From an uncultured Clostridium sp. (GTDB lineage Bacteria; Bacillota; Clostridia; TANB77; CAG-508): a stretch of 56,046 bases of DNA. Below the pieces are notes generated by a model. It was not told the DNA's origin. It did no database searches and saw only the letters and a list, made by a program, of their open reading frames with translations. The position numbers were made by a program, and so were the translations under genes. The stretch spans positions 1 to 56,046 of the forward strand of contig CANTHA010000001.1 in assembly GCA_947653375.1 (NCBI GenBank). The letters are read 5' to 3'. This document shows, in pieces, positions 1 through 56,046 of this stretch (the first letter of the stretch is position 1; each line of letters begins with the position of its first letter).

Positions 1-8
1 ATACAGCT

Positions 9-1049
9 ATGAATAAAAGTAAAGAAAGAATTTTAGTAAAAGCATTCGAAAATTCAAGATATGTTACAGAAAGTGAAAATGAAGCAGAATCATTAAAGGA
101 AGCAGTAGATAATGATAATATTTATAGCAATAGAGAATATGCACGATATTGGCATGGAATACAAGTTATAATAAGACCACTATTATTAGTTTTAAATTAT
201 GAAGAAATAAGATATTTATTTATGATTATAATGTTTATACTATTATTTATAACAAGTATGCAAATACAAAAAAATTTAAGTTTAGTACACTCTATTACAT
301 TTGTTTTTTGTAATTTAGTAATTGGATTTTTTATAATTCCAGCTTCATTACAGTATGTTTCGATTTTTGCTATAATGTTAATAAGTGTAAGCCTAATTAA
401 TTTTCTGTACGAAAAAGATAAAGAATATTTATATCCATACTTATTTTTTATAATAGGAGGCTTAACGACTTTCTTTGATTTATTAACAACACCGTTATTA
501 ACATTAGGTATACCACTTATATATGCTATATTATTAAAAGCAAAGAAGGAAGAAACAGTAGGACAAGTAATAAAAGATATAGTGAAATTTTCAATATTAT
601 GGGGAATATCATATGTAACAATATTCTTCTCTAAATGGCTTATTGCATCATTTATGCTACATAGAGATGTTGTAACAGATGCAATAAATCAAATTTTATT
701 TAGAACTAATGGAAGTGAACAATATCCTGTAACAAGAATGGGAGCTTTAAAAGTAAATATAGATGTTTTATTTAGTAATGTTTTACAAAAAATGTTTATA
801 GGAATAGCTATATTATGGATAGTAATATTATCAAAGAAAAGAAAAAAATTAAAAGAATGCAAAATGATTATACCATTAGTTATATTAGCTATATATCCAT
901 ATATATGGTATATTATATTTGCAGGTCATTCAAAAATACATGCATTTTTTACATTTAGACTGCAACTTATATCATTAATAGCTATTTTGTATTCAATGAT
1001 AGAATGTACAGATTTGAAAAAGTTACAAAAGCCAATAAATAAAGTATAA
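9..1049 (+). CDS. Polytopic membrane protein, possibly the GT-C/GtrC-type partner of the downstream GtrB/GtrA pair. May be 5'-truncated by the window edge.
   Basis: 346-aa ORF with many hydrophobic helices after a soluble segment (YARYWHG). There is no in-frame stop between nt 1 and the ATG at 9. It lies directly upstream of a GT2 gene on the same strand. Confidence 0.5.
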   Translation: MNKSKERILVKAFENSRYVTESENEAESLKEAVDNDNIYSNREYARYWHGIQVIIRPLLLVLNYEEIRYLFMIIMFILLFITSMQIQKNLSLVHSITFVFCNLVIGFFIIPASLQYVSIFAIMLISVSLINFLYEKDKEYLYPYLFFIIGGLTTFFDLLTTPLLTLGIPLIYAILLKAKKEETVGQVIKDIVKFSILWGISYVTIFFSKWLIASFMLHRDVVTDAINQILFRTNGSEQYPVTRMGALKVNIDVLFSNVLQKMFIGIAILWIVILSKKRKKLKECKMIIPLVILAIYPYIWYIIFAGHSKIHAFFTFRLQLISLIAILYSMIECTDLKKLQKPINKV

Positions 1050-1080
1050 AATATTATAATAAAAGAAAGAGGGGAAATAT

Positions 1081-2025
1081 ATGAAAACAGCAGTATTAAT
1101 ACCATGTTACAATGAAGAAGTTACAATAGAAAAAGTAATAAAAGATTTTAAGAGAGAATTACCAGAAGCAGAAATATATGTATATGATAATAATTCAAAA
1201 GATAAAACAGCAGAAATTGCTAGAAAAAACGGAGCAATAGTAAAACATGAATATCGACAAGGAAAAGGAAATGTAGTAAGAAGTATGTTTAGAGATGTTG
1301 AAGCAGATGTTTATGTTATGGTAGATGGAGATGACACTTATCCAGCAGAAGAAGTGCACAAATTAATGAAACCAATTCTTGAAGGTAAAGCTGATATGGT
1401 TATAGGAGATAGATTAACAAATGGTACATATCAAAAAGAAAATAAGAGACATTTTCATGAATTTGGAAATAACTTAGTAAAAAAAGCAATAAATATAGCT
1501 TTTAAAACTAATTTAAGAGATATTATGACTGGATATAGAGTTTTTAATAAATTTTTTGTAAAGACAATGCCTGTAATGAGTCCTAAATTTGAAATAGAAA
1601 CAGAAATGTCTTTACATGCTTTAGACAAAAAGTTTATTATAGAAGAAATTCCTATTGTATATAGAGATAGACCAGAAGGTAGTGAATCAAAATTAAATAC
1701 AATTAGTGATGGAATAAAAGTAGTAAAAACAATAGTAAAAATGTTTAAAGATTTTAGACCTCGTCAATTTTTCTGGATAATTTCTTTAATATTTATATTA
1801 ATAGGATTGATTGTTGGAATTCCTGTAATTGTAGAGTTTGCTCAAACAAGCTATATAACAAAATTGCCTTCAGCAGTGTTAGCAACAGGAATTATGATTT
1901 TTGCAATTATAATTGCACAATGTGGTGTTATTTTAGATACTGTGGTAAAACAGCATAGAGAAAAATATGAACTAGAATTATCAAGATATGTGCAATTAGA
2001 AAAATTAAAAGATAATGAGAAATAA
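1081..2025 (+). CDS. GT2 polyprenyl-phosphate sugar synthase (GtrB/DPM1-like) with C-terminal TM helices
   Basis: N-terminus AVLIPCYNEE...YVYDNNSKDKT...VDGDDTYP is typical of family 2. Two C-terminal hydrophobic helices. RBS aagaggggaaatat precedes the ATG. Confidence 0.85.
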   Translation: MKTAVLIPCYNEEVTIEKVIKDFKRELPEAEIYVYDNNSKDKTAEIARKNGAIVKHEYRQGKGNVVRSMFRDVEADVYVMVDGDDTYPAEEVHKLMKPILEGKADMVIGDRLTNGTYQKENKRHFHEFGNNLVKKAINIAFKTNLRDIMTGYRVFNKFFVKTMPVMSPKFEIETEMSLHALDKKFIIEEIPIVYRDRPEGSESKLNTISDGIKVVKTIVKMFKDFRPRQFFWIISLIFILIGLIVGIPVIVEFAQTSYITKLPSAVLATGIMIFAIIIAQCGVILDTVVKQHREKYELELSRYVQLEKLKDNEK

Positions 2026-2044
2026 TCATATATGGAGAAAAAGT

Positions 2045-2467
2045 ATGAAAAAAATAAAAGAGCTATATATTAGATATAAAGAAATAATAAATTACTTAAT
2101 TTTTGGTGTATTAGCAACAGCTGTTAAATTTGGAACTTATATAATATTTTCAAGATTATTTAATTTAGATGAAGTCTTAAGTAGTGGATTATCTTGGTTT
2201 TGTGCAGTTTCATTTGCATATATAACAAACAAAATATTTGTATTTGATAGTAAAACTACAACATTTATACAAACCTTAAAAGAAGTTTTTATGTTTTTTA
2301 TTGCAAGAATTTTATCAGGAATATTATGTGATGTTGGAACTTTTGCACTAATGGTAAAAATATTCCATATAAATGATATTATTGCAACAATTGTCACACA
2401 AGCTATGGTTATTATTATGAATTATATTTTAAGTAAGACAGTTGTGTTTTCGAAAAAGCATATATAA
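2045..2467 (+). CDS. GtrA-family membrane protein (candidate lipid-linked sugar flippase)
   Basis: About 140 aa with 4 TM helices and a GtrA-like pattern (YLIFGVLATAV...FVFDSK...SKTVVF). I prefer the ATG at 2045, which has GGAG 8 nt upstream, over the track start at 2015. Confidence 0.8.
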   Translation: MKKIKELYIRYKEIINYLIFGVLATAVKFGTYIIFSRLFNLDEVLSSGLSWFCAVSFAYITNKIFVFDSKTTTFIQTLKEVFMFFIARILSGILCDVGTFALMVKIFHINDIIATIVTQAMVIIMNYILSKTVVFSKKHI

Positions 2468-2589
2468 AATTAATATATAAATATTAGGAAATAATTACTA
2501 TAAATTTTTAACATAAAAATATTGATAAAATGGAGTGAAATCGATATAATTAATTTAGTATAAATTTAGAATTAAAGGAGACTATAAAA

Positions 2590-5500
2590 ATGAATAAAAA
2601 TATAATGAGATTTATTGGGGTAATATTAATATTAATTATGTTTTTTTCTATAATTTTTCCGACAGTTAACTTCGCATATCAAGAAACAAAAGAAAACAAT
2701 AATATAAATAATAACATAAATAATGTAATAGATAAAAATGAAAATAAAGTAGAAGAAAATAATTCAATAAATAATAATATAAATAACGAACAAGTTAATA
2801 ATTCAATAGATAATAACACTAACAATACACAAGTTAATGTTAATACAAATACTGAAGAAGAAAAATCTAATAGTAAAGATAATATAGAACCTACAGATGA
2901 TAAGCAAATACAACAAGATAATAGTGTACAAGTTACAAGCATAGATGCTACAAGTGGAACTTCTAGTATTTTGGCAGAAGGTATATATGAGATTTATACA
3001 GCAACTAATCCAAATAAAGTTATAGAAGTTTATAACAGTTCATGTTCAAATTTTGCTAATATTCAATTATGGGATAATTTAGGATTACAAAGACAAAAAT
3101 TCGAAATTTCTTATGATGTGCAAAAATCCGCATACATTATAACTGCAGTTCATTCAGATAAAGTTTTTGATGTTTATGCAGGACAAAGAGTTAATTTTGC
3201 AAATATACAACAATATAGTTATAATGGCTCAATAGCACAACAATGGACAATTAAAGAAACAGGAGATGGATATTATAATATTATTTCAAAAGACAGTAAT
3301 AAATATTTAGATATATATGCAGGAAGCACAAATAATGGAGCAAATATACAGTTATATGAAGGAAATGGTTCAATAGCACAAAAATTTGGATTTAAAAAAA
3401 TTGATGAAGCTAAAGGAACTCAAACAATATCAGATGGTATTTATAATATAAAACCAAAAATAGACAATAATAAATCACTTCAAGTAGAAGGAAAATCAAC
3501 AGAAAATAATAAAAGAATTCAATTAGCAAATGCATCTATTAGTAAAAGTCAAAATTTTATTATTAAATATTTGAACAATGGTTACTATTCTTTAACTATT
3601 GAATTATCTAATAAATCATTAGATGTTCCAGGAGCAGAAGCTAGAAATGGAATTAATATTCAACAATATACTAGTAATAATACAACTGCACAGCAATGGA
3701 TAATAAAAGATGCAGGAGAAGGATATTATTATATAATTTCAAGATGTAATGGATTATATGTAGATATTCCTGCCGGAAATGCAAGTTTAGGTATAAATAT
3801 GCAATTATATACAGGAAATTCTTCTAATGCGCAAAAATTTAAATTTGAAGAAGTAGAAGAACTAAAAAGTGATAAATTAAATTCAGATGGTGTTTATTAT
3901 ATAACATCAGCATTATCTTCTAATAAAGTATTAACTGTTTCAAACGGTGAATATAATAATTTTTCTAATGTTAATTTATGGGATAAAAATGATAAAGAAT
4001 ATCAGAAATTTGAGTTAGTATATGATCAACAATTAAAAACATATACAATAACAGCTTTACACTCAAATAAGGCTTTAGATGTATATGGTGGAGGGCAAAC
4101 TAACGGAACAAATGTTGATCAATATCAAAGTAATAAATCAATTGCACAACAATGGATTTTAAAAGATGCAGGAAATGGCTATTACTATATAATTTCTAAA
4201 TGCAACTATTTATATTTAGATTTATATGCAGGTTCTACAGTAAATGGAACTAATATTCAGATGTACGAAAGCAATAATTCAAACGCTCAAAAATTCAAAT
4301 TTATTGAAGCTACAACAGAAAGAGGAACAAAGACAATTGAAAATGGAACATATAATATAGTTAGTAAAATAAATGATAATAAAGTTCTTCAAGTAGCAAA
4401 TCAATCTGTATTAAATGGTGAGAATATACAAGTTTACGATAAATTAAAAGTAATAAATCAAACACAAAGTTTTGAAATACAATATTTAGAAAATGGATAT
4501 TATTCAATCAAAGGGAAAAAATCAGGAAAAGCTTTAGAAGTTAAAAATGGATATTCTGTAAATGGAACAAAAATACAACAAAATAATTATGGAGATACAA
4601 CAATACAACAATGGATGATAAAGGATGCAGGAGATGGATACTATTATATAATTTCAAGATGCAATGGATTATATGTAGATATACCAGGTGGAAGTGTTTC
4701 TAATAATACAGAAATTCAAGTATATGAGGGAAATAATTCATTAGCACAAAAGTTTAAATTTGTAGAAGCAAAACAGGAATTAAATCGTGAAAGAACTTTA
4801 TCAGATGGAGTTTATAATATTTCTACTGCATTAGATAACAATAAAGTTTTAGATATTGCAGGAGGAGATTATTCAAATGGAGCTAATGTTCAAATATGGG
4901 ATAATTCTAAAGTACAGCAACAAAAATTTCAATTGAAATATAATGAATCTGGTAAGTATTATGAAATAAAATCAGCAAGTTCAGGAAAAGTATTAGATGT
5001 TTACAATAATGGAAAAACTGATTATTCAAATGTATGGCAATATCAAAGTAATGGTTCAGAAGCACAAAAATGGATACTTCAAGATGCAGGAAATGGCTAT
5101 TATTATATAGTAGCAATGAATTCAAACCTATATTTAGATGTTTTTGCTGGAAGAACAAGCAATGGAACCAATATTCAAGTTTTTGAAGGAAATGAAAGAA
5201 GTTCTCAAAAATTTAAATTTAATAAAGTTACAATGATAGATGATGATTCATATAGAATATCAATTAAGAAAAATCCTAATATGTTATTAGATATAAATGG
5301 AGGCTCAACATCAGAAAATGAGAATGTACAAATATGGTCAAATAGTAGTGTGAATCAACAAATATTTAAAATAGAAAATATAGACAAAACATATTGTAAG
5401 ATAGTAGCAAAACATTCTAATAAAGTTTTAACAGTACAAAATAATAACAATGTTGTACAAACTACATATTCAGGAAATGATAATCAAAAATGGAGTTTTG

Positions 5501-6300
5501 AGATTGTAGAAAATGGATATTATAAAATAAAATCTAAATCAACAGGATTATATTTAGATGTTTATGCAAATAGAACAGAAAATGGAACAAATGTAAGAGT
5601 TTATGAGGAAAATGAATCTGAAGCCCAATTGTTTAAACTAAATGATATAATTCAAAGACATGGAATAGATGTAAGTGAATTTAATGGTATTATTGATTGG
5701 GGAGAAGTAAAAAGATCAGGACAAGCTGATTTTGCTATTATAAGAGCAGGATATAGAGGATATGGTTCTGGAAGATTAGTAACAGATGCACAATTTGTTA
5801 AAAATGTAAGAGGAGCAGCAGAAAATGGAATAGATATAGGAATATATTTCTTTACACAAGCAGTAACTATTCAAGAAGCAGTTGAAGAAGCTAACTATGT
5901 ATTAAATTTAGTAAGAGCTTATGATGTAAAAGTAAAATATCCAATAGTAATTGATACAGAATACTCTGGTTCAACAACAAATGGAAAAAACGATAATTTA
6001 GGAAGAGCTGATAATTTAGATATAGGAAATAGGACAGCAGTATGTAAAGCTTTTTGTGATACAATAAGAAGTGCTGGATATACACCAGCTGTATATGCAA
6101 GTAGAAATTGGTTTTACGAGAGATTAAATGTAGCTGGATTAGGAGATTGTGATATATGGGTTGCACATTATACAGGAAGTGCTTCAAATACAACAAATTA
6201 CAGATATAGTTATAATATTTGGCAATACACAAGTTCAGGTTTAATTCCAGGAGTTAGAGCAAATGTAGATATGAATATATCATATAAAATTTATAAATAG
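2590..6300 (+). CDS. Secreted peptidoglycan hydrolase: signal peptide, Asn-rich linker, six ricin-type beta-trefoil lectin modules, C-terminal GH25 muramidase
   Basis: N-terminal hydrophobic signal. About 140-aa modules repeat the pattern LDVYAG..NGANIQ.Y..NGS.AQ(K/Q)(W/F). The C-terminus GIDVSEFNGIIDWGEVKRSGQADFAIIRAGYRG...IVIDTEYS matches the GH25 lysozyme pattern. Strong RBS aaaggag. Confidence 0.85.
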   Translation: MNKNIMRFIGVILILIMFFSIIFPTVNFAYQETKENNNINNNINNVIDKNENKVEENNSINNNINNEQVNNSIDNNTNNTQVNVNTNTEEEKSNSKDNIEPTDDKQIQQDNSVQVTSIDATSGTSSILAEGIYEIYTATNPNKVIEVYNSSCSNFANIQLWDNLGLQRQKFEISYDVQKSAYIITAVHSDKVFDVYAGQRVNFANIQQYSYNGSIAQQWTIKETGDGYYNIISKDSNKYLDIYAGSTNNGANIQLYEGNGSIAQKFGFKKIDEAKGTQTISDGIYNIKPKIDNNKSLQVEGKSTENNKRIQLANASISKSQNFIIKYLNNGYYSLTIELSNKSLDVPGAEARNGINIQQYTSNNTTAQQWIIKDAGEGYYYIISRCNGLYVDIPAGNASLGINMQLYTGNSSNAQKFKFEEVEELKSDKLNSDGVYYITSALSSNKVLTVSNGEYNNFSNVNLWDKNDKEYQKFELVYDQQLKTYTITALHSNKALDVYGGGQTNGTNVDQYQSNKSIAQQWILKDAGNGYYYIISKCNYLYLDLYAGSTVNGTNIQMYESNNSNAQKFKFIEATTERGTKTIENGTYNIVSKINDNKVLQVANQSVLNGENIQVYDKLKVINQTQSFEIQYLENGYYSIKGKKSGKALEVKNGYSVNGTKIQQNNYGDTTIQQWMIKDAGDGYYYIISRCNGLYVDIPGGSVSNNTEIQVYEGNNSLAQKFKFVEAKQELNRERTLSDGVYNISTALDNNKVLDIAGGDYSNGANVQIWDNSKVQQQKFQLKYNESGKYYEIKSASSGKVLDVYNNGKTDYSNVWQYQSNGSEAQKWILQDAGNGYYYIVAMNSNLYLDVFAGRTSNGTNIQVFEGNERSSQKFKFNKVTMIDDDSYRISIKKNPNMLLDINGGSTSENENVQIWSNSSVNQQIFKIENIDKTYCKIVAKHSNKVLTVQNNNNVVQTTYSGNDNQKWSFEIVENGYYKIKSKSTGLYLDVYANRTENGTNVRVYEENESEAQLFKLNDIIQRHGIDVSEFNGIIDWGEVKRSGQADFAIIRAGYRGYGSGRLVTDAQFVKNVRGAAENGIDIGIYFFTQAVTIQEAVEEANYVLNLVRAYDVKVKYPIVIDTEYSGSTTNGKNDNLGRADNLDIGNRTAVCKAFCDTIRSAGYTPAVYASRNWFYERLNVAGLGDCDIWVAHYTGSASNTTNYRYSYNIWQYTSSGLIPGVRANVDMNISYKIYK

Positions 6301-6319
6301 TAAAAACGAGGGGGAAAAT

Positions 6320-7022
6320 GTGAAAGTTTTAGTAATAGTACCAGCTTATAACGAAGCATTAAATATAGAAAAGACAGTTAAAGATTTGCAAGAAAACGCA
6401 AAAGAATTTGACTATGTAATTATAAATGACTGTTCAAAAGATAATACAAAAGAAGTATGTGAAAACAATAAATACAACATTATTTCATTACCAATAAATT
6501 ATGGGTTAACTAGTGGAATTCAAATAGGAATGAAATATGCATATGAAAATAATTATGATGTTGTAATTCAATTTGATGGAGATGGACAGCATAATGCTAA
6601 ATATATAAGAAATTTAGTAAAAGAAATAGAAGATAAAAATGCTGATATTGTTATAGGTTCTCGTTTTGTTAAAAATAAAAAACCAAAATCCATAAGAATG
6701 TTAGGAAGCAATATTATACAATTAGCTATTAAATTGGTAACAGGTAAAACAATAAAAGATCCAACCTCAGGAATGAGAGCTTATAACAAAAAAGCAATAG
6801 AGCAATTTGTTATAAATAGCAGTTTAACACCTGAACCTGATACTCTTGTATATATGATGAAAAGGAAAATGAAAATTAAAGAAACTCGGAGTTGAAATGA
6901 ATGAAAGAGAATTTGGTGAGAGTTATTTTAATGCATTAAAATCAATCGAATATATGTTAAGCATGTTATTCTCTATTATATTTGTAAGAGCTTTTACAAG
7001 AAAAGGAGGAGATAAAAAATGA
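6320..7022 (+). pseudogene. GT2 polyprenyl-phosphate sugar synthase (GacI-like), interrupted by a frameshift near 6873-6893
   Basis: The 191-aa ORF (VIVPAYNEALNI...QFDGDGQH...) stops at 6893-6895. The expected C-terminus VEMNEREFGESYFNALKSIEYMLSMLFSIIF continues in the frame starting at 6891 and ends at 7020-7022, overlapping the next start (ATGA). Confidence 0.7.
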
Positions 7023-7369
7023 CAATAACATTAAGAATTATTTTAATTATTTGTTCACTCATATCTTTTATTCTATGTATAAAAAGAGTAAAACAATCCA
7101 AAATGAGAATAGCAGATTCTATTATATGGGTAATAGGAAGTTTTATATTAATTTTAATGAGCATATTTTCGTATGGAGTAGAATGGATATCAAATAAACT
7201 AGGATTTATGGCACCTGTTAATTTTGTATTTCTAGTTGTAATAGGATTTTTGTTAATAGAAACATTTATTAGTAATATAAAAGTTTCAATGTTAAATGAA
7301 AAAGTAAAAAATTTAAACCATTATATAGCATTAAAAGAATATGGGAAAAAGGAGAATATAAATGAATAA
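7019..7369 (+). CDS. DUF2304-type small membrane protein (GacJ-like accessory of the upstream GT2)
   Basis: 116 aa with 3-4 TM helices followed by a C-terminal coiled segment. Sits in the conserved GT2-DUF2304-glf arrangement. Confidence 0.65.
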   Translation: MTITLRIILIICSLISFILCIKRVKQSKMRIADSIIWVIGSFILILMSIFSYGVEWISNKLGFMAPVNFVFLVVIGFLLIETFISNIKVSMLNEKVKNLNHYIALKEYGKKENINE

Positions 7370-8519
7370 ATATGATGTAATAGTAGTAGGAGCAGGATTT
7401 GCAGGAGCAGTAATTGCTAGAAAAGCTAGTGACCAAGGAAAAAAAGTATTAATTATAGAAAAAAGACCACAAATAGGTGGAAATATGTATGAATGTTTTG
7501 ATGAAAAAGGGATTAGAATTCATCTTTATGGACCACATATTTTTCATACAAATAATGAAGAAGTATTTGAATTTCTAAAGAAATATAGTGAATTTTATCC
7601 ATATGAGCATAAAGTAATAGGAAAGATTGATGGTAAGTTAGTTCCAATACCTTTTAATTTTACATCTCTTGAAATGTTATTTGAAAAAGATAAAGCAGAA
7701 GAGATAAAAGAAAAATTAAAAGAAAATTACCCTAATGAAGAAAAAGTATCTATCCTAGATTTAATAAAAAATGAAGATCCTGTAATTAAAGAATTTGGAG
7801 AATTTGTTTTTGAAAAAGTATTTGTACATTATACAGCAAAACAATGGGGAATACCTATAGAACAGGTTGATAAATCAACAATAAATAGAGTACCAGTAGT
7901 TTTAGGATATGATGATAGATATTTTAAAGATAAAATTCAATATATGCCACAGGAAGGATTTACCAAATTATTTGAAAATATGTTAGATAGTGAAAACATA
8001 GATATAAGATTAAACCAAGATATAACAGAAATACTAACTTTAGATTTTGAAAACAAGAAAACATATATACAAGATGCAGAATTTAAAGGACCAATTATTT
8101 TCACAGGAGCAGTAGATGAATTATTAAAATTTAAATATGGAAGATTACCATATCGATCTCTAGATTTAGTATTTGAAAATTATCCGAAAACGTATTTTCA
8201 AACAAATTCAGTAGTAAATTATCCAAATGAAGAAAAATTTACTAGAATAACAGAATTTAAATATTTAACAAACCAAGAAGTCGAAAATACAACTACTATT
8301 TTAAAAGAATATCCTTTAAAATATGATGCCAATAATGAAAAGTGTCAAGACCCATATTATCCTATTATTAATGATGAAAATTTGGATATGTATGAAAATT
8401 ACAAAAAAGAAATAAATGAGTTTGCTAATATATATTTAGTAGGAAGATTAGCAGAATATAAATACTATAATATGGATGCTGTAATAGAAAGAGCATTAGA
8501 AGTAAGTAAAGAAATATAA
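7362..8519 (+). CDS. glf: UDP-galactopyranose mutase
   Basis: YDVIVVGAGFAGAV...GGNMYE...GPHIFHT...YTAKQWG...GRLAEYKYYNMD are hallmark Glf motifs over the full length. Confidence 0.95.
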   Translation: MNKYDVIVVGAGFAGAVIARKASDQGKKVLIIEKRPQIGGNMYECFDEKGIRIHLYGPHIFHTNNEEVFEFLKKYSEFYPYEHKVIGKIDGKLVPIPFNFTSLEMLFEKDKAEEIKEKLKENYPNEEKVSILDLIKNEDPVIKEFGEFVFEKVFVHYTAKQWGIPIEQVDKSTINRVPVVLGYDDRYFKDKIQYMPQEGFTKLFENMLDSENIDIRLNQDITEILTLDFENKKTYIQDAEFKGPIIFTGAVDELLKFKYGRLPYRSLDLVFENYPKTYFQTNSVVNYPNEEKFTRITEFKYLTNQEVENTTTILKEYPLKYDANNEKCQDPYYPIINDENLDMYENYKKEINEFANIYLVGRLAEYKYYNMDAVIERALEVSKEI

Positions 8520-8532
8520 AAAGGAGAAGAAA

Positions 8533-9582
8533 ATGAATAATAAAGAAATAAAAGTAAGTATCATAGTTCCAGTATATAAAGTAGAAAAATATTTACATAG
8601 AAGTATGGATTCTTTAGTAAATCAGACTTTAGACGGAGTTGAAATTATATGTATTAATGATGGTTCTCCAGATAATTGTTTAAATATATTGAAAGAATAT
8701 CAAGAGAAATACCCAGACAAAAATATAGTAATTATAGATAAGAAAAATGAAGGTGTTTGGAAGGGACGTTTTGATGGAATTAAAAAAGCAACAGGTGAAT
8801 ATATAGGATTTACAGATTCAGACGATTATATTGCAAAAGATTATGCAGAAAAATTATATAATGCAGCAAAACAGACAGATGCAGATATATCTGTATGTGG
8901 ATTTGATAGAATGGATGTAGATACAAGTCATGTATATTCAACAGAAATGACACAATTTGAAGGAAAAGTTATAGATATGGAAACTAATCCAGAGGATATA
9001 ATGTCTATAAATACAGCTCTATGGAATAAATTATATAAAGCAGAAATATTAAAAAATATGAAGAACTTGGACAATCCTCCTAGAATTTTTGATGATATGA
9101 TGTTTTTATTATTGGTATATTTAAATACTAGAAAAATCACATTCATTAAAGATAGCTTATATTACTATATGGTAAGACAAGATTCTATTATGGCAACAAT
9201 AAAAAAAGAGCAAGTGGAAGATACACAAAATGCAATGATTCGTATAAAGTCAATTTATGAAAACGATGAATTTGGTAAAAAGTTATTACCTGTTATTGAT
9301 GCTATGACATTTTTACACTTTGGTATTTCACTAATGTTTAGAATTTCAGCTGATAAAACAAGTAATTTTAAAGAAGAATTAAAGAAAAATAAAAATTATT
9401 TGGATACTAATTTTTCTACATGGAGAAAATCAAAATATTTAAAAATTTCTTATTGTATAAGTCATAAAGCAAATATAAAGGTAGCTATTATGAAAAAAAT
9501 ATATGTGATGGGCTTATTTAGAGTATTTATAAGTGTTTATAATTTTATTATTAATAAATTAAAAATGGATATTAAGTGGTAA
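8533..9582 (+). CDS. GT2 family glycosyltransferase
   Basis: VSIIVPVYKVEKYL...INDGSPDN...FTDSDDY are typical GT2 DxD-region motifs. Confidence 0.85.
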   Translation: MNNKEIKVSIIVPVYKVEKYLHRSMDSLVNQTLDGVEIICINDGSPDNCLNILKEYQEKYPDKNIVIIDKKNEGVWKGRFDGIKKATGEYIGFTDSDDYIAKDYAEKLYNAAKQTDADISVCGFDRMDVDTSHVYSTEMTQFEGKVIDMETNPEDIMSINTALWNKLYKAEILKNMKNLDNPPRIFDDMMFLLLVYLNTRKITFIKDSLYYYMVRQDSIMATIKKEQVEDTQNAMIRIKSIYENDEFGKKLLPVIDAMTFLHFGISLMFRISADKTSNFKEELKKNKNYLDTNFSTWRKSKYLKISYCISHKANIKVAIMKKIYVMGLFRVFISVYNFIINKLKMDIKW

Positions 9583-9630
9583 AAAAGAGGAGAAATAATG
9601 GAAGAAATACAAAAAAGGAGAAATTTTAAG

Positions 9631-9984
9631 ATGCAATTTATATTAGTAGTAATATACTTATTACTTACAATGTCAGGATTAGTATTGATTAAATTAGGCG
9701 GAAATTCAGGGTCACTATCAATAACACAAGGAAATGTTAATTTTGGAGTAAGTTTAATAAGTTTAATAGGATTAATATGTTATATAGGAAGTTTCTTGTT
9801 ATATACACGAATAGTTGTAATATTTGATCTAAGCTATATAACACCATTATGTACAGGTATAGTACAAATTTTAACACTAATAGCATCTAAACTTATATTT
9901 AAAGAAAATATAAGCATTCAAGGTGTAATTGGTGCAAGTATTATTATTATAGGATTAATAATAATGAATTTGAAAAGAGCTTAA
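9631..9984 (+). CDS. Small 4-TM DMT/SMR-like membrane protein (ArnE/F-like candidate flippase)
   Basis: About 117 aa from the ATG at 9631 (the track ORF starts at 9598). It has four hydrophobic helices and sits inside the glycan locus. The family call is by architecture only. Confidence 0.5.
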   Translation: MQFILVVIYLLLTMSGLVLIKLGGNSGSLSITQGNVNFGVSLISLIGLICYIGSFLLYTRIVVIFDLSYITPLCTGIVQILTLIASKLIFKENISIQGVIGASIIIIGLIIMNLKRA

Positions 9985-10018
9985 AAATATAAATATAAAA
10001 TAGAAAGATGTGATATAT

Positions 10019-13000
10019 ATGAAAGATATAATTAAAAAATTTAGCATTAAAAATATTATATGTTTCCTTTTAATATTTACAATATTTTTAAATATATTTT
10101 TGCCAACTCTATGTTTTGCTATAGAACAAAAAAATAATGAAAGTATAACTAATAATAATTTATCTAATAGTACAAATACAATTAACAATACTACAAGTAA
10201 TACTAATACTACTATAAATGATACTATAAATAATACTATAAGTAATTCCACAAGCAATACTAATACAAATCAAGTAGATAAAATTGAAGAAGATACTCAA
10301 GAAGAACAAAAAAAGGATGAATCAAAAGAAGAAAATAAGGACGAAAGTGTAGAGGAATTTGTTCAAGAAGAACTTGAAACACAAGTTAATATGCTAAAAG
10401 GTACTAATCAGATTAGTGACAAAATAGAAGATGGAATATATGAAATTGTATCTGCAAAAAATACAGGTAAATTATTAAGTATAGATAATAATTCAAATGC
10501 AGAAATATGGGAAAGAGTAAATGATAAAAGTCAAAAGTTTCAAATTACATATTCAAACGAAGGATATTACACAATAAAAATATTAAATACAGAAAAAGTG
10601 CTAGATGTATATGCAGGTTTATGTGATAGTGGAACAAATGTACAAGCATATCAAAGAAACAATTCAGATGCACAAAAATGGATAATAAAGAAAGAAACAA
10701 ATGGACAATATTCAATAATATCAAAATCAAGCGGATTATATTTAGATATATATGCAGGAGATACAACAAATGGGGCAAATGTACAGATATATGAAGGTAA
10801 TGGAAGTATTGCTCAGAGGTTTGTATTCAAAAAAGTAGAAGAGATAAAAAGTGAAAGAACAATAAAAGATGGAATATATGAAATTGCATCTGCAAAAGAT
10901 ATAAGTAAATTATTAAGTATAGATAATAACTCAAATGCTTTAATATGGCAAAAATCTAATAATAAAAGTCAAAAGTTTCAAGTTACATATTCAAATGAAG
11001 GATATTATACAATTAAGATATTAAATACAGAAAAAGTATTAGATATATATGCAGGTTTGCGTGATAATGGAACAAATGTACAAGCATATCAAGGAAACAA
11101 TTCAGATGCACAAAAATGGATAATAAAAAAAGAGGCAAATGGACAATATTCAATAATATCAAAATCAAGTGGATTGTATTTAGATATATATGCAGGAGAT
11201 ACAACAAATGGAGCAAATGTGCAGATATATGAAGGTAATGGAAGTATTGCTCAGAAATTTATATTTCAAGAGCCACAACAAATAAAAGGAGAAAAGACAA
11301 TACCAGATGGAATGTATAAAATTAAATCAGCAATCAACCAAAAAATGGTACTAGATATTTCAGGAGGAAGTAAAGCTGATTTTGCAAATGTACAAATATG
11401 GGAAGATAGTAATGTAAAGCAACAAAAATTTCATATAAAATATATAGGAAATGGATTTTATACAATAAGAGCAGTACATTCAAAAAAGTCTGTAGATGTA
11501 TATGCAGGTTCTCAAGAATTGGGTGCAAATGTAAACCAATATTCATATAATGGTGGAGATGCACAACAATGGATTATAAAAGATGCTGGAAGTGGATATT
11601 ATAATTTAATATCTAAATGTAATTATTTATATTTAGATATATATGCAGGAGCAACTTCAAATGGAACAAATGTGCAAATGTATGAAGGAAATGGAAGTAA
11701 TGCACAAAAATTTAAATTTGAGAAAACAGAGGCTCAAGCTATAGATAATGGTACATATGAAATAAGTATGGCTTCAAATAGTAATAAAATAATAGAAGTA
11801 AATGATAGTAGTAGGGAAGATTTTGCAAATGTACAAATATGGGATAGACTAAATAGAAATTGTCAAAAGTTTAATGTAATATATAATGAAAATACTAAAG
11901 AATATACAATAAAAGCTGTACATTCTAATAAAGCATTAGATGTATATGCAGGTTTAAATGAAAATGGAACAAATGTACAACAATATACAGCTAATAATTC
12001 AATTGCACAAAAATGGAATATAATAGATTTAGGTGATGGTACTTATAATATAGTTTCAAAATGTAATGGCCTATATTTGGACGTATATGGAGGCTCTACT
12101 AAAAATGGAGCAAATGTACAAGTGTACAAAGGAAATGGTTCTATTGCACAATTATTTAGATTTAATGAAACTACTATAACAGATGGAAATTGTTCGGATT
12201 TTGAATTTGTAAATGAAAATAGATATCCAGGATACAAAAATTTATTAAGGGATTTGCAAAACAAATATCCTAATTGGACAATAAGACTTGAATATACAGG
12301 TCTTGATTGGAACAGAGTAATAGAATCTGAAGATCAATTTAGTGGAGGAAGCCCAAAAAATTTAATACATGATTCATATGGAAATGAATGGATAAATGGA
12401 ACAACAAAGTATGATGTTACTAATAATTGGTATCGTGCTTCAAGAAAGGCAATAGCATATATGATGGATCCTCGTAATAGTCTAACAGAAAAGTGGATAT
12501 TCCAATTTCAAGATTTATCATCTTCTTCAGGAACAAGACAAGAAGTAGCAAAAATGACACAAGGAACATTTCTATGTAAAGATACAATAATTGATGAGAT
12601 TATGAGAACTTCACAAGAACAAAATATTAGTCCATTCCATTTAGTATCTAGAATAAAACAAGAACAAGGTGCTGATGGTAAAGGAATATTAAATGGTAAT
12701 TATGAATATTTACGGAAAAAAAGTTTATAATTTATTTAATATAAATGTTAGTGGAAATACATCAGCTGGAATATTAGCAGGAGCTAGATATGCTTATGAT
12801 AAAGGTTGGTTTACACAAGAAGCATCTATAAGAGGAGGAGCAGAATTTTTAAAAACTAAATATATAAGCAAAGGACAAACTACATTATATTATCAGAAAT
12901 ATAACGTAGTAAATCATGAAGAATTATTTGGACATCAATATATGCAAAATATTAGAGCAGCAAATGACGAAGGAAATATGATTTATAAAGCATATTATGA

Positions 13001-13088
13001 AAATGGAGTTTTACAAAGTCATTTTGAATTTGTTATTCCAGTATATGAAAATATGCCATCATCAGCATCACCTAGACCAAATAATTAA
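10019..13088 (+). pseudogene. Secreted hydrolase: signal peptide, N/T/S- and E/K-rich linker, four ricin-type lectin modules, GH73-like N-acetylglucosaminidase. Split by a +1 frameshift at an A7 run (12716-12722).
   Basis: The 906-aa ORF ends at 12730. The 131-aa ORF starting at 12693 continues the same catalytic domain (YGKKVYNLFNINV...GWFTQEASIRGGAEFLKTKYISKGQTTLYYQKYNV). Both frames are open across 12693-12730. I prefer the ATG at 10019 because it gives a clean signal peptide. Confidence 0.75.
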
Positions 13089-13112
13089 TATTTTTTATAC
13101 AAGGAGAATGAC

Positions 13113-14048
13113 ATGAAAAAAATATCATTAATTATACCAATGTATTGTGAAGAAAAAGTTATAAAAGAATGCTATAATAGAATAGTAAAAACTTTAGGAA
13201 CCTTAGAAGATTATGAAAGAGAAATTATATTTATAAATGATGGGAGTAAAGATAAAACATTAGAAATATTAGAAAATATAGCATCAAAAGATAAAAATGT
13301 TAAAGTAATATCTTTTTCAAGAAATTTTGGACATCAAGCAGCTGTTACTGCTGGATTAAAAGAAGTAACAGGAGATGTAGTAGTAATAATTGATGCAGAT
13401 TTACAAGATCCTCCAGAGATAATACCTGAAATGTTAAGATTATGGGAAAATGGTAATGAAGTAATATACGGAAAAAGAAAAAAAAGAAAAGGTGAATCGG
13501 CTTTTAAATTATTTACTGCAAAAATGTTTTATAAAACACTTAATGCATTATCTGATGTAGAAATACCTAAAGATACAGGAGACTTTAGATTAGTAGACAG
13601 AAAAGTAGTAGATGCAATAAATGATATGCCAGAACATAATAAATTTCTAAGAGGCTTATTTAGTTGGGTAGGATATAGACAAGTTGCTTATGAATATGAA
13701 AGACAAGAAAGATTTGCTGGAAAAACAAAATATTCATTAAGGAAGATGTTAAAACTTGCATCAGATGGAATTATCAGCTTTTCTACAAAGCCATTAAAGA
13801 TATTAGGAGGAATAGGAATATTTTCAATAATAATATCTATATGTATATTAACATATGCACTAATATCATATATATTTAAATTAAATAATTTATCTGCAGG
13901 TTGGACATCATTGATGGTTACAATTACATTCTTTTCAGGAGTTCAATTAATATCTTTATGGTTAATTTCAGAGTATATAGGTAGAATTTATGATGAATCA
14001 AAGCAAAGACCACAATATATTATAGATAAAAAAATTAATATAGAATAA
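13113..14048 (+). CDS. GT2 polyprenyl-phosphate glycosyltransferase (CsbB/ArnC/GtrB-like)
   Basis: ISLIIPMYCEE...INDGSKDKT...SRNFGHQAAVTAGL...IDADLQDPPE plus two C-terminal TM helices. Confidence 0.85.
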   Translation: MKKISLIIPMYCEEKVIKECYNRIVKTLGTLEDYEREIIFINDGSKDKTLEILENIASKDKNVKVISFSRNFGHQAAVTAGLKEVTGDVVVIIDADLQDPPEIIPEMLRLWENGNEVIYGKRKKRKGESAFKLFTAKMFYKTLNALSDVEIPKDTGDFRLVDRKVVDAINDMPEHNKFLRGLFSWVGYRQVAYEYERQERFAGKTKYSLRKMLKLASDGIISFSTKPLKILGGIGIFSIIISICILTYALISYIFKLNNLSAGWTSLMVTITFFSGVQLISLWLISEYIGRIYDESKQRPQYIIDKKINIE

Positions 14049-14154
14049 AAGTTATTATTCAGTGTAGCATAAAAATTAACTGTTCTAAATATTAATATAT
14101 CAACATTTAGAACTACTCTATAAAGTTAAATCTAAACTGTAACTAATAAAACAT

Positions 14155-14190
14155 AAAAAGTACAAGAAACTCTTGTACTTTTTGTATTTT
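14155..14190 (+). terminator. Rho-independent terminator
   Basis: aaaaagtacaaga-aac-tcttgtacttttt forms a 13-bp stem followed by a T-rich tail. Confidence 0.75.
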
Positions 14191-14232
14191 AATGGTATGA
14201 TAAACACGTAAAAATCGAAAGGAAGTGTAAGT

Positions 14233-15099
14233 ATGAAAATACTAATTACAGGAGCAAATGGAATGCTTGCAAAATCTGTAATAAAAAGATTAGAAAAAGA
14301 AAATGAATTAATTTGTACAGATGTTGAAGATTTAGATATAACAAATCAAGAAGCTGTAATAAAATATGTTAAGGAATTGGCACCAAATTGTATAATCAAT
14401 TGTGCAGCATATACAGCAGTTGATAAAGCAGAAGAAGCTGGACCAATAGTAGAAAAAATTAATGCAGATGGACCAGGAAATTTAGCTAAAGCTGCAAATG
14501 AAGTAGGAGCACCATTAGTACATATAAGTACAGACTATGTATTTGGTGGAGAATTAGATATTGAAAAAGACTATAAAGAAGATGATGCGAAATCACCAGT
14601 AACAGCCTATGGAATAACAAAATTACATGGTGAAGAACAAATACAAAAAAATACAGATAAATACTACATATTTAGAACTGCATGGTTATATGGAGATGGT
14701 AATAACTTTGTAAGAACAATGTTAAAATTAGGAGAAGCTAAAGATGAAATAAGTGTTGTTGCAGATCAACATGGAAGTCCAACATATGCAGAAGATTTAG
14801 CTGATTTTATTGGACAAGCCATAGAAAAACAAATACCTTATGGAGTATACCATACAACAAACGAAGGATATACAACATGGTATGACTTTACAAAAGCTAT
14901 TTTTGAATATACAGGAATAATTTGTAAAGTAAATCCAGTTACAACAGAAAAATACATTGAAATGATGAATATAGTACAAGCAAAAAGACCAAAGAATTCT
15001 AAACTTTCAAAAGAAAAATTAAAACAACAAGGAATCAAAGTTCCAGCTTGGGAAGATGCATTAAAAAGATATTTAAAACAAGAAGGAAAAATGGCTTAA
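14233..15099 (+). CDS. rfbD: dTDP-4-dehydrorhamnose reductase
   Basis: MKILITGANGMLA...INCAAYTAVDKAEE...STDYVFGG...TAWLYG are RmlD hallmarks. Confidence 0.9.
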   Translation: MKILITGANGMLAKSVIKRLEKENELICTDVEDLDITNQEAVIKYVKELAPNCIINCAAYTAVDKAEEAGPIVEKINADGPGNLAKAANEVGAPLVHISTDYVFGGELDIEKDYKEDDAKSPVTAYGITKLHGEEQIQKNTDKYYIFRTAWLYGDGNNFVRTMLKLGEAKDEISVVADQHGSPTYAEDLADFIGQAIEKQIPYGVYHTTNEGYTTWYDFTKAIFEYTGIICKVNPVTTEKYIEMMNIVQAKRPKNSKLSKEKLKQQGIKVPAWEDALKRYLKQEGKMA

Positions 15100-15168
15100 A
15101 AATAACTCTTTTGTAACAAAACTAAATAACTAAAAAGAACAATAAACTAAGAAAGGAATGAAATAAAA

Positions 15169-16053
15169 ATGAAAAATAGAAAAGGAATTATATTAGCAGG
15201 AGGAAGTGGAACAAGACTATATCCATTAACAATAGCAATATCAAAGCAAATAATGCCAGTGTATGATAAACCAATGATATATTATCCAATATCAGTTTTA
15301 ATGGAAGCAAATATAAAAGAAGTTTTAATCATATCAACACCAAGAGATATTGTAGTATTCAAAGAACTATTAGGAGATGGTTCACAATGGGGAATGCATT
15401 TTGAATACAAAATACAAGAAAAGCCAAATGGATTAGCAGAAGCATTTATAATAGGAGATGAATTTATAGGACAAGATAATGTTGCAATGATATTAGGTGA
15501 CAACATGTTTTATGGTTCTCATTTATCAGAAATATTAAAAAGAGCAAATGAAAGAGAAAACGAATCTACAATATTTGGTTATTATGTAAAAGATCCAAGA
15601 AGATATGGAGTAGTAGAAATAGACGAAAATGGAAAAGCAATATCAATAGAAGAAAAGCCAGAAGAACCAAAATCAAACTATGCGGTTCCTGGATTATATT
15701 TTTACACCAATGATGTAATAGAAATTGCTAAAAATACAAAGCCATCAGCAAGAGGAGAACTAGAAATAACATCTGTTAATGATGAATACATGAAAAGAGG
15801 AAAATTAACAGTTGAAAAATTAGGGAATGGAATGGCATGGTTTGATACAGGAACACATGATGCATTAATAGAAACAGCAAGTTTTGTACAAACAATAGAA
15901 AAAAGACAAGGAATTCAAGTATCATGTCCAGAAGAAATTGCTTACAAAAAAGGATGGATAACAGCAGAAGAATTATCAAAAATAGCAGATAAATACATGA
16001 AAACAGAATATGGACAATACTTAAAAGATTTAGCAACTAATAAAATAGTGTGA
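15169..16053 (+). CDS. rfbA: Glucose-1-phosphate thymidylyltransferase
   Basis: [31 protein letters not shown]...LGDN.FYG are canonical RmlA motifs. Confidence 0.95.
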
Positions 16054-16306
16054 CAAAGGGGTCGGGTTTATTTGTCACATTAATAATAAAAAAATATAAG
16101 TTTATATATAAAATATTAAAATTAAATTCATTGCTGGTCAGGTTAATCGTATAAATAATTTAGCACATTTCATAATTAGAAAATTTAGTCTATCTAACCT
16201 ATATGAATATTACCTTTCCAAACTGTGCGTCATTTATTTTAATATTTTATAGATAAACTAAATTAATTATCAAACTGTGACAAATAAGGGCGACCCCTTT
16301 GTCACA
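16049..16306 (+). mobile_element. MITE-like insertion between rfbA and rfbC: 31-nt GC-containing hairpin ends (28/31 inverted identity) around a divergent copy of the repeat-family core (16131-16231)
   Basis: tgtgacaaaggggtcgggtttatttgtcaca (16049-16079) against tgtgacaaataagggcgacccctttgtcaca (16276-16306). The internal sequence ttgctggtcaggttaatcgtataaa...acctttccaaactgtgcgtc matches the core of the other copies. Confidence 0.6.
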
Positions 16307-16327
16307 AAAGAGAAGGAGTGTTAATAA

Positions 16328-16912
16328 ATGGGAAAGTTTAAAAAGGTAGAGACTTCTATAGATGGAGTATATGTTATTGAACCAACGATTTTTGGAGATA
16401 GTAGAGGTTATTTTATGGAGACATATAGTAATACTGAATTTGCAGAAATTGGTTTAAATTATAATTTTGTACAAGATAATCAATCTAAATCTAGTAAAGG
16501 TGTTTTAAGAGGATTGCATTTTCAAAAAGAAAATACACAAGCTAAACTAGTTAGAGTAATTAAAGGTGAAGTTTTTGATGTAGCAGTAGATTTAAGACCT
16601 GGTAGTAAAACATATGGTAAATGGGAAGGTGTAATACTTTCTGAAGAAAACAAAAAAATGTTTATGATTCCTAGAGGTTTTGCACATGGATTTTTAGTAT
16701 TATCAGATGAAGCAGAATTTACGTATAAATGTGATGATATATATAATCATGAAGCAGAAGGTGGATTAGCATGGAATGACCCAGATGTAGCAATTGATTG
16801 GCCTTTAGGAGATATGAACGTAGAGGATTTATTGACATCTGAAAAAGATGCAAAATGGCCATCTTTAAAAGAATTAAAAGAAACAGATTTATTTCAAAAT
16901 TTAAAACAATGA
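16328..16912 (+). CDS. rfbC: dTDP-4-dehydrorhamnose 3,5-epimerase
   Basis: FGDSRGYFMETY...QDNQSKSSKGVLRGLHFQ...KLVRV.KGEVFDVAVDLR are RmlC hallmarks. Confidence 0.95.
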   Translation: MGKFKKVETSIDGVYVIEPTIFGDSRGYFMETYSNTEFAEIGLNYNFVQDNQSKSSKGVLRGLHFQKENTQAKLVRVIKGEVFDVAVDLRPGSKTYGKWEGVILSEENKKMFMIPRGFAHGFLVLSDEAEFTYKCDDIYNHEAEGGLAWNDPDVAIDWPLGDMNVEDLLTSEKDAKWPSLKELKETDLFQNLKQ

Positions 16913-16930
16913 AAAAATGAGGAATATTAA

Positions 16931-17718
16931 ATGATAGATTTATTAAAGGTTAAAGAGGCATTTAAAGATTATATTTCAAGTTATGATATTAATGAACCAA
17001 GAATATGTATAAAAATAATTCATATGTATCATGTTGCTGAAAATTGTAGGAAAATTGCTGAAACATTAGAAATATCTGAAGAAGAACAAAATTTAGCTGA
17101 ATTAATAGGATTGTTACATGATATTGGAAGATTTGAACAGGTTAGATTATATCACACTTATTCAGATAAAGTTAGTGTTGACCATGGTCAAAAAGGTGTA
17201 GAAGTATTATTTGGTGATAAATTAATTAGAAAATTTGTACAAGATGAAACAAATGATGCTATTATATATAAAGCAATTAATAATCACAATAAATTAAAAA
17301 TAGAAAAAGGATTATCAGAGCGTGAAATGTTGCATTGCAAAATTGTTAGAGATGCAGATAACGTAGATATCTTTAGAGCAGTACTTGATGAAAATCAAAA
17401 AATAGAAGAATTTGGACATTTAGGAAGTAAAAATATATCAGCAGAAGTTTTAAGTGAAGAATTTTTTGAAGACTTTAAAAAGAAGAACCTTTAATATATT
17501 CAAAAGCTAAAACAGATATGGATATAATGGTAGCTATAATTGCACATATATATGCAGTAAATTTTAAAGAGAGTTTAAAAATAATAAAAGAAAATGACTA
17601 TATTAACAAATTTGTAAAAAGAATAAATCCTAAAGATTTATATACAAAAGAGAAAATGAATGAAACAGCTGATATAGCAATGAATTATATTGATAAAAAA
17701 ATAAAAGGAAAGGAATAA
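16931..17718 (+). pseudogene. HD-domain phosphohydrolase, split by a -1 frameshift at an A5 run (17477-17481)
   Basis: The 187-aa ORF (H...LLHDIGR...D pattern) stops at 17492-17494. The frame of the 66-aa ORF is open from 17479 and reads KEEPLIYSKAKTDMDIMVAIIAHIY, a natural continuation. Confidence 0.6.
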
Positions 17719-17724
17719 GAAAAA

Positions 17725-18693
17725 ATGAGTAAAAATGTATTAGTAACAGGAGCAGCAGGTTTTATAGGAGCAAACTTTGCAGAATATTTTGTAAATAAAC
17801 ACTCAGACTATAAGGTAGTAGTTGTTGACAAATTAACATATGCAGGTAACATAGAGAATTTAAAAAAAGTACAAGATAAAATAATATTTGAGCAAGCAGA
17901 TATTTGTGATTTTGAAAAAATGAAAGAAATATTTGATAAATATGATATAAATGGAGTAATTCATTTTGCAGCAGAATCACATGTTGATAATAGTATAAAA
18001 GATCCATTTGTATTTACACAAACAAATGTAATAGGAACACATACATTATTAGAAACAGCAAAACAAAAATGGGGAGAAGGAAGCACTAATAAATTTGTAC
18101 ATATTTCAACAGATGAAGTTTATGGATCATTAGGAGAAGAAGGATATTTCACAGAAACCTCTACAATTAAACCAAGTAGTCCATATTCATCATCAAAAGC
18201 AAGTTCTGACTTAATTGCATTTGCATATAAAGAAACATATAAAATGAATATTAATGTAACAAATTGTTCTAATAATTATGGACCATACCAACATAATGAA
18301 AAATTAATACCACATATGATTAAGTTAGCTTTAAAGGAAGAAAAATTACCAGTATATGGTAAAGGATTAAATATTAGAGATTGGTTATATGTAGAAGATC
18401 ATTGTGAAGCAATTGATTTAGTATTTCATAAAGGAATATCAGGAGAAAGATATAATATTGGTGGACACAATGAAAAAAGAAATATAGAAATTGTAAAATT
18501 AATTTTACAAAGATTAGGAAAGTCAGAAGATTTAATAGAATATGTAACTGACAGAAAAGGTCATGATTATAGATACGCAATAGATCCAACAAAAATTAAA
18601 AATGAACTTGGTTGGTATCCAAAAACAAAGTTTGAAGATGGAATTGTGAAAACAATTGATTGGTATTTAGATAATCCAGAATGGTTAAAATAA
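17725..18693 (+). CDS. rfbB: dTDP-glucose 4,6-dehydratase
   Basis: VLVTGAAGFIGANF...DKLTYAGN...HFAAESHVDNS...STDEVYG...PYSSSKASSD are RmlB hallmarks. Confidence 0.95.
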   Translation: MSKNVLVTGAAGFIGANFAEYFVNKHSDYKVVVVDKLTYAGNIENLKKVQDKIIFEQADICDFEKMKEIFDKYDINGVIHFAAESHVDNSIKDPFVFTQTNVIGTHTLLETAKQKWGEGSTNKFVHISTDEVYGSLGEEGYFTETSTIKPSSPYSSSKASSDLIAFAYKETYKMNINVTNCSNNYGPYQHNEKLIPHMIKLALKEEKLPVYGKGLNIRDWLYVEDHCEAIDLVFHKGISGERYNIGGHNEKRNIEIVKLILQRLGKSEDLIEYVTDRKGHDYRYAIDPTKIKNELGWYPKTKFEDGIVKTIDWYLDNPEWLK

Positions 18694-18790
18694 AAACATA
18701 GCAATTTCGTAATATCAAGATTTATTGTAATTAACTGTTCATAAATGTTAAGAAATATATAACATTAATATATATAGGAGATCTAAAAAA

Positions 18791-19786
18791 ATGAAAGAAG
18801 ATTCACAAATTGATATTTTACTTGCAACCTATAATGGAGAGAAATATTTAAAAGAACAAATTGATAGTATATTAAATCAGACTTACAAAAATTTTAGACT
18901 TATTATTTCAGATGATTGTTCTACAGACTCAACAAGAGATATATTAAAAGAATATGAAGAAAATGAAAGAATACAAGTTTATTATCAAGAACAGAATTTA
19001 GGATATATTAAGAATTTTGAATTTTTAATTAAACAAGTAAAAAATGATATATATATGTTATCAGACCAAGATGATATATGGTTACCTGAAAAAATAGAAA
19101 AAACATATAATAAATTAGTAAAAGAAGATGCAGATTTAGTCTTTACAGATTTAGAAGTTGTAGATGAAAACTTGAATACTATTTATGAATCATTTAATGA
19201 TTATATGTTATTAAGCAGAAAAATAACAAAATATATAGATAGTTATAAATTCAATTACTTATATAATTGTATTACTGGATGTACTATAATGGCTAAAAAA
19301 GAATTGATTAATAAAGTATTACCATTTCCTTCAAATTCAAAATATATGGTACATGATTATTGGTTAGGAATTATAACAGCTATAAATGGAAAAGTAGCTT
19401 ACCTAAATGAAAGAACAATAAAATATAGGCAACATGGGAATAACCAGATAGGTACTAATAAAATATCACATAAAATGAAAACTTTAAAGGAAGTAAGAGA
19501 ACTATTTATAGAAGTAAAATTACAAATATTCGAAATTTATGTGAATAATAATCAAAAGTTTCCAGAAAAAATACAAATATTAAATAATGATGCTTATAAT
19601 TATTTTTGTATGATAAGGAATAAAAAGAATTTTAATTTTAAAAAATGGACTGTTTTTCATGAGTTATATAAATCAGAAAGATTTATGTATTATATTGAAA
19701 ATTTTATAATTATGAATATGCCATTTATAGGAAGAGGATTATTTAAAGTAAGACATGGTATTTTAAAAATTATGGGAAAGAGATAA
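18791..19786 (+). CDS. GT2 family glycosyltransferase (rhamnosyltransferase-like)
   Basis: IDILLATYNGEKYLKEQIDSILNQTY...ISDDCSTD...LSDQDDIWLPEK is the pattern of WbbL/RgpB-like GT2 enzymes. Confidence 0.8.
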   Translation: MKEDSQIDILLATYNGEKYLKEQIDSILNQTYKNFRLIISDDCSTDSTRDILKEYEENERIQVYYQEQNLGYIKNFEFLIKQVKNDIYMLSDQDDIWLPEKIEKTYNKLVKEDADLVFTDLEVVDENLNTIYESFNDYMLLSRKITKYIDSYKFNYLYNCITGCTIMAKKELINKVLPFPSNSKYMVHDYWLGIITAINGKVAYLNERTIKYRQHGNNQIGTNKISHKMKTLKEVRELFIEVKLQIFEIYVNNNQKFPEKIQILNNDAYNYFCMIRNKKNFNFKKWTVFHELYKSERFMYYIENFIIMNMPFIGRGLFKVRHGILKIMGKR

Positions 19787-20007
19787 TATAGTTTAATAAA
19801 TATGAAAGTCACTTATATATATTTGCTTTGCTAAAAGTAGGTATATATAAGTGTTTTTTATATTATAGGAAAGAAAAAAGTATAGAAATCAATAAATTAA
19901 ATTACAAGCAAAAAATCTAACAATTAATTGGGTTGAAATAAATGGAAATAAGTGGTATAATTGAATAGCTACTATTTTAATTTAATAAGTAAGAAAGGTA
20001 ATTGATT

Positions 20008-20868
20008 ATGTATGATGTTATAATAATAGGAGCAGGACCTGCAGGAATATCAGCTAGTCTATATACCACACGAGCTAATTTAAAAACACTAATATTATAT
20101 AATGGTATATCCAATTTAGAGAAAGCCAATAAAATCCAGAATTATTATGGATTTGAGAAAGGAATCAAAGGAAGAGACTTATATTTAGAGGGAATAAGAC
20201 AATCTAAAAATATTGGAGCCAGAGTAATAAAAGAAGAAGTAGTAAATATAGAAATAAACAATGGTTTTTATGTCAAAACTTCAAAAAACACATATAATTC
20301 AAAAGCAATAATTTTAGCAACTGGGAATAAAAAATCAAAACCAGAAATTGAAGGTGTAAAAAAATTTGAAGGGAAAGGAATAAGTTATTGTGCAATATGT
20401 GATGGATTTTTCTTTAGAAATAAGAATGTTGCAGTATTAGGAAGTGGAAACTATGCTATTTCTGAAGCAAATGATTTATTAAATATTGCTAAACAAATAA
20501 CAATATTAACAAATGGCGAAAGAAAACCAGAATTTAGAGCAGATAATGTAGAAATAAATACAAAAAAAATCGACACAATTGTAGGAAATGAAAAAGTAGA
20601 AGAAGTACAATTTAAAGATGGAACGTCATTAAAGACACAAGGAATATTTATAGCACAAGGCATAGCAGGAAGTACGGAATTTGCTAAAAAATTAGGAATA
20701 CGAACTAATAAAAATGAAATAATTGTAAATAATAAAATGGAAACAAATATAAAAGGTATGTATGCATGTGGTGATTGTACAGGTGGTATTTTACAAATAT
20801 CAAAAGCAGTATATCAAGGCACTGTAGCTGGGTTAGAAATTATAAAATTTATAAAGGGAGAGATGTAA
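20008..20868 (+). CDS. trxB: Thioredoxin-disulfide reductase family flavoprotein, without the canonical NADPH HRR motif
   Basis: YDVIIIGAGPAG, active site CAICDG and a second GSGNYA fold are present. TILTNGERKPEFRA sits where LIHRRDxFRA is expected. I prefer the ATG at 20008 over the TTG at 20002. Confidence 0.85.
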   Translation: MYDVIIIGAGPAGISASLYTTRANLKTLILYNGISNLEKANKIQNYYGFEKGIKGRDLYLEGIRQSKNIGARVIKEEVVNIEINNGFYVKTSKNTYNSKAIILATGNKKSKPEIEGVKKFEGKGISYCAICDGFFFRNKNVAVLGSGNYAISEANDLLNIAKQITILTNGERKPEFRADNVEINTKKIDTIVGNEKVEEVQFKDGTSLKTQGIFIAQGIAGSTEFAKKLGIRTNKNEIIVNNKMETNIKGMYACGDCTGGILQISKAVYQGTVAGLEIIKFIKGEM

Positions 20869-20869
20869 G

Positions 20870-21187
20870 ATGGAAATTTTAAATTTAACAGATGAAAATT
20901 TTGAAGAAAAAGTTTTAAATTCAAACAAAACTGTATTAGTAGATTTTTATGCTGATTGGTGTGGACCATGTAAAATGATGTCACCAATTATAGATGAATT
21001 AGCAAAAGAAATAGGTGATAAAGTAAAAATTGGAAAGGTAAATGTTGACGAAAATCAAAAATTAGCAATAGAATATTCAATTATGAGTATACCAACTATT
21101 GTAATTATAAAAAATGGTGAAGTAGCAAAAAGTATTTTAGGAGTAAGACCAAAAGAAGAAATACTAAAAGTATTAGAGCAAATTTAA
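20870..21187 (+). CDS. trxA: Thioredoxin
   Basis: 105 aa with the WCGPCK active site. Confidence 0.92.
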   Translation: MEILNLTDENFEEKVLNSNKTVLVDFYADWCGPCKMMSPIIDELAKEIGDKVKIGKVNVDENQKLAIEYSIMSIPTIVIIKNGEVAKSILGVRPKEEILKVLEQI

Positions 21188-22048
21188 CATATCATTAGGT
21201 ATTTGTGAAAGGAAATTTAGGTGTTTTTTATTTATAGGATGTATAAAAGAAACTCTATAGCTATGTAGAGCTTGTCTAGATATTAAATTAGATTTATTGC
21301 CATATAGAGTATCACCTAAAAGAGGATGACCAATTGATGCAAAATGTACTCTTATTTGATGAGTTCTGCCAGTTTCGAGAATACAATTAATTAAAGAATA
21401 ATCATCAAATTCTTGTAAAACTTTATAATGTGTTATAGAATACTGACCATTTGCATCAATACATCTTTCAATAATGCTATTAGGCTTTCTAGCAATAGGT
21501 AAATTAATACTTCCTGATTTACTTTCTAAAATTCCACTCGCAATACAAATATATTCTTTTTTAAAAATTTTATTTTGCATTTGCTTACTTAATTTTTCTT
21601 GTATATATTCACATTTAGCAAATATAACAAGACCAGATGTATTTAGATCTAATCTAGTAACTGGTCTTATTTTTTTATTTAAACCGATCTTATCAAAATA
21701 AAATTTAACTCCATTTGATAAGGAATCTGTATAATGTAAATTTGAAGGGTGAATTGGAATACCAAAAGGTTTGTCTAATATTAACATCCATTCATCTTCA
21801 TAAATTATAGAAAGATTCATTTCAATAGGAACAATATTAGTACTTTCTTCTTTTATATTAAAATCTATAGTAATTACATCATTTAAAATAATATTTTTTC
21901 TAGTATCACAAACAATATTATTCAATGAGATTTTTTTGTTTTTTATTAATTTAGTAATTAACCTATTTGATAGTTGAAATTCATTAATTAATATTTCGTT
22001 AATTGTATTATATTTAGTATTTTTATCAACAATGTATTGTAAAATCAT
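21173..22048 (-). CDS. RluA-family (RluD-like) pseudouridine synthase
   Basis: S4-like N-terminus, then PFGIPIHP...RLDLNTSGLVIFAK...ETGRTHQIRVHFA..GHPLLGD. Confidence 0.85.
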   Translation of the reverse strand: MILQYIVDKNTKYNTINEILINEFQLSNRLITKLIKNKKISLNNIVCDTRKNIILNDVITIDFNIKEESTNIVPIEMNLSIIYEDEWMLILDKPFGIPIHPSNLHYTDSLSNGVKFYFDKIGLNKKIRPVTRLDLNTSGLVIFAKCEYIQEKLSKQMQNKIFKKEYICIASGILESKSGSINLPIARKPNSIIERCIDANGQYSITHYKVLQEFDDYSLINCILETGRTHQIRVHFASIGHPLLGDTLYGNKSNLISRQALHSYRVSFIHPINKKHLNFLSQIPNDMLNLL

Positions 22049-22160
22049 AATTTCCTCTTTTTTATATTTTTTTGTATTATAAATAAATTAGATTTATATG
22101 TCAAATACAAGATAATATTTATTATGTTCAAGTTTCGTTTTTTAAAATTATTAGTTACAC

Positions 22161-22324
22161 AAAAGTTATAATATATATTAAAATAGTATAATTTACTTGT
22201 CAGACTAATCATATAAATAAGTTTAATAAATTTCAAATATAGAGAAGTTAATCTGGCTTATCTGTAATAATAAATGTCTTCCCAAACTGCGCATTATTCT
22301 ATTTTACTATATATTATAACTTTT
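22161..22324 (+). repeat. Repeat-family copy A (palindrome-capped element)
   Basis: 29-nt AT-only terminal inverted repeats (22161-22189 and 22296-22324, 27/29 complementary) around the core ...gtcagactaatcatataaataag...tgtcttcccaaactgcgcat. Confidence 0.8.
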
Positions 22325-22438
22325 AAATTAAAATAAAAAAGTCAAAACTTAAACATAGTTTACTATTGATTTATTATTAATTAATATATATAATAGCAAT
22401 GGTTTAATATAAAAAGATAAATCAGTGGAGGTAACATA

Positions 22439-23101
22439 TTGAGAATAAGATATAAAAAATGGGCACGACCAGAACTAGAAGCAAGTGAATTTTATGAAGA
22501 TAATCCAGAAGACTGGAAAGGAAAATGGAAAAAACATTTCAAAAATCAAAACAATCCTCTACATTTAGAACTAGGTTGTGGAAAAGGACAATTCATTTCA
22601 AATTTAGCAGTAAAAAATAAAAATATAAATTATCTAGCGATTGATTTAGTTGATGCAATGTTAGGTCTAGCAAAAAGAAATATAGAATCAGTTTATAGTG
22701 AAAACAGTGAAGAAATAGATAATGTATTAATAACTAGATTTGATATAGAGAGAATTAATTTGATATTAAATAAATTAGATGAAGTAGAAAGAATTTATAT
22801 TAATTTTTGCAATCCATGGCCAAAAGGAAAGCATAGAAAAAAGAGATTAACACATAGTAAGCAATTAGAAAAATATAAAGAATTCTTAAAACCAGAATCT
22901 AAAATCTATTTTAAAACAGATGATGATGATTTATTTAATAGTAGTTTAAATTATTTTGAAGAAAGCGAATTTGAAATAATAGAAAAAACATATGACCTAC
23001 ATAAAGACACAATATTTAAAGAAAATATAGAAACAGAACATGAAAAAATGTTTTCAGAAGAAGGAATAAAAATAAAAGCACTAATTGCAAAACTAAAATA
23101 G
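22439..23101 (+). CDS. trmB: tRNA (guanine46-N7)-methyltransferase
   Basis: LELGCGKGQF...NYLAID...INFCNPWPK.KH.KRRL. TTG start with GGAGG 8 nt upstream. Confidence 0.9.
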   Translation: MRIRYKKWARPELEASEFYEDNPEDWKGKWKKHFKNQNNPLHLELGCGKGQFISNLAVKNKNINYLAIDLVDAMLGLAKRNIESVYSENSEEIDNVLITRFDIERINLILNKLDEVERIYINFCNPWPKGKHRKKRLTHSKQLEKYKEFLKPESKIYFKTDDDDLFNSSLNYFEESEFEIIEKTYDLHKDTIFKENIETEHEKMFSEEGIKIKALIAKLK

Positions 23102-23114
23102 TGAAGGTGAAATA

Positions 23115-23630
23115 ATGGAAATACAAGATGTAATAAACCATAAAGATGATAAAGAATATATATTAAAAGCTGTAGAAGAAAATGCAAAATTATTAGAATA
23201 TGTTTCAGAAAATCTAAAAAATGATAAAGAAGTAGTAATGAAAGCTATAATAAAAGATGGTGAAGCACTAGAATTTGCAAGTAAAAATTTAAAAAGTGAT
23301 AAAGAAATATTATTAATAGCAGTAAAAAATGCACCATGGACAATATGTTATGCTTCAGAAAAACTAAAAGGCGATAAAGAACTAATTTTAGAAAGTTGTA
23401 AGAAATATGGACAAGCCTTATACTATGCAAGTGAAGAATTAAGAGATGATGAAGAAATAGTTGAACAAGCAATCAAAAATAAAGGAATTATTATAAAATA
23501 TGCAAGTGCTAGACTTAAAGATAAATTAGAATTTGCAAAAATAGCTGTTGAGCAAGATAAACAATCATATCATTTTATATCAGATAATTTGAAACAAAAT
23601 GAAGAGATAAAACAATTATTAGGTAAATAA
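23115..23630 (+). CDS. DUF4116 repeat protein
   Basis: Repeated ~30-aa units (LKNDKEVVMKAI..DGEALEFASKNLKSDKEILL.AVK) are characteristic of DUF4116. Confidence 0.7.
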   Translation: MEIQDVINHKDDKEYILKAVEENAKLLEYVSENLKNDKEVVMKAIIKDGEALEFASKNLKSDKEILLIAVKNAPWTICYASEKLKGDKELILESCKKYGQALYYASEELRDDEEIVEQAIKNKGIIIKYASARLKDKLEFAKIAVEQDKQSYHFISDNLKQNEEIKQLLGK

Positions 23631-23642
23631 GGAGGAATTATA

Positions 23643-24641
23643 ATGTCATTTATTGAAGAAATAAAACAAAGAGCAAAAGCTCAAATTAAAACAATAGTAT
23701 TACCAGAAGCAGAAGATATTAGAGTTTTACAAGCTACAAATCAAGTTATAAAAGAAAAGTTTGCAAATATTATTTTAATAGGGAATAAAGAAAAGATAGA
23801 AAATAAAGCAAAAGAAAATGATATTGACATATCTGGAGCAGAAGTAATAGATCCAAATATTTCAAGTGATTATGAAAAATATGTTAATACATTTTATGAA
23901 TTAAGAAAAAATAAAGGGATAACATTAGAAAAGGCTAAAGAACTAATAAAAGACCCAGTATATTATGGAATGATGATGGTAAAAGATGAAAATAGTAAAG
24001 CAGATGGATTAGTATCAGGGGCAGTACACTCAACATCTGATACATTAAGACCAGCATTGCAAATATTAAAAACAGCTCCTAATACAAAATTGGTATCAGC
24101 ATTTTTTGTTATGTCTGTACCAAATTGTGAATATGGTGAAAATGGAACATTTATATTTGCAGATAGTGGATTAAATGAAAATCCAGATAGTGAAGCATTA
24201 TCTGAAATAGCAATATCATCAAGTAAAAGTTTTAAACATTTAATAGGGAAAGAACCAAAAGTTGCAATGCTATCATATTCTACACATGGAAGTGCAAAAT
24301 CAGAATTGACAAAAAAAGTAATAGAAGCAACAAATAAAGTTAGAGAAAAAGAACAAAATTTATTAGTTGATGGTGAATTACAATTAGATGCAGCCATAAT
24401 ACCAGAAATTGCACAAATGAAAGCACCAGAAAGTCCAATAAAAGGGAAAGCAAATGTATTAGTTTTTCCAGATTTAAACACAGGAAATATAGGATACAAA
24501 TTAGTGCAAAGATTAGCAAAAGCAGAAGCATATGGTCCATTATGTCAGGGAATAGCTAAACCAGTAAATGATTTATCAAGAGGTTGTAGTAGTAAAGACA
24601 TAACAGGAGTAATAGCAATAACAGCAGTTCAAGCACAATAA
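23643..24641 (+). CDS. pta: Phosphate acetyltransferase
   Basis: 332 aa with IVLPEAED.RVL.A...SGAVHSTSDTLRPALQI.KT...GPL.QG..KPVNDLSRG. Confidence 0.9.
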   Translation: MSFIEEIKQRAKAQIKTIVLPEAEDIRVLQATNQVIKEKFANIILIGNKEKIENKAKENDIDISGAEVIDPNISSDYEKYVNTFYELRKNKGITLEKAKELIKDPVYYGMMMVKDENSKADGLVSGAVHSTSDTLRPALQILKTAPNTKLVSAFFVMSVPNCEYGENGTFIFADSGLNENPDSEALSEIAISSSKSFKHLIGKEPKVAMLSYSTHGSAKSELTKKVIEATNKVREKEQNLLVDGELQLDAAIIPEIAQMKAPESPIKGKANVLVFPDLNTGNIGYKLVQRLAKAEAYGPLCQGIAKPVNDLSRGCSSKDITGVIAITAVQAQ

Positions 24642-24660
24642 AATAAATTCGGAGGATTTT

Positions 24661-25857
24661 ATGAAAGTTTTAGTTTTAAATTCAGGAAGTTCTTCATTAA
24701 AATATCAAGTAATTGATATGGAAAAAGAAGAAATGTTAGTTAAAGGATATTTTGAGAGAATCGGTCAGTCAAATTCTTTTTTAACCCATAAAGTTAATGG
24801 AGAGACACATAAATTTGAACATTATGCAAAAGACCATAAACAAGCTATAAAATTTGTATTATCAAGAATTATGAATAAGTATTATGGAGTTATTAAAGAT
24901 TTAGATGAATTAATAGGTATAGGACATAGAGTTGTACATGGAGGAGAAAAATTTTCTAAATCTGTTATTATAAATGATGAGGTTATTGAAGAAATAAAAA
25001 AATGTAGTGATTTAGCACCACTTCATAATCCAGCAGCAATTTTAGGGATTGAAGCATGTAAAAAAGTAGCTCCAAGTGTAAAAATGATAGCTGTCTTTGA
25101 TACAGCATTTCATCAAACAATATCACAAGAAAAATATATTTATCCAATACCATATGAATATTATGAAAAATATAAAATAAGAAAATATGGATTTCATGGA
25201 ACATCACATCAGTATGTTTCTAACAGAGTAGCTCAATTAATGAATAAGGATATAAAAGATTTAAAAATTGTAAGCTGTCATTTAGGTCAAGGAGCAAGTA
25301 TATGTGCAATAAAAGATGGTAAATCAGTTGAAAATAGTATGGGATTAACACCACTTGGAGGAATTTGTATGGGAACAAGAAGTGGAGATTTAGACCCATC
25401 AATTATTTCATATATTATGAAAAAAGAAAATTTGACATCAGATGAAATAGAAAATATATTAAATAAAAAATCAGGAGCATATGGGGTTTCAGGTATATCA
25501 GTGGATTTTAGAGATATTGAAGCAGAAATGAGAGCAGGAGATAAAAGAGCAAAATTGGCATTAGATGTGTTTCATGAAACAGTTGCATCATATATTGCAA
25601 AATGTGGAGTTGCTATGAATGGTATTGATGTTATAACTTTTGAAGCTGGTGTGGGTGAAAAAGGTCAAGATTCTAGGCAGGAAATTTGTGATAAATTAGA
25701 GTTTTTAGGTGTAAAACTGGATAAACAAAAAAACCAAGATACAAAAGATTTTGAAGCAGAGATTTCTTCAAAAGGTTCTAAAGTAAAAGTGTATGTTGTT
25801 CCAACAAATGAAGAGTTGATGATTGCAAAGGAAACAAAAAGATTATTGTCAATTTAA
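24661..25857 (+). CDS. ackA: Acetate kinase, paralog 1 (divergent C-terminal FTGG.GEN motif)
   Basis: MKVLVLNSGSSSLKYQ...HRVVHGG...FDTAFHQT...YGFHGTSH...MGTRSGDLDP. ITFEAGVGEKG replaces the usual FTGGxGEN. Confidence 0.88.
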   Translation: MKVLVLNSGSSSLKYQVIDMEKEEMLVKGYFERIGQSNSFLTHKVNGETHKFEHYAKDHKQAIKFVLSRIMNKYYGVIKDLDELIGIGHRVVHGGEKFSKSVIINDEVIEEIKKCSDLAPLHNPAAILGIEACKKVAPSVKMIAVFDTAFHQTISQEKYIYPIPYEYYEKYKIRKYGFHGTSHQYVSNRVAQLMNKDIKDLKIVSCHLGQGASICAIKDGKSVENSMGLTPLGGICMGTRSGDLDPSIISYIMKKENLTSDEIENILNKKSGAYGVSGISVDFRDIEAEMRAGDKRAKLALDVFHETVASYIAKCGVAMNGIDVITFEAGVGEKGQDSRQEICDKLEFLGVKLDKQKNQDTKDFEAEISSKGSKVKVYVVPTNEELMIAKETKRLLSI

Positions 25858-25879
25858 AAGTTAAAATATAGTTTAATTT

Positions 25880-26037
25880 AAAAGTTATAATATATGAAAA
25901 TATACTATTTGCTGGTCAGACTAATCATATAAGGAAGGTTGATAAATTTCAAATATGGAAAATTTAATCTAGCTTATCTATATTAACAAGTGTCTTCCCA
26001 AACTGTGCATAGTATATTTTACTATAATTATAATTTT
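25880..26037 (+). repeat. Repeat-family copy B
   Basis: aaaagttataatatatgaaaatatactat ... core ... atagtatattttactataattataatttt. Confidence 0.8.
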
Positions 26038-26053
26038 AAGATATAGTTAATTT

Positions 26054-26211
26054 AAAAGTTATAATATATTAAAATATACTATTTGCTGGTCAGACTAATC
26101 ATATAAATAAAATTGATAAATTTCAAATATAGAAGATTTAATCTAGCTTATCTATATTAAAAAGTGTCTTCCCAAACTGTGCATAGTATATTTTACTATA
26201 TTACAACTTTT
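26054..26211 (+). repeat. Repeat-family copy C (in tandem with B)
   Basis: aaaagttataatatattaaaatatactat ... core ... atagtatattttactatattacaactttt. The flank atatagtt(t)aattt is also duplicated. Confidence 0.8.
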
Positions 26212-26301
26212 AAATAAGATAAATATTATTAACTATTGACTAATGTACAATATAAATATTATACTTATAATATAAAAAAATAAAAAGAAAGGAAATTAGA
26301 A

Positions 26302-27492
26302 ATGAAAGTATTAGTATTAAATTGTGGTAGTTCATCATTAAAATATCAATTAATAAATATGCAGACAGAAGAGGTTCTAGCATCAGGAAAGTATGAGAGA
26401 ATTGGAGAAAAGGAAGCGTTTATAACACATAAAGTAAATGGCCAAAAAATTGAAATACAAAACCCAGCATATAATCACACAGAAGCAATTGAATTTACAT
26501 TAGAACAATTAGTAAACCCACAATATAAAGTTGTAGATAGTTTAGAAGAAATAGAAGCTATTGGGCATAGATTGGTGCATGGAGGTGAAAAAATTTCAGA
26601 ATCTGTAATTATAAATGATGAAGTTGTAAAAGTGTTAAAGGAATGTACAGATTTAGCACCTTTACACAATCCAGCTTCTATTCTAGGAATAGAGGCATGT
26701 CAAAAGATAATGCCAGGGAAGACAATGGTAGGTGTATTTGATACAGCATTTCATCAAACAATTCCAGAAGAAAAATATATTTACCCAATACCATATGAGT
26801 ATTATAAAAAGTATAAAGTAAGAAAATATGGTTTTCATGGAACATCTCATATGTATGTATCTAAAAGATTGGCAGAAATAGAAAATAAAAATATAGAAGA
26901 TTTAAAAATTGTTACTTGTCATTTAGGTCAAGGTTCTAGTATTTGTGCAGTAGATGGTGGCAAATCAATAGATACTAGTATGGGTCTTTCACCACTTGGA
27001 GGGATTCCAATGGTAACAAGAAGTGGAGATATGGATCCATCTGTTTTGACATATATTATGAAAAAAGATAATTTATCAGCAGATGAGATGGAATCAATAT
27101 TAAATAAACAATCAGGTGTATCTGGAATTTCAGGATTAGCACCAGATTTTAGAATAATTGAAGAGGCAGCAAATAATGGTGATGAAAGAGCAAAAATTGC
27201 AATGGATAGTTTTAAATATGCTATTGCAAGTTATATTGCAAAATATGCTGTAGCAATGAACGGTATTGATTATATTGTGTTTACAGGTGGAGTTGGAGAA
27301 AACCAGATTAAAATTAGAGAAGGAATTTGTAAACAATTAGAATTTATGGGAGTAGAGATAGATGAAGATTTGAATAATGTTAGAAGTGAGGAAAAATTAG
27401 TTTCTAAATCTGGCTCAAAAGTAAAAATTTATATTGTTCCAACAAATGAAGAATTAATGATTGCTAAAGAAACTCAAAGACTTACAAAATAA
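26302..27492 (+). CDS. ackA: Acetate kinase, paralog 2 (canonical motifs)
   Basis: MKVLVLNCGSSSLKYQ...HRLVHGG...FDTAFHQT...YGFHGTSH...IVFTGGVGEN. Confidence 0.9.
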   Translation: MKVLVLNCGSSSLKYQLINMQTEEVLASGKYERIGEKEAFITHKVNGQKIEIQNPAYNHTEAIEFTLEQLVNPQYKVVDSLEEIEAIGHRLVHGGEKISESVIINDEVVKVLKECTDLAPLHNPASILGIEACQKIMPGKTMVGVFDTAFHQTIPEEKYIYPIPYEYYKKYKVRKYGFHGTSHMYVSKRLAEIENKNIEDLKIVTCHLGQGSSICAVDGGKSIDTSMGLSPLGGIPMVTRSGDMDPSVLTYIMKKDNLSADEMESILNKQSGVSGISGLAPDFRIIEEAANNGDERAKIAMDSFKYAIASYIAKYAVAMNGIDYIVFTGGVGENQIKIREGICKQLEFMGVEIDEDLNNVRSEEKLVSKSGSKVKIYIVPTNEELMIAKETQRLTK

Positions 27493-27500
27493 ATTACAAT

Positions 27501-27530
27501 AAAACCACAGGTAGAAACCTGTGGTTTTTT
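27501..27530. terminator. Bidirectional rho-independent terminator between convergent genes
   Basis: aaaaccacaggt-agaa-acctgtggtttttt. A-run and T-run flank the stem. Confidence 0.85.
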
Positions 27531-27546
27531 GTGGGGGAGTATTTTT

Positions 27547-28092
27547 TTATATTACTTTAAGTTCTAAATATTTTTTCTCAGACCCTTTACATGTAAGAGT
27601 TATTAAAAAATTTTCAAAATCACCAGAATTGCCAATACCTTCTAAAGAAAATACAGAAAGTTTTCCTTTCCTATCAATATCAGGTTTTGACACGATATTA
27701 GATTTTTTATTTAAAATTTCCACATCCAAGTCTTTATCTGATACACAACAAAAAATCATATCTAAACTATAATCACAAGATAAATACTTAGGATTTTCTG
27801 TAGCTTGCTTTAAATTATGGAAGAACTTTATAGAATCTATATTTCCGTAAGTAGATTCTAGTTCACTATTTCCCATAAAAAAATATACAGGTTCTTCTTT
27901 AATACCGAAAAGAGGCTTAATTCCAGGACTACTGTCAATACAAATAAAAAATGTTCCTTTAGTACATTGTATTTGTACAATGTACTGATCTTGATTAGAA
28001 GAACAAGATATTGTAAATGATTTAGTGGAAATAGTATTCTTATGAATTATTGGTGTTAAAATATAATCATAACAAACTTCAGAAATTTCCAC
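27547..28092 (-). CDS. Hypothetical protein (no family recognised). GTG start with a weak RBS. Possibly the 3' part of a frameshifted gene with 28143-28367.
   Basis: 181-aa ORF. The reading frame stays open upstream to 28167 and overlaps the end of the preceding ORF. Confidence 0.45.
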   Translation of the reverse strand: MEISEVCYDYILTPIIHKNTISTKSFTISCSSNQDQYIVQIQCTKGTFFICIDSSPGIKPLFGIKEEPVYFFMGNSELESTYGNIDSIKFFHNLKQATENPKYLSCDYSLDMIFCCVSDKDLDVEILNKKSNIVSKPDIDRKGKLSVFSLEGIGNSGDFENFLITLTCKGSEKKYLELKVI

Positions 28093-28142
28093 TTCTTTTA
28101 ATTCATCTGGTAATGCTACATGAACATTATAGTCTTTTCCTT

Positions 28143-28367
28143 CTATTTCGTTTTCAAAACAGGATTTTCAAGTGCTTGTGCAATTGAAGTATATCCTTTA
28201 ATTGAATACCAATCAGTTACAGAATAATTGTCGTCAGAACTTGTCAATTTACAAAGTAATTGTAAATGCCGAGCTTCTTTTATATGACCCAATAATGTAA
28301 TCATGTAGAAAATAAAGAAAAGTGTAATCCCCCCGAAAAACATTCCCTTAATCATTCCTTTTTTCAT
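28143..28367 (-). CDS. Small membrane-anchored hypothetical protein
   Basis: 74 aa with one N-terminal TM helix (FFGGITLFFIFYMITLL). RBS aaaaggaggatacaat precedes the ATG on the minus strand. Confidence 0.5.
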   Translation of the reverse strand: MKKGMIKGMFFGGITLFFIFYMITLLGHIKEARHLQLLCKLTSSDDNYSVTDWYSIKGYTSIAQALENPVLKTK

Positions 28368-28514
28368 ATTGTATCCTCCTTTTTGTTAAATGATTAAATT
28401 AGTTTTACATTAGTTTGTATTGCAAACTAATTGCTGTTACTTAAATAGCATAGAAAAATTATATCACAATTGACATAATATGTAAATACTAAAGTAGAAA
28501 AAAATAAAAAACAC

Positions 28515-28542
28515 TTGAAATCTAAAAAATATATGATATAAT
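28515..28542 (+). promoter_or_regulatory. Sigma-A-type promoter for the ileS leader
   Basis: TTGAAA (28515-28520), 16-nt spacer, TGaTATAAT extended -10 (28534-28542). Confidence 0.6.
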
Positions 28543-28589
28543 ACTAACTAATATATGAATAAAAACTAAAATAAGGACAATATGAATAA

Positions 28590-28868
28590 TATAATATCTT
28601 AAAGAGAGCCAAAGGGTGCTGTGAATTTGGTAAGTAAAAATTATTTTGGCTAAAAGCCATGAGTTATTTGTAATTATAAAAACAACTAACTTAATTATCA
28701 CCTTATTGTCGCTATTCCGAAAAAAAGTAAGTCTAGCCGTAAGTCTGCGTTAAAGATATATTTAAGAGAGTAAATTATATTTGATATATAAATTTGCTAA
28801 TTTAGGTGGTACCGCGGAAGTATAGACTTTTCGTCCTAATGTAATTTTAGGATGAAAAGTTTTTTTGA
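28590..28868 (+). promoter_or_regulatory. T-box leader (tRNA-Ile sensing) with terminator
   Basis: AGAGAG and GGTGCTGTGAA stem-I motifs are at ~28603-28633. The candidate specifier is AUC at 28707-28709, followed by A. The T-box sequence aatttaGGTGGTACCGCGg is at 28797-28817. The terminator is cttttcgtcctaa...ttaggatgaaaag+T7 (28826-28867). Confidence 0.88.
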
Positions 28869-28961
28869 TTAAGATATTCAATTTGATTTTTATGAAAATA
28901 AATATTTTTATATAGATGATAAAAATCAAAAAATATATATCAAAGAAAGGGAGGAATAAAA

Positions 28962-31900
28962 ATGTACAAAAAAGTTGAATTAAAGAACGGCTTTGTAGGA
29001 ATGGAACATGAAGTTGCTGAAAATTGGAAAAAGAAAAATATTATTAAAAAGAACTTTGCCATGAATGAAGGAAAAAGATATTTTACCTTTTATGATGGAC
29101 CACCAACAGCAAATGGAAAGCCACATGTAGGACATATTGAAACAAGAGTTATGAAAGACATTATCCCAAGATATAAAGTCATGAAAGGGTATAAAGTAAT
29201 TCGTAAAGCAGGTTGGGATACACATGGACTACCAGTAGAACTTGAAATTGAAAAAAAATTAGGAATTTCAGGAAAAGAGCAAATAGAAGAATATGGTGTA
29301 GAAAAATTTGTAAAAGAATGTAAAGACAGTGTATTTACATATGTTTCTATGTGGGAAGAAATGACTAATAAAGTAGGATATTGGGTAGATATGGAAAATC
29401 CTTATGTCACATATCATAATGAATATATTGAATCTGTATGGTGGGCATTAAAGCAAATGTGGGATAAAGGTCTTTTATATGAAGGACATAAAGTTATGCC
29501 ATATTGTCCAAGATGCGGAACAGCTTTATCTTCACATGAAGTAGCACAAGGATATAAAGATGTAAAAGATTTAACTTGTATAGCTAAATTTAAAGTAGTA
29601 AATGAAGATAAATATATTTTAGCATGGACAACAACACCATGGACATTGCCATCAAACCTAGCACTTTGTGTAAATAAATCATATAAATATGTAGAAGTTA
29701 AAGCAAACATTGGAACAGAAGAAGAACCACAATATGAAACATATATTTTAGCAAAAGATTTACTAGAAAAAGTTTTAAAAGAAACACCTTATGAAATAAT
29801 AAAAGAATTTAAAGGAAAAGAACTATTAGGAACTAAGTATGAAAGACTAATGCCATGGGGAGAAGTAGAAGGAAAAGCATTTGAAGTAATTCATGGCGAT
29901 TATGTAAATCTTGAAGATGGTACAGGAATAGTTCATATTGCACCTGCATATGGTGAAGACGACAGTTTTGTAGCTAAACAAAATGCAATTACATTTATTA
30001 ATTTAGTAGATAAAGCAGGAAAATTTATAGATGAAGTAGAGCCATGGGCAGGAAGATTTGTAAGAAATTGCAATGAAGATATTTGCAAATGGTTAAAAGA
30101 AGAAAATAAACTATTTAGTAAAGAAAAACATTTACACTCTTATCCACATTGTTGGAGATGTGATACACCACTTCTTTATTATCCAAAAGAAAGCTGGTTT
30201 GTTGCAATGAGCAAACTAAGAGATGAATTAGTAGAAAACAATAATAAAGTAAATTGGTATCCAGACACTATAAGAACAGGAAGATTTGGAAAATTTTTAG
30301 AAAATGTAATTGACTGGGGAATTTCAAGAGATAGATATTGGGGAACACCATTACCAGTATGGACATGTGAAAATGAAAATTGTAAACATCAAGAGTGTAT
30401 AGGTTCTATTGAAGAATTAAAACAAAAAGGAATTAATGTACCAGAAGATATTGAATTACACAAGCCATACATTGATAATATAGAGCTAAAATGTTCTAAA
30501 TGTGGAAATAAAATGCATAGAGCTAAAGAAGTAATAGATTGTTGGTTTGATTCAGGTTCAATGCCTTTTGCTCAATGGCATTATCCATTTGAAAATAAAG
30601 AAATGTTTGATAAAAACTTTCCAGCAGGATTTATTTCAGAAGCAGTTGACCAAACAAGAGGCTGGTTCTACACATTAACAGCAATTGGAACAGCATTATT
30701 TGGGAGAACACCATTTGAAAACTGTATTGTATTAGGTCATGTATTAGATGAAAAAGGTCAAAAAATGTCCAAATCAAAAGGAAATGGTGTAGATCCAATG
30801 GAATTATTAGACACAGTAGGAGCAGATGCAACTAGATGGCATTTTTATACAGTAAGTGCACCGTGGTTACCAACAAGACTTGGACTAAATAATGTACAGG
30901 AAACTCAAAGAGGATTTTTAAGTACATTATGGAATGTGTATTCATTTTATGTGTTATATGCAGAAATTGATCAATTCAATCCATTAAAATATACTAATTT
31001 TGAAACAACAAATATTATGGATAAATGGATAATATCTAAACTAAATACATTAGTAAAAGAAGTAGATAAAAAGCTAGAAAAATATGATATTACAAATGCA
31101 GCACTATTAATAGAAGCATTTACAGATGAACTTTCAAATTGGTATGTACGTAGAAATAGAGAAAGATTTTGGGCATCAGAACTAGATGAAGAAAAAATAG
31201 GAGCATATTGTACATTATATCGTGTATTAACAACTTTAATAAAAATATCAGCACCATTTGTACCATTTATTACAGATGAAATTTATCAAAATTTAGTAAT
31301 AGGATTAGACAAAAATGCTCATGAAAGTGTTCATTTATGTTTATGGCCAGAAGTAAAAGAAAATGAAATTGATAAAAACTTAGAAAATGAAATGGATTTA
31401 GCCTATAAAATTGTAAAACTTGGTCGTGGAGCAAGAAATATAGCCAATATAAAAAATAGACAACCACTTTCAAAGATGCTAATTTCAATTAGAACTTTAC
31501 CAGAATATTATACAGATATTATAAAAGAAGAGTTAAATGTTAAAGAAATTGAATTAGAAGCAGAAATGTCAGACTATGTTGATTTTGAAATTAAACCAAA
31601 TTTACCTGTATTAGGTAAAGAATACGGAAAATTAATTCCAAAAATTAAAGAAGAAATTTCTAAGAAAAATCAAATGGATTTAGCAAATACAGTAAAAAAT
31701 GGTGAAATAGAATACATTAAAATTGATAATACAGAAATTGCTTTAAATTCAGACAATCTACTTATAACAATGAAAGGAAAAGAGGGATTTGCATTTAGTG
31801 GTGAAGGTGAAATTGGTGTAGTTTTAGATACACATATAACACAAGAACTAAAAGAAGAAGGATATGTAAGAGAAATCTTATCAAAAGTACAAAATATGAG

Positions 31901-32108
31901 AAAAGAATCTGGATTTGAAGTATTAGATAATATTAATCTGTATATATCTGGAAATAAAATGTTAGAAGAAGTCATTAAAAAGAATGAAGAATTAATAAAA
32001 CACGATACACTAGCTTTAGAAATTTTATATGATATTGATAAAGCAGAATATACTGATACAAACATTAATGGGGAAAGTTTAAAAATTAATGTTGAAGTTA
32101 TAAAATAA
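28962..32108 (+). CDS. ileS: Isoleucine--tRNA ligase (long, type-2-like form)
   Basis: [12 protein letters not shown] (HIGH), the editing domain and KMSKSKGN (KMSKS) are present. 1048 aa. Confidence 0.97.
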
Positions 32109-32113
32109 AAGTT

Positions 32114-32141
32114 AGGAATAGCAAAAAAGCTATTCCTTTTT
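32114..32141 (+). terminator. Rho-independent terminator of ileS
   Basis: aggaatagc-aaaaaa-gctattcct followed by ttttt. Confidence 0.85.
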
Positions 32142-32230
32142 ATAAATTATACTAGTTTACATTATTTTAATATTATGTTGATTAATATATAAAGATGTGA
32201 TATAATCAGCAAAAGTTTGATTTGTTAAGG

Positions 32231-32644
32231 ATGGTTGAAATGAAAGAAAAAAAATTAGAAGATTCAACACAAAAGATAGAAAAACTACAATTAAATAGAG
32301 GAATAAGAGAAATAAAGAGAGAAATAAAAACAAGACTAATAAATGGAGAAAATGTAGAAGAAATAAAAAAAGCATTAATAGGAGAAGTATCAGAAGAAAA
32401 AATAGAAAATATATGTGATGAATATCAAGATTTAGCATTATTAGCAAAAGGAATGCCAACAAGTCATACAAACAGTGATGAATATTCACTTTCTCAACAA
32501 CAATTTTGGGAAATGATTAAAAAAGGTATAGAAAGTAAAAGAATAAAGCTTTCTACAATTCCATTAGGTAAAAGCAAATCAGGAAAAGATATATTTTTAA
32601 AAGATGTATGGCCAGATGATGCAAGAAAAGTAAGATATAGATAA
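32231..32644 (+). CDS. Hypothetical charged protein (start uncertain: 32231 or 32240)
   Basis: About 135-aa ORF, Lys/Glu-rich. AAGGA lies just upstream. No family recognised. Confidence 0.45.
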   Translation: MVEMKEKKLEDSTQKIEKLQLNRGIREIKREIKTRLINGENVEEIKKALIGEVSEEKIENICDEYQDLALLAKGMPTSHTNSDEYSLSQQQFWEMIKKGIESKRIKLSTIPLGKSKSGKDIFLKDVWPDDARKVRYR

Positions 32645-32691
32645 TATATTAGACTTTAACTTAACAGCATGGTGTTTTATTGCAAATGGAC

Positions 32692-32720
32692 TTGACAGTT
32701 TACAATAATAAAGTTAAAAT
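32692..32720 (+). promoter_or_regulatory. Sigma-A-type promoter upstream of rny
   Basis: TTGACA (32692-32697), 17-nt spacer, TAAAAT (32715-32720). Confidence 0.55.
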
Positions 32721-32806
32721 ATAATAGGTAGGAAAAAATATATAAAAAAAATACATGCATATATTTTATTCGAACATTGAAAAATAAATAAGAAAGAGGT
32801 GTATAA

Positions 32807-34348
32807 ATGATGATAGGAATCATTATCGCCACTGTCTTAATCTCATTTGCAATTGGAATACCTATAGGTATGGCATATAGAAAAAAAATTGCAGAGTCTA
32901 AAATTCAAGGTGCAGAAAATGAAGCGAAAAGATTAGTAGATTTAGCTAAAATAGAAGCTGAAAATCTTAAAAAAGAAGAGATTTTTAAAGCAAAAGAAGA
33001 AATTATGAGTAATCGTAAGGAATTAGATCAAGAGATTAAAGAAAGAAGAGGCGAAATACAAAAACAAGAAAGTAGACTAATTCAAAAAGAAGAAAATTTA
33101 GAAAAACGTTCTGAAAATTTTGAAAAAAGAGAACAAGAAGTAGAGAAACAATTACAACAAATTGAAAAACAAAAAGAAGAAATTGAAAAATTACATCAAC
33201 AAGAAGTTGAAGAACTTCAAAAGATTGCAGCTTTAACTAAAGAAGAAGCAAAATCAAAGTTATTATCAGAAATGGATAAAGAATTAACAGCTGAAAAAGC
33301 AGCATTGATAAGAGAAAAAGAACAAAAAGCAAAAGAGGAGTCTATAAAAAATGCTAAAGAATTATTAACATATGCTGTTCAAAAATGTGCTGCTGACCAT
33401 TCACAAGAAACAACAGTTTCTATTGTATCATTACCAAATGATGAAATGAAAGGTAGAATAATAGGTAGAGAAGGAAGAAATATAAAAGCAATAGAAACAC
33501 TAACAGGAGTAGATTTAATTATAGACGATACACCAGAAGCAGTGGTTTTATCAGGTTTTGATCCATTAAGGAGAGAAGTTGCAAAAATTGCCCTAGAAAA
33601 ATTAATTGATGATGGTAGAATTCATCCATCAAAAATTGAAGAAATGGTAGAAAAGGCAAAAGAAGAAATTGATACTACAATAAAAGAAGAAGGTGAAAGA
33701 GCAGTTCTTGAGAGTGGTGTTATAGGACTTCATCCAGATATAGTAAAGCTAATTGGAAAATTAAAATATAGAACTAGTTATGGACAGAATGTATTAAATC
33801 ATTCAATAGAAGTTTCAAATTTAGCTAGAATAATGGCAGAAGAACTTGGATTAGACCCGAAATTAGCTAGAAGAGCAGGTTTATTACATGATATAGGAAA
33901 AGCACTTGATCATGATATGGAAGGAACTCATGTAGAAATAGGTGTTGAGATATTAAAAAAATACAAAGAGAACCCACTTGTAATAAATGCAGTTGAGGCA
34001 CATCATGGTGATGTTGAACCACAAACATTAGAAGCTGTTTTAATACAAGCTGCAGATGCTATATCAGCATCAAGACCTGGTGCAAGAAGAGAAACACTAG
34101 AAGCATATATTAAAAGATTACAAAATCTTGAAGAAATTGCAGACTCATTTGAAGGTGTTGAAAAATCTTTTGCTATACAGGCAGGACGTGAAGTTCGTAT
34201 AATAGTAAAACCAGATAAAATAACAGATGATAAAATGACAATATTAGCACGTGATGTAGCAAAGAAAGTAGAAAGTGAAATGGATTATCCAGGACAAATT
34301 AAAGTAAATGTAATTAGAGAAACAAGAGTATCTGATTATGCAAAATAA
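32807..34348 (+). CDS. rny: Ribonuclease Y
   Basis: N-terminal TM helix, long coiled coil, KH domain ([11 protein letters not shown]) and HD domain (LLHDIGKA...EAHHG). Confidence 0.96.
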
Positions 34349-34351
34349 ATA

Positions 34352-34385
34352 AAAAAGTTGTGATAGTATAGTCACAACTTTTTTA
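34352..34385 (+). terminator. Rho-independent terminator of rny
   Basis: aaaaagttgtga-loop-tcacaactttttt. Confidence 0.8.
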
Positions 34386-34548
34386 TATTATAGAAAGTTC
34401 TCCGAACTTTGTATAATATAAAGCATTCCACAGAAAATTGCATAGCAATTTTCGCGGACGAACAATACGAGGTAAAGTTATAATATATCGCTTTTTTATT
34501 ATTTTTGTGATAATATAAATATAATAAAAATGGAAAGAAGGAATTGAT

Positions 34549-35319
34549 TTGAAAATTTTAGCGATTGGAGATTTAATAGGAAATGCAGGTGTTAATGAAT
34601 TAAAACACAGGCTAAAGATAATAAGGCAAAATGAACAAATAGATTTTACAATTGTAAATGGAGAAAATTCAGCAGAGGGAATGGGTATTACAGAAAAGAA
34701 TTTTAAAGATATTTTAGCTCAAGATGTTGATGTAATAACAATGGGAAACCATACATGGGGAAAGAAAGATATTTTTAAATTTATTGATCATCCTAAACTA
34801 TTAAGACCAGCAAATTATACAAAAGGAGTAGTTGGAAAGGGGTATTCAATTTATAATTGTAAAAATAAAAGAATATGTGTAATTAATTTAATTGGTAGAG
34901 TGGATATAAATGTATTATCAGATAATCCATTTATAACTGTTAAAGAAATTGTAAATAAAATAAGAGATCAAGTAGATATAATTATAGTTGATTTTCATGC
35001 TGAAGCTACAGCTGAAAAAATTGCAATGGGATATTTTTTAGATGGAAAAGTTACAGCAGTTTATGGAACACATACTCATGTTCAAACAGCAGATGAAAAG
35101 ATATTGCAAAAAGGTACAGCATATATAACAGATATAGGAATGACAGGTCCAAAAAATTCAGTAATAGGAATGGATATATCAGCTTCTATAAAAAGATTTG
35201 AAACAACATTACCAGAAAGATATAAAATAGCGACAGGAGACTGCATGTTTAATGCAATAATTATAGATATTGATAATAATACAAATAGTGTTAAAGATAT
35301 ACGAAGAGTAAACTTATAA
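34549..35319 (+). CDS. ymdB: YmdB-family (TIGR00282) metallophosphoesterase
   Basis: KILAIGDLIG..G...IVNGENSA.G.GIT...GNHTW...DFHAEATAEK...GTHTHVQTADE. TTG start with GAAGGA upstream. Confidence 0.9.
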   Translation: MKILAIGDLIGNAGVNELKHRLKIIRQNEQIDFTIVNGENSAEGMGITEKNFKDILAQDVDVITMGNHTWGKKDIFKFIDHPKLLRPANYTKGVVGKGYSIYNCKNKRICVINLIGRVDINVLSDNPFITVKEIVNKIRDQVDIIIVDFHAEATAEKIAMGYFLDGKVTAVYGTHTHVQTADEKILQKGTAYITDIGMTGPKNSVIGMDISASIKRFETTLPERYKIATGDCMFNAIIIDIDNNTNSVKDIRRVNL

Positions 35320-35468
35320 AGTGTAGTTGTTTTGTCGAAAATAAAATTTTATTGCGATGAAAACTAGGAAAAAAACATTTTAAGTTCTTTACAAACCTTT
35401 CCATATATTGTAAAATTAAAATATAAAAGTTGCAACAAAAAAAATAAAATTATAGGAGGCAAAAGAGA

Positions 35469-35732
35469 ATGGAAGTTTTAAAAATTTCATCAAAATCAAA
35501 TCCTAATTCAGTGGCAGGAGCAATAGCTGGATTAGTAAAAGAATCAAATAAAGCAGAAATGCAAGCAATTGGAGCAGGAGCATTAAATCAAGCAGTAAAA
35601 GCTGTAGCGATAGCAAGAGGTTTTGTCGCACCAGCAGGTGTGGATTTAATTTGTATACCAGCATTTGCTGAAGTAGAAGTAGAAGGAGAAGATAGAACTG
35701 GTATAAAATTAATTGTAGAATCAAGAGTTTAA
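35469..35732 (+). CDS. spoVS: Stage V sporulation protein S
   Basis: MEVLKISSKSNPNSVAGAIAG......MQAIGAGALNQAVKAVAIARGF is the near-invariant SpoVS sequence. Confidence 0.96.
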   Translation: MEVLKISSKSNPNSVAGAIAGLVKESNKAEMQAIGAGALNQAVKAVAIARGFVAPAGVDLICIPAFAEVEVEGEDRTGIKLIVESRV

Positions 35733-35740
35733 TAAAGTAT

Positions 35741-35767
35741 GGCAGACTGTATTTGCAGTCTGTTTTT
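35741..35767 (+). terminator. Rho-independent terminator of spoVS
   Basis: cagactg-tatttg-cagtctg followed by ttttt. Confidence 0.75.
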
Positions 35768-35901
35768 GTGTGTGCAGGAAACTATAATAAAAAGTTATAA
35801 CTTTTTAATTTAAATAAAGATAAAAAAATAGAAAGTTAATATGGATAAAAACTTGAATTTTTATAAAAATTAATATATGATAGCAAAAGTAGAGGTGGAA
35901 T

Positions 35902-37485
35902 ATGAAATCAAATTGGGTTAAATATGTTTTTATTATTTTTATTGTTATAATACTAATTTTTTCTATATATAAAATAAAAAAAGATGAAACACAAGAAAAC
36001 GAATCAAGAGATCAAATAGAAACTTCAGAACAAAATAAAATAAAAGAATTAAGATTTGGAATAGCAGAATTTGATACAATTAATCCCATTTTAAGCAATA
36101 ATAAAAATGTGCAAGATATAACAAAAATAATATATGAACCTTTAGTAAATCTAACATCAGAATACAAAGCAGAGCCATGTTTAGCAAAAGAATGGGCTAA
36201 ACAAGACAATTCTTATCTAATAAAGTTAAGAGAAAATGTAAAATGGTCAGATGGACAAAGTTTTACATCAGATGATGTAGTATTTACAATAGATAGACTA
36301 AAGGATACATCTTCTTTATATTCTTATAATGTACAATATGTTACTAGTGTTGATATTATAGATGATTATACTGTAAGAATAAATTTGAGTCAGGAAGTTC
36401 CTTTTTTTGAATATAACTTAACATTTCCAATACTATCAAGTTCATATTATGAAGGGGAAGACTTTGCAACAAGTGAGAAAAATAGAGCACCTGTAACAAC
36501 AGGAAAATATAAAATTTCGGAAGTTGAAGGATCATATATTTCTTTAGAAAAAAATACAATGTGGTGGAATAAAAATGTGAATTTAACACCAGAAAAAATA
36601 ATTATAAATTTATATTCGTCAGCAGGAGAACTATATAATAGTTTTAAAATAGGTAATATAGATTTAATAAGTACATCAAATGATAGATTACAAGAATATA
36701 TAGGGACTATGGGGTATAGTACGAAAGAAATAAAAGGTAGAAATCATAATTTTTTGGTATTTAATACACAAAATTACTTTTTATCAAAACAAGAAGTAAG
36801 AAAAGCAATTTCGTATTCTATTGATAAAGAAAATATTGTATCAAGCGTATTTAATAATAAATGTTATACTAGTAGTTTTCCTTTAGATTTTGGAAGTTGG
36901 GTAGCTCAAGGACAAGATGCAAGTTCTGGATATAATTTAGAACAAGCAAAACAAGTATTAGTAGATAATGGATGGAGTTTCAGAAATCAGAGTTGGCAAA
37001 TAACTGAAAATTATAAAACACAAAAATTAGCATTAAATTTGCTAGTAAGAGCTACTGATGCATCAAGATTATCAGTAGCCGAAAATATAAAATCACAACT
37101 ACAAAATCAAGGAATTTATATAAATATTCAACAAGCATCAGATGAGCAATATAATAATATGATAAATAGGAGAAATTATGATATAGCATTATGTAGTATA
37201 AATTTATCTTTAAGTCCAAATGTTTCTACATTTTTTGGAGAAGGAAACTTGGCAAATTATTCAAATGATGAAATAAATAATATAATGAATGAAGTAAAAA
37301 ATACTACAGATGAAAATATATTAAAAGAAAAATATCAAAGGCTAATGGAAATATATAAAACAGATATTCCATACATTAGTTTGTATAATAATAAACATAC
37401 AATAGCGTATAATACAGCATTGGTAGGTGATATACCACAAAGCTGGTTTAATCCATTTTATGGAATAGAAGGTTGGTATAAATAA
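35902..37485 (+). CDS. Family-5 (peptide/nickel-type) ABC solute-binding protein, membrane-anchored. No permease or ATPase genes adjacent.
   Basis: N-terminal TM helix, then LRFGIAEFDTINPIL...EPLV.L......P.LA..W...DN..Y...LR..VKWSDG..FT..DV.FT. Confidence 0.75.
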   Translation: MKSNWVKYVFIIFIVIILIFSIYKIKKDETQENESRDQIETSEQNKIKELRFGIAEFDTINPILSNNKNVQDITKIIYEPLVNLTSEYKAEPCLAKEWAKQDNSYLIKLRENVKWSDGQSFTSDDVVFTIDRLKDTSSLYSYNVQYVTSVDIIDDYTVRINLSQEVPFFEYNLTFPILSSSYYEGEDFATSEKNRAPVTTGKYKISEVEGSYISLEKNTMWWNKNVNLTPEKIIINLYSSAGELYNSFKIGNIDLISTSNDRLQEYIGTMGYSTKEIKGRNHNFLVFNTQNYFLSKQEVRKAISYSIDKENIVSSVFNNKCYTSSFPLDFGSWVAQGQDASSGYNLEQAKQVLVDNGWSFRNQSWQITENYKTQKLALNLLVRATDASRLSVAENIKSQLQNQGIYINIQQASDEQYNNMINRRNYDIALCSINLSLSPNVSTFFGEGNLANYSNDEINNIMNEVKNTTDENILKEKYQRLMEIYKTDIPYISLYNNKHTIAYNTALVGDIPQSWFNPFYGIEGWYK

Positions 37486-37500
37486 ATTTTATAAAAAAGC

Positions 37501-37550
37501 TTGACAAAACAAAAATTTGGTATATAATAATCTTATCAAACAAAAGTTCA
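37501..37550 (+). promoter_or_regulatory. recA promoter with a LexA (Cheo-box-like) site
   Basis: TTGACA (37501-37506), 16-nt spacer, TATAAT (37523-37528). CAAACaaaaGTTCA at 37537-37550 matches CGAAC-N4-GTTCG at 12 of 14 positions. Confidence 0.55.
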
Positions 37551-37570
37551 AAAAATAAAGGAGGAAAAAG

Positions 37571-38611
37571 ATGAGCGAAAATACAGAAAAAAAGAAAGCA
37601 TTAGAAATGGCAATGAGTCAAATAGAAAAACAATTTGGTAAAGGTTCAGTAATGAAATTGGGAGAATTCAAAGCAATGGAAGTAGAGTCAATACCAACAG
37701 GAGCATTAAGTTTAGATATAGCATTAGGAATTGGTGGAGTACCAAGAGGAAGAATTATAGAAATATATGGACCAGAATCTTCTGGTAAAACAACATTAGC
37801 ATTACATGTAGTAGCAGAAGCACAAAAAATGGGAGGAGAAGCAGCATTTATAGATGCAGAACATGCATTAGACCCAGTATATGCTAAAAAATTAGGAGTA
37901 GATATAGATAATTTAATAGTTTCACAACCAGATACAGGAGAACAAGCATTAGAAATAACAGAAAGTTTAGTTAGAAGTGGAGCTTTAGATGTAATTATAG
38001 TTGACTCTGTTGCAGCTTTAGTACCAAAAGCTGAAATAGATGGAGATATGGGAGATTCTCATATGGGATTACAGGCAAGATTAATGTCACAAGCATTAAG
38101 AAAATTAGCTGGAGCATTAAATAAAACAAAAACAGTACTAATATTTATAAATCAATTAAGAGAAAAAATAGGAGTAATGTTTGGAAGTCCAGAAACAACT
38201 ACAGGAGGTAGAGCATTAAAATTTTATGCATCTGTAAGAATGGACATAAGAAAAATAGAAAACATTAAACAAGATGGAGAATTTAAAGGAAATCGTGCAC
38301 GTGTTAAAGTAATAAAAAACAAAGTTGCACCACCATTTAGAGAAGCTGAATTTGATATTGTATATGGTGAAGGAATATCAAAAGAAGGTAATATTTTAGA
38401 TATGGCTGTAAATTTAGATATTATAGAAAAGGCAGGATCTTGGTTTAGCTATAATGGACAAAGAATAGGTCAAGGTAGAGAAAATGTTAAAAAATACTTA
38501 AAAGAAAATCCAGATATATTAGATGATGTAGAAAAGAAAGTAAGGCAAGATTTTGAAAAAGCCTTTGAACAAAGTTTAGGAGAAGAAATTCCTAAAGTTG
38601 ATGAAGATTAA
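37571..38611 (+). CDS. recA: Recombinase A
   Basis: [13 protein letters not shown] (Walker A) and canonical RecA sequence throughout. Confidence 0.98.
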
Positions 38612-38691
38612 TTTATATAAAATTTAAGTTAGATAGTAAAAGAGAGTCCAAAATTGAACTCTCTTATTATAAAACACATAATTACAAAAAA

Positions 38692-40101
38692 TTAAACATT
38701 ATTTGCGATATCGGAAGCATATCCGATATATTTATCTGGGCTAAGGTTCAGCAGAGTTTCTCTGTCTTCATCAGACAAAACATCTAATGAGAGAATAAAC
38801 TCATGGATAATCTCCTTAGTTATAGATTTGCCTCTTGTAAGATCTTTTAAGCGATCATAGGCATCTGGTATACCATATTTTCTAAGCATTGTTTGGATAG
38901 GTTCAGCAAGAATTTCCCAGCTTTGTTCGAGATCTTTAGAGATAACTTCTACATTTACGTCACATCTTTTCAGACCTCGCAGTGTATTTGAAATGGCTAA
39001 AAGTGAATAACCAATAGCCATACCAATATTACGTTGAGCAGAAGAATCTGATAAATCTCTTTGCATTCTTGAACGAGGAAGCTTGTTTGATAATGATTGT
39101 AACAATGCATTTGAAATCTCAACATTTGCTTCACTGTTTTCAAACCAGATTGGGTTGACTTTGTGTGGCATAACTGATGAACCAACTTCTCCTTTTACAG
39201 GAATTTGCTTAATATAATCCTTTGAGATATACAGCCACATATCAACATTCAAGTCCATAAGAATATTGTTGAAGTGCCGTAAAGCATCAAGAATTTCTAC
39301 AACATAATCATGAGGCTCAATTTGTGTTGTTATTGGATTAAAATGTAATCCTAAACAATCAGTTACAAATTTCTTGCAAAGTTCAGGCCAATTTTCATTT
39401 GGAAATGCTGTACTAATTGCACTGTAGCAACCGGTTGCACCATTAAATTTGCCCTTTATTTGTATTTTTGAAAGAGCATCAGATACATTCTCAAGTCGAG
39501 AAACGTAAACAGCAAATTCCTTTCCAACTGTAACCGGAGTTGCATGTTGACCATGAGTATGTCCAAGCATTGGTATATTCTTGAACTTTTCAGTTAACTG
39601 CCGAAGATATTCAATAAGCTCATTTGTTGCAGGAAGCCATATATCAGCCAATGATTCAGCTAACATAAGAGCATATGCAGTGTTATTAATATCTTCAGAA
39701 GTACAACCGATGTGAACGAAAGAAACTAAATATTCTAGTCCTTGTTCCTTAAGTTTTTGCGCAATAAAATGCTCCACAGCTTTCACATCATGCTTTGTTT
39801 TGCTTTCAATTTTTTTCACAGAAATTGCATCATCAAGAGAAAAGCTGTAGTAAATACTCCAGATTTTTGCAAGATCTTCGTTTGTGAACCCATTAGCGTC
39901 TAATGCAGGAATATCAATGTGGCAAATGATGAAATCAAGCCAAGATATTTCTACATAAACACGATACCGGATTAACGCATACTCTGAGAAATATTCATTT
40001 AATTTCTCTCCAGTGCTGTCATACCGCCCATCAAGAGGTGAAAGGCCAAGTAAGGCCATTTTTTGTGATACCTCTTCTCCAAATAACTTATTTTTTTTCA
40101 T
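38692..40101 (-). CDS. purB: Adenylosuccinate lyase (E. coli-type long form)
   Basis: LSPLDGRY......L...FSEYALIRYRV.VE..W, HIGCTSEDINN and GSSVMPHKVNP signatures. RBS gaaaggaga. Confidence 0.9.
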   Translation of the reverse strand: MKKNKLFGEEVSQKMALLGLSPLDGRYDSTGEKLNEYFSEYALIRYRVYVEISWLDFIICHIDIPALDANGFTNEDLAKIWSIYYSFSLDDAISVKKIESKTKHDVKAVEHFIAQKLKEQGLEYLVSFVHIGCTSEDINNTAYALMLAESLADIWLPATNELIEYLRQLTEKFKNIPMLGHTHGQHATPVTVGKEFAVYVSRLENVSDALSKIQIKGKFNGATGCYSAISTAFPNENWPELCKKFVTDCLGLHFNPITTQIEPHDYVVEILDALRHFNNILMDLNVDMWLYISKDYIKQIPVKGEVGSSVMPHKVNPIWFENSEANVEISNALLQSLSNKLPRSRMQRDLSDSSAQRNIGMAIGYSLLAISNTLRGLKRCDVNVEVISKDLEQSWEILAEPIQTMLRKYGIPDAYDRLKDLTRGKSITKEIIHEFILSLDVLSDEDRETLLNLSPDKYIGYASDIANNV

Positions 40102-40235
40102 TGTGTTTTGTCTCCTTTCTTTTATTTACTATGAATTAATTAATTAGCTGTATTTCTCATAATGTAAAAATCACATAGAAAAATACGAAAGTTACTTTAA
40201 TATTATATATCTATTTACATAAAAAATCAACTTTT

Positions 40236-40327
40236 TAAATGCTTATATATTAATATTTTTTGCAAAAAACATAGCTATGGTCTACCATGGGGTCTTTTGC
40301 TACAAAATATTAATATATAAGCATTTA
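40236..40327. repeat. 92-nt near-perfect palindrome between purB and recX
   Basis: taaatgcttatatattaatatttt (24 nt) recurs as a perfect reverse complement at 40304-40327. The arms extend through ttgcaaaa/ttttgc.a. The ~27-nt centre contains ccatgg. Confidence 0.8.
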
Positions 40328-40403
40328 GAATATTGTATAAATTGCATCTTGCCTTTTAATATAATTTATAGTAGAATAATGTAGTAAAAAGAGAGGTAAC
40401 TAA

Positions 40404-40847
40404 ATGTATACAATAGAAGAATTTGATAAACAAAAAATAAAAGTATTAAAATATATATTATACAAAAAAAGAAGTGAAAATGAAGTGTGCAATAAATTTT
40501 CAGCAACAATAGAAGAAAATTTGTTAGATGATATTATTGAATATTTAAAAGAAGCAAATTATATAAATGATAAACAGTATATAGAAAAAACAATCAATAA
40601 TTTTATAGCATTAAGAAATTTATCAATCAGAGAAATAAAATATAAATTACTTTCAAAAGGAATAAAAAAGAATGATATAGAAAATTATATTAGTGAAAAT
40701 ATAGAAGAGCTAGAACAATATGAAATAAAATCAGCGTCAAATATAATATATAAAAAATCTGCAAGTATGGAACAAGAAGAAATAAAACAATATCTAATAA
40801 AAAAAGGATATAAAATAGATAACATAGAAAAAGCAATAGAAGCATAG
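40404..40847 (+). CDS. recX: RecX-like regulatory protein
   Basis: 147 aa with repeated helical units (...YINDKQY....I......S.REIKYKL..KGI). The position next to recA is as in many Firmicutes. Confidence 0.75.
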   Translation: MYTIEEFDKQKIKVLKYILYKKRSENEVCNKFSATIEENLLDDIIEYLKEANYINDKQYIEKTINNFIALRNLSIREIKYKLLSKGIKKNDIENYISENIEELEQYEIKSASNIIYKKSASMEQEEIKQYLIKKGYKIDNIEKAIEA

Positions 40848-40855
40848 GAGGAAAA

Positions 40856-41608
40856 ATGTCAATATTATCGTTAGAAACAAAAAAATATGCAATAAAGATA
40901 AATAATTTTGAAGGACCACTAGATTTATTATGTCATTTAATAGATAAAAATAAAATGAATATATATGATATAAATCTTAGCGAAATTACAGATCAATATA
41001 TACAATATTTAAGAGAGCAAGAGCAATTAAACCTAGAAATAGCTAGTGAATTTGTTATAATGGCATCAACTTTATTATTTTTAAAATCAAAAAAATTACT
41101 ACCAAAACAAGAGGAAGAAGATGAAGAAATAACAGAAGAAGAACTAATTAGAAGAATTATAGAATATAAAAAGTTTAAAGAAATAAGTAAAACCTTTAGA
41201 GAACACTATAATATATATTCTAATAGAGCTTTTAAAGGTATAGAAGAAATAGAATTACCAAAAAAGAAATTAGAATTAAATTATGAAAGTAATTTAATTC
41301 CAAAATTGTATAAAAAATTAATTGAAAGAAGTGTAGTAAAATTAAATAAAAATGCAAAAAATATTGAGAAAATTGCTATAGTAGAAAATTATTCTGTTAC
41401 AAGTAAAGTAAAACAAATGTTTAAAATACTAGTGAAACAGAAGAGATTTGTATTTAACCAATTGTTTTCTATCAAGAAGCATAATAAACAAGAAGTTGTA
41501 ACAGCATTTTCGGGATTGCTAGAAATGTCAAGAAGAAGTAAAGTTGAAACACAGCAAAAAGAATTATTTGGAGATATAACAGTAGAAAAAGCAAAGAAAA
41601 TAAGTTAA
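40856..41608 (+). CDS. scpA: Segregation and condensation protein A
   Basis: FEGPLDLLCHLI.KNKM.IYDI.L.EITDQY..YL is a typical ScpA N-terminus. Confidence 0.9.
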   Translation: MSILSLETKKYAIKINNFEGPLDLLCHLIDKNKMNIYDINLSEITDQYIQYLREQEQLNLEIASEFVIMASTLLFLKSKKLLPKQEEEDEEITEEELIRRIIEYKKFKEISKTFREHYNIYSNRAFKGIEEIELPKKKLELNYESNLIPKLYKKLIERSVVKLNKNAKNIEKIAIVENYSVTSKVKQMFKILVKQKRFVFNQLFSIKKHNKQEVVTAFSGLLEMSRRSKVETQQKELFGDITVEKAKKIS

Positions 41609-41626
41609 TGTTTAAAAAACTAAAAT

Positions 41627-42289
41627 ATGGAAAAACTAATATTAAATCCTTTGGAGAAGGTGATAATATTGGTTTTTATTTTTTTGATTTTAATAATTTT
41701 ATTAATTACATTAATATTTATGTATTCAAAAATAAACATAGAAATAAATAATTTTAAGTTTTCATCTGAAACAAAAAGACATTTAAATAAAAATTATAAT
41801 ATAATTATTAGATTGTATATATTTTCAATAATTCCATTACTAAAAGTAAATATAACTAAAACAAAAATGGAAAAACTAAAATTAAAAGAGAAAATAGATA
41901 AAATAGATTTTAAGGCGATTAGAGATAGAAATCAAATAGATGAAAAAGCATTAGAAGCATTAAAAGAATTAAATATAGATATACAAAATATAAAACTAAA
42001 AATAGATTTAGGAACAGAAAATGCAAGTTTAACATCAATAATTATACCTATTATTAGCACTATAATTGGGATAATTTTAAGTAGAAAAATAAAGAAAATA
42101 GAAAATCAATCATTTATAATTAAACCAGTATATATTAACGAAAATTTAATAAATATTGATTTTTCAGGTATATTTGAATTAAAAATGAGACATATTATAA
42201 ATATAATATATATGTTAAATAAAAAAGAGGGAGTGAAAGAATATGAACGAACATCCAATAGAGGCTCTTATGATTACAGCTATGAATAG
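41627..42289 (+). CDS. DUF2953/YtfI-like sporulation membrane protein
   Basis: N-terminal TM helix. The position immediately upstream of, and overlapping, ytfJ matches the Bacillus ytfI-ytfJ arrangement. Confidence 0.55.
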   Translation: MEKLILNPLEKVIILVFIFLILIILLITLIFMYSKINIEINNFKFSSETKRHLNKNYNIIIRLYIFSIIPLLKVNITKTKMEKLKLKEKIDKIDFKAIRDRNQIDEKALEALKELNIDIQNIKLKIDLGTENASLTSIIIPIISTIIGIILSRKIKKIENQSFIIKPVYINENLINIDFSGIFELKMRHIINIIYMLNKKEGVKEYERTSNRGSYDYSYE

Positions 42290-42851
42290 TATTCAAGATA
42301 TGATTGATGTTAATACAATAGTTGGAGAACCAATAGAAACTTCTAATAATATAGTTATTATACCAATATCAAAAGTATCATTTGGATTTGCAGCAGGAGG
42401 AAGTGAATTTAAAGGTGAAACAATTAATGAATATACAAAAAAAGAAAAAGAAGAAGAAATACAATATAGACTTCCATTTGGAGGAGGATCAGGAGCAGGA
42501 GTAACAATAAATCCAGTAGCATTTTTAGTTATACAACAAAACAATGTTAAATTAGTACCTGTTAGTCATTCATCATCTTTAGATAAATTACTAGATTATG
42601 TACCTGATTTAATTGAAAAAGCAACTGAAGTAATGGATAAATGTTTAAAAAGCAAAAAAGAAGAAACAGAACAAATTTTAAGGAAGATGCAAAAAAATCA
42701 TGATAAAAATATGAAAAAACAACAAGATGATAAAAGAGAAATTGAAAGGAAAATTGAAAAAGAAGTTGAAAAGGTAAAAGAAGAGAAGAAACCTAAAATA
42801 GAAGAATTAAATTATGAATTTGAATATGATGAGAATATAGAAGACGAATAG
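42243..42851 (+). CDS. ytfJ: Sporulation protein YtfJ (GerW family) with a charged C-terminal extension
   Basis: HPIEALM......IVGEPIE......IIPISKVSFGFAAGGSEF...GGGSGAGV.I.PVAFLV. Confidence 0.85.
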   Translation: MNEHPIEALMITAMNSIQDMIDVNTIVGEPIETSNNIVIIPISKVSFGFAAGGSEFKGETINEYTKKEKEEEIQYRLPFGGGSGAGVTINPVAFLVIQQNNVKLVPVSHSSSLDKLLDYVPDLIEKATEVMDKCLKSKKEETEQILRKMQKNHDKNMKKQQDDKREIERKIEKEVEKVKEEKKPKIEELNYEFEYDENIEDE

Positions 42852-42883
42852 AGGGAATTGAATATATGTCAATTCCCTTTTTT
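42852..42883 (+). terminator. Rho-independent terminator
   Basis: agggaattga-atatatg-tcaattccct followed by ttttt. Confidence 0.85.
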
Positions 42884-43086
42884 AACTTTAAGGGGAAGAG
42901 TTCATTCTAGGATACTCTATTGTTATAACATTAAAGGTAAACACATTGAAAAAATATACAATTATATTATGTAAAAAGTGGGAAGAATTTTAAATATAAT
43001 TACAAAAAATCTTAAAAAATGTTTTAAATTTGGCAATTTTATGCTATACTAAAAATAGTATGAGAAAAGAAAGGTGGATTTGTATT

Positions 43087-43326
43087 ATGATGCAATTAAC
43101 TAATATTCAAGAAATAGAAACAGCAATAAATGAATACGGAGAAATAGTAATAATTAAAAATAATAAAAATGATGTAATAGTAATGAGTATGGAAGAATAT
43201 AAAAAAAATAATATGAAAACCGATATTATAAAAAAATTAAAAAAATCAGAAGAAGAAATTGAAAATGGAGAAGGCATTGAATCTGATATTGCATTTAAGG
43301 AGTTGAGACAGAAATATGGATACTAA
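43087..43326 (+). CDS. Phd/YefM-type antitoxin
   Basis: About 80 aa starting at the ATG 9 nt after GGTGG. The N-terminus (..I.E....INEYGEIVIIKNNKNDVIVMSMEEY) is Phd/YefM-like. It overlaps the toxin gene by 11 nt. Confidence 0.7.
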   Translation: MMQLTNIQEIETAINEYGEIVIIKNNKNDVIVMSMEEYKKNNMKTDIIKKLKKSEEEIENGEGIESDIAFKELRQKYGY

Positions 43327-43642
43327 AAAATATAAAGTAATAATTACACCAACAGCATATAAAGAAATTAATAAAATATATGATTATATTACAGATGATT
43401 TATATGCTGAAAATGCAACAAAAAGATTAATGAATAAAGTTGAACAAGAAGTACAAAGACTCAAAGATGCACCGAAAATACATACTGAAATTGAAAAATT
43501 TGATGAATTAAAAAGAGTTTATAGAAGAATAGTTGTTGATAATTATGTAATACTTTATATAATAGATGAAGATAATGAAGTTGTATTTGTTTCTCACATG
43601 TATTATGGTCGAAGAAATTATATGAATAATGATTTATTATGA
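43316..43642 (+). CDS. RelE/ParE-family toxin
   Basis: 108 aa with Y.V.IT..A..EI..IYDYI.........A.......E.....L...P......E......YRRI.V.NY...Y.ID......V......Y..RNY. Confidence 0.7.
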   Translation: MDTKKYKVIITPTAYKEINKIYDYITDDLYAENATKRLMNKVEQEVQRLKDAPKIHTEIEKFDELKRVYRRIVVDNYVILYIIDEDNEVVFVSHMYYGRRNYMNNDLL

Positions 43643-43723
43643 AAATATTATAAATACTTTAAACAAAGATAAGTTTAGAGTATTTTTTTACAAAAATAGG
43701 AAGTTTTTAAGATAAAAAAATAA

Positions 43724-44227
43724 AAGTATGATATAATTCCTTTAAATAAAGATAGAGAAGATCTTAATAAAATGAACTTTAATATAGTCAATATAGATAT
43801 TTCAAAAGAAAACAAACAAGAAATTACAGAAAAGTTTAATAGTGTAAATGCAATATTTGTTGCTGGTGGAAATAGTTTTTATTTATTACAACAATTAAAA
43901 ATGAAAGATGTTTTACAAGAATTAATAGAGTTTGCAAATACTAAAATCTATATAGGTTCAAGTGCTGGTGCATGTATTACTTGTCCATCTATTGATTATT
44001 TTGAGGATTTAGATGACAAATCACAAGCACCACTATTAAATAATTGTGAAGCAATGAATTTAATAGATTTTTACATTTTACCGAATTATAAAAGCAAAGA
44101 AAAATATACTAAAGTAGCTGACGAAATTGAAAAAAGTTACAATAACTATAAATTTATAAAATTATCTAACGAACAGGCTATTATAGTATATGATATGAAA
44201 AACTATAAAGTAGTAGAAACAAAATAG
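43724..44227 (+). pseudogene. 5'-truncated peptidase E (S51) remnant
   Basis: IFVAGGNSFYLLQQLK....L.E......YIGSSAGA is the S51 core. The frame opens only at 43724, so the N-terminal ~60 aa of the family are absent. Confidence 0.55.
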
Positions 44228-44231
44228 AGAG

Positions 44232-44426
44232 ATGATAATGATAAATCAGATGATTTATTTGCACCTATTACCATTTGATGGAACAATAGATTGGAACTAT
44301 GTTATGAAGAAATTAAACGAATGTAATTATAATGGTTGCATTACAATGCAATTGTGTTATAGATATAATTATTTAAATATGTCTCTTAATGATTTTTACA
44401 AAGTTGGCTATGAAAGAGAGGTTTAG
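44232..44426 (+). pseudogene. C-terminal fragment of a xylose-isomerase-like TIM-barrel (sugar phosphate isomerase/epimerase) gene
   Basis: Only ~60 aa, HLLPFDGTIDWNYVMKKLNECNYNGCITMQL, matching the last beta-alpha units of that fold. Confidence 0.45.
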
Positions 44427-44615
44427 AATTATCAAAAATTGCAAATAAAAACTAATTAAGTTTAAATAAAGATAAAAAATAATCAAGTGGTTACAAAAAC
44501 TGAACTTTATAAAGAGTTATTAAAATATTTAAAAAAATAATATAAAAGGCTATTCAAATGAATAGTCTTTTATCAATAATTATAGAGTAATTCAACAGTT
44601 ATACAGGGATAATTA

Positions 44616-45854
44616 TTAACTTCTCAAAAGATCAACCCACTTATAAATAACTTTTTTAGACATGGTAAATAGATTTATTTTATCAACATCATTTTTAGCA
44701 ATAAGATTTACAGTAGATAATACTTCACCATCTAAAGTAAAAACTACCTCTCCTAATTTTTGTCCAGCACTAATTGGAGCCGATATATTTTCATTCAAAG
44801 ATAAATTTTGTTCAATATTTTTATCTTTTCCTTTTTCAATTAAAGTACCTAAATTATTTTCAAGTATTGCATCAACATCATTATAATTTCCTTTATCTAC
44901 AGATATATTTTTAACAGTTTCTCCTTTTTTTCCAAATTGTTTAAAAGAAAAATTATTAAATCCATAATTTAATAGCTTTTGAGCCTCTTCAAATCTAATT
45001 TTTGTTGAAGGTGCTTTCATAATAACTGCTATAAGAGATAAATCATCCCTAGTTGCACTTGCTGAAAGATTATATAAAGCTAAACTAGTAGAACCTGTTT
45101 TTAATCCTGTTGCACCTTTAAAAGTTTTTATTAATTTATTAGTGTTAGTAAGTTCAGATTTTCCACCTCTTAATGAATCAGTCCAGATAGTAGTATAGTT
45201 AGTTATACTAGGATGATTATTTAATAATTCTTTTGACATTTGTGCTATATCATAGCTTGAAGTAACATGACCATCTTCATCAAGTCCATGACAGTTTTTA
45301 AAAGTAGTATCATTCATACCAAGTTGTTTTGCTTTATCATTCATCATTTGAACAAATGCATCTTCTGATCCTGCAATATACTCTGCCATTGCAACAACAC
45401 AATCATTAGCAGAAGCTACACATATAGCTTTTAACATTTCGTCAACACTTAAAGTTTCACGTGGATCCAACCAAATTTGTGAGCCACCCATAGAACTTGC
45501 AGTTTCACTACAAGGTACAGAATCTGTTAAAGAAATTTTACCACTATCAATAGCTTCCATTATTAAAAGTATACTCATTACTTTAGTAACAGATGCAGGT
45601 CGAAGTTGCTCATGAGGGTTATGAGAATATAATACTTGACCCGTAGACTGTTCAATTAATATAGCTGATGCAGATTCTAAATTTAAAGAATCATTTTCAT
45701 TAACTGTGCTATTTGTAGGAATAGCATTTAAAGATTCTGAATTATTAGACCATACATATGCAGAATTTTCCTCTATTGCAAAACTATATGGTACTATACA
45801 GCTAATAATTATTATAATAATACATATGGAAATAAATAATTTATTTTGTGACAT
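44616..45854 (-). CDS. D-alanyl-D-alanine carboxypeptidase (S11, PBP5/DacB/DacF-like)
   Basis: Signal peptide, SVTKVM (SxxK), ASAND (SxN-like), KTGST (KTG) and a C-terminal beta-sandwich domain. Confidence 0.9.
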   Translation of the reverse strand: MSQNKLFISICIIIIIISCIVPYSFAIEENSAYVWSNNSESLNAIPTNSTVNENDSLNLESASAILIEQSTGQVLYSHNPHEQLRPASVTKVMSILLIMEAIDSGKISLTDSVPCSETASSMGGSQIWLDPRETLSVDEMLKAICVASANDCVVAMAEYIAGSEDAFVQMMNDKAKQLGMNDTTFKNCHGLDEDGHVTSSYDIAQMSKELLNNHPSITNYTTIWTDSLRGGKSELTNTNKLIKTFKGATGLKTGSTSLALYNLSASATRDDLSLIAVIMKAPSTKIRFEEAQKLLNYGFNNFSFKQFGKKGETVKNISVDKGNYNDVDAILENNLGTLIEKGKDKNIEQNLSLNENISAPISAGQKLGEVVFTLDGEVLSTVNLIAKNDVDKINLFTMSKKVIYKWVDLLRS

Positions 45855-45974
45855 AAAAATACCTCCGTTTTTTATTAAAATTATATGTCACAAAAGAATA
45901 AAAAGAACTATATAAAAGCCGAAACTTAAAAATGTAAATTCAAGTTTCAATTTTTAAAAATGATTAGTTTATAC

Positions 45975-46008
45975 AAAAGTTATAATATATATTAAAATAG
46001 TATAATTT
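45975..46008 (+). repeat. Solo left cap of the repeat family
   Basis: 34 nt identical to 22161-22194 (aaaagttataatatatattaaaatagtataattt). No core follows. Confidence 0.75.
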
Positions 46009-46086
46009 TAATATATGTAAACAATTGACAAGATAATATGATTAATATATACTAAAAAAGATTTAATAAATGATGTGGGAGATTAT

Positions 46087-47154
46087 ATGAAAAAAGAAAG
46101 AAAATCAAACATTGAATTACTTAGAATTGTGGCAATGTTATTAATAATAAGTTTTCATTATGTATATAAAAGTGGATTTATATTTGAAGAGCTTTCCATA
46201 AATTCATTTATCGTAAAATCTTTTTATATGTTTGGAGAATTAGGAGTAAATATATTTATATTAATTACTGGATATTTTATGATAAATAGTAAGTTTTCAG
46301 TAAAAAAATTAATATGTTTAATTTTAGAAGTAGATTTTTATTACATAATTTCTATTTTTATAGGACAAAAATTAGGATTTACTCAGATAGATACAATAAA
46401 AGATTGTTTTTTAATGTTTTTCCCAACAATACTTAATAAATATTGGTTTATAACTGCATATATTATTTTATATATTCTTTCACCATATTTGAATATTCTT
46501 ATAAAAAATATGGAAAGAAAAGAACATAAAAGTTTAATAATAATTTCATTATTATTGTGGTGTATAATACCAACATTTTTTGGAATATTTTCTAATACTA
46601 CAGAAAATATGATGTATTATTCAAGATTAATATGGTTAATAGTTATGTATTTAGTAGGAGCATATATTAAAATATATCCTATAAAAATATTTAATAAGAA
46701 AAGAAAAGCTATAATATATTCAATTTTTTCTTATACTGTAATGCTTATTTCAATTGTTGTTATAAATAAATATAAAAATATATTTGAAACTTTAGGAACT
46801 ACGGAAGTTGCTTATTTTTGGCCTCCAAATACAATACCTATGTTTTTATTAAGCGTTTCTGTATTTGAAATTTTCTTAAATATTAAAATAAAGTGCATTA
46901 AAATAATAAACATAATGGCGTCAACAACATTAGGAATTTATATGATACATGATGGTATATTAAATCGTTATATTTGGGACACAATTTTTAAAACAAATGA
47001 ACATTTAAGTAATAACTCGTGGACTATAATATTACACATAATATCTACAGCAATTATTATATTTGTTTTTGGAATGATTATAGACCTAGTAAGGCAATTT
47101 TTAGAAAAAATAACTATAAAGAAAATATTAAATTCAAAAATGTTGGATAAATAA
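46087..47154 (+). CDS. Acyltransferase family 3 membrane protein (O-acyltransferase)
   Basis: NIELLRIVAMLLIISFHY... and ~10 TM helices. Promoter TTGACA-17-TATACT at 46026-46054. Confidence 0.8.
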   Translation: MKKERKSNIELLRIVAMLLIISFHYVYKSGFIFEELSINSFIVKSFYMFGELGVNIFILITGYFMINSKFSVKKLICLILEVDFYYIISIFIGQKLGFTQIDTIKDCFLMFFPTILNKYWFITAYIILYILSPYLNILIKNMERKEHKSLIIISLLLWCIIPTFFGIFSNTTENMMYYSRLIWLIVMYLVGAYIKIYPIKIFNKKRKAIIYSIFSYTVMLISIVVINKYKNIFETLGTTEVAYFWPPNTIPMFLLSVSVFEIFLNIKIKCIKIINIMASTTLGIYMIHDGILNRYIWDTIFKTNEHLSNNSWTIILHIISTAIIIFVFGMIIDLVRQFLEKITIKKILNSKMLDK

Positions 47155-47190
47155 TAAAAATATAATTAATATAAGAAAGTAAGGTAAAAA

Positions 47191-48753
47191 ATGGAAAAAA
47201 TAAAAGATAATATTTTATATGTAATAGGAGGACTAATTTTTGCATTATCAAGTTCAATACTATCTCTACAATTAATAGTAGTTAATTATTATGAGAAATC
47301 AAACATAATAATTACATTTATAGTATCTTTTTTATGTGCTATTTATTTTTGGATTAAAACATCAAAGTCAACTATTAAACTTATTAAAAACAATATTAGC
47401 TTTTCAATTATATGTAGCATTGTAATGTCTATTATTATAGCTCAGTTATATTTAACAAAAGGTATAGAATGTAAAGAAATATCTAAAAACTGGATTTTTA
47501 ATATATTTAGAATTAAAAGTTTTATATTTTCTTTAATATCTTTAATATATATAGGCATTTTTATTGGAGAAAAAATAAAAAAGTGGATAATAGAATTTTA
47601 TAAATCACTCGACTTATGGGATAAAAGAGCATATATGATTGCAACTATAATATGTTTTATAGTTATACTAATTGCGTATTGTACAAATAATAAATGGTTT
47701 TTACAATATGATAAAGTATATTCTTTAGATTCAGAATGGTGCTTTAATAAAATTTTCCCAATGTCTACATATTATGATATTAGACATCCTATTTTAAGTA
47801 TTTTTACATTTCCTATATGGGCAATTGTACACACATTAGTAAATATTATTTTTCCAAGTAATCTATCAGAATTAGCAACTGCTATAATATTACAATTAAT
47901 AAATGCACAATTATTAATATTAATAGGACTACAAATTAAAATATTAACTAAAAATAAATTTGTATTTGTACTATATATGCTATCATTTTCAACTATATTA
48001 TATGGAATGTTTTTTGAAAAATATCAACTATGTGTATTTTTAATAGTATTATATGTATTTAGTATTTGTAATAAAAAGCATGGCTCAATACCAACTTTAG
48101 TTGGTGCAACAGGGGGAATGCCGACAAGTTGTTTTATAGGTGTTGCAGAATTATTAAAATCTGGAAAAGTCAAAGAAAAAATAAGTAGAATATTAAAAAT
48201 AATAATTGTAACAATATGTACATTTATAGTTTTAGGAAGAGCACATTTACTAAAAAATGGAATATCTGAAATAACTACTATGAGAGAACAATTTTCTAAT
48301 GAAACTTATACAGTTAAAGAAAAACTAATATCAACAACAAAGATGTTTCAGAGTTCTTTAGTAGCTTTACCATCTAGTACAACAGTAAGAGAAAATATGT
48401 ATTGGTGGGAAAATCTAGAAAGCAAAATATCATTTATTGCAATAATAATTATAGGGGTAATGATTGTAGGAGCAATTGTAAATAGAAAAGAATTATTTGT
48501 AAAAATTGCAACTGTTTGGTCTATATTTGCCTTAATATTATTTGTGATTTTAAACTGGAGTACACAGGAAACTCCATTATTTACAATATATTTTTCATGG
48601 GCAATCATTCCACTTTTTGTAATGGGATTAGATTTTATAATTAAGAAATTAAAAATGAATCCTAAAATTATTTATGGAATTATTATGATTTTTATAACAG
48701 TAATTAATATAATTACAATTTTTGATATACAAGATTTTCTTACAAAATTGTAA
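47191..48753 (+). CDS. Large polytopic membrane protein, candidate GT-C-type glycosyltransferase or polymerase
   Basis: 520 aa with more than 12 predicted hydrophobic helices and no soluble domain recognised. The call rests on architecture and neighbourhood only. Confidence 0.4.
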   Translation: MEKIKDNILYVIGGLIFALSSSILSLQLIVVNYYEKSNIIITFIVSFLCAIYFWIKTSKSTIKLIKNNISFSIICSIVMSIIIAQLYLTKGIECKEISKNWIFNIFRIKSFIFSLISLIYIGIFIGEKIKKWIIEFYKSLDLWDKRAYMIATIICFIVILIAYCTNNKWFLQYDKVYSLDSEWCFNKIFPMSTYYDIRHPILSIFTFPIWAIVHTLVNIIFPSNLSELATAIILQLINAQLLILIGLQIKILTKNKFVFVLYMLSFSTILYGMFFEKYQLCVFLIVLYVFSICNKKHGSIPTLVGATGGMPTSCFIGVAELLKSGKVKEKISRILKIIIVTICTFIVLGRAHLLKNGISEITTMREQFSNETYTVKEKLISTTKMFQSSLVALPSSTTVRENMYWWENLESKISFIAIIIIGVMIVGAIVNRKELFVKIATVWSIFALILFVILNWSTQETPLFTIYFSWAIIPLFVMGLDFIIKKLKMNPKIIYGIIMIFITVINIITIFDIQDFLTKL

Positions 48754-48768
48754 TAAAAGGAGAGAATT

Positions 48769-49884
48769 ATGCAGTTACAAGAAGCAATAACAATGAAAGA
48801 ACCAATAAGATATAGCAAAAAAGAAGAAATTGTAGTTAATAAAAAAAGTGAAAGAATTACATACATAGATACAGCAAAAGCAATAGCTATATTTTTAACA
48901 ATTGTATCACATTCAGGATTAAGATACCATCCAATCAATCAATTTATATGTTCATTTCATATGCCATTATTTTTCTTTGTAGCAGGATGGACACAGAAAA
49001 ATAAAAAAATAACAGGTTTTATTGAATGGAAAGATTTTTTATTAAAAAAGACATGTACTTTATTAGTTCCATATATATTATATTCATTGATTTCATCAAA
49101 TGGGTTAGATTTATCTAATTTTAAATATATATTTTATGGTAATATATTTTCACTAAATCATATTGGAGCAATTGGAACAATTTGGTTTTTACCATGCATG
49201 TTTATAACTGTAGTAATCTATCAAATAACAGTCAATTTAATTAATAAATTTAAAAATAAATCAATAAGATATGGTGTTTTAATTGGTGTACTAGTAATAT
49301 ATGGAATGATTAGTAGTTACTTTAATTTTTATAAAGTTTCTGAAATGGGTGTACCATTAAGTAGTAATATTGCATTATCTGGTGTAATATTCATGTTTGT
49401 AGGAAAATATATAGCAACATTATATAATAAATTAAAAGAAAAATTTAAACAAGCAAAAAATAAAAATAGTATTTTTATAATATCACTAATATTTTTAATA
49501 ATTGGTATGATATTATATAAGTTAAATAAAGAAGCATTTATGTTTGAAAAATATAATTTTGGAATTGTAATGGCTGAAGCATGGTATGGAAATTACTTTA
49601 TATTTTTAATAAATGCAATAATATGCTCAATAGGAATTGTTTTATTAAGTATGGTAATAGATAATAAATTTTTAAGATATTTTGGAAAAAATACGCTTAT
49701 AATATTATATTTTCATATACAAGTACTTGGAATAAGTAATGCATATATTACAAATCAATTACCAAATGGAACATATAAATGCTTTGTAAATTCTATAATT
49801 ACATTTTTAGCAATGGGATTAATAATACCAATAATAAATAAATTATTTCCTAATTTATCAGGAAAATTTATAAATGAAAAATAA
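48769..49884 (+). CDS. Acyltransferase family 3 membrane protein
   Basis: ITYIDTAKAIAIFLTIVSH...FHMPLFFFVAGW is a typical acyltransferase-3 N-terminus. RBS aaaggagag. Confidence 0.8.
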   Translation: MQLQEAITMKEPIRYSKKEEIVVNKKSERITYIDTAKAIAIFLTIVSHSGLRYHPINQFICSFHMPLFFFVAGWTQKNKKITGFIEWKDFLLKKTCTLLVPYILYSLISSNGLDLSNFKYIFYGNIFSLNHIGAIGTIWFLPCMFITVVIYQITVNLINKFKNKSIRYGVLIGVLVIYGMISSYFNFYKVSEMGVPLSSNIALSGVIFMFVGKYIATLYNKLKEKFKQAKNKNSIFIISLIFLIIGMILYKLNKEAFMFEKYNFGIVMAEAWYGNYFIFLINAIICSIGIVLLSMVIDNKFLRYFGKNTLIILYFHIQVLGISNAYITNQLPNGTYKCFVNSIITFLAMGLIIPIINKLFPNLSGKFINEK

Positions 49885-49903
49885 TAGATAGTAAGAGGAA
49901 AAA

Positions 49904-50776
49904 ATGAAAAAAATAGTAAATTATATAAAATTAATGAGAGTACAACATTATATTAAAAATATCTTAATATTTATGCCAATTGTATTTTCTAAAAATATAT
50001 TTAATATAGAAATTCTAACAAATACAATAATAGGAGCTATATCATTTAGTTTAATGTCATCTATAGTTTATATTATAAATGATATAATTGATATTGAAGC
50101 TGATAAAAAACATCAAAAGAAGAAATTCAGACCAATTGCATCTGGCAATATTTCAATAAAAGAAGCATATATTATTGCAATAATATTATTAATAATAAGT
50201 AGTTTGTTAAATATGTATATAAAAGCTAACTTATTGTCATGTGCAATATTTTACGGATATTTAGGAATTAATCTTCTTTATAGTTTCAAATTAAAACATA
50301 TTCCTATAATGGATATAGTAATATTAGCATCTGGATTTTTATTAAGATTATTATATGGTTCACAAATTACAGGTATACAAATATCAAATTGGCTATATTT
50401 AACTATATTATCATTTTCATTTTATATGGCTTTAGGAAAAAGAAGAAATGAGTTAGAAAAAATAGGAAATGATTCTAGAAAAGTATTAGAATATTATAAT
50501 AAGTCTTTTTTAGATAATAATATGTATATGTGTGTAGCTTTAGGAATTATATTTTATTCATTGTGGTGTATTGATATAAATAGTAGTGTAAATGGAATAG
50601 TAAATCTTATATGGACAGTACCATTTGTAATAATTATATGTATGAAATATAGTTTAAATATTGAAGGAGATTCATTAGGAGATCCAGTTGATGTAATATT
50701 AAATGATAAAATACTATTTATTTTAGTTATTGCATATTCAATAATTATGTTTAGTGCTATATATTTTAATAGGTAA
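49904..50776 (+). CDS. UbiA-family prenyl-phosphate phosphoribosyltransferase (DPPR-synthase-like)
   Basis: LMRVQHYIKNILIF.P, NDIIDIEADKKHQKKKFRPIASGNIS, ALGKRRNELE and RKVLEYY parallel the mycobacterial Rv3806c-type motifs. Confidence 0.75.
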   Translation: MKKIVNYIKLMRVQHYIKNILIFMPIVFSKNIFNIEILTNTIIGAISFSLMSSIVYIINDIIDIEADKKHQKKKFRPIASGNISIKEAYIIAIILLIISSLLNMYIKANLLSCAIFYGYLGINLLYSFKLKHIPIMDIVILASGFLLRLLYGSQITGIQISNWLYLTILSFSFYMALGKRRNELEKIGNDSRKVLEYYNKSFLDNNMYMCVALGIIFYSLWCIDINSSVNGIVNLIWTVPFVIIICMKYSLNIEGDSLGDPVDVILNDKILFILVIAYSIIMFSAIYFNR

Positions 50777-50785
50777 AGGGAAGAT

Positions 50786-51346
50786 ATGAAAGAATTAAAT
50801 ATATTTGATTTTGATGATACTATTTATAAAGGTGATAGTTCCATTGATTTTTATTTATTTTGTTTAAAAGAGAATGTAACTTTATTAAGATATTTACCAA
50901 TTCAATTATATGGGATGCTTATGTATAAATTAAAATTAAAATCTAAAGAATTTATGAAAGAAAAATATTTTTCATTTTTAAAAGGAATAAAAAATACTGA
51001 TTATAAAGTAGAAAAATTTTGGAATAAAAATGAAAATAAAATAAGAAATATTTTAATAAAAGATAAAAATAATATAGTTGTTATTTCTGCATCTCCAGAG
51101 TTTTTGTTAAAAGAAATTTGTAAAAAAAATGGAATTGATACTGTAATAGCCACATTAGTGGATAAGAAAAGTGGAAAATTTTTAAGTAAAAATTGTTATG
51201 GAGAAGAAAAAGTAAATAGATTAAATAATGAGTACAAAGATTATTATATAAATGAATTTTATTCTGATTCTAAATCAGATAAATATTTAGCTAAGATTTC
51301 TAAAAAAAGTTTTTTAGTTAAAGGAGATAAAATAGAAAAGTGGTAA
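50786..51346 (+). CDS. HAD-IB family phosphatase
   Basis: IFDFDDTIYKGDS (DxDxT motif I), VISASPEF (motif II) and a C-terminal ..YSDS.SD. Confidence 0.7.
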   Translation: MKELNIFDFDDTIYKGDSSIDFYLFCLKENVTLLRYLPIQLYGMLMYKLKLKSKEFMKEKYFSFLKGIKNTDYKVEKFWNKNENKIRNILIKDKNNIVVISASPEFLLKEICKKNGIDTVIATLVDKKSGKFLSKNCYGEEKVNRLNNEYKDYYINEFYSDSKSDKYLAKISKKSFLVKGDKIEKW

Positions 51347-51430
51347 GTTAAAAAATGCTATAAATATCAAAATTAGTTATAATTAAGTAATTATAAAATT
51401 AATTCTTAATAATAACTAATTTTGTTATTT

Positions 51431-52135
51431 TTATTTCAATATAACAAGACGAATATTTATTGCAGTAGCTGATGCTTCTGAATAAATTTTTATATCTCCT
51501 TCTAAATTATTAACAAATTTTAAGTCATAACTTCCATATGCAACAGCTGCATCTTTGCCAGGAGCTATATAAGGAACTTTATTACTATGAGTGTGCCTTT
51601 CTGTAACTGTTAGTGAAGGTACTGATAAAACTGCATTATATAAAGTAGTACTTATTTGACAGTTTCCACCACCAAGTCCTTTTTTCTTTTTTCCTTTATT
51701 ATCAAATATCTCAGCTTTTTCATATCCTTTATTAGTAGTAGCAGGACCTACTGTTTGACAAAATGAAAAAGTTGCACCTTTTTTTACAAGTGTATCATTT
51801 AATGTTTTACAAGTAATTGCTATATTATTTTGTCTTGCAGAATCTTGAGAATATATTTTTGTTGAATAGGTTGCTATTTCTTCTTCTATAGGAGGTTGTG
51901 AAGTTTCAGATTGTTGCTCATTTAATTTATTTTCTGAATTTATATTTTCTTCAGCATTAGTAGTGTTCTCATTTTTTTTAATATTGTTATCAAATGTATA
52001 ATTAGTAGAAGTCCTATTAGATTCATAAGTATTGTTATTGCTATCTGAAGGAGTATTGTTTTTAAATAAAAAAAATGCACCTATAATTAAAATTACAATA
52101 ACTATAATAACTATTATCCAAATTTTTTTATTCAT
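51431..52135 (-). CDS. VanW-family protein, membrane-anchored
   Basis: N-terminal TM helix, Asn/Thr-rich linker, then FSFCQTVGP.T...GY..A.IF......K..GGG.CQ.STTLYNA....L.V.ERH.HS. I prefer the ATG at 52135 (GGTGAT RBS) over the track start at 52189. Confidence 0.8.
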   Translation of the reverse strand: MNKKIWIIVIIVIVILIIGAFFLFKNNTPSDSNNNTYESNRTSTNYTFDNNIKKNENTTNAEENINSENKLNEQQSETSQPPIEEEIATYSTKIYSQDSARQNNIAITCKTLNDTLVKKGATFSFCQTVGPATTNKGYEKAEIFDNKGKKKKGLGGGNCQISTTLYNAVLSVPSLTVTERHTHSNKVPYIAPGKDAAVAYGSYDLKFVNNLEGDIKIYSEASATAINIRLVILK

Positions 52136-52237
52136 ATATATCACCAATTTTAGTGTAACCAAAAAGTTTAAAATTATTGACATTTTCAAAAAATAAAAGT
52201 ATAATAAATATGTATTTGTTAATAAGGAGAGATAAAT

Positions 52238-52396
52238 ATGCTTTCAAAATATTGGAAAAGAATAGGAATGATTATATTAATTATAGCATGTGTATTTAAT
52301 GTTATGTTTAAACTTATAAATAAATTATCTTTAAAAAAAGAAATGTTATATTCAGCACAATATATATATGAACAAGAAAAAAATGATAATAAATAA
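52238..52396 (+). CDS. Unlisted 52-aa small membrane protein
   Basis: ATG 7 nt after AAGGAGAG. Sequence MLSKYWKRIGMIILIIACVFNVMFKLINKL... has one TM helix. It falls below the track's apparent length cutoff. Confidence 0.4.
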   Translation: MLSKYWKRIGMIILIIACVFNVMFKLINKLSLKKEMLYSAQYIYEQEKNDNK

Positions 52397-52481
52397 TATA
52401 GAAACACTTGAAAAAAAATAATAAATATGTTATGATAAAAAACAGTCAAATTACTTTGAGTCAAGAAAGAGGTGAACATAG

Positions 52482-52682
52482 ATGAAAAAAGATATACAAC
52501 CAGAATATAATGAAACAACAATCACATGTGCATGTGGTAATGTTTTAAAAGTGGGATCTACAAAAAAAGATTTAAAAGTAGATGTATGTTCAAAATGTCA
52601 TCCATACTGGACAGGAAATCTTAGACAGGAAACAGTTGGTGGTAGAGCAGACAAATTCAAGAAGAAATATGGTCTTGCATAA
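52482..52682 (+). CDS. rpmE: 50S ribosomal protein L31 (Zn-binding type A)
   Basis: MKKDIQPEY....ITCACGN......ST......V..CS.CHP.WTG. Confidence 0.95.
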   Translation: MKKDIQPEYNETTITCACGNVLKVGSTKKDLKVDVCSKCHPYWTGNLRQETVGGRADKFKKKYGLA

Positions 52683-52778
52683 TATAAATATTAAAATTAG
52701 TAAATTAGAAGATGAAGTTTGGAATATGCCAAGCTTTATTTTTTACTATAATTATAAATTTAAAAGTATAATTAATTT

Positions 52779-52940
52779 AAAAGTTATAATCTTTATTAAA
52801 AACACAATTTGCTGGTCAGACTAATCATATAAACAAGTTTAAGGATTTTCAAGATATTGAAAAGTTAATCTGTATTATATGTAATAATAAATGTCTTCCC
52901 AAACTGCGCATTAGTGTTTTTACTATATATTATAACTTTT
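52779..52940 (+). repeat. Repeat-family copy D, preceded by a solo right-cap-like segment (52741-52767)
   Basis: aaaagttataatc...tttgctggtcagactaatcatataaac...tgtcttcccaaactgcgcat...tttttactatatattataactttt. Confidence 0.8.
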
Positions 52941-53015
52941 AAATTTAAAATAAAACTCTATATTGCAAAAATTGTCAAAATATAATAAAATATGCAAAGA
53001 GAGTGAGGAAAGAAA

Positions 53016-54428
53016 TTGAAAACAGAAAAAGAAATACAAGAACAGAAAAAATACATGGAAAAAGTAAGTAAGTTATTAGAAAATAAAAAAAATAAATACA
53101 CTATTTTAACAATGGGATGTCAGTTAAATGAAAATGATTCAGAAAAAATATGTGGAATGTTAGAAAAAATGAATTTTTTAAGAACTGAAAATTATAAAGA
53201 TGCAGATTTAGTTGTATTTAACACATGTTGTGTAAGAGAAAATGCAGAAGATAAATTGTTTGGAAAATTAGGAGAATTAAAAAGATTAAAAGAAGAAAAG
53301 GGAATAATAGTAGCAATTGGTGGATGCATGATGCAAGAAAAACATATAACAGATAAAATAAAACAAAGTTATCCATTTGTAGATATTATTTTTGGAACAC
53401 ATACATTACATAAATTTCCAGAAAACTTATATACAGCATTAAAAGAAAAAAAGAAAATTGAGGATATTTTGGATATAGAAGGATATGTATATGAAGGTAT
53501 ACCTATAAAAAGAGAAGATACAATAAAGGCTTCTGTTACTATTATGAATGGATGCAACAATTTTTGTAGTTATTGTATAGTTCCATATGTAAGAGGTAGG
53601 GAAAGAAGTAGACAACCAAGAGCAATAATTAAAGAAGTACAAGAACTAGCTAGAAAAGGTTATAAGGAAATTACTCTTTTAGGTCAAAATGTAAATTCTT
53701 ATTTAAGAGTAGAAAAAGAGAAAAATATAGATTTTGAAAAATTTAAAGGAATAGATTCATTTGCTAAATTATTAAGAGAAATAAATAAAATAGAAGGAAT
53801 AGAAAGAATTCGTTTTGTATCACCACATCCTAAAGATTTTACAGATGATGTAATAGAAGCAATTGCAGATTGTGAAAAAATATGTAAATTAATTCACTTA
53901 CCTTTACAATCTGGAAATACAAAAGTATTAAAAGAAATGAATAGAAAATATACAAAAGAACAATATTTGAATTTAGTTAATAAAATGAAAAATAAAATAC
54001 CAAGTTTAACATTATCAACTGATATAATAGTAGGATTTCCAGGAGAAACAGATAAAGAATTTGAAGACACACTTGATGTAGTAAAAAAAGTTAAATTTGA
54101 ACAAGTATATATGTTTATCTATTCAAGAAGAATAGGGACACCAGGAGATAAAATGGAAAATCAGATTCCAGAAGAACAAAAACATAAAAGATTTGACCAA
54201 TTAAAAAATTTAGTAGAAAATCAAATTCAAGAAAATAATCAAAAATATATAGGAACAACTCAAAGAATATTAGTAGAGGGCGAGAGTAAAAATAATACTG
54301 AATTTTTAACAGGAAGAACTGATAGTAATAAAGTGGTGATTTTTAAAGGTTCAGATGATTTAATAGGAACAATGCAAAATATAAAAATTATATCTGAACA
54401 TATGTGGTATTTGAAAGGAGAAATATAA
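53016..54428 (+). CDS. miaB: tRNA-i6A37 methylthiotransferase
   Basis: TMGCQLNENDSE, NTCCVRE.AE, the radical-SAM motif CNNFCSYCIVP and a TRAM C-terminus. TTG start after GAGGAAAG. Confidence 0.95.
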   Translation: MKTEKEIQEQKKYMEKVSKLLENKKNKYTILTMGCQLNENDSEKICGMLEKMNFLRTENYKDADLVVFNTCCVRENAEDKLFGKLGELKRLKEEKGIIVAIGGCMMQEKHITDKIKQSYPFVDIIFGTHTLHKFPENLYTALKEKKKIEDILDIEGYVYEGIPIKREDTIKASVTIMNGCNNFCSYCIVPYVRGRERSRQPRAIIKEVQELARKGYKEITLLGQNVNSYLRVEKEKNIDFEKFKGIDSFAKLLREINKIEGIERIRFVSPHPKDFTDDVIEAIADCEKICKLIHLPLQSGNTKVLKEMNRKYTKEQYLNLVNKMKNKIPSLTLSTDIIVGFPGETDKEFEDTLDVVKKVKFEQVYMFIYSRRIGTPGDKMENQIPEEQKHKRFDQLKNLVENQIQENNQKYIGTTQRILVEGESKNNTEFLTGRTDSNKVVIFKGSDDLIGTMQNIKIISEHMWYLKGEI

Positions 54429-54430
54429 AC

Positions 54431-56046
54431 ATGGCAGAATTTTCACCTATGATGCAAAAATATATTGAAACAAAAGAAGAATATAAAGACTGCATTTTAT
54501 TTTATCGTTTAGGCGATTTTTATGAGATGTTTTTTGATGATGCAATAACAGCTTCAAGAGAACTAGAATTAACTTTAACAGGAAAAGATTGTGGACAAGC
54601 AGAAAGAGCACCTATGTGTGGTGTACCACATCATGCAGCAGATATGTATGTATCAAAATTAATTGCAAAAGGATATAAAGTAGCAATATGTGAGCAGTTA
54701 GAAGACCCAAAACAAACAAAAGGTATTGTTAAAAGAGGAGTTATTAGAGTTGTTACTCCAGGTACTCTTGTTGATAGCAATATGTTAGAGGAAAGAAAAA
54801 ATAACTATATAATGTCTATTTTTAAATCAGGTATTTATTTTGGAATAAGTGTATGTGATATTTCAACAGGAGAATTTTATTCTGCTGAAATAAAAGATAA
54901 CCATAATTTTCCAATGTTATTAGACGAAATAGCACGTTACACTCCATCAGAATTAGTTGTAAATTCAATGATGTCAGATTCTAAAGAAGAAATAGATAAA
55001 ATAAAAGAAAGATTTGAAAATATTTATATAACAAAATTTAATGATAAATTTTTTAAAAGTGATTTAGATAATCTAAATTTAAGATTTACAATAGAGGATA
55101 ATAAAGGTAAAAAGATAGAAAACTTTGAAGATAAAGAATTATATATTAGTTCAATTCATGCATTAACTGAATATATAGAACAGACACAAAAGACAAGTTT
55201 AGACCATATAAATAAAATTACTGTATACCAAATTTCAAGATATATGGCGTTAGATATTAATGCTAGAAGAAATCTTGAGATAACTGAGAAAATGAGAGAT
55301 AAATCTAAAAAAGGAACATTGCTTTGGGTTTTAGATAAAACATCAACATCAATGGGAGGAAGAATGCTTCGAAGATGGTTAAATGACCCACTAGTAGATG
55401 TTTTAGAAATAAATAAAAGATTGAATTCAGTAAAAGAATTAAAAGATAATATCATGCTAAAAGGAGACATTATTGAAAACTTAAAAAAAGTATATGATAT
55501 AGAAAGATTATCTGGAAAAATGGCATATGGAAATGCAAATGCTAGAGATATGATAACATTAAAAAATTCACTTCACAAATTACCAGAGGTTAAAGAAATA
55601 TTAAAACAATGTAAATCTGACTTTTTAAAAGAATTATATGAAAATTTGGATGAGCTACAAGATATATATGAGTTAATTGAAAAGTCTATAGTAGAAGATC
55701 CACCTATGACAATAAAAGATGGAGGAATAATAAAATTAGGATATGATGATGAAATTGATAAGTTAAAAACAGCTCAAACAGAAGGGAAGAATTGGTTAGT
55801 TCAATTAGAAGCGCAAGAAAAAGAAAAGACTGGAATTAAAAATTTGAAAATAGGTTTTAATAAAGTGTTTGGTTATTTTATTGAAGTTACTAAATCAAAT
55901 TACGATTTAGTACCAGATAGATTTATAAGAAAACAAACTCTAACAAATGCAGAAAGATTTATAACAGAAGAATTAAAAAATCTAGAAAATCAGATTTTAG
56001 GTTCAGAAGAAAAAGTTATTAATTTGGAATATGAGGCATTTGTTGC
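54431..56046 (+). CDS. mutS: DNA mismatch repair protein MutS (3'-partial, runs off the window)
   Basis: SPMMQKYIE.KEEYKDCILFYRLGDFYEMFFDDA..ASRELELTLTG...PMCGVPHHA. I read the frame through to nt 56046 without a stop. Confidence 0.95.
   Translation, partial: MAEFSPMMQKYIETKEEYKDCILFYRLGDFYEMFFDDAITASRELELTLTGKDCGQAERAPMCGVPHHAADMYVSKLIAKGYKVAICEQLEDPKQTKGIVKRGVIRVVTPGTLVDSNMLEERKNNYIMSIFKSGIYFGISVCDISTGEFYSAEIKDNHNFPMLLDEIARYTPSELVVNSMMSDSKEEIDKIKERFENIYITKFNDKFFKSDLDNLNLRFTIEDNKGKKIENFEDKELYISSIHALTEYIEQTQKTSLDHINKITVYQISRYMALDINARRNLEITEKMRDKSKKGTLLWVLDKTSTSMGGRMLRRWLNDPLVDVLEINKRLNSVKELKDNIMLKGDIIENLKKVYDIERLSGKMAYGNANARDMITLKNSLHKLPEVKEILKQCKSDFLKELYENLDELQDIYELIEKSIVEDPPMTIKDGGIIKLGYDDEIDKLKTAQTEGKNWLVQLEAQEKEKTGIKNLKIGFNKVFGYFIEVTKSNYDLVPDRFIRKQTLTNAERFITEELKNLENQILGSEEKVINLEYEAFV

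What the first reader, a model, noticed from the sequence alone, without database searches (positions are those of the whole stretch)
16049..16306. Divergent copy of the core, carried by different GC-containing hairpin ends, inserted inside the rml operon over the rfbA stop codon
**Seen directly.**
- The rfbA stop codon TGA (16051-16053) lies inside a 31-nt hairpin (16049-16079).
- The reverse complement of that hairpin (28/31) sits at 16276-16306, a few nt before the rfbC RBS.
- Between the two hairpins is AT-rich DNA plus a diverged core of the repeat family.
- These caps are unrelated to the AT-only caps of the other copies.

**Inference.** The same core is associated with two different terminal-repeat types. 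That argues the core itself is the selected or recognised part, either an RNA or a recombination or transposition site. The 258-bp insert also separates genes that are normally tightly coupled, so it may affect rfbC/rfbB expression.
Basis: partly seen in the sequence, partly recalled or inferred. Interest (0 to 1): 0.6.

Follow-up and report, generated by a model that had tools for sequence, protein, structure and literature searches.

The report
Hairpin-capped mobile repeat inside rml operon
The 258-bp insert between rfbA and rfbC is an old, vertically inherited, non-coding long-hairpin repeat. It combines transposase-type (REP-like) GC hairpins at its ends with a conserved folded core at its tip, which shows that this core travels with several unrelated kinds of ends.

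Summary
rfbA ends at TGA 16051-16053, inside a 31-nt hairpin (16049-16079). Its reverse complement (28/31) lies at 16276-16306, 5 nt before the rfbC ribosome-binding site. A real but diverged family core lies between them (CM 103 bits).

- **The GC hairpins.** They are a separate REP-like family. It has 20 copies here, five inverted doublets, and occurs in 10 of 121 species of the genus. In relative G132 the same hairpins flank a RAYT-like tyrosine transposase gene. Here only a truncated remnant of that gene survives, next to a doublet.
- **The junction in relatives.** It is 20-62 nt in ten relatives. The nearest relative, G065, carries the same composite at the same site, with rfbA's native stop 8 nt upstream. 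The stop-codon overlap here therefore comes from a later 18-nt deletion.
- **The core.** It belongs to an old, REP-capped lineage and is not a decayed copy of the local 56-copy burst. A six-pair long-range helix covaries across 58 copies and between the two orthologues. Core and hairpins are more conserved than fourfold-degenerate sites.
- **Other species.** The same core sits between other REP families, and the same caps enclose other cargo.

Function is unproven. It is probably co-transcribed within the rml mRNA.

The parts
15169..16053 (+). rfbA (glucose-1-phosphate thymidylyltransferase). The C-terminus ..NKIV* is derived, and its stop TGA (16051-16053) is supplied by the hairpin.
   Evidence: ORF list. 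Relatives end ..NK(F/Y)G(E/Q/N)E*. There is an 18-nt gap relative to orthologue G065.
16049..16079 (.). Left REP-like GC hairpin (family B, variant GGGTCGGGTTTA without the inner GC stem).
   Evidence: The same variant occurs at C49:791, C146:2588 and in G065. It is 29/31 identical to the G065 orthologue.
16080..16098 (.). Outer left AT-rich spacer. It pairs poorly and evolves fast.
   Evidence: 10/19 identical to G065.
16099..16125 (.). Inner left arm of the AT-only inverted repeat.
   Evidence: Inverted repeat I2, 27 nt at 93%. Collinear with the family arms in the alignment. Changes relative to G065 are mirrored in the right arm.
16126..16232 (+). Core module (the apex of the hairpin), in an old sub-lineage of the family.
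   Evidence: HMM E 3.4e-12. CM 103 bits. 90/107 identical to the G065 orthologue. Groups with G065 and other REP-capped copies.
16136..16143 (+). 5' half of the covarying long-range helix: GG (16136-16137) and AGGT (16140-16143).
   Evidence: Pairs with 16212-16219. Variants in other copies are AGAC/GTCT, GGAC/GTCC, GGAA/TTCC, GGGT/ACCC, GGGC/GCCC, GAGC/GCTC and GATT/AATC.
16212..16219 (+). 3' half of the helix: ACCT (16212-16215) and CC (16218-16219).
   Evidence: The G065 orthologue has GGGT/ACCC, a compensated change.
16233..16259 (.). Inner right arm of the AT-only inverted repeat.
   Evidence: Together with 16260-16275 it matches the spacer of the core-less B doublet at C146 (p 0.004).
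16260..16275 (.). Outer right AT-rich spacer.
   Evidence: 10/16 identical to G065.
16276..16306 (.). Right REP-like GC hairpin (family B, inverted, inner GGG/CCC stem intact).
   Evidence: Terminator-like only when read on the minus strand.
16312..16330 (+). rfbC ribosome-binding site GAAGGAG and start codon.
   Evidence: Sequence. ORF 16328-16912.

Best explanation
**What it is.** The insert is a relic of a non-coding, long-hairpin mobile element built from two repeat systems.
- **Ends.** They are an inverted doublet of a 31-nt REP-type hairpin (family B). This is the kind of single-strand hairpin that REP-associated tyrosine (Y1/HUH) transposases recognise.
- **Interior.** It consists of AT-rich inverted arms that carry, at the tip, the conserved ~107-nt core. 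That core also tips the ~56 AT-capped repeats of this genome.

**History.**
- The composite entered the short rfbA-rfbC gap in the common ancestor of this species and relative G065.
- It has been inherited vertically since then.
- In this lineage an 18-nt deletion removed rfbA's own stop, so translation now ends at the hairpin's TGA.
- The transposase that goes with family B is truncated here, so this copy is probably no longer mobile.

**What is inferred, not shown.**
- The element is transcribed as part of the rml mRNA. No promoter-like or terminator-like site lies on the sense strand, and the upstream hairpin lacks the terminator-like inner stem.
- It folds into a long stem that could be processed or could stabilise the flanking messages.
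- The core is under structural constraint as a single strand, either RNA or DNA.
- It is not settled whether the composite arrived as one unit or whether the core element landed inside a hairpin doublet that was already there.
For: **Two separate families**
- The 258-nt query hits about 25 core-only sites (69-75% identity) and about 15 hairpin-only sites (83-97%) in this genome.
- There are 20 B hairpins. Five form inverted doublets, all in the same arrangement.

**REP/RAYT link**
- B hairpins occur in 10 of 121 species of the genus. The reversed-pattern control gives 0.
- In G132 inverted B hairpins flank a 253-aa gene. It matches NF047646 'REP-associated tyrosine transposase' (E 9e-20) and Pfam Y1_Tnp above its cut-off.
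- In this genome C146 carries tgt, a B doublet and only the C-terminal half of that gene.

**The core**
- 57 loci match the family. The finding's copy scores 103 bits.
- Helix covariation: 95.5% of cells paired; 36 double-change cells against 10.9 in shuffles; 0 of 500 shuffles reach this.

**History at this locus**
- The junction is 20-62 nt in ten relatives.
- G065 is nearest at rfbA and rfbC (90-91% aa). It has the same composite at the same site, with its native stop intact.
- Identity to G065: core 90/107 and hairpins 55/62, against 107/149 at fourfold-degenerate sites (p 0.015 and 0.005).
- Changes in the helix and in the arms are compensated between the two orthologues.

**The composite once had several copies**
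- The spacers at C146 and C49 match the composite's arm (p 0.001-0.004).

**The pattern is general in the genus**
- Core-1 lies between other REP families in G133, G136, G128 and G101.
- In G065 B doublets enclose three different cargo families. Four observed against 0.015 expected by chance gives P 2e-9.
Against: - There is no direct evidence of mobility or transcription.
- The RAYT-like proteins score below NCBIfam's curated cut-off (60-72 bits against 80).
- No target-site duplication was recognisable.
- The arms are AT-rich and of low complexity. Their similarity to the canonical family arms is not significant on its own (p 0.2-0.4).
- The constraint tests rest on about 100 sites, and strong AT codon bias affects fourfold-degenerate sites.
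- Concerted change of the two arms could come from gene conversion within a palindrome and not from selection.
- The genome is a 166-contig MAG, so copies at contig ends are missed.
Confidence: 0.72

Rival explanations
1. Two-step nesting at this site. A B-hairpin doublet (a short REPIN) was first inserted between rfbA and rfbC. A palindromic core element then landed in the centre of its AT-rich spacer. On this view REP doublets are preferred landing sites for such elements.
For: - Removing 16099-16259 leaves a 97-nt doublet with a 35-nt spacer. That is within the range of core-less doublets, 18-82 nt.
- In G065 cargo families 2 and 3 mostly occur without B caps, in 11 of 13 and 10 of 11 copies. 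When capped, they sit centrally, with residual spacers of 16+13 and 29+29 nt.
- The association is far beyond chance (P 2e-9).
- From the literature as I recall it, REP sequences are documented hot spots for IS insertion (IS1397; Tobes and Pareja 2006).
Against: - The core-less doublets at C146 and C49 carry the composite's arm.
- The G133 doublets form a deletion series, 209, 164, 139, 108, 65 and 60 nt. Short doublets can therefore derive from long composites and need not be their precursors.
- Both species that have the element already have the full composite, so the order of events at this locus cannot be observed.
Confidence: 0.3
2. A domesticated cis-acting RNA element of the rml operon. 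The long stem is cleaved (for example by RNase III), which uncouples the rfbA and rfbC messages, leaves protective hairpins on both, and releases the core as a small RNA.
For: - The element has been retained since the split from G065. Core and hairpins are more conserved than fourfold-degenerate sites.
- In G065 this is the only core copy detected. Its survival there is not explained by proliferation.
- Helix changes are compensated.
- No sense-strand promoter or terminator is found.
- The upstream hairpin lacks its terminator-like inner stem in both species.
- Family copies point toward the downstream gene 29:0.
Against: - There are no transcript data.
- Ten relatives manage with a 20-62 nt junction.
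- The core is readily deleted from paralogous copies in G133.
- Orientation is equally well explained by replication strand: 50 of 52 copies lie on the G-rich strand.
- There is no Rfam match.
Confidence: 0.25
3. An invertible switch (inverton). The core, flanked by 27-nt and 31-nt inverted repeats, flips to turn downstream rml genes on or off.
For: - Inverted repeats flank a ~107-nt segment in a surface-polysaccharide operon.
- Canonical copies carry a conserved promoter-like TTGAAA-17-TATGAT on the minus strand.
- In G133 the core lies in either orientation relative to the same asymmetric outer frame (L383 against L384).
Against: - Orientation is uniform at 29 co-directional loci. It is also the same in this genome, in G065 and in the independent assembly.
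- The promoter-like motif is degraded in this copy.
- Promoter-like hits are no more frequent than in shuffles.
- No invertase gene lies nearby.
Confidence: 0.05
4. The GC hairpins are ordinary intrinsic terminators or attenuators of rfbA that are conserved in the lineage.
For: The intact form of the hairpin (GGGGTCGCCC followed by T6) looks terminator-like. Single copies often follow stop codons.
Against: - Ten of fourteen relatives have no hairpin at this junction.
- On the sense strand neither hairpin meets the terminator scan. The only hit is on the minus strand.
- The sense-strand upstream hairpin lacks the inner GC stem and has no T run.
- The hairpins are dispersed repeats that flank a transposase gene.
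Confidence: 0.03

Closest known systems
REP / REPIN - RAYT systems (Pseudomonas, E. coli; Bertels and Rainey 2011, PMC3116915; Bertels et al. 2017, PMC5581495)
   Same: - Short palindromic extragenic repeats, in tens of copies.
- Fixed inverted doublets that form a larger hairpin.
- A Y1 transposase gene flanked by the same repeats.
- Largely vertical persistence.
- Loss of the transposase leaves a decaying repeat population.
   Different: - The host is a 26% GC gut Clostridium.
- Copy number is low (16-20).
- Spacers are heterogeneous and can hold 150-225 nt of other palindromic repeats, including a conserved folded core.
- The transposases carry a C-terminal extension and score below the NCBIfam equivalog cut-off.
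- Six hairpins overlap stop codons.
BIMEs of E. coli, especially BIME-1/RIP elements (two inverted REPs around a conserved central motif with an IHF site); from my own knowledge
   Same: A mosaic architecture: inverted REP hairpins separated by another conserved, non-REP module, located between co-transcribed genes.
   Different: - There is no sequence relationship.
- The central module here is far larger and is itself a palindromic repeat that also exists without REP caps.
- No binding protein is known.
Palindromic MITEs such as Correia elements (Neisseria), ERIC, and bcr1 of the Bacillus cereus group; from my own knowledge
   Same: - 150-250-bp non-coding repeats with long inverted ends.
- Intergenic, co-transcribed and hairpin-forming.
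- Copy-number bursts that differ between related genomes.
   Different: - In this family the ends vary while the asymmetric core and its helix are conserved.
- No target duplication and no parent IS were found.
- Orientation bias is near absolute.
IS elements that target REP sequences (IS1397/ISKpn1, IS110-family; Tobes and Pareja 2006); from my own knowledge
   Same: REP structures act as preferred sites where other mobile DNA ends up.
   Different: Here the guests are non-coding palindromic repeats, and they lie between two REPs and not inside one REP loop.

Membership tests
REP/REPIN-RAYT system (for the GC hairpins) | Short imperfect palindrome repeated many times, mostly extragenic | tested here: met
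   20 copies in this genome and 5-16 exact copies in six other species, with a control of 0. All lie between genes or at gene ends.
REP/REPIN-RAYT system (for the GC hairpins) | Inverted doublets in a fixed arrangement that fold into a larger hairpin | tested here: met
   Five doublets here, all in the same left-type ... right-type arrangement. More are found in G065, G132, G092 and G052.
REP/REPIN-RAYT system (for the GC hairpins) | A RAYT gene (Y1 HUH transposase) flanked by the same repeats | tested here: inconclusive
   - Met in relative G132: L356 has a 253-aa ORF between inverted B hairpins. It matches PF01797 at 49.5 bits (cut-off 23) and NF047646 at 71 bits (cut-off 80).
- In this genome only a truncated C-terminal remnant lies beside the C146 doublet.
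REP/REPIN-RAYT system (for the GC hairpins) | The transposase binds and cleaves the hairpin as single-stranded DNA | not testable with these tools
   This needs biochemistry.
Palindromic MITE (for arms plus core) | Small, non-coding, with terminal inverted repeats, in many copies | tested here: met
   57 loci, with arms visible. The only ORFs in the core are 7-24 codons long and their frames differ between copies (read from the sequences).
Palindromic MITE (for arms plus core) | Target-site duplication and a parent IS with the same ends | tested here: not met
   No consistent duplication is visible at the ends. No transposase gene lies next to partial copies.
IS200/IS605-derived PATE | Similar subterminal hairpins at both ends on the same strand, with no inverted terminal repeats | tested here: not met
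   The two hairpins are reverse complements of each other, and the whole element is one long inverted repeat.
Intrinsic terminator | GC-rich stem followed by a T run on the transcribed strand | tested here: not met
   No plus-strand site in 15950-16400. The only hit is on the minus strand.
Inverton | Both orientations present at one locus, with a promoter inside and a recombinase | tested here: inconclusive
   - One orientation is seen in this genome, in L309 and in G065.
- The family ratio is 29:0.
- Reads could not be examined.
Any Rfam family | Covariance-model match | tested here: not met
   No hit at gathering score on the window. Nothing meaningful at E<=10 on 15990-16360 or 25780-26300.

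The most novel reading that the evidence does not exclude
The ~107-nt core would be a functional folded module, either an RNA released from long stems or a single-stranded DNA structure. It rides at the tip of hairpin elements whose ends are interchangeable: several unrelated REP families, each with its own RAYT-type transposase, and AT-only arms. On this reading the REPIN-like elements of this genus are vehicles with swappable cargo, and the core is kept by selection in its own right. At the rml junction it would be a domesticated operon-internal element.
Probability: 0.3. Interest if true: 0.75.

Novelty: new variant of a known kind. Interest (0 to 1): 0.52.

Why it matters
- REPIN-RAYT systems have been studied almost only in Proteobacteria, and their spacers are usually treated as passive.
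- In a genus of small, AT-rich gut Clostridia, REP doublets from several families enclose exchangeable palindromic cargo. One cargo has a conserved, covarying fold.
- Short doublets appear to arise when the tip is deleted.
- One composite has sat inside a surface-sugar (dTDP-rhamnose) operon since before two species split. It has even rewritten the end of rfbA.
- This gives a concrete, testable case for two questions: whether such repeats are only tolerated or are used by the host, and how REP populations are born and decay.

Tried and rejected
- **Gapped pattern scan of genome contigs** (TTTGTCACA-N35-65-TGCTGGTCAG). It gave 91 hits in unrelated phyla, about the number expected by chance. It was uninformative.
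- **Exact right-type B hairpin in genome contigs**. No hits, because the loop differs between species. The looser stem-only pattern in the genus worked.
- **Metagenome scan with RfbA**. The best hit was 87% identical and truncated, so no strain-level empty or filled sites were obtained.
No read-level test of transcription, excision or inversion was possible.
- **ViennaRNA alifold on the first alignment** gave almost no structure on the plus strand. The helix emerged with the curated alignment.
- **Scan of all column pairs for further covarying helices**. Only the one long-range helix was consistent.
- **Similarity of the finding's arms to the canonical family arms** is not significant on its own. 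I therefore do not claim homology of the arms from sequence alone.
- **Simple nesting as the whole story.** I first favoured this, then weakened it after the G133 deletion series and the C146/C49 arm match.
- **IS200-like TnpA on C95 as the mobiliser.** No family hits lie near it.
- **Separating gene direction from replication direction** as the cause of the orientation bias failed. The two are confounded on short contigs.

Full report
**1. Observation**

- rfbA is the ORF 15169-16053, and its TGA (16051-16053) lies inside 16049-16079.
- The repeat finder gives arms 16049-16079 and 16276-16306, 31 nt at 28/31. It also gives a second, inner AT-only inverted repeat, 16099-16125 / 16233-16259, at 25/27.
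- Each GC arm is itself a palindrome, TGTGACAAA-N13-TTTGTCACA, and folds far better than shuffles.
- The whole 276-nt stretch folds into one long hairpin with z = -8.1.
- The right hairpin ends 5 nt before GAAGGAG, and ATG follows at 16328.
- An independent Logan assembly (L309) is identical across the region.

**2. The genome and its repeat families**

The window is contig 1 of a 1.53-Mb, 25.7% GC, 166-contig MAG. Its nearest named relative at rfbA is an 'uncultured Clostridium sp.' MAG.

Searching the genome with the 258 nt splits the query into two independent sets:
- about 25 sites match only positions ~57-203, the core, at 69-75% identity;
- about 15 sites match only the terminal 31-45 nt, at 83-97% identity.

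**3. Family B, the GC hairpins**

- There are 20 copies, allowing up to one mismatch per stem.
- Five form inverted doublets: the finding, C29:8580-8662, C29:12100-12213, C64:2009-2097 and C146:2588-2695. The other four have spacers of 21-52 nt.
- All five doublets have the same left-type ... right-type arrangement. The four whose flanking genes are clear (the finding, C29:12100-12213, C64 and C146) lie between co-directional genes, close to or abutting the upstream gene's stop at one end and the downstream Shine-Dalgarno sequence at the other.
- In six cases the hairpin's TGTGA supplies the TGA stop of the upstream gene.
- The stem pattern occurs in 10 of 121 species of the genus: own 16, G065 16, G132 10, G092 7, G127 7, G023 6, G052 5. 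The reversed control gives 0 everywhere.
- In G132 two inverted B hairpins flank an 810-nt segment next to tgt. It encodes a 253-aa protein whose best NCBIfam match is 'REP-associated tyrosine transposase' (E 9e-20, 71 bits, cut-off 80). It also matches Pfam Y1_Tnp above the cut-off.
- In this genome the orthologous place (C146) holds tgt, a B doublet and only the C-terminal half of that gene.
- The genome has two more RAYT-like genes (C3, C11) and one IS200-type TnpA (C95).
  - The C11 gene is flanked by a third hairpin family with more than 70 copies, TTGCCAATYAAACCCGGAACCAGTGGCAA.
  - The C3 gene has a fourth hairpin family on one side, TGAGACG...CGTCTCA, with 9 copies.

I therefore read family B as a REP/REPIN-type population whose own transposase has decayed in this genome.

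**4. The core family**

- An HMM finds 57 loci.
- Canonical copies read AAGTTTCGAY-T5...AAAAGTTATAATATATAKTAAAAT, then the core, then the inverted arms.
- The finding's copy aligns collinearly from arm to arm, with the B hairpins where the others have AAGTTTCGA half-palindromes. Only the core is statistically secure, however.
- A covariance model built from 32 copies finds the core in 14 of 121 species of the genus. It is multi-copy in G052, G005, G059, G127, G136 and G133.
- A long-range helix is supported on 58 distinct copies. It pairs GG..NNNN with NNNN..CC, which is 16136-16143 with 16212-16219 in the window.
  - 95.5% of cells are paired.
  - There are 36 double-change cells against 10.9 in shuffles, and 0 of 500 shuffles reach this.
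  - Slid controls pair at only 35-70%.
  - At least eight Watson-Crick variants occur.
- No other consistent helix was found, and there is no Rfam match.
- Orientation is strongly biased.
  - Between co-directional genes the core points with them 29:0 (p 4e-9).
  - It lies on the locally G-rich strand in 50 of 52 copies.
  - The two readings are confounded. The second would fit transposition through single-stranded DNA on the lagging-strand template, as known for Y1 transposases (my knowledge of Ton-Hoang et al. 2010).

**5. History at the rml junction**

- Among 14 relatives with rfbA next to rfbC, ten have 20-62 nt between the genes.
- The other four junctions are larger:
  - one is 168 nt of AT-rich DNA;
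  - one holds four family-C-like hairpins;
  - L030 holds a family-D doublet, whose TGA again ends rfbA;
  - this genome has 277 nt.
- The junction is thus a recurrent landing place, and the hairpins are not a conserved terminator.
- The model search then found G065, the closest relative at rfbA and rfbC (90.4% and 91.2% aa). It carries the same B-capped composite at the same junction.
- In G065 rfbA ends ..KFGEE-TAA-TAA, 8 nt before the hairpin. This genome lacks 18 nt there, so the frame runs into the hairpin's TGA. The overlap with the stop codon is therefore secondary.
- Identity between the two orthologues:

| Segment | Identical / compared | Comparison with fourfold sites |
|---|---|---|
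| Core | 90/107 | p 0.015 |
| Hairpins | 55/62 | p 0.005 |
| Inner arms | 41/53 | not significant (p 0.28) |
| Outer spacers | 20/35 | lower, p 0.07 |
| Fourfold-degenerate sites of rfbA + rfbC | 107/149 | reference |

- The helix differs by a compensated pair: AGGT/ACCT here, GGGT/ACCC in G065.
- A one-base difference in the inner arm is mirrored in the other arm.
- In a tree of cores, this copy groups with G065 and with REP-capped copies of G133, G136 and G128. It does not group with the local burst.

**6. Caps and cargo are interchangeable across the genus**

- **Core-1 with other caps.** It is flanked by inverted GC hairpins of other families in G101, G133, G136 and G128, and by canonical AAGTTTCGG arms in G127. 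The G133 hairpin has 68 copies.
- **B caps with other cargo.** In G065 four of five B doublets enclose cargo:
  - core-1;
  - two copies of a second palindromic family, which has at least 13 copies in G065;
  - one copy of a third family, which has at least 11 copies.
  
  Most copies of the second and third families have no B caps. Chance predicts 0.015 such cases (P 2e-9).
- **Deletion series in G133.** Doublets with the same caps form series of 209, 202, 164, 139, 108, 65 and 60 nt for core-1, in either orientation. For another cargo the series is 218, 147, 87 and 78 nt. The tip is progressively lost and a single arm is kept.
- **Remnants in this genome.** The core-less B doublet at C146 and the single hairpin at C49 carry a spacer that matches the composite's arm from the hairpin foot inward (p 0.001-0.004). 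The B-capped composite therefore once existed at several loci.

**7. Model**

Shown:
- The insert is a mosaic of a REP-type doublet and a member of the core family.
- It is orthologous in two species.
- It is more conserved than synonymous sites.
- It carries a covarying helix.

Inferred:
- It moved as single-stranded hairpin DNA through a RAYT-type enzyme, and it is now stranded because that gene is truncated.
- It is transcribed with the operon. The sense strand has no promoter-like or terminator-like site, and the upstream hairpin lacks the terminator-like inner stem in both species.
- Its long stem may be processed or may stabilise the neighbouring messages.

Open:
- Whether it arrived as a unit or by nesting in place.
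- Whether the core works as RNA or as DNA.

**8. Comparison with known systems and novelty**

- The hairpins pass most REPIN/RAYT criteria. RAYTs in Clostridia are mentioned only at the protein level (PMC5581495).
- The architecture resembles E. coli BIME-1/RIP mosaics and REP-targeted insertions.
- The core element resembles Correia/ERIC/bcr1-type repeats. Unlike them, its core is conserved while its ends vary.
- The new points here are the REP/RAYT link, the orthologous retention, the exchange of caps and cargo, and the deletion series.

Noticed in passing
L112 (G000:C11:15488-16393) and many intergenic sites genome-wide: A third hairpin family, TTGCCAATYAAACCCGGAACCAGTGGCAA, has more than 70 copies. 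It flanks a RAYT-like gene that lies between dnaB and tilS. Pairs of these hairpins often enclose 80-250-nt AT-rich palindromes, some with family-A-type arms but no core (for example C3:15513-15631).
   Followed up: partly
L111 (G000:C3:25176-26082); L030:3870-4003: A fourth hairpin family, TGAGACG..CGTCTCA, has 9 copies, often preceded by AATTCGACAAAAA. It lies beside a second RAYT-like gene. In relative L030 a doublet of this family fills the same rfbA-rfbC junction and also supplies rfbA's TGA stop.
   Followed up: partly
G000:C146:2588-3053 (not in the window): This contig carries tgt, a B-hairpin doublet, and a truncated RAYT-like gene with only the C-terminal 117 aa. In G132 (L356) the orthologous place holds the intact 253-aa gene between inverted B hairpins.
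   Followed up: yes
L377-L393 (G133): A REP-like hairpin (GGGGACGGNNCTTTTTG, 68 copies) forms doublets whose interiors make two deletion series from ~215 nt down to ~60-80 nt. This suggests that short REP doublets arise when the tip of a longer cargo-bearing hairpin is lost.
   Followed up: partly
L350, L352, L351 (G065): Two further palindromic repeat families have at least 13 and at least 11 copies in G065. One has the core TTGCAACTCCCAAC..CAGTCTGTAAATTCTTAACAGACTG.. Both occur mostly uncapped, but occasionally sit exactly between B hairpins at stop/Shine-Dalgarno junctions.
   Followed up: partly
L122:1336-1501 (G019): In this relative the rfbA-rfbC junction (164 nt) is filled by four family-C-like hairpins, three direct and one inverted. 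This is a third independent filling of the same junction.
   Followed up: no
window 22208-22236 (minus strand) and the equivalent position in other canonical copies: A conserved promoter-like TTGAAA-17-TATGAT points away from the downstream gene. The two hexamers coincide with conserved blocks of the core (ATCATA and TTTCAA on the plus strand), and the spacer between them varies.
   Followed up: partly
G000:C19:14890-14934 (not in the window): AAGTTTCGAC-TTTTTAAAATGATTAGTTTATAC-AAAAGTCGAAACTT: the outer caps of the canonical family with only part of one arm between them. It looks like a footprint left after the inner hairpin and core were lost.
   Followed up: no
window 25863-26220: Two canonical family units lie in tandem between the two ackA paralogues. 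Tandem pairs or triplets also occur on C56, C102 and C5 and in G052 (L324).
   Followed up: no

What the first reader, a model, noticed from the sequence alone, without database searches (positions are those of the whole stretch)
22161..22324. Strand-biased family of ~160-bp palindrome-capped intergenic elements with a conserved, covarying core
**Seen directly.**
- Full copies lie at 22161-22324, 25880-26037, 26054-26211 and 52779-52940. A divergent core lies at 16131-16231.
- Solo caps lie at 45975-46008 (34 nt identical to the left cap of the 22161 copy), at 52741-52767 and possibly at 34484-34498.
- Each unit has AT-only ~29-nt terminal inverted repeats (aaaagttataatatat...). These are 27/29 complementary in this copy.
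- The caps enclose a ~100-nt core with near-invariant blocks TTGCTGGTCAGACTAATCATATAA and TGTCTTCCCAAACTG[C/T]GCAT.
- The middle of the core varies but always keeps a TTTC-loop-GAAA hairpin.
- The divergent copy changes AGAC...GTCT to AGGT...ACCT. That is two compensatory substitutions preserving the helix that closes the core.
- All copies share one orientation, the same as nearly all genes here.

**Inference.** This is either a non-autonomous mobile element or a multi-copy structured small RNA. The hairpin ends and orientation bias recall IS200/IS605-derived palindrome-associated elements. I cannot match the core to any riboswitch or sRNA class I know, and there is no transposase in the window.
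Basis: partly seen in the sequence, partly recalled or inferred. Interest (0 to 1): 0.7.

Follow-up and report, generated by a model that had tools for sequence, protein, structure and literature searches.

The report
Mobile long-hairpin intergenic repeat, conserved core
The window carries a previously undescribed family of short non-coding palindromic repeats that come and go between genes in a few uncultured gut and rumen Clostridia, most likely a selfish miniature mobile element rather than a host regulatory RNA.

Summary
A covariance model finds exactly five cores in the window, all on the + strand (E 1e-24 to 1e-28). There are also four truncated pieces.

Each unit is one long imperfect hairpin of about 160-260 bp, closed by 30-75 bp inverted arms around a 95-99-nt core. 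No Rfam family matches, and nothing matches in the plasmid, phage or literature searches.

Relatives occur in four other Clostridia lineages. Between lineages the core is 70-84% identical. The arms are only 42-66% identical, yet each left arm still pairs best with its own right arm.

Three orthologous sites are filled in one lineage and empty in close relatives. At one of them a short AGATATA-GG sequence is duplicated at the junctions.

Among orthologous copies of one insertion the arms stay 92-100% identical, while the core drifts at about the rate of its flanks (77-87%).

Best reading: a new MITE-like, foldback-type non-autonomous element whose core serves the element itself. The link to IS200/IS605 is not supported. 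Core covariation rests on one 4-bp helix. The orientation bias is 9:1 and not absolute. The mobilising enzyme, the transcripts and the genome-wide copy number are unknown.

The parts
16049..16306 (+). Divergent full unit, a 258-bp hairpin. Outer 31-nt inverted repeat at 16049-16079 / 16276-16306. Inner arms at 16099-16125 / 16233-16259. Core at about 16134-16228. The rmlA stop codon (16051-16053) lies inside the outer arm, and rmlC starts 22 nt downstream.
   Evidence: (114 bits)
22139..22340 (+). Full copy of the main subfamily. The hairpin spans 22161-22324 with 27/29 complementary caps, and the core is at about 22196-22292. About 20 nt on the left are shared with the other copies. It lies between a divergent rluA-family gene and trmB.
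   Evidence: z = -5.0; 124 bits
25840..25876 (+). Truncated left-end piece that overlaps the last codons and the stop codon of ackA copy 1.
   Evidence: 2/200 shuffles reach the score
25880..26037 (+). Full copy, first of a tandem pair. Core at about 25912-26008.
   Evidence: 133 bits
26054..26211 (+). Full copy, second of the tandem pair. Core at about 26086-26182. It lies 91 nt upstream of ackA copy 2.
   Evidence: 129 bits
35789..35818 (+). Internally deleted remnant. It consists of the 18-bp palindrome AAAAAGTTATAACTTTTT plus the right-end flank. It is absent from the orthologous spoVS-SBP spacer of relative L078.
   Evidence: 22/24 identity to the right end of the 22161 copy; 2/200 shuffles
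45951..46008 (+). Solo left arm with its left extension. The core and right arm are missing. It lies at the left edge of a 5.5-kb gene block that relatives lack.
   Evidence: D15; 0/200 shuffles
52737..52775 (+). Solo right arm plus the same linker as between the tandem pair. It is the remnant of a copy that stood in tandem before the 52779 copy.
   Evidence: 0/200 shuffles
52779..52940 (+). Full copy between rpmE and miaB. Core at about 52812-52909. It occupies the place of an ordinary rpmE terminator hairpin seen in relatives.
   Evidence: (122 bits)

Best explanation
This is a new family of miniature, non-coding, foldback-type mobile elements (MITE-like).

**Anatomy (shown).** Each unit is a long imperfect palindrome. 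Two inverted arms of 30-75 bp close a 95-99-nt core of conserved sequence and fixed length.

**Behaviour (shown).** Units are inserted in intergenic spacers, sometimes in tandem. They supply or replace gene-end sequences and decay by internal deletion between the arms.

**Mechanism (inferred).**
- An enzyme encoded elsewhere in the genome probably moves the element. It has not been identified.
- That enzyme is proposed to recognise the arms, the core-proximal stem, or both.
- The core is kept because only copies with an intact core propagate. After insertion the host does not need it.
- When transcribed with neighbouring genes, the unit would fold into a long RNA hairpin. That hairpin could act as a terminator-like or RNase III-sensitive structure. 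This would be a side effect, not the element's purpose.
For: **Repetition**
- Five cores and four fragments lie at six independent intergenic sites in 56 kb.

**Presence/absence at orthologous sites**
- rpmE-miaB: 333 bp with the element in the window and in L064. Relatives L065 and L078 have 102-121 bp with an ordinary terminator.
- Rubredoxin-FDP: filled in L006, empty in L068-L071 and L082/83.
- Upstream of the Asp23-like gene: filled in L068, L079, L080, L082 and L083, empty in L085 and L086.

**Target duplication**
- At the L006 site, AGATATA(N)GG occurs once in the empty spacer and at both junctions in the filled one.

**Patchy distribution**
- Five Clostridia lineages carry the family.
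- About 80 kb of distinct sequence (about 100 kb fetched) from the window's closest relatives has no copy.
- Short-read contigs L003, L081 and L084 break at the element.

**Selfish signature**
- Among orthologous copies the core is 77-87% identical and the flanks 55-90%. The arms are 92-100%.
- Across lineages the pattern reverses: cores are 70-84% identical and arms 42-66%.

**Arms stay complementary**
- Each left arm pairs best with its own right arm or one from its own subfamily, at -24 to -44 kcal/mol. Unrelated arms give about -5 to -14.
- Orthologs show a compensatory change from GTACATG/CATGTAC to GTCCATG/CATGGAC.

**No coding capacity, no known RNA family**
- Small ORFs read by eye are not conserved.
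- Rfam searches gave no real match.
Against: - No transposase or autonomous partner was found in the window or in any fetched locus (and the gene tables).
- Flanking direct repeats cannot be told from chance in this AT-rich DNA: 29-268 of 300 shuffles match them. Target duplication therefore rests on one filled/empty comparison.
- Across lineages the core is better conserved than the arms. That is unusual for a MITE, whose terminal repeats are normally the conserved part.
- A 9:1 orientation bias towards the G-rich strand is not expected from a simple cut-and-paste enzyme.
- Genome-wide copy number is unknown, because only one contig of the source genome is at hand.
Confidence: 0.6

Rival explanations
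1. It is a family of structured small RNA genes, or cis-acting RNA modules. The conserved 97-nt core is the functional RNA, the variable arms are merely its closing stem, and the gene has duplicated and been transferred horizontally.
For: - Core sequence and length are conserved across lineages while the closing stem is replaced but stays paired. This is typical of RNA genes.
- The AGAC/GUCU helix has compensatory changes in two lineages, and 90% of cells are paired. Only 3/500 shuffles reach the covariation score.
- A pyrimidine-rich, anti-Shine-Dalgarno-like CUUCCC/CCUCCC block is conserved.
- The L001 copy ends in a U6 tract like an intrinsic terminator.
- Eight of nine lineage/site combinations are co-oriented with the neighbouring genes.
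Against: - Among orthologous copies the core drifts at about the flank rate, while the arms are conserved.
- Downstream genes are unrelated: trmB, ackA, miaB, rmlC, recG, rubredoxin and FDP.
- Close relatives do without it at three orthologous sites.
- No promoter is conserved on the + strand.
- The two strands fold about equally well, and the minus strand is often better.
- G·U versus A·C mismatches do not single out a strand.
- One clade carries it antisense to its neighbours.
- Covariation comes from only one 4-bp helix, and the tool's own caveat applies to related sequences.
Confidence: 0.2
2. It is a palindrome-associated element of the IS200/IS605 or REP/RAYT type. It would move as single-stranded DNA by a Y1 HUH transposase that recognises the folded hairpin, which would explain the strand bias relative to replication.
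For: - Nine of ten independent sites have the same strand on the G-rich (leading, coding) strand.
- Conserved mismatched positions, the UC/UC internal loop next to UGG/CCA and AGAC/GUCU, could be a structure-specific recognition site.
- The arms are kept complementary rather than kept in sequence across lineages.
Against: - The two ends are inverted repeats of one another and form one giant hairpin. IS200/IS605 elements have separate left-end and right-end hairpins.
- The unit is far larger than a REP and has no conserved GTAG head.
- A target sequence appears duplicated at the one site with an empty allele. IS200/IS605 elements make no duplication.
- No tnpA(Y1), RAYT or tnpB gene was seen in the gene tables and family scans of the window and fetched loci.
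- The L068-clade copy is on the other strand.
Confidence: 0.1
3. It is not mobile at all. The copies would be ordinary terminators or palindromes that look alike because of low-complexity AT-rich sequence, or that spread only by local duplication and recombination.
For: - In L001, and at rpmE-miaB, the unit sits where a terminator is expected.
- Tandem and truncated copies show that local duplication and deletion occur.
Against: - Cores are 95-99 nt and 70-93% identical at unlinked sites and in different organisms, at E about 1e-20 to 1e-28.
- The consensus terminator scan finds none in the two regions scanned, 22000-22500 and 25700-26400.
- Insertions sit at non-homologous sites in different lineages.
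Confidence: 0.05

Closest known systems
Correia elements (CREE/NEMIS) of Neisseria
   Same: - A non-coding unit of about 100-160 bp with terminal inverted repeats.
- Many intergenic copies.
- Co-transcribed into hairpin RNAs.
- Can supply promoters or terminators.
- Presence/absence differs between strains.

The properties of the family are from my own knowledge, not tested here.
   Different: - No sequence similarity.
- The arms here are much longer (30-75 bp) and differ between lineages.
- The core, not the terminal repeat, is the part conserved across lineages.
- The TA target duplication and IHF site of Correia elements are not seen.
ERIC / YPAL imperfect palindromes of enterobacteria
   Same: - An imperfect palindrome of about 127 bp found only in transcribed intergenic regions.
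- Sequence conserved across genera.
- Copy number varies widely by species.
- Mobilising enzyme unknown.

From my own knowledge.
   Different: - A different phylum and no sequence similarity.
- Here the arms are replaced between lineages, whereas ERIC is conserved along its whole length.
bcr1 repeats of the Bacillus cereus group
   Same: - A Firmicutes MITE-like repeat of about 155 bp.
- Transcribed and predicted to fold stably.
- Variable presence at orthologous sites.

From my own knowledge. PMC6199540 surfaced but was not read.
   Different: - bcr1 has short (about 12-bp) terminal repeats and a TTTAT target.
- The present family is a foldback with very long arms and an unrelated core.
IS200/IS605-derived palindrome-associated elements (PATEs) and REP/BIME
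   Same: - Small and non-coding.
- Dependent on a hairpin.
- Strand-biased.
   Different: - The ends pair with each other instead of forming separate left and right hairpins.
- Size and sequence differ from REP.
- An apparent target duplication is present.
- No Y1 or RAYT gene was found.

Membership tests
Bacterial MITE (miniature inverted-repeat transposable element) | Small (under about 500 bp) and without coding capacity | tested here: met
   - Units are 160-260 bp.
- The only small ORFs are not conserved between copies (read by eye).
Bacterial MITE (miniature inverted-repeat transposable element) | Terminal inverted repeats | tested here: met
   - 27/29 complementary caps in the 22161 copy.
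- 27- and 31-nt inverted pairs in the 16131 unit.
- Own-arm duplexes of -24 to -44 kcal/mol.
Bacterial MITE (miniature inverted-repeat transposable element) | Multiple dispersed copies in one genome | tested here: met
   - Five cores and four fragments at six sites in 56 kb.
- The rest of the genome is not available.
Bacterial MITE (miniature inverted-repeat transposable element) | Filled and empty alleles at orthologous sites | tested here: met
   Three sites: rpmE-miaB, rubredoxin-FDP and upstream of the Asp23-like gene.
Bacterial MITE (miniature inverted-repeat transposable element) | Target-site duplication of fixed length | tested here: inconclusive
   - AGATATA(N)GG is duplicated at the L006 insertion relative to the empty L068/L082 spacer.
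- Flank repeats at the other copies are no better than shuffles.
Bacterial MITE (miniature inverted-repeat transposable element) | A related autonomous IS with the same ends, encoding the transposase | not testable with these tools
   - None in the window or in any fetched locus.
- The arm sequences occur only in the elements themselves.
IS200/IS605-derived PATE | Distinct subterminal hairpins at the left and right ends, with no terminal inverted repeats | tested here: not met
   The two ends are reverse complements of each other and fold into a single hairpin.
IS200/IS605-derived PATE | No target duplication; insertion 3' of a fixed tetra- or pentanucleotide | tested here: inconclusive
   - One site shows a duplicated AGATATA(N)GG.
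- Left flanks share an A(A/G)ATATAG-like sequence, but this may be part of the element.
IS200/IS605-derived PATE | TnpA(Y1)/TnpB copy with matching ends in the same genome | not testable with these tools
   None in 56 kb. The whole genome is not available.
REP/BIME (REPIN) | 20-40-nt imperfect palindromes with a conserved 5' GTAG head, associated with a RAYT gene | tested here: not met
   - The units are 160-260 bp with a 97-nt non-palindromic core.
- There is no conserved GTAG.
- No RAYT gene was seen.
Any Rfam 15 RNA family | Score at or above the family's gathering threshold | tested here: not met
   - 0 hits over the whole window.
- E-value mode on three different copies gives only noise: a snoRNA and plant miRNA hairpins, at E of about 0.06 or higher and far below gathering scores.
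Intrinsic (Rho-independent) terminator | G+C-rich stem followed directly by a U tract | tested here: not met
   - The consensus scan finds none in the two regions scanned, which cover the 22161, 25880 and 26054 copies.
- Only the L001 copy has a GC-containing stem base followed by U6.

The most novel reading that the evidence does not exclude
The 97-nt core is a structured RNA or single-stranded-DNA module that the element needs for its own propagation. It could be the recognition scaffold, or a guide-like RNA, for an unidentified recombinase.

This would explain three things:
- The core keeps its sequence and length across distant Clostridia while the arms are replaced.
- The core decays neutrally once a copy is fixed.
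- The copies are strand-biased.

If so, it would be a new kind of non-autonomous element defined by an internal structured core rather than by its termini.
Probability: 0.15. Interest if true: 0.7.

Novelty: new member of a known kind. Interest (0 to 1): 0.4.

Why it matters
- **Annotation.** It adds an unannotated repeat family to abundant but uncultured gut and rumen Clostridia. No such intergenic repeat turned up for these organisms in the searches made here.
- **Assembly.** It explains contig breaks in their metagenome assemblies.
- **Gene ends.** It shows insertions that remodel gene ends: the rmlA stop codon, the ackA 3' end and the rpmE terminator.
- **Strain typing.** The filled and empty sites can serve as strain markers.
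- **An open puzzle.** Across lineages the core is conserved and the arms are not. Within orthologs it is the other way round. This is a tractable problem about what a non-autonomous element must keep in order to move, and it could lead to the enzyme that moves it.

Tried and rejected
**Known-family and similarity searches**
- Rfam at gathering threshold on the window, and in E-value mode on three copies: nothing real.
- blastn of the core against plasmids and phages: no match.
- Literature search by sequence and by keywords: nothing specific.

**Collection scans**
- The two-block pattern found only two MAGs in 185,579 species genomes, none in JGI metagenomes and none in viral contigs.
- The relaxed 5'-block pattern gave 60 loci, of which only L006 is real.

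**Analyses that did not settle a question**
- Strand assignment by folding energy and by G·U versus A·C mismatches: no consistent answer.
- Flanking direct repeats as target duplications: not separable from chance.
- RNAalifold on MAFFT alignments recovers only UGG/CCA and AGAC/GUCU. The inner helices have ambiguous registers.

**Ideas considered and dropped**
- A conserved minus-strand promoter (TTGAAA-N17/18-TATGAT) is seen in the window copies scanned and by eye in L001 and L002. It is degraded in L006, L068 and c16131, so it does not explain the conservation.
- Small ORFs on either strand are not conserved.
- 51340-51435 as a right-end remnant that would make the 5.5-kb block a cargo: not significant, 105/200 shuffles.
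- 34473-34488 as a solo cap: probably chance.
- Resemblances recalled from memory were checked by eye against the sequences and dropped. These were the Y RNA Ro-binding helix, Firmicutes dif, Bacillus Ter sites, MOBQ nic sites, integron attC and CodY/PerR boxes.

Full report
**1. Is it there?**

Yes. The four full copies and the divergent core read as described, and repeat finding groups them (families D3, D7, D8, D15). I built a covariance model from eight cores: UGG/CCA, AGAC/GUCU, UCAUAUA/URUAUGA and UUUC/GAAA, 121 positions. It scores the five window copies at 114-133 bits (E 1e-24 to 1e-28). With all filters off it finds no sixth copy; the next hit is 17 bits at E 0.2.

Local alignment against the full copies, with shuffle controls, gave the following:
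- It confirms a solo left arm at 45951-46008 and a solo right arm with linker at 52737-52775. No shuffle out of 200 reached either score.
Two of 200 shuffles reached each.
- It makes the supposed cap at 34473-34488 doubtful (12/200).

The window is 25% G+C with positive GC skew throughout. It has no tRNA genes and no Rfam hit at gathering threshold.

**2. Anatomy**

Every unit is one long imperfect hairpin. The 22161 copy folds at -33 kcal/mol against -17.6 ± 3.1 for shuffles, z = -5.0.

- In the main subfamily the arms are about 30 bp. A further 20 nt or so on the left is shared between copies.
- The divergent copy has different inner arms (16099-16125 / 16233-16259, 93% complementary). It is nested in a further 31-nt inverted pair (16049-16079 / 16276-16306, 90%). 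The whole is a 258-bp hairpin, and the rmlA stop codon lies in the outer arm.
- The core is 95-99 nt in all copies from all sources.

All sites are intergenic, and the flanking genes are unrelated:
- rmlA | rmlC
- an rluA-family gene | trmB
- ackA | ackA
- spoVS | a solute-binding protein gene
- a PBP5-type carboxypeptidase gene | an acyltransferase gene
- rpmE | miaB

**3. Not a known RNA or a known replicon sequence**

- Rfam in E-value mode on three different copies gives only noise. The hits are a snoRNA and plant miRNA precursor hairpins, far below gathering scores.
- blastn of the core finds nothing in 72,556 plasmids or 50,697 phages.
- Full-text searches for the sequence and for Clostridial MITEs found nothing relevant.

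**4. Where else it occurs**

- A two-block DNA pattern found only two loci in one genome per 185,579 species: L001 (a Clostridia MAG from roe-deer omasum) and L002 (an uncultured Clostridium MAG). It found none in JGI metagenomes or viral contigs.
- A relaxed pattern added one true hit among 60, L006.
- Walking from neighbouring proteins added L064, which is the window's species with 99% MiaB identity. It also added an orthologous series in L068, L079, L080, L082 and L083.
- About 80 kb of distinct sequence (about 100 kb fetched) from the window's nearest relatives has no copy. These share 80-82% MiaB identity, keep the same gene order and include a very abundant gut clade.
- The family is therefore patchy: present in distant lineages and absent from close relatives.

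**5. Filled and empty sites**

(a) *rpmE-miaB.* The spacer is 333 bp in the window and L064. In L065 and L078 it is 102-121 bp. There an ordinary terminator hairpin is followed by the same miaB promoter region that lies just right of the element in the window.

(b) *Rubredoxin-FDP.* L006 has about 257 bp that L068-L071 and L082/83 lack. These relatives share 93% FDP identity with L006. The extra DNA is itself an extended imperfect hairpin with ends TTACCACTCA...TGAGTAATAA. The sequence AGATATA(N)GG occurs once in the empty spacer and at both junctions in L006.

(c) *Upstream of an Asp23-like gene.* The site is filled in five contigs whose Asp23-like proteins are 94-95% identical to the L068 protein or are that protein (L068, L079, L080, L082, L083). 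It is empty in relatives at 89% and 81%, where the upstream gene abuts.

(d) *The remnant at 35789-35818.* It is absent from the orthologous spacer in L078.

Three short-read contigs start at or inside the element, as expected of a repeat.

**6. Target duplication is only weakly shown**

Apart from case (b), the best 9-mers shared by left and right flanks are matched by 49-268 of 300 shuffles. By eye the tandem pair reads AAAATATAG [E1] AAGATATAG [E2] AAGATAAAT. That fits re-use of one target, but in DNA this AT-rich it is not proof.

**7. What is conserved, and when**

- *Between lineages:* cores are 70-84% identical. Arms are 42-66%, roughly what unrelated AT-rich DNA gives. Yet each left arm pairs far better with its own or its subfamily's right arm (-24 to -44 kcal/mol) than with foreign ones (about -5 to -14). 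There are four independent arm sequences.
- *Between L006 and L068:* GTAGCCTG.../...CAGGCTAC has become GTACATG.../...CATGTAC.
- *Between the orthologs L068 and L079:* GTACATG/CATGTAC has become GTCCATG/CATGGAC.
- *Among the orthologous copies of insertion (c):* arms are 92-100% identical, the core only 77-87% and the flanks 55-90%.

So a fixed copy keeps its stem and lets its core drift. Copies that have spread to new genomes all have a good core. That is the pattern expected if the core matters for propagation of the element and not for the host.

**8. Core structure and strand**

- On 12 sequences, 90% of cells in the four modelled helices are standard pairs. Five cells show changes on both sides, and only 3-4 of 500 shuffles reach the observed values.
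- All compensatory changes lie in the AGAC/GUCU helix. They are AGGU/ACCU in the 16131 copy, and GGAC/GUCC in L079 and L082/83, reached through an A·C intermediate still seen in L002 and L068 (L006 carries the same AGAC...GUCC).
- With nine sequences the signal was not significant: 85/500.
- The tool warns that related sequences can exceed shuffles without any structure.
- The inner helices have alternative registers, and RNAalifold does not recover them.
- The two strands fold about equally well, the minus strand often better.
- Wobble versus A·C mismatches do not single out a strand. The strand that matters, RNA or DNA, is therefore undetermined.

**9. Orientation**

Six independent window sites, plus L001, L002 and L006, have the same strand on the G-rich, coding-rich strand. 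The L068-clade insertion is on the other strand, although that locus has the same skew. A ratio of 9:1 is suggestive (two-sided binomial, about 0.02). It is a small sample and the bias is not absolute.

**10. Interpretation**

The best-supported reading is a new non-autonomous mobile element of the MITE/foldback kind (confidence 0.6).
- *Shown:* repetition, inverted arms, absence of coding capacity, filled and empty alleles, truncation and tandem copies, patchy distribution, and remodelling of gene ends.
- *Inferred:* mobilisation in trans by an unidentified enzyme, a cis role of the core in propagation, and RNA-hairpin side effects on neighbouring transcripts. One such effect is terminator-like: the L001 copy follows ndk by 15 nt and ends in U6.

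Rivals:
- An sRNA or cis-RNA gene family (0.2).
- A single-strand-DNA, Y1-type element (0.1).
- Non-mobile look-alike terminators (0.05).

**11. Comparison with known families**

It works like Correia, ERIC and bcr1 elements: small palindromic intergenic repeats that are transcribed into hairpins. It shares no sequence with them.

It differs in having very long arms that are replaced between lineages, and a core that is the cross-lineage constant.

It fails two defining features of IS200/IS605 PATEs and of REPs. The ends pair with each other, and neither a GTAG head nor a Y1 gene is seen.

I file it as a new member of a known kind. The unusual core/arm conservation pattern is the part worth following up.

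Noticed in passing
window 24661-25857 and 26302-27492: Two tandem acetate/propionate kinase (ackA) paralogs, about 77% identical in DNA. They are separated only by the truncated left end and the two tandem element copies. The 3' end and stop codon of the first ackA overlap element-derived sequence.
   Followed up: partly
window 2590-6300 and 10010-12730: Two very large ORFs (1236 and 906 aa) are built from nine diverged copies (60-73% identical to the reference copy) of a module of about 450 bp (150 aa) that contains IWD/LWD motifs. They may be repeat-domain surface or lectin-like proteins (families D1, D2, D4, D6).
   Followed up: no
window 45855-51430: A 5.5-kb block lies between the PBP5-type carboxypeptidase gene and the VanW gene. 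It holds two Acyl_transf_3 genes, an unknown 520-aa gene, a UbiA prenyltransferase gene and a HAD hydrolase gene. Relatives L065 and L078 have the two flanking genes adjacent. The solo left arm of the element lies at the left edge of the block. A matching right-end remnant at the right edge was tested and is not significant.
   Followed up: partly
window 38692-40101 (- strand): An adenylosuccinate lyase gene sits between recA and recX. In relatives L065-L067 and L078, recA and recX are adjacent. L077 has a different 200-aa minus-strand gene there.
   Followed up: no
window 28093-28961: An 870-bp gap without an ORF of at least 100 aa lies upstream of the isoleucyl-tRNA synthetase gene, yet no T-box or any other Rfam family is detected. 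The whole 56 kb has no Rfam hit at gathering threshold and no tRNA gene.
   Followed up: no
window 34390-34472: A locally G+C-richer segment lies in the rny-ymdB spacer (gaaagttctccgaactttg...cgcggacgaacaatacgagg). It has no counterpart in the shorter spacer of relative L078. Its nature is unknown.
   Followed up: no
window 16049-16079 and 16276-16306: Each outer arm of the divergent unit is itself a small hairpin, GTGACAAA-13 nt-TTTGTCAC, with a G+C-rich loop. This motif occurs nowhere else in the window. It may be the true terminus of this subfamily, or a second small palindromic element into which the core unit inserted.
   Followed up: partly
L003 (start), L081 1-52, L084 1-30: Short-read (Logan) contigs begin right next to or inside the element. 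This suggests that the repeat or its long palindrome breaks assemblies of these organisms.
   Followed up: partly
L079 9572-9990: The DNA inserted upstream of the Asp23-like gene in the L068/L079 clade is about 395 bp, longer than the 250-bp element. It also holds short AAAATTGTAAAA / AAATTGTGAAAATTGTAGAG repeats of unknown origin.
   Followed up: no
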